From Trichlorobacter lovleyi SZ (GTDB lineage: Bacteria > Desulfobacterota > Desulfuromonadia > Geobacterales > Pseudopelobacteraceae): DNA of 32,000 bases. The stretch spans positions 630,001 to 662,000 of the forward strand of contig NC_010814.1 in NCBI RefSeq assembly GCF_000020385.1, in the 5' to 3' direction. Below are positions 1-32,000 of this stretch, in pieces. The position numbers were made by a program, and so were the translations under genes. The notes under the pieces were generated by a model that did no database searches, was not told where the DNA came from, and saw only the letters and a list, made by a program, of their open reading frames with translations. Within the stretch, counting starts at the first letter, position 1. The number at the start of each line of letters is the position of its first letter.

Positions 1-597
1 TTATCTCTGAAAAAGCGGGCGCTGCTCCCCTATCGCGGTACAGCCGGTGATGCAGTCTATTTTATCAAGTATGGCCGGATCAAGGTCATCAGGACATCGC
101 CTGACGGGAGGGCGCTGATTCTGGATATTCTCGGAGCAGGTACCCTGCTGGGAGAGCTTGTCCGGGAGCCGGCAGGAGATGATGAAGGGGTAACGGCAGA
201 AGCGATGGAAGAGACCTTGCTCTGCATGATGCAGCGGGATAATTTTGATCATCTTATGGAACTTGTGCCGAAACTTTCCACACGGATTACAAAGCTGTGC
301 GGCCTGCGCCTGAAACGGGTTCAGAACCGTCTGGTAGATATGTTGTATTGCTCGGTTGAAGTGCGTCTTGCAAGAGCCTTGCTCAATCTGGCAGAAGAAT
401 TCGGTGTTTCTCTGCCAGACGGTATGCTGATAGACCTGCGACTTACCCATAACGAACTGGCAGGATTGATCGCCTCAACCCGCGAAACGGTTTCTGCGAT
501 GCTTATGGAGCTGCATAAAAGGGGGCTGCTTGAATTCCGCAGGCATCGGATTCTGCTGGTTCAGCCGATGAAACTTGCGGCGATTGCCGGGCGCTAG
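1..597 (+). CDS. Crp/Fnr-family transcriptional regulator, 5' end cut by the window edge
   Basis: Frame 1 is open from nt 1 to the TAG at 595-597. The N-terminal part (GDAVYFIKYGRIKV..SPDGRALILDILGAGTLLGE) looks like a cNMP-binding barrel. The C-terminal LTHNELAGLIASTRETVSAMLMELHKRGLL is a Crp-type HTH. Confidence 0.8.
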   Translation, partial: LSLKKRALLPYRGTAGDAVYFIKYGRIKVIRTSPDGRALILDILGAGTLLGELVREPAGDDEGVTAEAMEETLLCMMQRDNFDHLMELVPKLSTRITKLCGLRLKRVQNRLVDMLYCSVEVRLARALLNLAEEFGVSLPDGMLIDLRLTHNELAGLIASTRETVSAMLMELHKRGLLEFRRHRILLVQPMKLAAIAGR

Positions 598-603
598 ACG
601 GTG

Positions 604-1398
604 TCAAACCGTGCACATGATCCGTTTAACCAGGTAATCACCTCCGATCACCAGATATTCCCCCTCCCCCTTTAACAGACTGGTGGGGAGCAGTTCATCA
701 AAAAAGAAGATCTTTGAGGTGGGGACCTGTATCCGCCAGACTATCGAGCCGAACTCCCAGGCCCGCTCCTCTTCGTCCGTAAACGAGACCAGATTGTTCA
801 GCCGCACAATCTGCTCACGCTTGCTCACCTGCTCGATAATCTGATCTTCAGTTGCACCGTTGGTGCCGCGAAAGAGCGTAAGTTGGATCAGTTCGCCATG
901 ACTGCGGCTCAGCTCGTACTGACAATATTCGTACAACAGATCAAGCTGGGCGTTGATGGCGTTGGTCCGCTTGCTGCCACGGGTACGATCCATGATGTAG
1001 CAGTAGTGGGCCTCTGAATCCGTGCCGCTGATCCGGCCGTTGTGAAAGGTAGGGGCAATTCCCATCCGGCTCTCAACCCAGCTTTTCAGCACCGCCCCTT
1101 CCACTGAATTGCTGTCCATCATCCATCCCTTCAGAAAGCGCAGATAACTGTTCCGTAACGCCTTTCTTGCAGAATCGGTATGGCCGTCCTCATGGTGAAG
1201 CTGGAATTTGACCGAGAGGTAGTCACTGAACACCTGACCACGCTCTTCACGGCTTGCAATGGTATCAAGCTTGTTAAACAGAAAGCGGTTGGCTTCCCGC
1301 ACCCCCTGCAAAAACAGCGGTTGCGGATGTTCGTTGAAGTGACGGGAGCCGATCACCCAGGGGGGCAGGTTGCATAAATTGAAGGCGGTACTCGACAT
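604..1398 (-). CDS. draT: NAD+--dinitrogen-reductase ADP-ribosyltransferase (DraT)
   Basis: 264-aa ORF in nif context. It carries an R-S-ExE ADP-ribosyltransferase signature (TLFRGTN, NNLVSFTDEE, KGEGEYLVIGGDY). Blocks recalled from DraT are present (PQPLFLQGVREANRFLF, YLRFLKGWMMDSN, AVLKSWVESRMG). Confidence 0.75.
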   Translation of the reverse strand: MSSTAFNLCNLPPWVIGSRHFNEHPQPLFLQGVREANRFLFNKLDTIASREERGQVFSDYLSVKFQLHHEDGHTDSARKALRNSYLRFLKGWMMDSNSVEGAVLKSWVESRMGIAPTFHNGRISGTDSEAHYCYIMDRTRGSKRTNAINAQLDLLYEYCQYELSRSHGELIQLTLFRGTNGATEDQIIEQVSKREQIVRLNNLVSFTDEEERAWEFGSIVWRIQVPTSKIFFFDELLPTSLLKGEGEYLVIGGDYLVKRIMCTV

Positions 1399-1425
1399 TG
1401 AGAGGCCTTTACCGGAAACTGTTTT

Positions 1426-1550
1426 ACCGCAGAGGACGTAGAGGTTCGCAGTGTAATAACAGAAGGATATGAATTATCCATGCAAACAAAATGGCAAACG
1501 TTTTTCCGGCCTTTTGATTATCCTCTGTGTTACTCCGTGTCCTCTGTGGT
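1426..1550. repeat. Long imperfect palindrome in the spacer between the NifX-like gene and draT
   Basis: The left arm accgcagaggacgtagagg.. (1426-) pairs with the right arm ..cctccgtgtcctctgtggt (to 1550). Inner arms gtaataacagaaggata and tatcctctgtgttac also pair. The apex is about 45 nt. Confidence 0.6.
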
Positions 1551-1576
1551 GAACTGCCTTTTCCAGGTTTGTTAAG

Positions 1577-1909
1577 TTAATACAGCTTGATAACTTCTTT
1601 CAGCACATCAATGATCGGCCCGCTCAGACTTATGATATCAATCCCCAATCGTTCCATCTCCTCTTTCGGGGATTCACCTATCATGGCCGTTACTACCACC
1701 CGGCAGGCGCCTAAACCGCCGGCAATAGCTGCCAGCTTGTCCGCCATCAGGCTGTGCCCCGGACCGGTGCCGCCGCAGTAGGGAGGGGCCTGCACCTCAT
1801 ACAACAGTACAGGCTCTCCTGTCCCTACCTCGAACACTAAAAACCGCTCGGCCTTACCGAAATGGGTATCAATCTGTTTGCCATCGGATGATGTTACGGC
1901 GATCAGCAT
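1577..1909 (-). CDS. Dinitrogenase FeMo-cofactor biosynthesis domain protein (NifX/NifB-C/NafY family)
   Basis: 110 aa. The MLIAVTSSDGKQIDTHFGKAERFLVFEV start is typical of the NifX/NifB C-terminal fold, and the gene sits in nif context. Confidence 0.75.
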   Translation of the reverse strand: MLIAVTSSDGKQIDTHFGKAERFLVFEVGTGEPVLLYEVQAPPYCGGTGPGHSLMADKLAAIAGGLGACRVVVTAMIGESPKEEMERLGIDIISLSGPIIDVLKEVIKLY

Positions 1910-1945
1910 GATGAGCCTCCTTGTGTACCGCCGAAGGTCTTGTTG

Positions 1946-2209
1946 CTACAGTGATGCCGATTCAAACGAGAAACATTTCTTCGGGCAGGTCCGGCCACAG
2001 GCCTGGCAGCCTATGCAATTACCTGGATTGGCAACCGTCATATACGCCTTGGCAGAATCATCTTCATCCACTTCTTCATAGCCGAGAACATCCATAACAC
2101 AAACCTTGTAGCAACGTCCGCACCCGATACAAATATCTCTGTCGATGTTTTTTACAAACTTCGGAATCCACTCCTGCTTATCACGGGTCAACCCAGTTAT
2201 AACGCCCAT
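1946..2209 (-). CDS. 2x[4Fe-4S] ferredoxin, nif-specific ferredoxin III type
   Basis: 87 aa with ITGLTR..W.PKF at the start and two CIGCGRC / CIGCQACGRTCPKKC cluster motifs. It is a paralog of the next ORF. Confidence 0.8.
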   Translation of the reverse strand: MGVITGLTRDKQEWIPKFVKNIDRDICIGCGRCYKVCVMDVLGYEEVDEDDSAKAYMTVANPGNCIGCQACGRTCPKKCFSFESASL

Positions 2210-2250
2210 AGTCTATACCTCCAGTATGTTTATGTTAGCAGTATGCCGCT

Positions 2251-2520
2251 CTAAAGCTCGACTTCTTCCAAGGTGAAACAGTTTTTGGGGCAGGTCCGTC
2301 CGCAGGCACCGCAACCGATGCAGCGTCCGGGGTGTTTAATTGTCATGATGTCTTTTTCTAAGTAATGTTCTTCAACTTCGATCGTCGTAAGTTCAAGGAC
2401 TCCCTTGGAGCAGGCCTTAAAGCAGCGACCACAGCCTATACAGGTATCAATATCAATGCTTGTAGCAAACTTCGGAGTCCAGACCTGCCCGTTTCTGGTA
2501 AGACCAGTAATTGATGCCAT
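2251..2520 (-). CDS. 2x[4Fe-4S] ferredoxin, nif-specific ferredoxin III type (tandem paralog)
   Basis: 89 aa with the same architecture (CIGCGRCFKAC, CIGCGACGRTCPKNC). Confidence 0.8.
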   Translation of the reverse strand: MASITGLTRNGQVWTPKFATSIDIDTCIGCGRCFKACSKGVLELTTIEVEEHYLEKDIMTIKHPGRCIGCGACGRTCPKNCFTLEEVEL

Positions 2521-2579
2521 GATACTATCTCCTTTGTTGTAAGAGCCATTGAGCTCAGATTAACTGACCTATTGTGCTT

Positions 2580-2966
2580 TTAATCCTCTTCGTATGATAC
2601 TGCCTGTCCCTTATTCATCGCCTTGCGCAGCCAGGGCGGTGGATTGCCCCGCAATACTTCCTGAAACTTTGCCACGGTTTCCGGCAGGCTGACTTCAGTG
2701 TTGGTCTTCATCGGGTGGATCTTCAGGGCCACCAGCTTTGCTGCTGCCGGGCCGCCGATCTGCATCGTGTAGACAATGGCACAGTCGGACAGAATTTTAG
2801 CCCGTGCTGCGATCCGATCCTCTTCATCAGAACCGTGTGCCTCGGTCTTGACTGATTCGATAAATGATGCCTGGTCCGGTCCCACTTCCCAGATCTGGAA
2901 GCTCTCACACTGCCCAAAATGCTGATCAATCATACTGCCGTCGGTTGTCGTGAATGCGATTTTCAT
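2580..2966 (-). CDS. nifX: Nitrogen fixation protein NifX
   Basis: The start was moved to the ATG at 2966, which follows an AAGGAGG Shine-Dalgarno. MKIAFTTTDGSMIDQHFGQCESFQIWEV and the C-terminal PPPWLRKAM tail are NifX-like. Confidence 0.8.
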   Translation of the reverse strand: MKIAFTTTDGSMIDQHFGQCESFQIWEVGPDQASFIESVKTEAHGSDEEDRIAARAKILSDCAIVYTMQIGGPAAAKLVALKIHPMKTNTEVSLPETVAKFQEVLRGNPPPWLRKAMNKGQAVSYEED

Positions 2967-3002
2967 GGTTAGCCTCCTTTGCGAAAAGCACGCAAATGGT
3001 TT

Positions 3003-3018
3003 AGCACAGAACATGCCA
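3003..3018 (-). promoter_or_regulatory. sigma54 (-24/-12) promoter for the nifX operon
   Basis: The minus strand reads TGGCATGTTCTGTGCT, with correct GG-N10-GC spacing. It lies about 37 nt upstream of the nifX ATG. Confidence 0.7.
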
Positions 3019-3280
3019 ACAGGCGTTGCAAGTAATTACAGTGTATTACTGGATAATTGGAGGTACTGAACCTGCTTTGTGCCCAAAACATAAGCGCCAC
3101 CCTGCCATACCGATACACATCCTGTATGTACATATGGCAGGGTTTTCAGATACGTAAACGATTGCCTGATCCCTTTACATTTATTGTCTTTTGTGGGAGA
3201 AATTGAGCGGTTAGCTGTGGTGAAGCTGCAATGATTCAGATCATTTTGCGCTGTCTGAGACAGCAGAGAGAGTTGGCTGA

Positions 3281-6200
3281 ATGATTTTCAGTGAAGATTC
3301 GCGTGTCAAAATCCCCTGCATCCTGCATCTGGTCCGGCTTGGTTACCAGTATCTCTCCCTCAAAAATGCCGTATGGGATGAAGAAACCAATATCTTTCCA
3401 GAGTTGTTTCGTCGCTCCATCGCCCGGATCAATCCCGGCACTGGCAACGATGAGATTCAACGTTTACTGGATGATGCCAGACTCTCGTTAGATAACGAAG
3501 ATCTGGGCAAAGCCTTCTATGAGAAACTGACAGATCGATCAGGCATCAGGCTGATCGATTTTGAGAACTTTACCAACAACAGCTTTCACGTCGTAACCGA
3601 GCTGACCTACAAAAATGGGGATGATGAATTCCGGCCCGACATTATTCTGCTGATCAACGGTATGCCGTTGGTCTTTATTGAAGTCAAAAAGCCCAACAAC
3701 CAGGAAGGTGTCCTGGCTGAGCGCAACCGGATCATAAAACGTTGCCAAAATAAAAAGTTCCGTCGCTTTATCAATATCACCCAGTTGATGGTGTTCTCCA
3801 ATAACATGGAGTATGACGACGGTTCATCGCAACCGATTGAAGGGGCTTTCTATGCCAGTCCCTCCTACGATGAGCCGATCTTTAATTATTTCCGTGAAGA
3901 AGAGCTGCTCAGTCTGGAGACTCTGCTGGCCCCGGAAGAAGACGAGCTTGAAAACGCCGTCCTTAAAGACAACAACCTGAACGTGATCAAGCACAGCCCT
4001 GAGTTTCTCAGCAACAAATCGCCGGATACACCAACCAACCGGATCTGCACCTCCCTGTTTAGCCGGGAGCGTCTGTCGTTTCTGCTGCAATACGCCTTTG
4101 CCTATCTGAACGAGTCGGAAGGCCTGCACAAGCATGTTATGCGTTATCCGCAGCTCTTTGCCACCAAGGCGATTGAGACAAAGCTGGATTCCGGTGTCCG
4201 CAAAGGGATTATCTGGCATACCCAGGGCAGCGGCAAGACCGCGCTGGCCTACTATAATGTGCGTTTTTTAACCGATTACTTCCAACGACGCTCCATTATC
4301 CCCAAATTTTACTTCATTGTTGATCGGATAGATCTATTGATCCAGGCGCAGCGTGAGTTCACCAGTCGTGGTCTGATTGTGCATACCATTAGCACCCGCG
4401 AGGACTTTAGACGTGACATCAAGACTATCCAGGTGATCCATAATCACACAGGAAACCCCGAGATAACTGTGGTCAACATTCAGAAGTTTGAAGATGACCC
4501 GGGCGTAGTACGGGTTGAAGATTACGATATCAGCATCCAGCGGGTCTATTTTCTTGATGAGGTTCACCGCAGCTACAACCCCAAGGGCAGCTTTCTTGCC
4601 AACCTGAGCCAGTCTGACCAGAACGCCATTAAGATCGGTCTGACCGGTACGCCATTGCTGGGGGACGACTACAACTCCCGCGCCCTGTTTGGCGACTACA
4701 TCCACAAGTATTACTACAACGCCTCCATTGCCGACGGCTATACCCTGCGCCTGATCCGCGAAGAAATTGCCACCAATTACAAACTTTCCCTGCAGGAGGC
4801 GCTGGCTGCTGTAGAACTGCAGCAGGGGGATCTGGATAAAAAGCTGATTTTTGCCCACCCTCGCTTTGTGGAGCCGATGCTGGACTACATCATCACTGAC
4901 TTTGAAAAGAGCCGGGGGGCGTTGAACGCCCCTGGCATCGGTGCCATGGTGATCTGCGACAGCGCTGAACAGGCCCGGCAGATGTTTGAGCAGTTCCAAT
5001 CCCGCTTTGCGCCTTCAGAGGTTATTGTGCAGCCCCCCTGCACCAGTGACAGCTATGCCACTGACCTGCCTCTGGCTGCCGATCCTGCGCCAACCTACGC
5101 AGGGCAGCAGAAACAGGCCACCAGGGTAAAAACTGCAGCCCTCATCCTGCATGATGTGGGCAATAAGAATGAGCGCAAGCAGTGGATGGAGGATTTCAAG
5201 GCTGGCAAGATAGAGATCCTGTTCGTCTACAACATGCTACTGACCGGCTTTGATGCCAAGCGCCTGAAAAAACTCTATCTTGGCCGGGTGATCCGCAAAC
5301 ACAACCTGTTGCAGGCCTTAACGCGTGTCAACCGTCCCTATAAAGAGTTCCGCTACGGTTACGTGGTTGACTTTGCCGATATCCGCAAAGAGTTTGACGC
5401 CACCAACAGAGCCTATTTTGAGGAGCTGCAAGATGAGCTGGGGGATGAACTGGAGCATTATTCCCACCTGTTCAAGTCTCCAGAAGAGATCGAACAGGAG
5501 ATCGAACAGATCAAGGACATCCTGTTCCGTTTTGATACGGAAAATGCCGAGTCATTTTCCCGGCAGATCAGCCAGATTCAGGACCGTAACGTGGTATTGG
5601 CCCTTAAAAAGGCCTTGGCCGATGCCCGCAGCCTCTACAACCTGATCCGTCTGCAAGGTGAATACGCCTTCCTGCAGCAGCTTGATTTCCAAAAGCTGAA
5701 CCAGCTCTACCGTGAAACCTGTAACCACCTTGACCTGCTGAACCTGAAAGAGAGTATTGAGAACAGCGCCGACACCACAAATCTACTTAACGTAGCCCTG
5801 GAAGAGATTCTGTTCATGTTCACCAAGGTAAAGGAAGAGGAGCTGGTACTGGCTGACCGGCTCAAGAACTGTCTGCGCCAGACCCGCGAGGCGCTGGCTG
5901 GCAACTTTGATCAGCAGGACCCGAAGTTCATTAGCTTGAAGGAGGAGCTGGAGCGACTGTTCAAGAAGAAGAATCTAAGCGAAGTGACCCAGGAAGAGAT
6001 GAATGCCAACATCGGCGCACTTAGCCAGATCCATGAGCAGGTTAAGGAACTGAACCGCCAGAACAACCAGCTGCGGGCCAAGTACCAAGGGGACGCCAAA
6101 TATACCCGCATCCACAAACGACTACTGGAAAGCAATATACTCAGCGAAACAGAACGCCGCATCTTTGAGGCCCTGACCGGCGTCAAACAAGAGGCCGACG

Positions 6201-6403
6201 ACCAGGTACTGCAGAATACCCAACTGCTGATCAATGAAAGCTATTTTGAACGGATGATGATGCCGCTGGTGATCAACCAGTTCCAAACCCAGCACAAGAT
6301 CAACCTTACCCCCGCTGCATCCCGCAGCATTAACCGTCTGGTGGTAAGCGAGTACCAGCATGAATTTGTTTCAGGAACCAGAACAGGAGTAGCAGCTTGG
6401 TAA
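3281..6403 (+). CDS. hsdR: Type I restriction enzyme R subunit (HsdR)
   Basis: 1040 aa. Nuclease motif RPDIILLINGMPLVFIEVKK. SF2 helicase motifs HTQGSGKT, FLDEVHRS, GLTGTP and QALTRVNRP. A long coiled-coil C-terminal domain is typical of HsdR. Confidence 0.9.
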   Translation: MIFSEDSRVKIPCILHLVRLGYQYLSLKNAVWDEETNIFPELFRRSIARINPGTGNDEIQRLLDDARLSLDNEDLGKAFYEKLTDRSGIRLIDFENFTNNSFHVVTELTYKNGDDEFRPDIILLINGMPLVFIEVKKPNNQEGVLAERNRIIKRCQNKKFRRFINITQLMVFSNNMEYDDGSSQPIEGAFYASPSYDEPIFNYFREEELLSLETLLAPEEDELENAVLKDNNLNVIKHSPEFLSNKSPDTPTNRICTSLFSRERLSFLLQYAFAYLNESEGLHKHVMRYPQLFATKAIETKLDSGVRKGIIWHTQGSGKTALAYYNVRFLTDYFQRRSIIPKFYFIVDRIDLLIQAQREFTSRGLIVHTISTREDFRRDIKTIQVIHNHTGNPEITVVNIQKFEDDPGVVRVEDYDISIQRVYFLDEVHRSYNPKGSFLANLSQSDQNAIKIGLTGTPLLGDDYNSRALFGDYIHKYYYNASIADGYTLRLIREEIATNYKLSLQEALAAVELQQGDLDKKLIFAHPRFVEPMLDYIITDFEKSRGALNAPGIGAMVICDSAEQARQMFEQFQSRFAPSEVIVQPPCTSDSYATDLPLAADPAPTYAGQQKQATRVKTAALILHDVGNKNERKQWMEDFKAGKIEILFVYNMLLTGFDAKRLKKLYLGRVIRKHNLLQALTRVNRPYKEFRYGYVVDFADIRKEFDATNRAYFEELQDELGDELEHYSHLFKSPEEIEQEIEQIKDILFRFDTENAESFSRQISQIQDRNVVLALKKALADARSLYNLIRLQGEYAFLQQLDFQKLNQLYRETCNHLDLLNLKESIENSADTTNLLNVALEEILFMFTKVKEEELVLADRLKNCLRQTREALAGNFDQQDPKFISLKEELERLFKKKNLSEVTQEEMNANIGALSQIHEQVKELNRQNNQLRAKYQGDAKYTRIHKRLLESNILSETERRIFEALTGVKQEADDQVLQNTQLLINESYFERMMMPLVINQFQTQHKINLTPAASRSINRLVVSEYQHEFVSGTRTGVAAW

Positions 6404-8034
6404 CCCAGGACTTTGAAAAACAGACCAGACAACTGATTGACAGCCTCAAAGGGATTTGCGCTGCCTATGGCCTGGGCAATGACGGCAATGAATTCAAGAT
6501 CATCACCCAGGTTTTTCTCTACAAATTTTTAAACGATAAATTCGCCTTTGAGGCCAAGCGGATTAACCCGAAACTTGCCAAGGCAGAAAACTGGGAACAG
6601 GCCATCAGCACCCTGCAACCCGATGCGCTGGAGATGCTGCAACTGCAGATGGGGGCAGACACCGCCCGCCTTAAGCCGGAGCATTTTGTCGCCCACCTCT
6701 TCAGCCGCCAGAATGCGCCGGAGTTTGCCAAGCTGTTTGACGATACCCTGCGTGACATCGCCGTTAGCAACAACGATATCTTTGCGGTCAAGACCGACGG
6801 TGGGACCAAGGTTACCCTGTTTGATCGGGTCAGCGAATTCATCACCGATGTTTCCAAGCGGGATGCCTTCTGCCGGGCCGTGATTAACAAGCTGGTGGAG
6901 TTCAGTTTTGAACGGATCTTTACCCAGAAGTATGATTTTTACGCGGCCCTGTTTGAATACCTGATCAAAGATTACAACAAGGACAGCGGCGGCAAGTATG
7001 CCGAGTACTACACACCCCATGCTGTGGCAAAGATCATGGCCGCCATTCTGGTGCCGGAGGAACAGCGGGGCACGGTTAAAAACGTCAGTTGTTATGACCC
7101 TTCGGCAGGCTCCGGCACCCTGCTAATGAACCTGGCCCACGCCATTGGTGAGCAACGCTGTGCGATCTTCTCGCAGGATATTTCGCAAAAATCATCAAGC
7201 CTTTTGCGCCTGAACCTGATCCTGAACAATCTGGTCCACTCCATCCCCAACATCATTCAGGGCAACACCTTGACGCACCCGTATCATCGAAACGGCAAGG
7301 CGCTGAAGAAGTTTGACTACATCGTATCCAATCCACCCTTTAAGATGGATTTCAGTGATTTCAGAAACGAGCTGGATGCAACGGAGCATCAGGAACGCTT
7401 CTTTGCCGGGGTGCCTAACATCCCCAAGCAGGCTGTTGAAAAAATGGCCATCTACCAACTCTTTCTGCAGCATATCATCTACTCGCTGAAACCAGGTGGT
7501 AGGGCAGCGGTGGTGGTCCCCACCGGCTTTATTACCGCCCAATCGGGTATTGACCGGAAGATCCGCGAAAAGCTGGTGGATGAGCGGATGCTGGCCGGAG
7601 TGGTCTCCATGCCGAGCAACATCTTTGCCACCACCGGCACCAACGTCTCCATCCTGTTCATTGATGCCAGCAACAAGGACAAGGTGGTGTTGATTGACGC
7701 CTCCAGCCTGGGCACCAAGGTCAAGGACGGCAAGAACCAGAAGACCCTGCTTTCAGAGGAAGAGGAAGACCGGATCATCGCCACCTTCAACAGCAGGCAG
7801 GCTGTGGAGGATTTCTCGGTGGTGGTGGAGTATCAGGAGATCGTTGCCAAGAACTACAGTCTCAGTGCTGGCCAATACTTTGAGGTGAAGATTGAGTATG
7901 TGGACCTGACCCCGCAGCAGTTCAGCGCTAAAATGCAGGGCTTTACAGAAAATCTGGATAAGCTTTTCAAGGAATCAGGGCAGTTAGAAAAGGAGATCAG
8001 GAAACAGTTGGCGGGGTTAAAGTATGCAGAATAA
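6397..8034 (+). CDS. hsdM: Type I restriction-modification N6-adenine DNA methyltransferase (HsdM)
   Basis: TTG start 8 nt after an AGGAG, overlapping the hsdR stop. SAM motif DPSAGSGTLL and catalytic motif SNPPF. Confidence 0.9.
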   Translation: MVTQDFEKQTRQLIDSLKGICAAYGLGNDGNEFKIITQVFLYKFLNDKFAFEAKRINPKLAKAENWEQAISTLQPDALEMLQLQMGADTARLKPEHFVAHLFSRQNAPEFAKLFDDTLRDIAVSNNDIFAVKTDGGTKVTLFDRVSEFITDVSKRDAFCRAVINKLVEFSFERIFTQKYDFYAALFEYLIKDYNKDSGGKYAEYYTPHAVAKIMAAILVPEEQRGTVKNVSCYDPSAGSGTLLMNLAHAIGEQRCAIFSQDISQKSSSLLRLNLILNNLVHSIPNIIQGNTLTHPYHRNGKALKKFDYIVSNPPFKMDFSDFRNELDATEHQERFFAGVPNIPKQAVEKMAIYQLFLQHIIYSLKPGGRAAVVVPTGFITAQSGIDRKIREKLVDERMLAGVVSMPSNIFATTGTNVSILFIDASNKDKVVLIDASSLGTKVKDGKNQKTLLSEEEEDRIIATFNSRQAVEDFSVVVEYQEIVAKNYSLSAGQYFEVKIEYVDLTPQQFSAKMQGFTENLDKLFKESGQLEKEIRKQLAGLKYAE

Positions 8035-9292
8035 TGCGTGGCAATATGTACGGGGTGAAAATTATTGCAGCAAGGTTACCGATGGAACACATGACACTCC
8101 GGAGCAAGTTGAACGTGGTAAATACCTTATAACCTCGAAGCATATCAAGGGAGACGAAATAGATTTTGATAGTGCTTATTTCATAACGGAAGAAGACTTT
8201 AACGAAATCAACAAACGTAGCAAAGTAGATCAATGGGACGTTATCATAAGTATGATTGGAGCCTATTGTGGATTCTGTTTTATAGAAAGCAACTCAGATA
8301 TTGATTATGCCATTAAGAATGTTGGTCTTTTTAAAACTGGAAATGAAATAAACGCAAAATGGCTTTACTATTACCTTAATTCTTCAGTAGGCAAGGCTCA
8401 TCTTGATGCCGCAAAAAGTGGCTCCACTCAGCCATACATTGCTTTGGGCGCATTAAGAGAACTACCGATACTTACCCCGAAAGACGAAATTACCAAAAAA
8501 AAGATAGTCAATGTTTTAGACAGCATTGATAAAAAGATACGCAATAATAACCGCATCAACGCCGAGCTGGAGGCGATGGCCAAGACCCTGTACGACTACT
8601 GGTTTGTGCAGTTCGACTTCCCCGACGCCACCGGCAAGCCCTACAAATCATCCGGTGGGAAGATGGTCTACAACACCACACTAAAACGGGAGATCCCGGT
8701 GGGGTGGAATGACGGCACATTGGATGACCTTGGACAAATTGTCGGTGGCAGTACGCCGTCCACAAAAAAGGAAAGCAATTTCACCGCTAGCGGAACGCCG
8801 TGGATTACTCCGAATGATTTATCGGATAACCAGGGGTACAAGTTCATTACTCGTGGAGCACAAGACGTATCTGACTCAGGGATCAAAGATGCCTCGCTGA
8901 AAAAATACCCGGCTGGGACGGTATTGCTCAGTTCACGGGCACCAATTGGCTACATGGCCATTGCGCGGGAAGAGTTGACCACTAACCAGGGTTTCAAGTC
9001 CTTTATTCCGACAAACGATTATTCTTCTGCTTTCATCTACTACACCCTGAAAAACTCACTGAAAACCATAGTTCAACATGCTTCCGGTTCAACCTTTAAG
9101 GAAGTCTCCGGCGCTGTTTTGAAAACTGTGAAAATCTGCCTCCCTGCTTCTGGCGTTGTTGAACAGTTCACCAATGCAGTTGCCCCTACCTTCAAACGTC
9201 AAGATCTGCTTGAACAAGAAAACCAGCACCTCACCCAACTCCGCGACTGGCTGCTGCCGATGCTGATGAACGGCCAGGTAACGGTGGCGTAA
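8024..9292 (+). CDS. hsdS: Type I restriction-modification specificity subunit (HsdS)
   Basis: 422 aa, overlapping the hsdM stop. Two variable target-recognition domains are separated by the conserved spacers NNRINAELEAMAKTLYDYWFVQFDFP and QHLTQLRDWLLPMLMNGQV. Confidence 0.85.
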   Translation: MQNNAWQYVRGENYCSKVTDGTHDTPEQVERGKYLITSKHIKGDEIDFDSAYFITEEDFNEINKRSKVDQWDVIISMIGAYCGFCFIESNSDIDYAIKNVGLFKTGNEINAKWLYYYLNSSVGKAHLDAAKSGSTQPYIALGALRELPILTPKDEITKKKIVNVLDSIDKKIRNNNRINAELEAMAKTLYDYWFVQFDFPDATGKPYKSSGGKMVYNTTLKREIPVGWNDGTLDDLGQIVGGSTPSTKKESNFTASGTPWITPNDLSDNQGYKFITRGAQDVSDSGIKDASLKKYPAGTVLLSSRAPIGYMAIAREELTTNQGFKSFIPTNDYSSAFIYYTLKNSLKTIVQHASGSTFKEVSGAVLKTVKICLPASGVVEQFTNAVAPTFKRQDLLEQENQHLTQLRDWLLPMLMNGQVTVA

Positions 9293-9303
9293 GGAGTGTA
9301 CAG

Positions 9304-10770
9304 ATGACTATAGAACGTGCCTCAGAATATCTGCAAAGTCTGCTCAGCGAACTACTTAAACTACCTGCTGAAACCGAATGGGTAGAATTTAAGCACAATA
9401 ACGACAACCCTGACGAGATCGGCGAATACCTGTCTGCCCTGGCCAATGCTGCTGCTCTTACGGGTAAGGTACATGCCTATCTGCTCTGGGGGGTGAACAA
9501 TGAGACTCATGAGATTATCGGCACATGCTTTGACCCTGCCAAGACCAAGGTCGGCAACGAAGAGCTGGAAAGCTGGCTACTGCGGCTACTGAGCCCCAAG
9601 ATCAATTTCCGCTTTTATCCCATCCAGGCTGCTGGCAAACCGGTTGTGCTGCTGGAGATCGGCGCTGCCTTCCGCCACCCGGTGCAGTTCAAGAACACTG
9701 AATTTATCCGGGTCGGCTCGTACAAGAAGAAGCTCAAGGACTTCCCCGAGAAGGAGCGCGATCTGTGGCGGGTATTCGACCGAATTCCGTTTGAGAGGGA
9801 AATCGCTGCGGAGAACGTAACCATTGATGAGGTTCTGAAGTTGCTTGATTATCCGGCTTATTTCGACTTGCTCTCACTGCCACTGCCTGAGGGCCGTGAT
9901 GGCATTCTGGCCGCTTTGGCCGCCGATGAGATGATTGCACCGGGCAAGGGTGGTAAATGGAACATCGCCAATCTGGGAGCGGTGCTTTTTGCCAAGCGGC
10001 TTGCCGATTTCCGTCCCCTACGGCGTAAGGCGATGCGGGTTGTTTTATATAAAGGAGAAAGCCGCGTTGAAACGGTGCGTGAGCAGGAGGGTACAAAGGG
10101 GTACGCAGCAGGTTTTGAGGGACTGATCGGTTTTGTCACTAATCTGCTTCCCAGCAATGAGGTGATCGGCCAGGCCTTGCGCAAGGAAGTGCCGATGTTT
10201 CCAGAACTCGCCATCCGCGAGCTAGTTGCCAACGCCATTATTCACCAGGATTTTCACCTCACGGGCACCGCGCCGATGGTGGAGATCTTCTCCAATCGCA
10301 TGGAAATCTCCAACCCCGGCTTACCACTGGTGAAGACCGACCGTTTTTTGGATAGCCCGCCAAAATCACGTAATGAATGCTTGGCTTCATTCATGCGCCG
10401 CATCGGCGTCTGCGAAGAGCGTGGGAGCGGTGTGGATAAAGTAGTATTTCAGACAGAGTTTTATCAACTCCCAGCTCCGCTGTTTGAAATAACCGATGAA
10501 CATACACGCGCCGTCCTTTTTGCTCACCGGGAGTTCAGAGACATGCACAAGGAAGACCGTATCCGGGCGTCCTACCTGCATGCCTGCCTGCGATATGTAC
10601 AGCGTGATTTTATGACCAATACCACCCTACGGGAGCGCTTCGGGGTTGAAGAAAAGAACAGCTCAATGGTCTCACGAATTATCAAGGATACTATTGGGGC
10701 TGGTCTGATCCGCTGCCATGATGAAAGTGTTGGTAGTAAAGCCAGAAAATATCTGCCGTGGTGGGCGTGA
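9304..10770 (+). CDS. AlbA_2 (Schlafen-like DNA-binding) plus HATPase_c_4 domain protein, often annotated RecG-like or ATP-binding regulator
   Basis: AAGGAG Shine-Dalgarno. The N-terminal ETEWVEFKHN...YLSALANA..GKVHAYLLWGV matches AlbA_2. The central IRELVANAIIHQDF...MEISNPG matches a GHKL-type HATPase_c_4 domain. It is co-directional with hsdS and starts 11 nt after it. Confidence 0.65.
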   Translation: MTIERASEYLQSLLSELLKLPAETEWVEFKHNNDNPDEIGEYLSALANAAALTGKVHAYLLWGVNNETHEIIGTCFDPAKTKVGNEELESWLLRLLSPKINFRFYPIQAAGKPVVLLEIGAAFRHPVQFKNTEFIRVGSYKKKLKDFPEKERDLWRVFDRIPFEREIAAENVTIDEVLKLLDYPAYFDLLSLPLPEGRDGILAALAADEMIAPGKGGKWNIANLGAVLFAKRLADFRPLRRKAMRVVLYKGESRVETVREQEGTKGYAAGFEGLIGFVTNLLPSNEVIGQALRKEVPMFPELAIRELVANAIIHQDFHLTGTAPMVEIFSNRMEISNPGLPLVKTDRFLDSPPKSRNECLASFMRRIGVCEERGSGVDKVVFQTEFYQLPAPLFEITDEHTRAVLFAHREFRDMHKEDRIRASYLHACLRYVQRDFMTNTTLRERFGVEEKNSSMVSRIIKDTIGAGLIRCHDESVGSKARKYLPWWA

Positions 10771-10785
10771 GGGCTGTTATTAAAT

Positions 10786-10895
10786 TTGCTTGACCGTTGC
10801 TTGACTGGAGAAACTTTGCATCGAGCCAGCTTGAATAAATTTGGTTTAAAAACATGCAGTTACAAGTGTTTGCTTGCTTGATCGTTGCTTGACTG
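10786..10895 (+). repeat. Direct repeat TTGCTTGA(C/T)CGTTGCTTGACTG, two copies, each containing an internal GCTTGAC duplication
   Basis: Copies at 10786-10807 and 10874-10895 match at 21 of 22 positions. Each is followed by gaaacttt (10811 and 10910). Confidence 0.7.
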
Positions 10896-10964
10896 CAAGT
10901 GAATAGCGCGAAACTTTAGAAATTCGGAATTTCAGAATTTCTAAAAGCGTCTGATTAGCCACAA

Positions 10965-10997
10965 GAAAAGCCGCGTTAAACAGTAACGCGGCTTTTC
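10965..10997. terminator. Bidirectional intrinsic terminator between the RM block and nifEN
   Basis: Perfect 14-bp stem gaaaagccgcgtta / taacgcggcttttc with a 5-nt loop. A-runs and T-runs lie on both sides. Confidence 0.8.
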
Positions 10998-11023
10998 TGT
11001 GTCCTTTTTTCAGAACCTGCTTT

Positions 11024-13771
11024 TCAGTTATGTGCCAGTTTCTGGGCGTCCTTTGCGTTGGCCTGGAACAGGTTTGCCACTTCAAACACCAGGTTCAGGG
11101 TACCGCGATAGCCGACCCACATCTTCTGGTGCGCCCCCAACCGGTCAAACACCGGCAGGCCGGTTCTGAGGTGGGCGCCGATCTTGAGCTTGGCTGCTGC
11201 CTGCCTGCCGTTGGAGTTGGCCACCAGCAGGTCGGCACCGACGGCAGCGGTTTCAAGATCCTCAAGGTCACCCACAAAGACGTTGTTACAGGGCAGGCTG
11301 TCCAGCCCGCGGGTGCGGGTGGCTGCCAGGGCAGCCTGGATCTGGCAGCCCATGCCTGCCAGAAAACGGGTCATCCCTTTCAGATGGTCGGCCTCAAGGG
11401 CGATGGCAACCTTTTTGTTGCCAAACTGGTAGTGGCTGTCCACCAGCGCATCAGCCAATCTTGATCTCCAACGCTGCTGTTTCTCCGGTATTGCTTTGCC
11501 ACTGATGGCTGACAGGGTTGACATGAAGTGGTCAGTCTCGGCCATGCCGGTCAAGGAGGTGAAGCCGTAGGCCGGAATCCCCAGCCGTTCTTCCAGCTGG
11601 CTGGCTGCCCTGGCCAGTGAATCACCCACATACAGGGTGGCGATACTGCGGCCGGCCTGTCTGATCTTGTCGACGCTGATGCCGCCGGTGGAAAGGGGTG
11701 ATACATCGGCATCAATATGGCCATCCAGGGCATTGGCGATGTCCGGAACACAGAGTACGCTCAGGCCGAATGATTCGATCAGCTCCTTCAGCTCCTCCAC
11801 ATCTGCCGGTGTCAATTGCGCCCCCGGCACCAGGTTGACCTGACCCGGGATCGGTTCACCAGCCTCCGGCAGGGTGGCCAGAATCGCCTCGACGGTGTTG
11901 GCATACCCTTCCTGCAATGAGCCGCAGTAATCCGGGGTTGAGGCCCAGATAATCGGTACCTGGTCATGCTCCGGATGCTCCACACGGAACTGGTGGATGG
12001 CAGAGCGGACATCATCCCCCATGGTCTCGGTCAGGCCGGAGGTCATCACCCCCACCACCTTGGGACCGAATTTCTCGATCACCCGGCCGATCCCTTTTTT
12101 CAGGTTTTCCCAGCCGCCAAAGATGGCACTGTCTTCGCTCATGGCCGTGGCGTTCAGGGCGATGGATTCCTTGAAGTGCCTGGAGAGCTGCAACCGGATA
12201 AAGGTGGAACAGCCCTGCGCACCATGCAGCAGCCCCAGCATCTGATCAATTCCCAGATAGGCCAGGGTTGCCCCCAGGGCTGGCGAGTTTTTTTGTGGGT
12301 TGACCGTGGCAGCCTTTTTCGGCACTGCTACCCGTGATGCAGCCAGATCCTCTGCCAGATAGGTGGCAGCATGGCTGCGGGCAGCATTTACCAGCGGGGT
12401 TGCATCGGTCTCCCACGGTTCCGGGCTGTTCAGCAGCGTCCAGATCGGGTTGTTAACGGTCAGGTCCAGCTGTTTTGCAAAGGTCACCATCCCCTCATAC
12501 CCGGCATAGGGGTGGGAGCGGCCATGGTTGATGTCAAGGAACGGCGTCTTGGTCTTTAAGGCCAGAAACTTGGTCTTGCCGCCAGCTACAATCAGATCCG
12601 GCATCTTTTCTTTCATCACCCCCAGCAGACCGGCGGTGGAGGTGTCTTCAATGATCCTGGCATCCTTGTGCATCAAGGCCTTCATCCGGTAGAAGTCTTC
12701 AAGGGTGGAGTTCTGGGTTCCGGCAGCCAGGATCTCTACCCCCAGCTCACGCAGGGCATTGACCATGGACCAGGTCTTGACCCCGCCGGTGAACAGCACG
12801 GCCCGCTTCCCTTCCAGTCGGGCGCGGTAGGGGGCCAGCCGCTCGCGGCACTTTGCCTCTTCCTCCTCCAGCAGCTGCTCCACCCGATCCTGCATGATCC
12901 GCTTTTCAAGACCGTTGACTGCGTCATCCAGGGCAATGGCGATGTTGCGCAGCGCCTTGGCAATATCGGTCATGCCGTAGAACGACTCTTCCAGATACGG
13001 CATGCCGTAGGTCTTTTGCATCTTCTTGGCCAGGTTGGTCAGGCTCTTGGAGCAGATGATAATGTTCAGCTTGGCCCGGTGGGCGTAGCGCAGCTCCTCA
13101 AACTTGGCATCGCCGGAAAAACAGGAGAGGATCTGGATACCCAGCCGGTCAAACAGCGGCAGCATCCCCCACAGGTCACCGGCGATGTTGTATTCGCCGA
13201 TCAGGTTGATCGGATATTCACCCAGCGTTGGTGGCTCTGCCGTACCGATCACCTGTTTGAACAGAATTTCACCAGCCAGGCGGTTGCCGATGTTCTTGTC
13301 GCCGATAAAGCCGGGGGTGTTGACCGGCACCAGCGGGATGCTGACCTTTTCCTGGGCTGCCTTGCAGACCGATTCAATATCATCACCGGTCATGGCGGTG
13401 ACGCAGGTGGCGTAGACGAACATCCCTTTTGCTTCAGGGTAGCGTTCGGCCAGATCAATGATCGCCTTGTACAGCTTCTTCTCACCACCAAAGATCACAT
13501 CGTTTTCCAGCATCTCGGTGGTGAAACCACGGCGGTACAGTTGTGAGCCGGATGAACGGGCCCCCCGGTTGTCCCAGGAGTTGCCGGCGCAGGCGATCGG
13601 GCCATGCACCAGGTGAATCGCGTCGGTCACCGGCATCAACACTACCCGGGCGCCGTCATAGGCGCAGGAACGTTCGGTTCCCTCGCCAGGCTCGGATTTT
13701 TTACAGAACTTTGGAGCACCCTTTTCGTGGGTGGAACAGTCTTCAACGTCGTAGTAGTCAGGTTTTGCCAT
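11024..13771 (-). CDS. nifEN: Fused nitrogenase MoFe-cofactor scaffold protein NifE-NifN
   Basis: The start was set at the ATG at 13771, after a GGAGG. The N-terminal half is NifE-like (MAKPDYYDVEDC..CAYDGARVVLMPVTDAIHLVHGPIACAGNSWDNRG). The C-terminal half is NifN-like (NPQKNSPALGATLAYLGIDQMLGLLHGAQGCSTF). Together they form one 915-aa ORF. Confidence 0.9.
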   Translation of the reverse strand: MAKPDYYDVEDCSTHEKGAPKFCKKSEPGEGTERSCAYDGARVVLMPVTDAIHLVHGPIACAGNSWDNRGARSSGSQLYRRGFTTEMLENDVIFGGEKKLYKAIIDLAERYPEAKGMFVYATCVTAMTGDDIESVCKAAQEKVSIPLVPVNTPGFIGDKNIGNRLAGEILFKQVIGTAEPPTLGEYPINLIGEYNIAGDLWGMLPLFDRLGIQILSCFSGDAKFEELRYAHRAKLNIIICSKSLTNLAKKMQKTYGMPYLEESFYGMTDIAKALRNIAIALDDAVNGLEKRIMQDRVEQLLEEEEAKCRERLAPYRARLEGKRAVLFTGGVKTWSMVNALRELGVEILAAGTQNSTLEDFYRMKALMHKDARIIEDTSTAGLLGVMKEKMPDLIVAGGKTKFLALKTKTPFLDINHGRSHPYAGYEGMVTFAKQLDLTVNNPIWTLLNSPEPWETDATPLVNAARSHAATYLAEDLAASRVAVPKKAATVNPQKNSPALGATLAYLGIDQMLGLLHGAQGCSTFIRLQLSRHFKESIALNATAMSEDSAIFGGWENLKKGIGRVIEKFGPKVVGVMTSGLTETMGDDVRSAIHQFRVEHPEHDQVPIIWASTPDYCGSLQEGYANTVEAILATLPEAGEPIPGQVNLVPGAQLTPADVEELKELIESFGLSVLCVPDIANALDGHIDADVSPLSTGGISVDKIRQAGRSIATLYVGDSLARAASQLEERLGIPAYGFTSLTGMAETDHFMSTLSAISGKAIPEKQQRWRSRLADALVDSHYQFGNKKVAIALEADHLKGMTRFLAGMGCQIQAALAATRTRGLDSLPCNNVFVGDLEDLETAAVGADLLVANSNGRQAAAKLKIGAHLRTGLPVFDRLGAHQKMWVGYRGTLNLVFEVANLFQANAKDAQKLAHN

Positions 13772-13817
13772 TGCTGCCTCCAAACGGGCGGCATCGTTGC
13801 TGCCCGTGACCTGACTT

Positions 13818-13833
13818 TGCACTGGGCGTGCCA
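13818..13833 (-). promoter_or_regulatory. sigma54 promoter for nifEN
   Basis: The minus strand reads TGGCACGCCCAGTGCA, with GG-N10-GC spacing. It lies about 47 nt upstream of the ATG. Confidence 0.7.
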
Positions 13834-14001
13834 ATAGTGTAATTATTTGTTTTTGCTTGAATATGTGCCGATGTGGTCCCGGCGGCGAGCGTGCCATGCT
13901 CTGCTGGTGCCGACGAAATACACAATTTTGCCTTCTGCTGCAAAAAAGCTGGGCGTCACGGCCGTCTCAAACTGTGCTGCAACAGCTAATAACCCCCTTG
14001 A

Positions 14002-14029
14002 TTTACATGTACAAATGGCATACTATAAT
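14002..14029 (+). promoter_or_regulatory. Near-consensus sigma70 promoter for the small-ORF pair
   Basis: TTTACA (14002-14007), a 16-nt spacer, then TATAAT (14024-14029). Confidence 0.6.
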
Positions 14030-14062
14030 ACTTGCATGTAGCTAAATGCATGGGTGAACACC

Positions 14063-14551
14063 ATGATAGCTTCAGTATCGATACAGATTCCTGCGTTGCC
14101 ACCTGATTCTACCTCGGCTCCGGTCAAGAGCGAGGCAGCCCCTCCACAAACACCTCAACCAGCACAGTTGGAAAAAGCAGCGCTCAATACCGGCATTCAG
14201 GCATCCAAACAGGATTCAGTGACGTTATCCAGTACGGCCCGTGACATGAGCAAGGCGCTGAACCAGCAGCATGAACAGAAGACCCAGCTTAAGAAGGAGG
14301 CGGTCAGGCAGCAGGAACAGTCTGCCGGTAAAGAGTCGGAGGCATATACGGCGGCAGGCAAAAATTATCCCCCTTTTATGGGGAACAGTGAAGAATTGAA
14401 GATCCTGAAAGAGACGTCACCGTCGTTGTACCGTGAAATACTGAGGATGATTGTGCCTCCACCACTCAATATTTCTCCGACCGATCTGCAGATCCTGCAG
14501 AATACGCAGTCCGGGCGCAGTACAGCAAAGTCAGAATTAACAACCGCTTGA
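14063..14551 (+). CDS. Hypothetical low-complexity (P/Q/S/T/K-rich) protein
   Basis: The ORF is open from the GTG at 14054, and the first ATG is at 14063. No family was recognised. It contains DSVTLSSTARDM, which resembles the motif in the next ORF. No signal peptide is evident. Confidence 0.45.
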   Translation: MIASVSIQIPALPPDSTSAPVKSEAAPPQTPQPAQLEKAALNTGIQASKQDSVTLSSTARDMSKALNQQHEQKTQLKKEAVRQQEQSAGKESEAYTAAGKNYPPFMGNSEELKILKETSPSLYREILRMIVPPPLNISPTDLQILQNTQSGRSTAKSELTTA

Positions 14552-14567
14552 GAAGGAGGTGGTTATC

Positions 14568-14861
14568 ATGTCAATCAGTCAGATATCGCCCAACAGTTTA
14601 GCAACCAACAGCCCCTATGTTAATCCGGCAGCAAAGACAACCGAGACACAGGCAGGGGCAATTCAACAAGGTAATCAGGATGCGCAAAAACCATCCAAGG
14701 CAGCCAGAACCGATACGGTGACCATCTCGCAGCAGGCGCTGCAGATGACAGCCGGCACTAACAGCAAGCCTGGGGAAACCAACAACAGCACGAATAATAA
14801 CCTGGGCGGCACCCCCAATTCCGTCAACCGTCAGCCGGGGAGTTTCAGCGCACAAGGCTGA
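14568..14861 (+). CDS. Hypothetical low-complexity (Q/N/T/S-rich) protein
   Basis: A strong GAAGGAGG Shine-Dalgarno lies 8 nt before the ATG at 14568. The ORF contains DTVTISQQALQM and is followed by a hairpin terminator. Confidence 0.5.
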   Translation: MSISQISPNSLATNSPYVNPAAKTTETQAGAIQQGNQDAQKPSKAARTDTVTISQQALQMTAGTNSKPGETNNSTNNNLGGTPNSVNRQPGSFSAQG

Positions 14862-14880
14862 GATTTCTGCATAGTTTGAA

Positions 14881-14920
14881 TGCAAACGGGCGTCCCGGTT
14901 TTCCGGGGCGCCTGTTTGCA
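14881..14920 (+). terminator. Hairpin terminator after the small-ORF pair
   Basis: The stem tgcaaacgggcgtcccgg / ccggggcgcctgtttgca is 18 bp with 2 mismatches and a tttt loop. Confidence 0.65.
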
Positions 14921-15001
14921 TATGCCGCATTGATGCTGATGACGGCGTCTGTAACGGGAGGCAGTTGAGCCAGACGGTTTAAATCTCAATTAGAAAAAAA
15001 C

Positions 15002-15030
15002 TTGACATCCGTTCTAATTTTATATTTACT
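15002..15030 (+). promoter_or_regulatory. sigma70-type promoter upstream of the riboswitch
   Basis: Consensus -35 TTGACA (15002-15007) preceded by an A-tract. The candidate -10 is TTTACT at a 17-nt spacing, within an AT-rich stretch. Confidence 0.45.
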
Positions 15031-15060
15031 ATAAACATAGTAAACAATTGAATATCTGTT

Positions 15061-15144
15061 GATATACGAAAATACTCAACTACCCGCGAGGGTAGGGCGG
15101 AAAACCCACGGGTCTCTCTGAGACAGCCGGGCTACCGAAATATC
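15061..15144 (+). promoter_or_regulatory. GEMM-I class cyclic-dinucleotide riboswitch aptamer (c-di-GMP or 3'3'-cGAMP)
   Basis: P1 is GAUAU/AUAUC. One hairpin is ACUACCC-GCGA-GGGUAG with a GNRA loop. The junction GGCGGAAAACC resembles ACGCAAAGCC. The 3' part CACGGGUCUC..GAGACAGCCGGGCUACCGAAA matches the recalled GEMM-I core (GGGUC...GACAGCC.GG.U.CCGAA). Confidence 0.75.
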
Positions 15145-15176
15145 GATTTATCGATAGGCAGGTACCCGGCTTTTTT
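15126..15176 (+). terminator. Riboswitch expression-platform terminator
   Basis: gccgggctacc (15126-15136, shared with the aptamer 3' strand) pairs with ggtacccggc (15161-15170). Six T residues follow. Confidence 0.75.
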
Positions 15177-15300
15177 GCGTCTTGTGCCGCAGAGAAACGG
15201 GGGGATCTACACAATCAAGCAAAGGAGAAGACAACCAAAGATGGGAATAGCATTCAGTAACGCATTCAACAATTCCGGAGCAATGGGAAAGGAGCAGGGT

Positions 15301-17379
15301 ATGAAACCTCTGATGACAAAGCTGGGCACTATGATAGGGGGGCTGATTCTCGCATTTTCGGCACTTGTACTTGCCGGATGTGGCGGCGGGGGTAACAGTC
15401 CCGGGGTCTCTTCGCAGGTGGTAACGGGAACTGCGGCTGTCGGTACGCAGCTGTCCGGCCAAGTGACCCTGAAGGATGCATCAACACCGTCAAAGCAAAA
15501 AACTGCCGTGATTGGTAGTGATGGCTCCTTTGCCTTTGATGTTACCGGCATGAAGGCCCCCTTCATCATTCAGGCAACCGGCAGCGCAAATGGTCAGAAT
15601 CATACCTTGCTCTCGTTTGCATCGGGTACCGGCATTGCCAATGCCAACCCGCTGTCCCATGCACTGGTGACACTTGCCTGGGGCAGCGCTAATTCCGGAG
15701 ATGTCTTTACTAATCCGGATGAGCAGAAGCTCAGGAAGATTCAGGACGGGTTAACGGCTGCTACTCAGGACCTCTTGATGATGCTCAACCCGCTGCTTGA
15801 CCTGTATGGCGCTGCAGGAAAAAATCCGATCAGCTCTCCCTATCGTGCCGACCATAGCGGGCTTGACGGCATGTTTGACTTCGTCACCGTCGATATCACA
15901 GGCGGTACCCTGACGGTTTCCAATAGAGGCACCAATGCCCCGATCTTCTCCTGCGCCATCAACAACATCAACAGCGGGACCTTTAACGCCAACAATATGC
16001 CGCACAGGATGACCGTGCCGGCTGCCCCGACCAACTTGACTGCCGTTGGCGGTGCAGGGCAGCTGACACTTACCTGGAGTGCCGTCAGTAATGCCGCCTC
16101 CTATACGATTTACTACGCCACTACCAGCGGTGTAACCCCGGCAAACGGGATAAAGGTTGCAAATGCCACCAGTCCGGCGGTCCTGAGCGGTCTTGCTGAT
16201 GCAACTACCTACTACTGCGTTGTTACAGCCGTAAACAGTGCCGGAGAAAGCGTCGCCTCTACCCAGGCCACGGCCACGACAAACGTTGCCGCCCCGGTTA
16301 TTCCGGCGGCACCGGGCGGTCTGATTGCCACTGGCGGCACCAGGCAGGTCAGTCTTTCGTGGAGTGCGGTAAGCAATGCAACTTCGTATAATGTCTATTA
16401 CGCAACCAGCAACGGCGTGACAAAGGTGAATGGCACAAAGGTTTCAAATGCAACCAGCCCGCTGGTGTTGAACGGGCTGGCTGATGCAACCAGCTATTAC
16501 TGTATCGTGACCGCCGTTAACAGTGCCGGCGAAAGTGCCGCTTCCGTGCAGGCTGCCGCGACAACCCTGCCTTCAACACCGCCGCCTGCACTACCGGCAA
16601 CGCCGTCAAACCTGGTTGCCGCCGGCGGCACCAACCAGATCACACTTTCCTGGTCTGCTGCCAGTAATGCAACCTCCTATAACCTCTACTGGTCAGCCGC
16701 TTCAGGTGTTACAACCGCAACCGGCACCAAGGTCTCAGGCGTGACCAGCCCCTACGTAAAAACCGGTCTGGCTGCCGGGACCACCTATTACTTTGTCGTA
16801 ACCGCGGTCAATAGCGTGGGGGAAAGCAGTGCCTCGGCCCAGGCATCGGCAACCACCAGTGCTCCGCCTCCAACGGTGCCGGCTGCCCCAACCGGCGTGA
16901 CTGCCACCGGTGGAGCCAATCAGGTAAGTCTTGCCTGGTCGGCCGTGTCCGGAGCAACCTCCTACAACCTCTACTGGTCCACGGCATCCGGGGTGACCAA
17001 GGTCAACGGGACAAAACTGACAAATGTGACCAGTCCGTATCTTCATAGCGGTCTGGCAGCCGGTACCAGCTATTACTATATCGTCACCGCAGTGAACAGT
17101 ACTGGAGAAGGGGCCGCATCAGCCCAGGTCTCGGCAACCACCAGTGCTCCTTCACTCAGCTGTGGCACCTGTCATGCCATTCCACCTCAGCTTGGTCAGC
17201 ACGATTTCCACTCAGGTGTGGGGATCGGGTGTGTAACCTGTCATGGAAGCGGTTACAGCACAACTACGGTTAATGCCGCTACCCATATGAACGGTGTCAA
17301 GGACCTCAGTGCAACAATCGGCTGGAATGCAGCCGGCAGGAACTGCACAAATTCATGCCATGGGCGCAAAACATGGTGA
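15301..17379 (+). CDS. Lipoprotein with four fibronectin-III-like repeats and a C-terminal c-type haem-binding domain
   Basis: The start was set at the ATG at 15301, after an AAGGAG. The signal peptide ends in the lipobox LAGC. Four repeats of about 96 aa follow (..LTWSAVSNA.SY.IYY..SGVT...G.KV...TSP....GL...T.YY..VTAVNS.GES..S). The C terminus has CGTCH, CVTCH and CTNSCH. Confidence 0.8.
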   Translation: MKPLMTKLGTMIGGLILAFSALVLAGCGGGGNSPGVSSQVVTGTAAVGTQLSGQVTLKDASTPSKQKTAVIGSDGSFAFDVTGMKAPFIIQATGSANGQNHTLLSFASGTGIANANPLSHALVTLAWGSANSGDVFTNPDEQKLRKIQDGLTAATQDLLMMLNPLLDLYGAAGKNPISSPYRADHSGLDGMFDFVTVDITGGTLTVSNRGTNAPIFSCAINNINSGTFNANNMPHRMTVPAAPTNLTAVGGAGQLTLTWSAVSNAASYTIYYATTSGVTPANGIKVANATSPAVLSGLADATTYYCVVTAVNSAGESVASTQATATTNVAAPVIPAAPGGLIATGGTRQVSLSWSAVSNATSYNVYYATSNGVTKVNGTKVSNATSPLVLNGLADATSYYCIVTAVNSAGESAASVQAAATTLPSTPPPALPATPSNLVAAGGTNQITLSWSAASNATSYNLYWSAASGVTTATGTKVSGVTSPYVKTGLAAGTTYYFVVTAVNSVGESSASAQASATTSAPPPTVPAAPTGVTATGGANQVSLAWSAVSGATSYNLYWSTASGVTKVNGTKLTNVTSPYLHSGLAAGTSYYYIVTAVNSTGEGAASAQVSATTSAPSLSCGTCHAIPPQLGQHDFHSGVGIGCVTCHGSGYSTTTVNAATHMNGVKDLSATIGWNAAGRNCTNSCHGRKTW
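16018..17160 (+). repeat. Four tandem coding repeats (period 285-291 nt) encoding the FN3-like modules
   Basis: Repeat starts (CCG GCx xCx CCx ...) are at 16018, 16303, 16594 and 16879. Confidence 0.8.
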
Positions 17380-17393
17380 TACGGTTTCTGTGA

Positions 17394-17439
17394 GATACAA
17401 AACGGGCGCCCCGGAAAATCGGGGCGCCCGTTTTGTATC
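17394..17439. terminator. Bidirectional terminator between the cytochrome gene and the convergent deacylase operon
   Basis: Perfect 20-bp stem gatacaaaacgggcgccccg / cggggcgcccgttttgtatc with loop gaaaat. Confidence 0.85.
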
Positions 17440-17458
17440 CGGATACTGCAAACAACAG

Positions 17459-18403
17459 TTAGGACTTCGGGTTGATTCTCAGCAACAGATCACCTTCAAA
17501 CAACAGGGGATGCCGGCGGATACCGGTCAGAAGGCCGTTGGCCGGTGCCTCTACCTTTTCAATCACGTTGCCGCTGAAGCTGTCGTAGATGTACCCCAGC
17601 TCCTGCCCCGTGCGTACCCAACGCCCTACCTGACAATCCGAGACAAAGGTGCCGGCCTTGCCGGCATAGAGCCGCTTTGAGCTGCCCTGCCGGAAATGGC
17701 AGATATCTTCGTCCCCTTCCGCCAGACTGACCCCTGCAAGGATGCCGGTCTGTCCCAGAAATGCAACCAGTCCCCGGAAGACCTGCTGACAATGCCCGAG
17801 CTGGACGGTGCCGCCCTGGCCGACCCGCAGCAGAAAACTCTGGCCGGGCCAGACCTGCCAGGCATGCATCAGGGTGGTGGTAAAGACCGGCGATATACTG
17901 CGCTCCATGATGGCCGTCAGTCCAAAATGACGGGCGGTTGCGCGTTGGGCGTCGCTGGGGCTGTAAAGCCGCACCTGGGGTAGTTCCTCGAAATCGACGC
18001 CGGAAGTGTGCAGATCCACCCGGTATTCCGCCTTCTTGGTGGCCTCCAGCACGGCCAGGGCGATCCGTTGGGTGGTCTCGCCGCTGACATTGCCGGGAAA
18101 CATCCGGTTCATGTCGCTCTTGTCAAAGGGCCAGGTGCGGGAACGCAGATTGATTCCCAGCACGTTGACCGCCGGGATGATCAGCACCTTCTTGAGCAGC
18201 TTCAGGCCGGGGTGTTTGCCGGCTTCCACGCCGTTCAGGAAATCAGCCAGACGGGAGAGGATAAAGGTGCCGTTCAGTTCGTCGCCATGCAGGCCTGCCA
18301 CAAAGGCAGCTGCCGGATGAGCGGCCTTGGGGCCGATCTCATGGCAGGGGATGTCAAAACTGTCCCGTACCGGCGCGGTCATCAACAGCAGATCGCGTTT
18401 CAT
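17459..18403 (-). CDS. Succinylglutamate desuccinylase/aspartoacylase (AstE/AspA, M14-like) family zinc deacylase
   Basis: 314 aa. GLHGDELNG is the HxxE zinc motif, and VDLHTSG supplies the third histidine. The start overlaps the upstream stop (ATGA at 18400-18403). Confidence 0.7.
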   Translation of the reverse strand: MKRDLLLMTAPVRDSFDIPCHEIGPKAAHPAAAFVAGLHGDELNGTFILSRLADFLNGVEAGKHPGLKLLKKVLIIPAVNVLGINLRSRTWPFDKSDMNRMFPGNVSGETTQRIALAVLEATKKAEYRVDLHTSGVDFEELPQVRLYSPSDAQRATARHFGLTAIMERSISPVFTTTLMHAWQVWPGQSFLLRVGQGGTVQLGHCQQVFRGLVAFLGQTGILAGVSLAEGDEDICHFRQGSSKRLYAGKAGTFVSDCQVGRWVRTGQELGYIYDSFSGNVIEKVEAPANGLLTGIRRHPLLFEGDLLLRINPKS

Positions 18404-19362
18404 CGGGCACCTCCCTTGCGGGCCATGACCCGTGCCATCAGCGAGCCTTCGTAGACCAGCGGATACTCCCGCAGGGTAAACAGGATGCCGTCCACCGGTG
18501 AACGGACCTCGGACAATATCGCACCGTGGAATGGCGAGACAATCGTGCCCAGCAGCTCACCCCGCCGCAGATCGGTCCAGTGGGCGGTTGCCGGTACAAA
18601 CATGCCGGAGGTCTGGGCATTCAGGTAATGTACGTTGCTGTCATCGGCCACCAGCGGGTGATGGGTCAGCGCTGGCAGCGCCACTTCCGGTGCCAGCACT
18701 CCCAGCCCCTGCCAGAGGTGCAGCAGGCCAATCGTCAGCTGTTCACAGTAATCCGGGGTTAATCGCATTCCCACCCCCATTTCCACCACCAGGCAGGGGG
18801 TGCCTCGGCTGTTAAGGCTGTGGGCCACGGTGGCCTCCAGCACGGTGGCAGCGCCATGGATCCAGATCAGGTCAAGGTTGGCCTGCTCGGCCAGCGGCAC
18901 CAGCGTGTCGCTGAATTCGCTGTTGATTCGCACCTGGGGGATCTCACGCAGGTAGATGTTGCTGGCATGGATATCCACCACCAGGCTGGCGCCGTCCAGT
19001 GCGGTCATGATTGCCGCTGCCAGCCGTTTGGGCAGATCACCCTGTTGACTGCCGGGGAAGGAGCGGTTCAGGTCGCTGTCAAAGACCGGTACCGAACGGG
19101 TCAGGGTGTCCAGCCCCAGGGGGTTCAAGGCGGGGTAGAGCTCAATCTGACCCAGCAGATGCTGCGGATTGCTGCGCTGCAGCTGATCCAGCCAGGCTGC
19201 CAGACGATGGCAGACATAGAGCCCTTCCAGTTCATCACCGTGAATACCGGCGGTGACCGCTACACGGGGGCCGTCCCCGCCGGTATAGACCGTGCGGCGG
19301 ATATCAAGCGTCTCCCGGTACGGCATGGCCAGGGAGAAGATGGTTTCTGTGGTTTGGGTCAT
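18400..19362 (-). CDS. Succinylglutamate desuccinylase/aspartoacylase family zinc deacylase (paralog)
   Basis: 320 aa with GIHGDELEG and VDIHASN. It shares its layout with the downstream paralog. Confidence 0.7.
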   Translation of the reverse strand: MTQTTETIFSLAMPYRETLDIRRTVYTGGDGPRVAVTAGIHGDELEGLYVCHRLAAWLDQLQRSNPQHLLGQIELYPALNPLGLDTLTRSVPVFDSDLNRSFPGSQQGDLPKRLAAAIMTALDGASLVVDIHASNIYLREIPQVRINSEFSDTLVPLAEQANLDLIWIHGAATVLEATVAHSLNSRGTPCLVVEMGVGMRLTPDYCEQLTIGLLHLWQGLGVLAPEVALPALTHHPLVADDSNVHYLNAQTSGMFVPATAHWTDLRRGELLGTIVSPFHGAILSEVRSPVDGILFTLREYPLVYEGSLMARVMARKGGAR

Positions 19363-19369
19363 AGCGTGC

Positions 19370-20236
19370 TCATTGGTTGGTAATGGTCAGATTGACCTGT
19401 GGATGGGTACCGGCATTGCCCCCCTTGAAACTGCCCCGCTGCGGGGCAGCGTCGTAGGAGTCGCGCCCGACGGCAACCGCCACATAACGGTCATTGGCCA
19501 GCAGGTTATGCACCGGATCAAAGCCGATCCAGCCGCCTCCCGGTACCAGTACCTCGGCCCAGGCGTGGGTGGCGATCAGCTCTCCTTCGGCCAGGATACC
19601 GGGATCCATGTAGCCCACGACATAGCGGCTTGGCAGATGCCAGGAACGGGCAACGGTGATGAAAAGGTGGGCAAAATCCTGACAGACACCGGCCCGGTGG
19701 CGAACCGCATCCAGCAGATCATTATGCACAGCGGTTGAGCCGGACTCATAGGCAAGCACCTTGGGTATCCAGGCCATCAACTCCAGCAGGCTGTTCAGGG
19801 GTAGCTGCTCTGCTTCATAACGTGGCAGGGCGCAGTCCAGTTCAGCGGCCAGCTTCATCACCGCCGGCGTCAGGCTGCTGCGGTGCAGCAGGTAATCGTA
19901 CAACGCCGGGGTCTGGCGCAGTTCCCGGGCATACCATTCCTTTTGCTGATGCGCAGGTACCGGTTCAAAATCAAAGGGGTTTTCCCGCAGGGTTTCCACC
20001 TCGGCAGTCAGGCGGGTGATCAGGCAGGTGTGGGGAGCGGTGACGCAGAAATAATCTACTCCATTGCCGAAGTAATCCTGATAGCTGTGCCGCTCTGCTG
20101 CCGGTTCAAGCTCAATGCGATGTGAGATCAGGCGCTGTCCCGCATCCTGACGGGGGGTCAGACGCAGCTCAAGGTGGTGTTCACGGACTGGCGTTGGATA
20201 GTCCAGTATGGTTTCGTGCTCGATCAGGTAACGCAT
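19370..20236 (-). CDS. Transglutaminase-like cysteine protease/ligase family protein with an N-terminal Bact_transglu_N domain
   Basis: 288 aa. The catalytic context is GVCQDFAHLF (Cys), THAWAEV (His) and GFDPVHN (Asp). An AAGGAG Shine-Dalgarno is present. Confidence 0.8.
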   Translation of the reverse strand: MRYLIEHETILDYPTPVREHHLELRLTPRQDAGQRLISHRIELEPAAERHSYQDYFGNGVDYFCVTAPHTCLITRLTAEVETLRENPFDFEPVPAHQQKEWYARELRQTPALYDYLLHRSSLTPAVMKLAAELDCALPRYEAEQLPLNSLLELMAWIPKVLAYESGSTAVHNDLLDAVRHRAGVCQDFAHLFITVARSWHLPSRYVVGYMDPGILAEGELIATHAWAEVLVPGGGWIGFDPVHNLLANDRYVAVAVGRDSYDAAPQRGSFKGGNAGTHPQVNLTITNQ

Positions 20237-20248
20237 CGGGTAAACTCC

Positions 20249-21190
20249 TTACTGAAAGAACTCTTCTGCCAGCGCATTATGGAACCCGGCCAATAAACTG
20301 AGTACCTGCTCCAGAAATTCATGTAGACCGTTGGTGAAGACCGTTTCCCCGTTTGAGGATGCCAGTAGTGACTGCAGGGCGGCAAATGCCGCGGCGGTCT
20401 TTTCCTTGCCCTCCAGCCCGATGTTGGCCAGGGCAGCTCCGGCACGGTCAACGGAAAAGACCAGCGAGCGGGGGAAGTCATGCTCAAAGACGGCAAAGTC
20501 AACCACCGCCTTGGGTTCAAAGCCGCTCTGGTTGGTGCGCCGGAACGCCTCAAAACCGGACAGAGATTTAAGCAGGGCAGCCCATTGGTAGTAGTCAAGT
20601 GCGGAGCCCACCAGATGAATATCCGGCAGAATGATATGGTATTTGACATCCAGAATCCGGGCGATCATATCGGTCCGTTCCACGCAGCCACCCAGCTGGC
20701 AGAAGGCATAGGCCTCGCCCCGCATCATGGTGGCCGCCAACAGACCGTTGAAACGTGCCACCTGATTACGCAGCTCCACAAAGAGGTTACTGGCCTTTTC
20801 CAGGGTGATGCTGCCCCGTAACCGCTCGTTGTAGGTCATCCAGATATCATTGACCGCCTCCCACATCTCCTTGGAGATCCGGTCCCGGGCCACCCGGGCG
20901 TTTTCCCGGAACAGCCGCAGACAGGTGCGGATTGAGTTGTTGTTGGTGCGGCCACCGCAGACAAACTGCAGCACCCGCTGGGTGGTGATGGCATCATCGC
21001 CGTACAGCTCGACATATTGGGGCAGAGCAGCGGTTATCTCCAGAACCGGTCGCCATTTTTCCTCTTCACCCATATCCTCTTCCGCCTCCACCAGATAGAG
21101 CAGGTTGATCTCCATCAGACGGGCGGTTTCGCCGGCTCTTTCCAGATATCGGGCCATCCAGTACATTGAATCAGCTATGCGGCTTAACAT
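20249..21190 (-). CDS. Alpha-E domain protein (COG2307)
   Basis: The start was set at the ATG at 21190, after an AAGAGG. The MLSRIADSMYWMARYLERAGETARL opening is characteristic of this family. Confidence 0.75.
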   Translation of the reverse strand: MLSRIADSMYWMARYLERAGETARLMEINLLYLVEAEEDMGEEEKWRPVLEITAALPQYVELYGDDAITTQRVLQFVCGGRTNNNSIRTCLRLFRENARVARDRISKEMWEAVNDIWMTYNERLRGSITLEKASNLFVELRNQVARFNGLLAATMMRGEAYAFCQLGGCVERTDMIARILDVKYHIILPDIHLVGSALDYYQWAALLKSLSGFEAFRRTNQSGFEPKAVVDFAVFEHDFPRSLVFSVDRAGAALANIGLEGKEKTAAAFAALQSLLASSNGETVFTNGLHEFLEQVLSLLAGFHNALAEEFFQ

Positions 21191-21219
21191 ATCAGTAACC
21201 TCTTTGCTGCGGCTGCGAT

Positions 21220-21318
21220 AAAAGTCCATCTGCTTCGTTGCAGTCGTCGCAGGCCATTCAACGTAGCGCTGCTACGCCTCACACCCTGCTCCTCCTGCGC
21301 CTGGCATCTGGAGCTTTT
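21220..21318 (-). repeat. Structured intergenic repeat, copy A' (element sense is the minus strand)
   Basis: In element orientation, the outer stem is AAAAGcTCCA/TGGACTTTT and the middle stem is GCAGG/CCTGC. The apical hairpin is GGCGTAG-cagcg-CTACGTT. It aligns block by block with copy C. Confidence 0.65.
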
Positions 21319-21357
21319 CTCACAACCGTCTTGTTTATAATCATTCCGTTAACTGAT

Positions 21358-21469
21358 GTGCATAGTTTTCGCAAGGTCAAGGCGGTCGAGGCTTTGGGCG
21401 GAGGCGTACATCCAGTACGCCGCACAACCTAAGCTGAAGACCAACGTAGAGATTGCGGAAACTATGTGC
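21358..21469 (+). repeat. Structured intergenic repeat, copy A (element sense is the plus strand)
   Basis: The outer stem is gtgcatagttttcgc/gcggaaactatgtgc. The conserved block caaggtcaaggcgg is present. The middle stem is GCTTtGG/CCtAAGC and the apical hairpin is ggcgtac-atcca-gtacgcc. The conserved tail is ccgcacaacc..ccaacg.agagattgcggaaa. Confidence 0.7.
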
Positions 21470-21471
21470 CT

Positions 21472-22926
21472 CTACTCAGCCAGGACCCAGGTGTCTTTGC
21501 TTCCACCACCTTGAGAAGAGTTCACCACCAGTGAGCCTTTACGCAAGGCCACCCGCGTCAGTCCGCCAGGCACAACCTGAATATCCTCGCCATAGATCAC
21601 AAACGGCCGCAGATCCAGGTGGCGGGCCTCCAGCTCACCATCCATGTAACAGATATGCCGTGAGAGGTAGACCACCGGCTGGGCGATGTAGTTGCGGGGA
21701 TTTTCCAGCACCCGGTCCATAAACTCCTTGCGCAGGGCCGGGGTGGAGGAGGGCCCCATCAGCATGCCGTAGCCGCCGGATTCACTGACCGCCTTGACCA
21801 CCATCCGCTCCATGTTGTCAAAAACATATTCCCGGTCGGTCGCATTGGTCATCTGGTAGGTGGGTACGTTTTTCAGAATCGGCTGCTGCCCAAGATAGTA
21901 ACGGATGATGTCCGGCACAAAGGGGTAGACCGCCTTGTCATCGGCAATGCCGCTGCCCGGTGCATTGACGATGGCGACATTGCCTGCCCGCCAGGCATTG
22001 ATTACCCCGGCAATCCCCAGTGATGAGTCGGAGCGGAAGATCAGCGGATCAAGGTAGTCGTCATCAATCCGGCGGTAGATCACATCCACCCGCTTCAGCC
22101 CTTTGGTGGTCTTGAGATAGACGATGTCGTTGATGGTGACCATGTCGCGCCCTTCAGCCAGCTCGATCCCCATCTCCTTGGCCAGGAAGGTGTGCTCAAA
22201 ATAGGCAGAGTTGTAGATGCCGGGGGTCAGCAATACAATTTCAGCTGTTCCTTTGCCGCGGGGTGAGAGGCAGCGCAAGGCATCCAGCAGCAGTGACGGG
22301 TAGTGCTCAACCCGGCGTACCCGGTATTTGTTGAAAAATTCCGGCAGAATGCGCCGTTCAATTACCCGGTTTTCAATCATGTAGGAGACACCGGAGGGGG
22401 TACGCAGGTTGTCTTCCAGAATCAGGAAATCACCCTGTTCATCACGGATAATGTCAATGCCGCTGATATGGGTATAGATGCCTCGGGGCGGGACAATGCC
22501 AACGATCTCACGCCGGAAGTCCTTGCCCTGGTAGATCAGTTCCGGCGGAATCACACCGTCCTTGATGATTTTCTGTTCGCCGTAGAGGTCTTCCAGAAAC
22601 AGGTTCAGCGCCTTGACCCGCTGCTTGAGGCCGGATTCAATCCGGCTCCACTCCGGTGCGGTGATGATGCGGGGGATCAGGTCAAAGGGCCAGATCCGCT
22701 CGATCCCTTCTTCGCTCTCGCCGTAGACCGTAAAGGTGACCCCTTCGGTCTGCAGTGCCAGCTGGGATTCGTGATCTTTGGTCTCCAGTGCATTGTTGCC
22801 GGTGGCGCGGATATGATCCCAGAGCAGGCGGTAATGGTCACGGGGACTGAAGTCGTCGGCATAAAACTCGTGGTAGGACGTCTTGGGCCCGGAGCTGGCG
22901 GGGCTGGAGAGTGGCGGCATGTACAA
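21472..22926 (-). CDS. Circularly permuted type-2 ATP-grasp protein (COG2308)
   Basis: 484 aa with an AGGAGG Shine-Dalgarno 7 nt upstream. Long family-typical blocks are present (ERIWPFDLIPRII, LEDNLRTPSGVSYMIENR, GNVAIVNAPGSGIADDKAVY, GGLTRVALRKGSLVVNSSQGGGSKDTWV). Confidence 0.85.
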   Translation of the reverse strand: MYMPPLSSPASSGPKTSYHEFYADDFSPRDHYRLLWDHIRATGNNALETKDHESQLALQTEGVTFTVYGESEEGIERIWPFDLIPRIITAPEWSRIESGLKQRVKALNLFLEDLYGEQKIIKDGVIPPELIYQGKDFRREIVGIVPPRGIYTHISGIDIIRDEQGDFLILEDNLRTPSGVSYMIENRVIERRILPEFFNKYRVRRVEHYPSLLLDALRCLSPRGKGTAEIVLLTPGIYNSAYFEHTFLAKEMGIELAEGRDMVTINDIVYLKTTKGLKRVDVIYRRIDDDYLDPLIFRSDSSLGIAGVINAWRAGNVAIVNAPGSGIADDKAVYPFVPDIIRYYLGQQPILKNVPTYQMTNATDREYVFDNMERMVVKAVSESGGYGMLMGPSSTPALRKEFMDRVLENPRNYIAQPVVYLSRHICYMDGELEARHLDLRPFVIYGEDIQVVPGGLTRVALRKGSLVVNSSQGGGSKDTWVLAE

Positions 22927-22986
22927 CCTCCTACATTAAACCGGATCTGCAGGCTATGCAGCGCTGCATAACCTGTTGCAGAAGTA

Positions 22987-23003
22987 AAGCATAGGCTGTG
23001 CCA
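22987..23003 (-). promoter_or_regulatory. sigma54 promoter for the ATP-grasp operon
   Basis: The minus strand reads TGGCACAGCCTATGCTT. It matches the nifH promoter at 16 of 17 positions. Confidence 0.75.
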
Positions 23004-23118
23004 AGGCGTGAGTGTCTGAAATTGCTTAGAGAATGTGCGCTATAGATGGAAGGGGGTTGTTGGAGATGCCTGTCTACTCACCAGTTTTGTTTTTGGAGTG
23101 TATAAATAACAAGCAAAT

Positions 23119-23150
23119 CCAGCGGCTGGCCGATATCGGACAGCCGCTGG
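23119..23150 (-). terminator. Intrinsic terminator after nifK
   Basis: The stem ccagcggctg/cagccgctgg is 10 bp, with an inner ccgatatcgg palindrome. A U-rich tract follows on the minus strand (auuugcuuguuauuuau). Confidence 0.75.
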
Positions 23151-23184
23151 CTGGTTAAATGCTAAGGTTACAACCTGATGTGTG

Positions 23185-24654
23185 CTAGCGCATCAACTCA
23201 AAGTCACGATCTTCACAGGTCTCATCCTTGATGTCGATGAACTTGTTGCAGATCTCGGTCAGCATGTTGACGGCACCCTGGTAACCGATGATCGGGTAGC
23301 GATGCTTGTTGACCCGATCAAAAATCGGGAAGCCGAAGCGGAACAGCGGGATCTTGGCATCACGGGCGGCAAACTTGCCGTGGCTGTCGCCGATGATGGC
23401 ATCGACCGGATCGGTCATCAGCAGTGAACGCAGATGCCAGAGATCCTTGTTCATGTAAATCTTGCAGCCTTTACCAAACTCGGAACCGTCAAGAAGTGCC
23501 TGCAGCTCTTTTTCAAGCTTCTTGGAACCACGGCTGCAGAGGATGTGGTGTGGATGGGCGCCCATTTCCAGCAGGAAGGAGACATAGCCCAGCAGGTAGT
23601 CCGGATCACCGTAGACGGCAAACTTCTTGCCATGAATATACTGATGTGCGTCAGTGATGGCATCTACGGCACGCCCACGCTCGTTTTTCAGTGAAGCAGG
23701 CACTTCCTTGCCGAACAGCTCAGCCACTTTCATGATAAAGGCATCGGTCTTTTCAATACCCATCGGCATCGGCATGCTGACATGCTTACCGGAGTAGTTG
23801 TCCTTGATAAAGCTGAAGGTCTTGGGTGTTGCGTAGGGCCCCAGGGTTATCGTTGCCTTGCCGTTGATGGAGTCTGCAGCATCCTCCAGCTTGGTGCCAC
23901 CGGCGTAAATATGGTAGTGACCATCACACGGTGAATCAAAGCTGTCGCTGATATCTGCCAGAACGGTGTGGGGGATGCCGAACTCTGTCAGAATTCGCTT
24001 GTACTCACGGTAGTCGCCGGTATTGAAGTCGCAGCCAGCGATCAGATTCAGCTTGCCGGTGCAGCGTCCTTCGATCTGCTTTCCTTCGGTCAGGTTCTGG
24101 AGAATCGACACCAGCATTGAATCATAACCGTGGATATGGGTGCCGTTGAAGCTGGGGGTGTTGGCATAAGGCACCGGCATATCTTTGGGCACATGACCCT
24201 TCTGACGGGCATTCTTGATGAAGGCGGTCAAGTCGTCGCCGATAACCTCAGGCATGCAGGAGGTGAAGACGGCTATCATTTTTGGCTTGTACAGGGCAAC
24301 GGCGTTTTCCAGACCTTCGTGCAGGTTATTCTGGCCGCCAAACACCGCACCGTCCTCGGTCATCGCGTCTGATACTGCCGGAGCAGGTTCGCGGAAGTGA
24401 CGGTTAAGGGTTGAGCGGTAGTAGGAAGCACAACCTTGTGAACCATGCACAAACGGCAGGGTGCCTTCAAAACCGTGGGCAGCCAGCTGGGCTCCCAAAG
24501 GTTGGCAGGCATGGGCCGGGTTGATTACCAGTGCCTGGCGGGCAAAGTTTTTCTCCCGGTATTCTTCAGTGTTTATCCAGTTCTGAACCCGGTCTACTTC
24601 TTCGGGTGTGGTCTCGACTATCTTCTTTACTTCGAGTCCTAGTAAGTTTGACAT
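23185..24654 (-). CDS. nifK: Nitrogenase MoFe protein beta chain (NifK)
   Basis: 489 aa. INPAHACQPLGAQLAAHGFEGTLPFVHGSQGCASYYRS is diagnostic for NifK, and the gene directly follows nifD. Confidence 0.95.
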   Translation of the reverse strand: MSNLLGLEVKKIVETTPEEVDRVQNWINTEEYREKNFARQALVINPAHACQPLGAQLAAHGFEGTLPFVHGSQGCASYYRSTLNRHFREPAPAVSDAMTEDGAVFGGQNNLHEGLENAVALYKPKMIAVFTSCMPEVIGDDLTAFIKNARQKGHVPKDMPVPYANTPSFNGTHIHGYDSMLVSILQNLTEGKQIEGRCTGKLNLIAGCDFNTGDYREYKRILTEFGIPHTVLADISDSFDSPCDGHYHIYAGGTKLEDAADSINGKATITLGPYATPKTFSFIKDNYSGKHVSMPMPMGIEKTDAFIMKVAELFGKEVPASLKNERGRAVDAITDAHQYIHGKKFAVYGDPDYLLGYVSFLLEMGAHPHHILCSRGSKKLEKELQALLDGSEFGKGCKIYMNKDLWHLRSLLMTDPVDAIIGDSHGKFAARDAKIPLFRFGFPIFDRVNKHRYPIIGYQGAVNMLTEICNKFIDIKDETCEDRDFELMR

Positions 24655-24729
24655 GGTATATCTCCTTTGGCGGGAAACTCATCCGTAACACCGCCATTGT
24701 AGGTAAGTATCGTGCGTGTTCTGACAGCG

Positions 24730-26175
24730 TTAGAATGGTGACTGCACCAGCTTCCAGGTCGGGCTGTTGATTGCCATATCCACGTCGCGTGCAAATACCT
24801 CAAAGCCTTTGTAGCCGTGGTAGGGGCCGGAGTAGTCCCAGCTGTGCATCTGACGGAACGGAATGCCCATTTTCTGGAAGACATATTTTTCCTTGATACC
24901 GGAGCCGATCAGGTCCGGCTTCAGGGCATCGGCAAACTTTTCAAACTCGTATTCGGATGGATCGTCGTACACCACCGTGGCATCAGGCATCTCGGGTGCG
25001 GTACGGTCATAGTCATCGGTGTGGGCAAATTCATAGCCGGAACCGATGCAGTCCATGCCAAGATCTTCGTAGGCGCCGATGGTGTGACGTGGACGGAGAC
25101 CACCCACAAGCAGCATTACCTTTTTGCCGTCCAGGCGTGGCTTGTACTGCTCGATAATTCCCTGCATGATCGGATCATACTTGGCGATTACCGCCTCAAC
25201 CTTCTCCTTGATGGTGTCGTCAAACAGGGCTGCCAGCTTACGCAGGCTTTCCTTGATCTTGGTCGGGCCGAAGAAGTTCAGCTCAATCCAGGGAATGCCG
25301 AATTTTTCTTCCATCACCTTGCACATATAGTTCATGGAACGGTAACAGTGGATTACGTTGAGCTTTACGGTATGGGTGGCCGCAATCTTTTCCAGTTCAC
25401 CATCGCCGGTCCAGACCGCTTTGACGTTAAAGCCACACTCTTCCAACAGCGGCTTGGTGGACCAGGCGTCACCACCGATGTTGTATTCACCGATCAGAGC
25501 GATGTCATAGGGCGATTCAGGTTCGGCGTACTCACGGGTGCCGATGATATAGTCACGGATGGTGTCGTTACTGATGTGGTGGCCAAGTGATTGGGAAACA
25601 CCACGGAAACCTTCGCAGTTACAGGGGATGATCGGCAGATCCAGCTCCTTGGCAGAAGTCTTGGCCACGGAGTTGATGTCGTCACCGATCAGGCCGACCG
25701 GGCATTCGGACAGTACCGAGATCCCTTTGGCCAGCGGAAACAGGTCGTGGGCCTCTTCCAGCAGGGTCTTCAGCTTTTTATCGCCACCGTAGACAATATC
25801 CTTTTCCTGGAAGTCGGAGGTGAACTGCATCGGAAAACTGGTAACGCCGACAATGCCGCTTACCATGTTACGCCGGGTACCCCATGAATACCAGCCGCAG
25901 CCAACCGGGCCGTGGGAAACGTGAACCATGTCGCGGATCGGTCCCCAAACCACCCCTTTGGCACCTGCGTAGGCGCAGCCACGGGCAGACATAACGCCGG
26001 GAACCGTCTTCTTGTTGGACTTGACACAGGCTGAACCTGATCCCTGGTCGTTGGCACCGATATGCGGAGCGCGTTTTTTTCTGGCCTTTTCCGGATACAC
26101 CGACAAGGTTTCAGCTATCAGCGCCTCGGTGGATTCTTTGGTGATGCCCTCTATTTTACGTATCTTGTCTGACAT
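24730..26175 (-). CDS. nifD: Nitrogenase MoFe protein alpha chain (NifD)
   Basis: 481 aa with [36 protein letters not shown] and [11 protein letters not shown]. Confidence 0.95.
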
Positions 26176-26207
26176 AGGTATTCTCCTTGAGATGTTCAGA
26201 AAAACGG

Positions 26208-26317
26208 GGACTTTTTCACAAGGTCAAGGCGGATGATGCCGGTTCGAGGGAGGTGTACGAAGCAGTGCGCCGCACAACCGAATCAGGAACCTAACGCCGA
26301 GACTGCGGAAAAAGACC
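26208..26317 (+). repeat. Structured intergenic repeat, copy B, filling the nifH-nifD spacer
   Basis: The outer stem is GGaCTTTTTC/GAAAAAGaCC. The conserved block caaggtcaaggcgg is present. The middle stem is CCGGTTCG/CGAATCaGG and the apical hairpin is ggtgtac-gaagca-gtgcgcc. The conserved tail is ccgcacaacc..ctaacg..gagactgcggaaa. Confidence 0.7.
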
Positions 26318-26322
26318 GTTTC

Positions 26323-27210
<888 letters not shown>

Positions 27211-27249
27211 TCATCTGTGGGTCCCTTGGGATGTTGGTCGGGGCAACGC

Positions 27250-27292
27250 AAAACGGCGCCCCAATTGTGTGAACTAAATTGGAAGGCGCCGT
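27250..27292 (-). terminator. Terminator-like hairpin inside the nifH 5' leader (candidate attenuator)
   Basis: The minus-strand RNA reads ACGGCGCC-UU-CCAAUU-loop-AAUUGG-G-GGCGCCGU, followed by UUUGCGUU. It lies between the sigma54 promoter and the Shine-Dalgarno. Confidence 0.5.
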
Positions 27293-27341
27293 TGCCTTGT
27301 CTTCAGTTTCCTGTTGTTTCAAAGATGCCTGATTTAGGCAT

Positions 27342-27358
27342 AAGCATAGGCCGTGCCA
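27342..27358 (-). promoter_or_regulatory. sigma54 promoter for nifHDK
   Basis: The minus strand reads TGGCACGGCCTATGCTT, with GG-N10-GC spacing. The leader is about 140 nt. Confidence 0.8.
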
Positions 27359-27519
27359 AGTTCTTTGTTTTTTAAAATGACAAGTAATGTAAGTGTTTTA
27401 CTGATTGTGCGTGTGGATGCTGTATACAATTTTTGAGCGATCTGCTGCGTGGCGGTCAGGCGGAGATGCTAAAAAAGAGGGCAAAGCTGCGGGGGGGCAA
27501 AAGGTTGGGTGGTGTTGTG

Positions 27520-28242
27520 TTATCCCTTGCTGCGTGTCTGCCAGCCTTTCCAGAGCAGCAAGCTGCCCCAGAGCATGGCAATAAGCATCAGCAGGCTGCC
27601 GATGCCGAAGGAAAGGCGGGCCAGGGTATGGTCGTATTGCATCATGTTCAGTTTGGTCAGCAGCACTTCCCAGTCATGATAATCCTCAACCTCACTGCCG
27701 GTGACTCCTCCCAGCAGGATCAGCTGGCCGGCCCGGGCATCATTGATATAGGGGGCAATATCAAGCAGGCTCTCCCCCAGCCACCAGGTGCCGACAGCTG
27801 CGCCAAAGGTGTCGCGCTGCCAGAGAAATGTGCAGATTACCACTGTTGGAATAATCAACTGGCCCAGGGTTCCCCCCAGTACCTGCAGAAAACGCCCGAA
27901 TGGGCTGAAAAAGAGGTGGCCAGCTTCGTGAAAGACCAGGTTGACACTGTGCAGCAACCAGCTGGTTTGCGGAAAAGCCAGGATCGGCGTGAAGATGAGT
28001 TTAAGCCCGCATGCCACCAGTATGATCAGCAAAACTGCCTTGAAGCCAATCACAACAGCATGCTCTTCCGGCTTTGCATACAAGAACAGCTGCTTGAGTG
28101 CACTATCTTCAGGCGGCTGATCAGCCTGTTTCTTGCGTGCCTCTGCCTGGGCCAGTTTGGCAAAGATCACCCCGCAATGGGGGCAGCTGGTGGCTGGTGC
28201 TGAAAGAATATGGGAACATTTTGGGCAGAGATCCAACAGCAT
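27520..28242 (-). CDS. Polytopic membrane protein with an N-terminal zinc ribbon and an HExxH motif (putative metalloprotease)
   Basis: The start was set at the ATG at 28242, after a GAGG. The zinc ribbon is CPKC..CPHC. HEAGH lies within a hydrophobic context, and several TM segments are present. Confidence 0.5.
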   Translation of the reverse strand: MLLDLCPKCSHILSAPATSCPHCGVIFAKLAQAEARKKQADQPPEDSALKQLFLYAKPEEHAVVIGFKAVLLIILVACGLKLIFTPILAFPQTSWLLHSVNLVFHEAGHLFFSPFGRFLQVLGGTLGQLIIPTVVICTFLWQRDTFGAAVGTWWLGESLLDIAPYINDARAGQLILLGGVTGSEVEDYHDWEVLLTKLNMMQYDHTLARLSFGIGSLLMLIAMLWGSLLLWKGWQTRSKG

Positions 28243-28252
28243 GCTGATTACC

Positions 28253-28729
28253 TCAAGGGTAGACTCTGATGACCTGCTCAGCAACACAGGCAGGCTTGTC
28301 GTTGCCGTCGATCTCTATGGTCAACAGGTAGATAATCTCAACCCCGTTTCCGGCCATGGTTGCATCCTGTATTGTGGTATGGGCACGGAGCCGGTCACCC
28401 GGCTTGACCGGAGCAGGAAAGCGGACCTTGTTCAGGCCGTAATTGACCCGCAGCCGCATGCCCGGATAGTTTTTTTCAAACTGTCCTGCTGCATTGGCCT
28501 GGGTCAGCAGCGGCAGCAGTGACAGGGTCAGGAAGCCATGGGCAATGGTGCTCTTGTAGGGGGATTCCTGAGCTGCCCGTTGCGGATCAATATGTATCCA
28601 CTGCAGGTCACCGGTGGCCTGGGCAAAGGCGTCAATCCTGGCCTGATCGATCAACAGCCACTCTCCAACCGCAATCTCCTGGCCCTTCTGTTGTTGATAG
28701 AACGCCAGAAGCTGTTCTGCTGCAGACAT
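28253..28729 (-). CDS. MaoC-like (hot-dog fold) dehydratase
   Basis: The ATG at 28729 follows an AAGGA. DLQWIHIDPQRAAQESPYKSTIAHGFLTLSLL is typical of MaoC/(R)-hydratase domains. Confidence 0.7.
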   Translation of the reverse strand: MSAAEQLLAFYQQQKGQEIAVGEWLLIDQARIDAFAQATGDLQWIHIDPQRAAQESPYKSTIAHGFLTLSLLPLLTQANAAGQFEKNYPGMRLRVNYGLNKVRFPAPVKPGDRLRAHTTIQDATMAGNGVEIIYLLTIEIDGNDKPACVAEQVIRVYP

Positions 28730-28810
28730 GGCTTGTCCTTTCAAATCCTGTGAAATAGATGTATAGAATCAATTCTACCCAAGGGAAACAGCTTTGCAAG
28801 GGAGGAAACA

Positions 28811-29245
28811 ATGAAACTGCACGAAGGATTGAAGACACTGGGGGAAGGAAAGGCAACCACCTACAGCTATGATGCGCCTGATGCCGGGCTGTTGGAGTGG
28901 TTTCCCTCGCCCTATGTCGACCCGGAACTGAACCCCTGCGGTTGCACCGGGACGCTGCACATCAGCTGTCCTGAGTTTACCTGCCTCTGTCCCATGACCG
29001 GCCAGCCTGATTTTGGCACCATCATTATTGATTATCAACCGGACCAGCGCTGTGTGGAGAGCAAGAGCCTCAAGTTGTATCTGGGATCGTTCAGGATGCA
29101 CGGTGAGTTCCACGAGGCCGGGGTCAACCGGATCTGCAATGATCTGGTCAAGCTGCTTGATCCGGTCTGGCTGACCGTCAAGGGAGAATTTACCCCGCGG
29201 GGGGGGATACCGTTCTGGCCAACGGCAGAGTATCGGAAGGGATAA
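28811..29245 (+). CDS. queF: NADPH-dependent 7-cyano-7-deazaguanine (preQ0) reductase, unimodular type
   Basis: 144 aa. The catalytic Cys context is [14 protein letters not shown], and the QueF motif [13 protein letters not shown] is present. Confidence 0.85.
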
Positions 29246-29253
29246 GACGGGTA

Positions 29254-29292
29254 GGACAAAAGGGCGGCCGCTTTGGCCACCCTTTTGTGTCC
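29254..29292. terminator. Bidirectional terminator between queF and the convergent DUF4337 gene
   Basis: ggacaaaagggcggcc / ggccacccttttgtgtcc form a stem of about 16 bp with an A-run and a T-run. Confidence 0.75.
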
Positions 29293-29293
29293 G

Positions 29294-29839
29294 TCAATAA
29301 AACAAGAGCCAACCATCCAGAAAAAAGAAGATCCAGCCCAGGTTGGCAGCCAGTGCGATGTACCAGAGGTATTTCTTTTTGGTCAGACTGGAAAGGGATG
29401 AGAGCATGATGGCGATCTGCAGGAAGATCAGGGCATAGGCAAAGTTGCCCCCCATATCCTGAGCCGTATGCTTTGCCTTGGCGATCTGTTCTGCCTTGGC
29501 CTTGATCTCTTTTTTCTCGCTATCATAACGTTTGGTCTCGTCAGCATATTTTTTGAGGGTTGTTTCGTAGTCAGCCGCAACCTCTGCTGCTAATCCCTTT
29601 TGAGAACGGTACTGCAGCTCAAGCGCCTGCCTGCTGATCTCAAAGGTATGCCCTTTGATGCTCTTGGCCTGATAGTGAGCCCACTGGTCGCTCTCCAGCC
29701 CTTGGGACATGATGGCCCGCGAGGAGTACTTGCCCATGTAGAGGGTGGTCAGGGCTGCCAGTACCGCCATGATAGCGGTGGACAATGCCAGCCAGTTTTG
29801 CCAGCGTTCTTTTTCTTCCCTGGTTTCCTTGTGCGGCAT
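29294..29839 (-). CDS. DUF4337-like membrane protein
   Basis: 181 aa. The layout is a charged N terminus, a TM segment, a long K/E-rich helix and two C-terminal TM segments. The family assignment is from memory of this architecture only. Confidence 0.45.
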   Translation of the reverse strand: MPHKETREEKERWQNWLALSTAIMAVLAALTTLYMGKYSSRAIMSQGLESDQWAHYQAKSIKGHTFEISRQALELQYRSQKGLAAEVAADYETTLKKYADETKRYDSEKKEIKAKAEQIAKAKHTAQDMGGNFAYALIFLQIAIMLSSLSSLTKKKYLWYIALAANLGWIFFFLDGWLLFY

Positions 29840-29856
29840 CTTCTGCCGTCCTCCTT

Positions 29857-30618
29857 TTAATCCAGTTCGTCAATCTCCCCGACCAGCTGCTGCCGCAGCT
29901 TGACCGGTTTTTCAGAGCTGCTGCGTACCTTGATATTGATCATCTCCACAAAGACCGAGAAGGCCATGGCAAAGTAGATATAGCCCTTGGGAATATGGAA
30001 TGAGAGGCCGTCGGCGATCAGGGCCACTCCGATCATCAGCAGAAACGACAAGGCCAGCACCTTGACCGTCGGGTGGCGATCCACAAAGCGGCTGACCGAT
30101 CCGGCAAAGAACAGCATGATTCCCACCGAGATCACCACGGCGGTTACCATCACCCCCAGTTGGCGGGCCATACCCACCGCTGTAATGACCGAATCCAGCG
30201 AGAATACGATGTCCAGAAACATGATCTGGATCAGCACGCTGTTGAATGCGGCGGCTCCCTTGCCTCCGTCGGCATGGTGTTCCTCCCCCTCCAGCTTGTC
30301 GTGAATCTCCATGGTGCTCTTGGCCAGCAGAAACAGGCCGCCAATGATCAGGATCAGGTCACGGCCCGAGACACCGTGATTGAAGATGAAAAAGAACGGT
30401 GCGGTCAGTTTCATGATCCAGGCCAGTGAGAAAAGCAGCAGGATGCGGGTGATCATGGCCAGCGAAAGCCCGATTTTTTGAGCCTTTTCCCGCTGGTGCT
30501 CCGGCAGTTTCCCGGTCAGGATGCTGATAAAGATGATGTTGTCGATGCCCAGTACGATCTCAAGGGCGGTCAGGGTCAAGAGGGCCAGCCAGGCCTGGGG
30601 ATCAGTCAGCCAATCCAT
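29857..30618 (-). CDS. TerC-family integral membrane protein
   Basis: 253 aa. LEIVLGIDNIIFISIL and FLDIVFSLDSVITAVGM are the paired TerC motifs. Confidence 0.85.
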   Translation of the reverse strand: MDWLTDPQAWLALLTLTALEIVLGIDNIIFISILTGKLPEHQREKAQKIGLSLAMITRILLLFSLAWIMKLTAPFFFIFNHGVSGRDLILIIGGLFLLAKSTMEIHDKLEGEEHHADGGKGAAAFNSVLIQIMFLDIVFSLDSVITAVGMARQLGVMVTAVVISVGIMLFFAGSVSRFVDRHPTVKVLALSFLLMIGVALIADGLSFHIPKGYIYFAMAFSVFVEMINIKVRSSSEKPVKLRQQLVGEIDELD

Positions 30619-30765
30619 ATGAATGTATATCCTTTCGGGTAAAGAAAACTATTGCGGAAGCCGTCTGCTGCGTTGCGCGGTACTTGCTACCTTGCCTGCC
30701 TGCATTGATATGTCCCGGTAGCTGCGTGTCGTGCGCCTTGCATCCGGTCTTCCTCATAAATATTT

Positions 30766-31083
30766 TCAGGGTTCTTTTTTGTTGAGGTCGGTGCAGGTGA
30801 AGCGGCGGCAGATCGCCGGGCGGTGGTGGTAAATGCCGCAACGGTTGCCAACCAGAAATTCACAGCCAAGTTCAATCATCAGATAATAGTGGCCATTCAG
30901 GGTAAATTCAAGCCGTTTTGCCCCCAACTGCTGCAGGCCGGCATACTCTTCAGCAGTCAGCTCTACGCTGGGAAAACCCTGGCAGCAGGAAGCATCGCAG
31001 CTGGCGCAGCGCTCATTCCCGTCCTCCGGGTGATCCAACAGGATGCCGTGCAGCTTTTTGCGATTGCGCTGAAAAAGCCCCAT
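30766..31083 (-). CDS. YkgJ-family cysteine-cluster (CxxCxxCC) protein
   Basis: 105 aa with CASCDASCC and a C-terminal CGIY..RP.ICR.F.C. Confidence 0.7.
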   Translation of the reverse strand: MGLFQRNRKKLHGILLDHPEDGNERCASCDASCCQGFPSVELTAEEYAGLQQLGAKRLEFTLNGHYYLMIELGCEFLVGNRCGIYHHRPAICRRFTCTDLNKKEP

Positions 31084-31097
31084 GTCCAGCTCCTTAT

Positions 31098-31218
31098 TCC
31101 GATTTCAGTTCAAGGATGCTATCAAGGCGGCGAGGAATTCGGCGACGCAGGCGTACACGCAGTACGTTGAGGAGCCGATGACGAGCCAACGAAGAGAGGG
31201 CCTTGAAATGGAATCGGA
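31098..31218 (+). repeat. Structured intergenic repeat, copy C, filling the mqnD-ykgJ spacer
   Basis: The 19-nt terminal inverted repeats are ttccgatttcagttcaagg / ccttgaaatggaatcggaa. The block tcaaggcgg is present. The middle stem is TCGGC/GCCGA and the apical hairpin is ggcgtac-acgca-gtacgtt. The tail is ccaacgaagaga. Confidence 0.7.
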
Positions 31219-31219
31219 A

Positions 31220-32000
31220 CTAGATGAATAGCGGCGCCTCCGATGCAGGTACCAGCCCGGCCGCCTCAGCCCGGCGCAGCAGCTCGGCAATGGCCTGCTC
31301 TCCCTCTGCTCCCAACTGCTGCGAGAAGTCATTGACATACAGCCCGATATGGGCAGCGCAGACCTGTTCATTCATCTCCTGGGCATGCTCCCGGATATAT
31401 TGGGTGGCTGCCGCAGGATTGTTACGGGCATACTCCACACCATCGGCCAGGGCTTGTTCAATGGCGCGGATGGTGTCAGCCCCCAGGCTGCGTTTGGCCA
31501 CAATCCCGCCCAGGGGGATCGGCAGGCCGGTCTCGTTCTCCCACCACTCTCCCAGATCCACCAGCTGGTGCAGGCCAAAGCCCTGATAGGTAAAGCGGGA
31601 TTCGTGGATGATCACCCCGGCGTCGGCCCGCCCGGTCATGACCGCATCCATGATCTCATGGAACGGCATCTCCAGAAAGGTGGTCAGACCGGGGGCATAC
31701 AGACGCATCAGCAGGTGGGCCGTGGTGTAGCGGCCCGGAATGGCAATGGTCTTGCCCTGCAGCGCAGCAGGATCAAGCGGTTCCTTAGCCACCAGCAGCG
31801 GCCCGCAGCCGCGCCCCAGGGCGCTGCCGGCCCGCAGCAGGGCGTACTGTTCGCGGAAGTGCCCCAGGGCGGCATAGGAGACCTTGGTCACATCCAGTAC
31901 CCCTTTCACGGCCAGCCGGTTGAGGGTCTCCACATCCTCCAGCCGCTCGTTGAAGCTGTAGCCGCCGGTATCCACCAGGCCATGCACCAGCGGATAGAAC
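31220..32000 (-). CDS. mqnD: 1,4-dihydroxy-6-naphthoate synthase (futalosine pathway MqnD), 5' end beyond the window
   Basis: The frame stays open to the window edge (..FYPLVHGLVDTGGYSF). VKGVLDVTKVSYAALG, GSALGRGCGPLLV and GVIIHESRFTY are MqnA/MqnD-family blocks, with MqnD-like spacing. Confidence 0.7.
   Translation of the reverse strand, partial: FYPLVHGLVDTGGYSFNERLEDVETLNRLAVKGVLDVTKVSYAALGHFREQYALLRAGSALGRGCGPLLVAKEPLDPAALQGKTIAIPGRYTTAHLLMRLYAPGLTTFLEMPFHEIMDAVMTGRADAGVIIHESRFTYQGFGLHQLVDLGEWWENETGLPIPLGGIVAKRSLGADTIRAIEQALADGVEYARNNPAAATQYIREHAQEMNEQVCAAHIGLYVNDFSQQLGAEGEQAIAELLRRAEAAGLVPASEAPLFI

Follow-up and report, generated by a model that had tools for sequence, protein, structure and literature searches.

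Introduction

The closest known relative of the locus reported here is the Anbu operon, which reportedly comprises genes for a circularly permuted ATP-grasp (cpATP-grasp) ligase, an alpha-E protein, a transglutaminase-like protein, plus Anbu, and is said to go back to Valas and Bourne in 2008 and to Iyer and colleagues in 2009. Nitrogen limitation induces Anbu, and the ATP-grasp protein of its operon releases Pi from ATP (PMC6376114, PMC5666114); published attempts yielded neither a stable complex of the operon's proteins nor peptidase activity of Anbu (PMC6376114). Nitrogen control of the triad formed by the first three genes is already published. In B. cenocepacia, the triad is sigma54 dependent and is down by log2 6-9.4 in an ntrC mutant (PMC5491218). 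In P. putida, PP_2688 and PP_2685 are up by log2 ~4 on nitrate versus ammonium, and depleting nitrogen induces a promoter fusion of PP_2688 3.7-fold (PMC8050072). Geobacter nif genes, for their part, use RpoN and GnfM, with a subset adding GnfR antitermination (PMC2995071).

We analyzed a window of 32,000 nt from Trichlorobacter lovleyi SZ in which such a triad lies among nif genes next to two hydrolase genes. This combination had been thought undescribed. That does not hold for the triad's nitrogen control, but the variant with an AstE pair and its nif embedding in Geobacterales were not found in the searchable literature, a scope that excludes Iyer et al. 2009.

Results and Discussion

A variant of the Anbu operon beside nifHDK

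Five co-directional minus-strand genes occupy positions 22920-17459, between nifK and a strong terminator, in the order cpATP-grasp, alpha-E, transglutaminase-like and two AstE/AspA (M14-type) paralogues, here called A and B (Table 1). Directly upstream are nifH, nifD and nifK, and downstream are a fused nifEN and nifX. Intergenic gaps measure 12 nt (alpha-E/transglutaminase-like) and 7 nt (transglutaminase-like/A), the stop of A overlaps the start of B as ATGA at 18403-18400, and the one long spacer separates cpATP-grasp from alpha-E. The closing terminator is common to the operon and a convergent fn3/cytochrome gene, and because a further terminator follows nifK, the operon is predicted to be its own transcription unit, separate from nifHDK transcription. 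The original prediction was right about this architecture, the overlap and both terminators, but not about the first start codon: the ligase begins at ATG 22920 behind AGGAGG, and TTG 22926 is a mechanical ORF start only. The triad, the lack of Anbu and the two AstE/AspA paralogues were also borne out.

The five genes form a self-contained operon with predicted sigma54 dependence, a variant of the Anbu operon in which the Anbu Ntn-hydrolase is replaced by a translationally coupled AstE/AspA (M14-type) pair, A being catalytically complete and B lacking the general-base Glu. Both systems share the first three genes and their order, a very highly conserved ligase, and control by sigma54/NtrC or nitrogen limitation, which is experimental for the Anbu operon in P. 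putida and B. cenocepacia (PMC8050072, PMC5491218) and predicted from promoters or NtrC sites for the cassette. They differ in the fourth place, where two zinc hydrolase paralogues, one without a catalytic Glu, stand instead of Anbu, and in that the Geobacterales cassette belongs to a nif supercluster.

Table 1. Features of the operon and its surroundings (positions in the window)
Feature	Position	Strand	Remarks
Operon-closing intrinsic terminator	17394..17439	.	bidirectional; 21-bp stem, -45.3 kcal/mol, z -9.5
AstE/AspA-family paralogue B, 314 aa	17459..18403	-	PF24827; start overlaps A stop
AstE/AspA-family (M14-type) zinc hydrolase A, 320 aa	18400..19362	-	PF24827, E 1.5e-24
Transglutaminase-like Cys-His-Asp enzyme, 288 aa	19370..20236	-	PF08379 (Bact_transglu_N) + PF01841 (Transglut_core)
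Alpha-E protein (COG2307 type), 313 aa	20249..21190	-	all-helical; PF04168, E 2e-85
Intergenic spacer, 281 nt	21191..21471	-	two long hairpin repeat elements
Circularly permuted ATP-grasp ligase (COG2308 type), 482 aa	21472..22920	-	Pfam CP_ATPgrasp_2 PF14403, E 7e-161
Operon 5' leader	22921..22986	-	modest hairpin, -23.1 kcal/mol, z -2.0, not significant
Operon sigma54 (-24/-12) promoter	22987..23005	-	CTTGGCACAGCCTATGCTT; GG and GC in canonical register, TGGCAC-N5-ATGCT
nifK terminator	23119..23150	-	hairpin, then U-tract AUUUGCUUGUUAUUU; z -4.8
nifH sigma54 promoter (comparison)	27343..27358	-	followed by leader with GnfR-type motif and terminator

A promoter that closely matches that of nifH

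The window holds only two exact matches to TGGCAC-N6-TGCT, TGGCACAGCCTATGCT (23003-22988) ahead of the operon and TGGCACGGCCTATGCT (27358-27343) ahead of nifH. The two promoters, correctly predicted to be near-copies, are identical at 18 of 19 bases, and the 19-mer CTTGGCAC[A/G]GCCTATGCTT occurs at these two sites only (0 expected from shuffles). Agreement extends to nonconsensus positions, namely the spacer GCCTA and both flanks; beyond the 19-nt core, the two upstream regions gave no convincing alignment. An identical nifH promoter sequence is present in two further loci (L008 and L031). Minus-strand sigma54 elements number four, ahead of nifH, the five-gene operon, nifEN and nifX. The operon resembles the Geobacter RpoN/GnfL-GnfM nif regulon (Ueki and Lovley 2010, PMC2995071) both in its -24/-12 promoter and in lying among nif operons that each have one, but its genes are no known nif genes.

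A CAGGCAANGGCGCC-type motif is found in the nifH leader (27298-27285) and is absent from the operon leader, in which neither a terminator nor a GnfR/ANTAR antitermination motif was detected. Lacking such a leader terminator, the operon would fall into the GnfM-only class. A dyad search upstream of the operon promoter gave no clear enhancer-binding site.

Distribution and nitrogen control of the cassette

Synteny of the full triad and the A/B pair holds in 36 of 37 Geobacterales loci and, in other phyla, in at least 14 loci (14 of the 25 with the upstream region visible). As a unit, the five-gene cassette is conserved and widespread, and it is no peculiarity of the T. lovleyi nif cluster. Of the two associations raised by the original prediction, that of the triad with an AstE-like pair recurs across phyla, but that with nif is found in Geobacterales only (22 of 27 large loci), in two arrangements: nifB-GNAT-nifV-p112-p141-cassette-cowN...nifHDK and nifHDK-cassette-nifEN. 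The nif-cluster cassettes adjoin draG, nifV and cowN; in the main clade, the gene directly upstream is one for a macro domain. Trichlorobacter relatives carry the cassette between fabH and menaquinone genes, and nif linkage has been lost in some Trichlorobacter and Oryzomonas genomes. In other lineages, none of 18 large loci has a nif gene within 10 kb; cassettes in lineages lacking nearby nif show 61-77% identity and carry sigma54 or NtrC signals. Outside Geobacterales, the cassette has no conserved transporter or other metabolic genes beside it, and no precursor-peptide ORF is conserved within it.

A sigma54 element lies within 130 nt upstream of the cassette in 22 of 52 loci, versus 0.38 expected. 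Orthologous promoters sit at -53 to -98 (L007, L008, L009, L010, L037 and L039), and cassettes away from nif keep a sigma54 promoter of their own (L009, L010 and L089). Two gammaproteobacterial loci have NtrC-type dyads, at -156 (L076) and at -181/-140 (L081), with a background of 10 per 1.24 Mb for scores of that level. Several cassettes of other phyla (L060, L063 and L065) have no recognizable sigma54 element. The main Geobacter clade has no cassette-own promoter directly upstream, and we infer control there from co-direction with nifV-p112-p141. The recurrent sigma54 elements, the dyads at two loci and the published B. cenocepacia and P. putida data all favor the nitrogen-limitation control first proposed for this operon; judged from sequence, comparison and literature together, nitrogen limitation probably switches it on.

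The encoded proteins

The ligase matches PDB 3N6X (E 7e-165), which comes from structural genomics and has been assigned no function. Identity of the ligase is 88-93% across Geobacterales and 69-77% in other phyla, and 243 of its 482 columns are near-invariant. The alpha-E protein has many invariant R/E/D/H/Y residues; no solved homologue was found, and its AF2 model (pLDDT 86.7) returned no fold relative in the PDB (best E 0.6, TM <= 0.25). The transglutaminase-like protein has its nearest structure in 3ISR, a putative cysteine protease, and its C185, H224 and D240 are kept in 63-64 of 64 orthologues.

Hydrolase A is predicted to be active: it conserves H41, E44, H132 and N99-R100-x-FPG, and 78 of 80 orthologues have the catalytic E194. 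B conserves the zinc ligands H39, E42 and H132 and the NRxFPG motif, but its catalytic-Glu position holds R in 41, Q in 29, E in 7 and T in 3 of 80 orthologues. Two zinc deacylases with HxxE motifs had been predicted; both do keep HxxE, but because R or Q replaces the general-base Glu in most orthologues, B is probably not a second enzyme but an inactive partner subunit. B adjoins A in 76 of 80 loci, and we infer a heteromer from just two things, gene overlap and co-occurrence. Nine gammaproteobacterial loci have the pair without an adjacent triad, so the pair can be encoded, and perhaps can act, separately from the ligase.

With AstE, aspartoacylase and DoeB, the pair shares the Pfam AstE_AspA domain, the HxxE...H zinc ligands, the N-R-x-F-P-G motif and, in A, the catalytic Glu. 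Similarity of A to 2QJ8, 3CDX, DoeB and aspartoacylase is nevertheless distant and far under NCBIfam cutoffs: the cassette proteins score 50-54 bits against an equivalog cutoff of 403 for DoeB, and 20 bits against 180 for aspartoacylase. Unlike these enzymes, they always come as an A/B pair, with a degenerate active site in B.

A possible amide write/erase module

With modest confidence, we favor a model in which the operon is a nitrogen-limitation-induced module that writes and erases amide bonds, an Anbu-operon variant with a carboxypeptidase-like pair instead of Anbu; all of the proposed chemistry is read from enzyme-family membership only. RpoN and a GnfM-type enhancer-binding protein, the Geobacterales nif activator, would fire the nifH-like promoter; the GnfR antitermination checkpoint that nifH carries is missing from the operon. 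The ligase, with alpha-E, would activate a carboxylate as an acyl-phosphate and then ligate an amine, most plausibly an amino acid (Glu or Asp, for example) whose alpha-carboxylate stays free, while the transglutaminase-like enzyme might deamidate, transamidate or cleave the same substrate. A carries the N-R-x-F motif with which carboxypeptidase-type enzymes bind a carboxylate and, with inactive B as partner subunit, could take the C-terminal residue off again. Given such ligation and removal, we propose that an amide-linked tag or conjugate is written and erased on a peptide, protein or metabolite. The module would serve nitrogen-starvation economy, that is, protein or peptide turnover and nitrogen recycling, and Geobacterales would have recruited a general nitrogen-stress cassette into their nif supercluster.

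Two known systems offer analogies. TTL/TTLL ligases and M14 cytosolic carboxypeptidases (tubulin tyrosination and glutamylation), like bacterial RimK, suggest a writer/eraser likeness of mechanism only: an ATP-grasp amino-acid ligase, an M14-type hydrolase requiring a free C-terminal carboxylate, and the logic of a reversible amino-acid tag. The cassette differs in its circularly permuted ligase and its obligatory alpha-E and transglutaminase-like components. The actinobacterial Pup-PafA-Dop system, which matters for amino-acid recycling under nitrogen starvation, would be a functional analogue only, pairing an ATP-dependent carboxylate-amine ligase with a deamidase/hydrolase; its folds are unrelated (glutamine-synthetase-like ligases), and the cassette encodes no tag protein.

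A possible but less probable alternative is a small-molecule pathway in which no protein is tagged: the ligase makes, and A/B degrades, a low-molecular-weight amide that would serve to scavenge nitrogen, to buffer or to give osmoprotection. Candidates for it would be a dipeptide, an amine conjugate, and an N-acyl or gamma-glutamyl amino acid. The nearest characterized relatives of A and B (DoeB, aspartoacylase and succinylglutamate desuccinylase) do act on small N-acyl amino acids, and the annotation of 3N6X reads putative glutathionylspermidine synthase; the lack of a conserved precursor-peptide ORF, the nine triad-less pairs and the failure to find stable complexes or peptidase activity for the Anbu operon (PMC6376114) also fit. 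However, likeness to those deacylases is far under family cutoffs, no transporter or metabolic neighbors are conserved outside Geobacterales, and the transglutaminase-like Cys protease and the proteasome-like Anbu of the sister system point to peptide or protein substrates.

It is unlikely that the Geobacterales cassette is a nif-specific regulator that reversibly modifies nitrogenase, PII or GS in a DraT/DraG-like manner. The frequent nif embedding near draG, nifV and cowN, the macro-domain gene of the main clade and the near-nifH promoter of the present clade would suit such a role, as would the cassette promoter of L007, whose spacer has changed along with the nifH promoter in that genome. 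Against it, lineages with no nif gene within 10 kb carry the cassette with sigma54/NtrC signals, Trichlorobacter relatives keep it beside fabH, and the homologous triad is nitrogen regulated in the nondiazotrophs P. putida and B. cenocepacia.

ATP-grasp enzymes make cyanophycin and poly-Glu tails, and together with the exopeptidase-like hydrolases and the link to nitrogen status this precedent could suggest synthesis and mobilization of a cyanophycin-like or poly-acidic peptide polymer as a nitrogen store. We give that very little credence: induction by nitrogen limitation runs opposite to what building up such a store would require, the ligase lacks the Mur-ligase-like second domain of CphA, and the cassette has no primer or granule-associated genes. 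It is likewise highly improbable that an unrelated housekeeping module came to lie by nifK through rearrangement, its promoter merely echoing the sigma54 consensus, for although the position relative to nif varies between clades, linkage is sometimes lost and the upstream likeness stops at 19 nt, the match takes in the nonconsensus spacer and flanks, two independent arrangements retain nif linkage, sigma54 elements turn up in phylum after phylum far more often than chance would give, and nitrogen regulation of homologues is experimentally published.

Hairpin repeats in the ligase/alpha-E spacer

The long spacer of the operon folds at -111.6 kcal/mol (z -4.4) and contains element 1 (~21466-21360) and element 2 (~21326-21210). 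It holds no conserved ORF, Rfam match, or promoter-like or terminator-like site, and its length varies among loci from 13 to ~310 nt. A copy of element 1, 75% identical, lies in the nifH-nifD gap at 26311-26213, and others occur in L007, L026 and L031; copies of element 2 occur in L012, L014 and L026, with one more, inverted, between AstA and AstB in L012. Compensatory changes affect 8 of 30 and 13 of 42 predicted pairs in these hairpin elements.

A variant of the Anbu operon in the nif cluster

The five genes of the cassette lie at the predicted places, all on the minus strand (see table), with nifH, nifD and nifK directly upstream and a fused nifEN and nifX downstream; the operon, a convergent gene for an fn3/CxxCH protein and a type I restriction-modification system lie between these nif genes. 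The predicted operon architecture also held, with intergenic gaps of 12 nt and 7 nt, an ATGA overlap between the two hydrolase genes and hairpins at both ends, while a longer gap of 281 nt separates the ligase and alpha-E genes. The ligase start needed correction: the TTG at 22926 is merely where a mechanical ORF begins, and the true start is the ATG at 22920, which has AGGAGG in front of it and agrees with the 482-aa public gene call. The exact ligase protein is also encoded, in the same layout, on one metagenome-assembled genome (MAG) and several metagenome contigs, and the closest named relatives are Trichlorobacter and Geobacteraceae. Base composition showed no sign of recent foreign origin.

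Features of the operon and its surroundings (window coordinates unless a locus is named)
Feature	Position	Strand	Details
Circularly permuted ATP-grasp ligase	22920-21472	-	482 aa; PF14403 E 7e-161, PF04174 E 5e-143 (CP_ATPgrasp_1/2)
Alpha-E	21190-20249	-	PF04168 E 2e-85; directly 3' of ligase gene
Transglutaminase-like protein with bacterial N-terminal domain	20236-19370	-	Third gene
AstE/AspA-family hydrolase A	19362-18400	-	AstE_AspA_cat
AstE/AspA-family hydrolase B	18403-17459	-	AstE_AspA_cat
Closing hairpin of operon	17439-17394		21-bp stem, -45.3 kcal/mol, z -9.5
nifK hairpin and U-tract	23150-23119		Upstream of operon promoter
Operon sigma54 -24/-12 element TGGCACAGCCTATGCT	23003-22988	-	Starts 84 nt upstream of ligase ATG
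nifH sigma54 element TGGCACGGCCTATGCT	27358-27343	-	Comparison promoter
nifEN sigma54 -24/-12 element TGGCACGCCCAGTGCA	13833-13818	-	
nifX sigma54 -24/-12 element TGGCATGTTCTGTGCT	3018-3003	-	
nifH leader: AAGGCAACGGCGCC, then hairpin GGCGCC...GGGGCGCCGUUUUG	27298-27245	-	Fits the GnfR/ANTAR antitermination signal known from nifH of G. sulfurreducens
Copy of spacer element 1	26311-26213	-	nifH-nifD gap; ~100 nt, 75% identical to 21461-21366 (first half of spacer)
c-di-GMP-I riboswitch	15064-15139	+	RF01051, 44.2 bits; directly 5' of gene 15175-17379
Type I restriction-modification system (hsdR, hsdM, hsdS, 488-aa ORF)	3281-10770	+	Between nifEN and nifX
141-aa protein (p141), motif PRPGCGGGGLAW	L022 6000-6425	+	Directly 5' of ligase gene; orthologues in ~25 Geobacter-clade loci

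The first three genes encode the triad of the Anbu operon, namely a circularly permuted ATP-grasp ligase, alpha-E and a transglutaminase-like protein with an intact Cys-His-Asp. A domain search of the window's genes found no Anbu gene in the operon, the fourth and fifth genes encoding AstE_AspA_cat proteins. In the cassette, otherwise an Anbu-type operon, an AstE-type pair (A and B) has taken the place of Anbu, the fourth component. The original prediction had called the combination undescribed, which was too strong: earlier publications already cover the triad, its prediction as an amidoligase system, the missing assignment of a substrate and its nitrogen regulation. Within the searchable literature, a scope outside which the 2009 survey falls, we found neither the A/B pair as a partner of the triad, nor the degenerate active site of B, nor the way in which the cassette is systematically embedded in nif clusters of Geobacterales.

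The cassette is conserved, and linked to nif in Geobacterales

One genome per species was scanned with an alignment of hydrolase A, and the resulting 80 loci (L numbers) were mapped with the window's proteins. The full order ligase, alpha-E, transglutaminase, A, B was present in 36 of the 37 Geobacterales-like loci whose upstream region was visible and in at least 14 of 25 other loci. Cassette loci outside Geobacterales come from MAGs labelled Myxococcota, Binatia, Spirochaetales and Gammaproteobacteria, and from several unclassified MAGs. Alpha-E follows the ligase in every locus that has the triad, B directly follows A in 76/80, and sequence identity among loci is unusually high (69-93% for the ligase, 61-93% for A). 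The cassette is a conserved unit.

Nine gammaproteobacterial loci (L055, L056, L067, L069, L073 and L082-L085) carry A and B without an adjacent triad, and a check of such loci for sigma54 promoters gave only two weak candidates. The genes next to these A/B-only loci, and next to the cassette in other phyla, were neither conserved nor informative. The A/B-only genomes include Plasticicumulans, Competibacteraceae and others, and the neighbouring genes are unrelated (aldehyde dehydrogenase, ABC ATPase, HD phosphohydrolase, GNAT).

The predicted nif neighbourhood was recovered in Geobacterales but not elsewhere: nif-related genes are present in 22 of the 27 Geobacterales loci of at least 15 kb and near none of the 18 large loci from other phyla. 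The nif linkage of the cassette is specific to Geobacterales and robust there. The common arrangement is gnfR-like, draG, nifB, GNAT, nifV, p112, p141, cassette, cowN ... nifHDK, while the window's own subclade (L001, L007, L008, L039) has nifHDK-cassette-nifEN-nifX. In other Trichlorobacter relatives the cassette sits between fabH and menaquinone genes, and in Oryzomonas it follows dnaKJ. The p141 protein has weak macro-domain/DarG-like similarity (PDB 7OMU, E 0.003; NCBIfam DarG, E 3e-7, below cutoff), and p112, a conserved 112-aa ORF 5' of p141, has no known domain.

The predicted operon promoter is a near-copy of the nifH promoter

Four minus-strand -24/-12 elements lie in front of nifH, the operon, nifEN and nifX; the true starts of the last two genes are at ~13771 and ~2966, the mechanical ORFs beginning too far upstream. 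In the operon element, which lies on the coding strand 5' of the first gene, GG and GC stand at canonical -24/-12 spacing (TGGCAC-N5-TTGCW-like). It and the nifH element are the only exact TGGCAC-N6-TGCT matches in the window, and once the flanks are included 18 of 19 positions are identical, a pairing never seen in shuffles, so that the near-copy of the nifH promoter that had been proposed is confirmed. As the agreement takes in spacer and flank bases that are not part of the consensus, the resemblance exceeds mere sigma54 consensus. Beyond the 19-mer, the two upstream regions gave no convincing alignment. Conserved blocks are present upstream of nifH, and a search for an activator site (GnfM or other) common to both promoters yielded nothing convincing and established no shared dyad in this genome.

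The spacer of the element is GCCTA in both the nifH and cassette promoters of the window (27358, 23003) and of L008, and CCCTA in both promoters of L007 (nifH at 2102; cassette at -53 from the ligase gene). In this small sample, the spacers of the two promoters change together within a genome, which suggests a common constraint or sequence exchange.

The leaders of the two transcripts differ. A leader motif and terminator acted on by GnfR/ANTAR have been described for Geobacter nif (PMC2995071), and the nifH leader of the window carries the CAGGCAANGGCGCC motif (27298-27285) plus a terminator hairpin. A CAGGCAANGGCGCC motif overlapping an intrinsic terminator is absent from the operon leader, which would place the operon outside the GnfK/GnfR antitermination subset; the sole other close match (21986-21973) falls within the ligase coding sequence.

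Recurrent signals point to nitrogen control

The background rate of -24/-12 hits, scored over all 2.4 Mb of locus sequence, was 0.056 per kb per strand. Against this, a strong element lies no more than 130 nt upstream of the ligase gene in 22 of 52 non-redundant loci (0.38 expected), and these 22 elements span several unrelated lineages and differ in sequence. Canonical NtrC dyads 80-120 nt upstream of the element were found in two gammaproteobacterial loci only, L076 (12/14) and L081 (11/14 and 12/14), against a background of 10 such scores per 1.24 Mb. Homologous triads are known to respond to nitrogen: Burkholderia cenocepacia I35_5080-83 are among the genes most strongly dependent on NtrC and sigma54 under nitrogen limitation (PMC5491218); in Pseudomonas putida, PP_2688 (ligase) and PP_2685 (Anbu) are ~16-fold higher with nitrate than with ammonium, and a PP_2688 promoter fusion is induced when nitrogen is depleted (PMC8050072). 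Induction under nitrogen limitation is also cited in both papers on the structure of Anbu (PMC6376114, PMC5666114), and Geobacter nif genes are driven by RpoN and the NtrC-family activator GnfM (PMC2995071). Together, the recurrent sigma54/NtrC signals and the published regulation of the homologous triad lend good, if indirect, support to putative nitrogen-limitation control of the window's operon. Nitrogen status appears to control the system generally, whatever the phylum, and in Geobacterales this control has progressed to the point where the cassette is built into the nif supercluster. For nif biology, five conserved but unstudied genes can probably be added to the nitrogen-fixation regulon of Geobacterales.

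In the main Geobacter clade, no promoter was found directly in front of the ligase gene. The cassette there lies co-directionally behind nifV-p112-p141, and sigma54-like elements precede p112 or p141 in some loci. A conserved sigma54-like sequence, TGGCGGGGGTCTTGCA, ~150 nt upstream of the ligase gene in this clade was rejected as a promoter because alignment and ORFs place it inside the conserved 141-aa macro-domain coding sequence, where it encodes GCGGGGLAW. At one further locus (L010), three direct repeats TAGGCGCC(AAGACGATTATTTCT) with 23-nt spacing, ~200 to 60 nt upstream of the cassette's sigma54 promoter, form a possible activator-binding array.

The 281-nt spacer consists of hairpin repeats that recur elsewhere

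The spacer between the ligase and alpha-E genes is strongly structured (-111.6 kcal/mol, z -4.4), with two long hairpin elements that are both backed by compensatory changes. Element 1 also occurs in the ligase/alpha-E gap of L007, L026 and L031, and element 2 in that of L012, L014 and L026, with an inverted copy in the A-B gap of L012. Since the elements recur elsewhere and the gap is anywhere between 13 and about 310 nt long, depending on the locus, they are repeats colonising intergenic sites of operons and not a conserved functional part of the cassette. Within the gap, no promoter-like or terminator-like site was predicted, and an Rfam scan of the operon detected no known RNA. Small ORFs in the spacer were considered as possible precursor peptides and rejected, since they lack conservation and lie in a spacer built of repeat hairpins. 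It is tempting to speculate that the elements stabilise the upstream mRNA segment, like comparable elements elsewhere; the nifH-nifD copy of element 1 may affect the relative stability of nifH and nifDK mRNA.

A candidate system for making and breaking amides

The ligase matches a structural-genomics entry without assigned function (PDB 3N6X, E 7e-165). Alpha-E had no relative in a search of solved structures, and Foldseek found no fold match in the PDB for its AlphaFold2 model (pLDDT 86.7), so that a good model yields no functional lead. Arg, Glu, Asp, His and Tyr are invariant among orthologues at many of its positions, which suggests that it offers a surface for binding or catalysis and is more than a scaffold. 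In the transglutaminase-like protein, Cys185, His224 and Asp240 are conserved in 63-64 of 64 orthologues.

Hydrolase A keeps the zinc ligands H41, E44 and H132 and the N-R-x-F-P-G motif, which in this superfamily binds the substrate alpha-carboxylate. Across 80 orthologues each of A and B, the HxxE...H ligands and the N-R motif are conserved or nearly so. The general-base Glu194 of A is Glu in 78/80 orthologues; the aligned position in B is Arg in 41, Gln in 29, Glu in 7 and Thr in 3. Calling the pair two deacylases was therefore an overstatement, as B has Arg or Gln in place of this residue in 70/80. Both proteins fall below the curated NCBIfam cutoffs for the DoeB, aspartoacylase and succinylglutamate desuccinylase equivalogs (DoeB, 49.8 and 54 bits versus 402.7; aspartoacylase, 19.9 versus 180). 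From the ATGA overlap and the near-obligate A-B adjacency, we infer that A and B may form a complex in which one subunit is active and the other degenerate.

ATP-grasp ligases convert a carboxylate into an acyl-phosphate and then join an amine to it; the amides cut by carboxypeptidase-type hydrolases are those whose leaving group retains a free alpha-carboxylate. In the simplest joint reading, ligase and hydrolase would be a write/erase pair acting on an amino acid held by an amide bond; Glu and Asp are the obvious choices. The carrier of this bond would be a peptide, protein or metabolite. Deamidation, transfer or cleavage would fall to the transglutaminase-like enzyme, and in the sister operon Anbu would take the eraser or processing role. 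Given that a shortage of fixed nitrogen would induce the module, the most economical guess is that it serves protein or peptide turnover and nitrogen recycling.

The cassette could instead serve a small-molecule amide pathway, which we regard as a credible though rather unlikely alternative. A more specific version of the write/erase reading, which we hold to be a long shot, is reversible post-translational tagging with amino acids under nitrogen limitation: a cpATP-grasp/alpha-E writer, a transglutaminase-like deamidase or transferase and an active/inactive AstE-type heteromer as eraser would mark specific proteins for turnover or regulation, with components of nitrogen fixation or assimilation among the Geobacterales targets. 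If true, bacteria would have in this cassette an equivalent of TTLL/CCP or Pup/Dop signalling. A nif-specific modification system is very unlikely, and a storage polymer still more so.

The variant brings no new principle. The triad is widespread, and on its substrate, a question that dates from 2008-2009, the variant offers a useful, testable handle. Its hydrolase partner is of carboxypeptidase type and would require a free alpha-carboxylate, which narrows the likely ligase product to amides with a free amino acid at the end. With these clues, those Geobacterales that grow both with and without ammonium would be convenient for a search for the substrate.

Neighbouring genes in the window

L007 has nifX directly after nifEN, which identifies the restriction-modification system as an insertion in the window's genome. 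The gene at 15175-17379, which converges on the operon terminator, encodes four fibronectin-III domains and C-terminal CxxCH motifs.

Follow-up and report, generated by a model that had tools for sequence, protein, structure and literature searches.

Correia elements of Neisseria and the ERIC/IRU elements of enterobacteria are MITE-like hairpin repeats of 100 to 160 bp that are co-transcribed with their neighbors. Another group, the REP elements, stabilizes upstream mRNA; REPs, BIMEs, and the RAYT-mobilized REPINs are multicopy extragenic palindromes that lie mostly downstream of genes and keep their hairpins through compensatory changes. In the bacterial group considered here, the MITE Chunjie of Geobacter uraniireducens Rf4 is 178 to 235 bp long and A+T-rich, with 21-bp inverted repeats and 9-bp direct repeats, and is found in an operon that it does not disrupt (Chen et al. 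2008). In Anabaena variabilis, nifH mRNA outlives the nifD and nifK mRNAs, and loss of the nifH1 stem-loop shortens its half-life. Finally, Aklujkar et al. (2009, BMC Microbiol 9:109, Additional file 4) catalogued Gmet_R1001 to R1024 as "predicted short RNA elements" with a central palindrome, GRCGTAGCGCTGCTACGCC or its GTAC variant, and with GSU0160.1 as the G. sulfurreducens counterpart.

We analyzed a 32,000-nucleotide stretch of the genome of Trichlorobacter lovleyi SZ (NC_010814.1, positions 630,001 to 662,000; hereafter, the window), in which a structured repeat is present four times, always in intergenic DNA (copies A, A', B, and C; Table 1). The NifD protein of the window is 100% identical to proteins assigned to T. 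lovleyi (formerly Geobacter lovleyi). Copies A and B are ∼75% identical overall, with a 49-nt block at 78%, and A' and C are distant relatives of this pair that belong to other subtypes. Judged by alignment, the four copies are new members of the Geobacter repeat family that had already been catalogued. We read this family as a MITE-like mobile hairpin repeat that is found at stop codons, and copy B, in the nifH-nifD spacer, as one old insertion; we put the probability of this reading at roughly 0.6.

Table 1. Repeat copies, neighboring genes, and subtype ends (positions are those of the window)
Feature	Position	Strand	Details
Copy A (type I)	21351-21474	+	109.8 bits; fold -54.2 kcal/mol, z -6.8
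Alpha-E gene, neighbor of copy A	20249-21229	-	
ATP-grasp gene, neighbor of copy A	21472-22926	-	
Copy A' (type I subtype, Gmet_R1006/R1003-like)	21208-21332	-	29.2 bits, E 2.6e-6
Polymorphic segment with A and A'	21191-21472		282 nt
nifK	23185-24654	-	
nifD	24730-26175	-	
nifH-nifD spacer	26176-26322		147 nt
Copy B (type I)	26197-26324	+	in nifH-nifD spacer; covariance model 75.6 bits, E 3e-20
nifH	26323-27210	-	stop codon TAG 26323-26325
nifH stop codon	26323-26325	-	abuts/overlaps the end of copy B; mRNA ...GCC TAG GAAACGG...
Copy C (type II)	31095-31219 (model match); 31097-31219 (element)	+	33.2 bits, E 1.7e-7
Type I ends (A, B, A')			GAAACG.../...CGTTTC
Type II ends (C)			inverted repeats TTCCAATT... 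(TTCCAATTTCAAATCAAGG and complement); 3-bp TNA target duplication
Type III ends (metagenomes, longer)			TA/GTGCCCATCC...(38-nt left module)...GTTTCCAAT...core...GGATGGAAAC/TA

A preliminary description of the window, made from the letters alone, had treated the family as undescribed. This does not hold, and a match to a known repeat is an outcome that the description itself had listed as a refutation: copies A and B align over their full length with Gmet_R1002, R1004, R1017, R1022, and R1024, on the strand opposite to the one described, and copy A' aligns with the R1006/R1003-like subtypes of that list. The window copies and the Gmet elements have in common the sequence family, a length of ∼110 nt, the intergenic position, and the blocks TTTTCCGCAATCTC...CCTTGACCTTGCGAAAA; one Gmet member lies between the co-transcribed dapAB and dapL, much as copy B lies between nifH and nifD. 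The central palindrome of the 2009 family, GGCGTAGCAGCGCTACG, is contained in copy A' (central palindrome GGCGTAGCAGCGCTACGTT); A, B, and C have the compensated variant GGCGTAC-N5-GTACGCC, as do Gmet_R1022 and R1023, and in an alignment of 41 copies the variable pair of the palindrome is C-G in 24 and G-C in 11. The 2009 work gave a BLAST-based alignment and the predicted short RNA label only; it did not list the T. lovleyi copies, nor did it deal with structure and covariation, mobility, stop-codon placement, strand asymmetry, or the link to types II and III. In a full-text literature search with the motif or GSU0160.1, Aklujkar et al. 2009 was the sole result; the G. lovleyi genome paper makes no mention of these repeats, and a 2008 survey of stem-loop families did not extend to Geobacter. 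The failure to match a named RNA family was borne out: among 4227 Rfam models, the only match in the window at the gathering thresholds was a c-di-GMP-I riboswitch elsewhere, and no copy was overlapped even at an E value of ≤10.

The number of copies was also given correctly. A covariance model seeded with 41 related copies (C and A' excluded) was applied, unfiltered, to the full window and returned exactly four significant matches, A, B, C, and A', with the next site below 13 bits; both copies left out of the seed are among the four. The four copies were recovered by an nhmmer profile search with E values of 1e-20 to 6e-11, and a degenerate core pattern matched A, B, and C, three matches against none expected by chance. 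If the copies were inverted repeats that arose by chance, or common intrinsic terminators or promoters with a fortuitous likeness, the intergenic position and the hairpin form would be accounted for, but covariance-model E values go down to 1e-30, hundreds of related copies exist elsewhere, and a scan of both strands found no sigma-70 promoter-like or terminator-like site, such as the short G+C-rich stem and T run of an intrinsic terminator, overlapping a copy. The core-pattern count, the nhmmer search, the promoter/terminator scan, and the covariance model together refute chance similarity, and we give this explanation practically no weight. No match to copy A or C was found by BLAST among 72,556 plasmids.

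The stems proposed in the preliminary description, including the four different middle stems, were reproduced by RNAfold, with z scores of -4.4 to -6.8 on the strand described. Besides copies A (Table 1) and B (below), A' folds at -47.1 kcal/mol on the minus strand, inverted relative to A, and C folds at -52.4 kcal/mol, with terminal inverted repeats TTCCGATTTCAGTTCAAGG / CCTTGAAATGGAATCGGAA. For the covariation test, a hand-drawn structure of 43 pairs was compared with a MAFFT alignment of the 41 copies made from sequence alone. In this alignment, 86.3% of cells pair, compared to 73.3% after shuffling and 35 to 46% with the partner slid; 30 of the 43 pairs change on both sides, and 247 cells carry both-side changes where 91 are expected, with none of 500 shuffles reaching any of the observed measures. 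For 72 model matches, most of which were not part of the seed, pairing is seen in 87.1% of cells (63.0% shuffled) and both-side changes in 39 of the 43 pairs; these matches were aligned by fitting to the model, however, and so lean towards the structure. An alignment-free comparison agrees: the middle-stem arms of one copy pair at -10.7 kcal/mol, compared to -6.1 for noncognate arms, and in 8 of 16 cases no other arm pairs better than the cognate one. Thus, the hairpin architecture shared by the copies, its conserved internal-loop blocks, and the claim of compensatory variation are all correct.

Such strong covariation, together with internal loops conserved across phyla, is what one would look for if the repeat were a dedicated cis-acting structured RNA that acts in operon transcripts, in processing/stability or in translational coupling after stops, and whose spread is secondary. 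We consider this unlikely in view of the mobility, strand, and divergence data described below; the lack of any Rfam family match also counts against it.

The superfamily is common in Geobacterales/Desulfuromonadales. Scans of representative genomes and of metagenomes each found at least 120 stretches; the hosts among the matches listed are mostly Geobacter, Oryzomonas, Trichlorobacter, Geoanaerobacter, Pelobacter, and other Desulfuromonadales, and related forms among the matches listed occur in Syntrophus, Syntrophorhabdaceae, and Desulfobacteraceae and in bins labeled Planctomycetota, Gemmatimonadota, and Bacteroidetes. In Geobacter sp. AOG1, five copies are found in a single 8-kb piece. The elements, 110 to 190 nt long across types, fall into three terminal types (Table 1) that have one core in common: TCAAGGCGG, then GGAGGCGTAC-loop-GTACGCC, then CAACGCMGAGAT. 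This core lies inside a rod-like hairpin whose helix sequences vary freely while complementarity is kept. Conservation is highest in the internal core and not at the termini, which is unusual for a MITE and suggests that the core has a function of its own.

Several features point to mobility. The elements are short (<300 bp) and noncoding, with loops and stems that vary in length by other than multiples of 3; an open frame on the purine-rich strand of type II was seen on inspection to be broken between copies by the variable loop lengths, and we rejected a coding element. Terminal inverted repeats are present in types II (TTCCAATTTCAAATCAAGG) and III (GTGCCCATCC / GGATGGAAAC), and in type I there is the outer stem. 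The trinucleotides flanking type II copies are identical in 32 of 60 cases, compared to 12.3 ± 2.7 in shuffled data (maximum, 23 in 10,000 shuffles). These identical flanks include TTA/TTA (14 copies), TAA/TAA (13), TGA/TGA (2), and TCA/TCA (2), and TTA/TAA mixes were never seen. TNA duplications of this kind are typical of some IS5-family groups. At copy C itself, the two flanking trinucleotides are TTA (31094-31096) and CTA (31220-31222). Direct-repeat tests over 1 to 6 nt were negative for type I, which shows no target-site duplication and only one flank conserved as TA, and also for type III apart from its TA flank; among 54 copies of the latter, T opens the right flank in 45 and A is the second letter in 52, the left flank being less regular. 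We searched ∼1.6 Mb of loci for a parent autonomous insertion sequence and found no terminal-repeat pair around a transposase-sized interval.

The flanks connect the repeat to stop codons. Long open reading frames of the opposite strand terminate precisely at the 3' boundary of the element in 51 of 118 type I/III copies, and there is no comparable peak of frame ends at the other end. The stop codon at these 51 junctions is TAG in 36 cases, TGA in 8, and TAA in 7, TAG being composed of the flanking TA and the first G of the element. In type II, a stop codon falls on the duplication in 34 of 60 cases; at copy C, the flanking CTA is the TAG stop of a menaquinone-biosynthesis-like gene at 31220-31987 on the minus strand. 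Copy A begins 2 nt past the TAG of its upstream gene. Because the copies sit on the TA of stop codons, the host gene retains its stop. The simplest reading is a target preference for TA or TNA, with stop codons as safe TA-bearing sites in G+C-rich genomes that are regenerated on insertion. A fixed position after stop codons would equally be expected of a dedicated RNA in operon transcripts; the inverted repeats and target-site duplications of type II would not.

Presence of the repeat differs among relatives, both at the segment that holds A and A' and in the nif spacers. The A + A' segment is missing in loci L001 and L003, in which the flanks are ∼99% identical and nifD is identical in nucleotide sequence, and also in L004; in its place, all three have a spacer of 42 nt that contains a C5/G5 hairpin repeat unrelated to the family. 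Because the upstream gene also differs in its final codons, the polymorphism looks like allele replacement rather than clean insertion. Filled alleles at the nif spacers, too, look like segment replacements and not clean insertions. The nifH-nifD spacer lacks the element in Geobacter sp. AOG2, Geobacter sp. FeAm09, and Oryzomonas rubra. FeAm09 has an independent type I copy in the nifD-nifK spacer, oriented as copy B and directly after a TAG, and in AOG2 and Oryzomonas this site is empty and has a TGA stop. For copy C, we found no empty site, since C is present in all seven contigs with an identical neighboring protein; several short-read assembly contigs break inside it. Differences in presence between near-identical strains argue against a dedicated RNA. 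It is thus a mobile element, and not the dedicated regulatory RNA implied by the preliminary description, that is indicated by the target-site duplications, inverted repeats, presence or absence in strains, and stop-codon placement.

The family resembles Correia and ERIC elements in size, in being an imperfect palindrome over the whole element, and in its intergenic position in either orientation (Delihas 2011, Table 1); a short TA-containing duplication (TA in Correia) and folding in mRNA are further likenesses, and in Correia and ERIC there are orientation-dependent effects on neighbors. Unlike those elements, with which it has no sequence similarity, it has an internal core common to several terminal types. 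We know of no stop-codon placement or one-strand G·U/G·A bias in Correia or ERIC. Membership in the REP/REPIN group was rejected on architecture: REPs are 20 to 40 nt long and REPINs are inverted REP doublets, whereas the repeat here is a single hairpin of 110 to 125 nt with arms that are not palindromic, and a target duplication, absent from REPs, is present in type II. Chunjie is likewise a different family, as its size, composition, and duplication length differ. An integron attC site was dismissed because inspection revealed no RYYYAAC...GTTRRRY boxes at the ends and because the copies are dispersed between housekeeping genes.

The two strands of the repeat are not equivalent. Here, R strand denotes the orientation used in the preliminary description and A strand its complement; the 3' boundary to which the reading frames run is that of the R strand. 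Of 128 copies, 126 have the more stable fold on the R strand, and the mean difference is 10 to 14 kcal/mol. R-strand helices contain 290 G·U pairs compared to 23 single A·C mismatches, which are G·U on the other strand, and 94 A·G mismatches compared to 5 C·U; the copies share ancestry and these counts are not independent, but the asymmetry is present in every subtype. It follows that structural constraint acts on the single-stranded R strand, on which G·U and G·A are tolerated. This strand is mostly antisense: in type I, 15 copies are antisense to both flanking genes and 2 are sense (copy B added to the gene-caller set), and the corresponding counts are 25 and 9 in type II and 10 and 5 in type III. 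Of the four copies in the window, only A' is sense and has the well-folding strand in the mRNA; A, B, and C are antisense to the genes around them.

Since host mRNAs mostly carry the complement of the constrained strand, a dedicated function as RNA is not demonstrated, and the R-strand constraint does not fit simple selection on an RNA fold in the message. The strong orientation bias with respect to transcription could by itself be taken as a mark of a dedicated RNA, but such an RNA should show the opposite pattern: the mRNA strand is the one that has the A·C and C·U mismatches and folds 10 to 14 kcal/mol more weakly. Furthermore, both orientations occur, as copy A' illustrates. The suggestion that the fold is selected thus stands as far as covariation goes, whereas the RNA function that it implied does not, since the strand that pairs well is usually antisense to genes. 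In a MITE-like repeat, the R strand may be the form needed for mobilization or for putative protein binding, and the orientation bias may come from selection that keeps a very stable hairpin out of the message.

One-strand constraint could also arise if the repeat were a single-stranded-DNA element, its R strand recognized as a DNA hairpin, for example by an HUH tyrosine transposase (REP-associated or IS200/IS605-like) or a replication/recombination protein. This would explain the surplus of G·U over A·C and of G·A over C·U in the helices of one strand, as well as type I, which is without duplication and yet always TA-flanked at one end, the single conserved flank; the bias in gene orientation could be a proxy for replication direction, on which GC skew over the window gave no information. 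We find this explanation quite improbable. The clear 3-bp duplication and long inverted repeats of type II are typical of cut-and-paste DDE transposases, and the element is three to four times the length of a REP hairpin. Moreover, the constrained strand is mostly the template of transcription and, for genes co-oriented with replication, the leading-strand template, whereas IS608-type elements use the lagging-strand template.

Copy B sits in an operon spacer that is short in relatives. The nifH-nifD spacer is 57 to 58 nt long in Geobacter sp. AOG2, Geobacter sp. FeAm09, and Oryzomonas rubra, whose NifD proteins are 94 to 95% identical to NifD here, so the spacer in the window is indeed unusually long, and copy B accounts for the excess. 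The gene coordinates and the spacers of relatives thus agree with the statement that one element fills this spacer. The position first given for it was 26208-26317; with the outer stem, the extent is slightly larger (Table 1), and the element touches the nifH stop. The well-folding R strand of copy B is the plus strand of the window, and the nifHDK mRNA, transcribed from the other strand, carries its reverse complement; RNAfold gives -41.6 kcal/mol on the plus strand and -35.3 on the minus strand. We infer that the short native spacer was replaced long ago by the insertion of copy B, as a result of which the nifHDK mRNA would carry a hairpin of -35 to -43 kcal/mol (predicted fold) directly 3' of the nifH stop codon. 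The 57- to 58-nt spacers of the three relatives contain a small native hairpin at that place, a point in favor of a dedicated RNA.

Orthologs of copy B with identical junctions and orientation are present in L004, whose nifD is 97.6% identical to that of the window in nucleotide sequence, and in the metagenome contig L200, whose NifD is 87% identical in amino acids. Between L004 and L200, copy B differs at 14% of columns and nifD at 37% of 4-fold degenerate sites; part of the middle stem is wholly different, yet complementary within each. Divergence below that of 4-fold sites, which a dedicated RNA would also show, points to selection in place, which would not be predicted for a purely selfish element. 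This comparison suggests that copy B is under constraint where it is; gene conversion from other copies could mimic that signal. The window copy behaves differently: it differs from its L004 ortholog by 19%, when 4-fold sites differ by only 7%, and divergence faster than at synonymous sites counts against a dedicated RNA. It has two G·U pairs in the apical stem, and part of its middle stem is unpaired. The whole spacer folds at -49 kcal/mol in the window, compared to -65 and -60 in L004 and L200, and the element alone folds at about -41. The window copy looks partly decayed or converted.

The nifH1 stem-loop of Anabaena variabilis, an example of hairpins that govern operon stoichiometry (selective RNA processing and stabilization), is like copy B in being a hairpin that adjoins nifH in a polycistronic nif transcript. 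Such operon-stoichiometry stem-loops are local and single-copy, and the one in Anabaena is at a 5' processing site; the analogy is functional only. By this analogy, with stem-loops near nifH and a longer nifH half-life, an effect of copy B on the stability or levels of nifH relative to nifDK transcripts is plausible. The tuning of Anabaena nif transcripts by stem-loops would fit a dedicated RNA, too. It would serve as well for an inserted mobile repeat, whose hairpin in the mRNA may impede 3' exonucleases or be a site of processing and thereby uncouple nifH from nifDK levels.

A further reading concerns the core. TCAAGGCGG / GGAGGCGTAC-loop-GTACGCC / CAACGCMGAGAT, with its purine-rich rod, could be a functional single-stranded module with a protein partner that is carried on at least three MITE backbones in several phyla, some copies, such as that between nifH and nifD, having been taken over by the host for intercistronic use exactly at stop codons. 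We hold this to be a speculative and rather doubtful proposal. If it were true, the mismatch between the constrained and the transcribed strand would point to an undescribed mechanism that involves, e.g., the template DNA strand or antisense transcripts.

For annotation, the appropriate label for these copies is that of members of a known Geobacter repeat family and not of a new regulatory RNA; confusion with small RNAs is possible, and short-read assemblies break at them. Three results appear to be unreported for the family: the placement at stop codons that regenerates TAG, a core that is common to several terminal types and more conserved than the termini, and a constrained strand that is usually not transcribed. 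These apparently new results are modest. A function of the family beyond that of a repeat is not shown, an RNA role being a candidate only. The spacers of the nif operon collect several unrelated hairpin repeats in different lineages of Geobacterales, and this recurrence suggests that hairpins after nifH may be tolerated or may even be useful for the NifH:NifDK ratio.

Five copies of the type I repeat, the form with GAAACG.../...CGTTTC ends, lie in a single shared orientation within 8 kb of Geobacter sp. AOG1 (L056, positions 1 to 8000). Each comes after an apparent plus-strand open reading frame, and together these frames look like one operon. The outer stem differs among the five copies, yet it is self-complementary within each.

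Some copies are themselves interrupted (see table). In some type I copies, foreign sequence enters directly after CGCACAA; in one of them, L252, the intervening sequence appears to be a second copy of the element, which suggests nested insertions. Two copies of type II, the form with terminal inverted repeats and a TNA duplication, carry a 24-nt insert at the identical position in different genomes, probably a further mini-repeat nested in the element. In three independent short-read contigs (L131, L132, and L133), the first base falls within the type II copy of the window (copy C), 67 nt before the adjoining gene, a pattern that fits disruption of assemblies by the repeat.

Coordinates of features in the window and in related loci (L-numbers, own coordinates).
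Feature	Location	Strand	Details
24-nt insert in type II copies	L010 ~3372-3396; L087 ~1740-1765		TGTCCTGAGCGAAGTCGAAGGGCC or near match
Split type I copies	L119 109-296; L252 ~715-900
Short C5/G5-rich hairpin repeats	L001 14704-14746; L004 1666-1810; L137 1208-1301 and 2746-2898
A+T-rich element, ~200 nt	L138 1069-1301 and 2746-3014		Long inverted repeats GCGCGGATGACGCGGAT...ATCCGCGTCATCCGCG
c-di-GMP-I riboswitch (Rfam RF01051)	Window 15064-15139	+	44.2 bits
734-aa protein gene	Window 15175-17379		RF01051 riboswitch a short distance upstream
G+C-rich hairpins, nearly identical	Window 14884-14917 and 17394-17439		AAACGGGCGCCCCGG...CCGGGGCGCCCGTTT
Sigma-54-type promoter-like sequence	Window 27343-27358	-	TGGCACGGCCTATGCT; ~130 nt upstream of nifH
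Sigma-54-type promoter-like sequence	Window 22988-23003	-	TGGCACAGCCTATGCT; ~60 nt upstream of ATP-grasp-led cluster
Small hairpin CAGAGGC-N7-GCCTCTC	L134, L135, L136 ~1243-1300		57-58 nt nifH-nifD spacer

Elsewhere in the window, a riboswitch precedes the gene for a 734-aa protein composed of four tandem repeats (285 to 291 nt each); in the homologous contigs, these are fibronectin type III domains. This unit is enclosed by the pair of G+C-rich hairpins.

Two sigma-54-type promoter-like sequences, each within a 38-nt repeat (74% identity), precede nifH and the ATP-grasp/Alpha-E/transglutaminase/AstE-AspA gene cluster that comes after nifK. The cluster may be coregulated with nitrogen fixation; across the whole window, the total count of sigma-54 pattern matches did not exceed chance.

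Three relatives that lack copy B, the copy filling the nifH-nifD spacer, have in common a conserved small hairpin there; what copy B does in the transcript may natively be done by this hairpin. In other strains, C5/G5-rich hairpin repeats (e.g., CCCCCTTTTCAAAGGGGGATTGAGGGGG and CCCCCTCCTGGATCAGGAGGGGG), belonging to several families unrelated to the element, fill spacers that include nifD-nifK and the site occupied in the window by the adjacent copies A and A'. In L138, from a lineage whose NifD is 89% identical, the nifH-nifD and nifD-nifK spacers both hold the A+T-rich element. Hairpin repeats of various kinds seem to accumulate in nif spacers.
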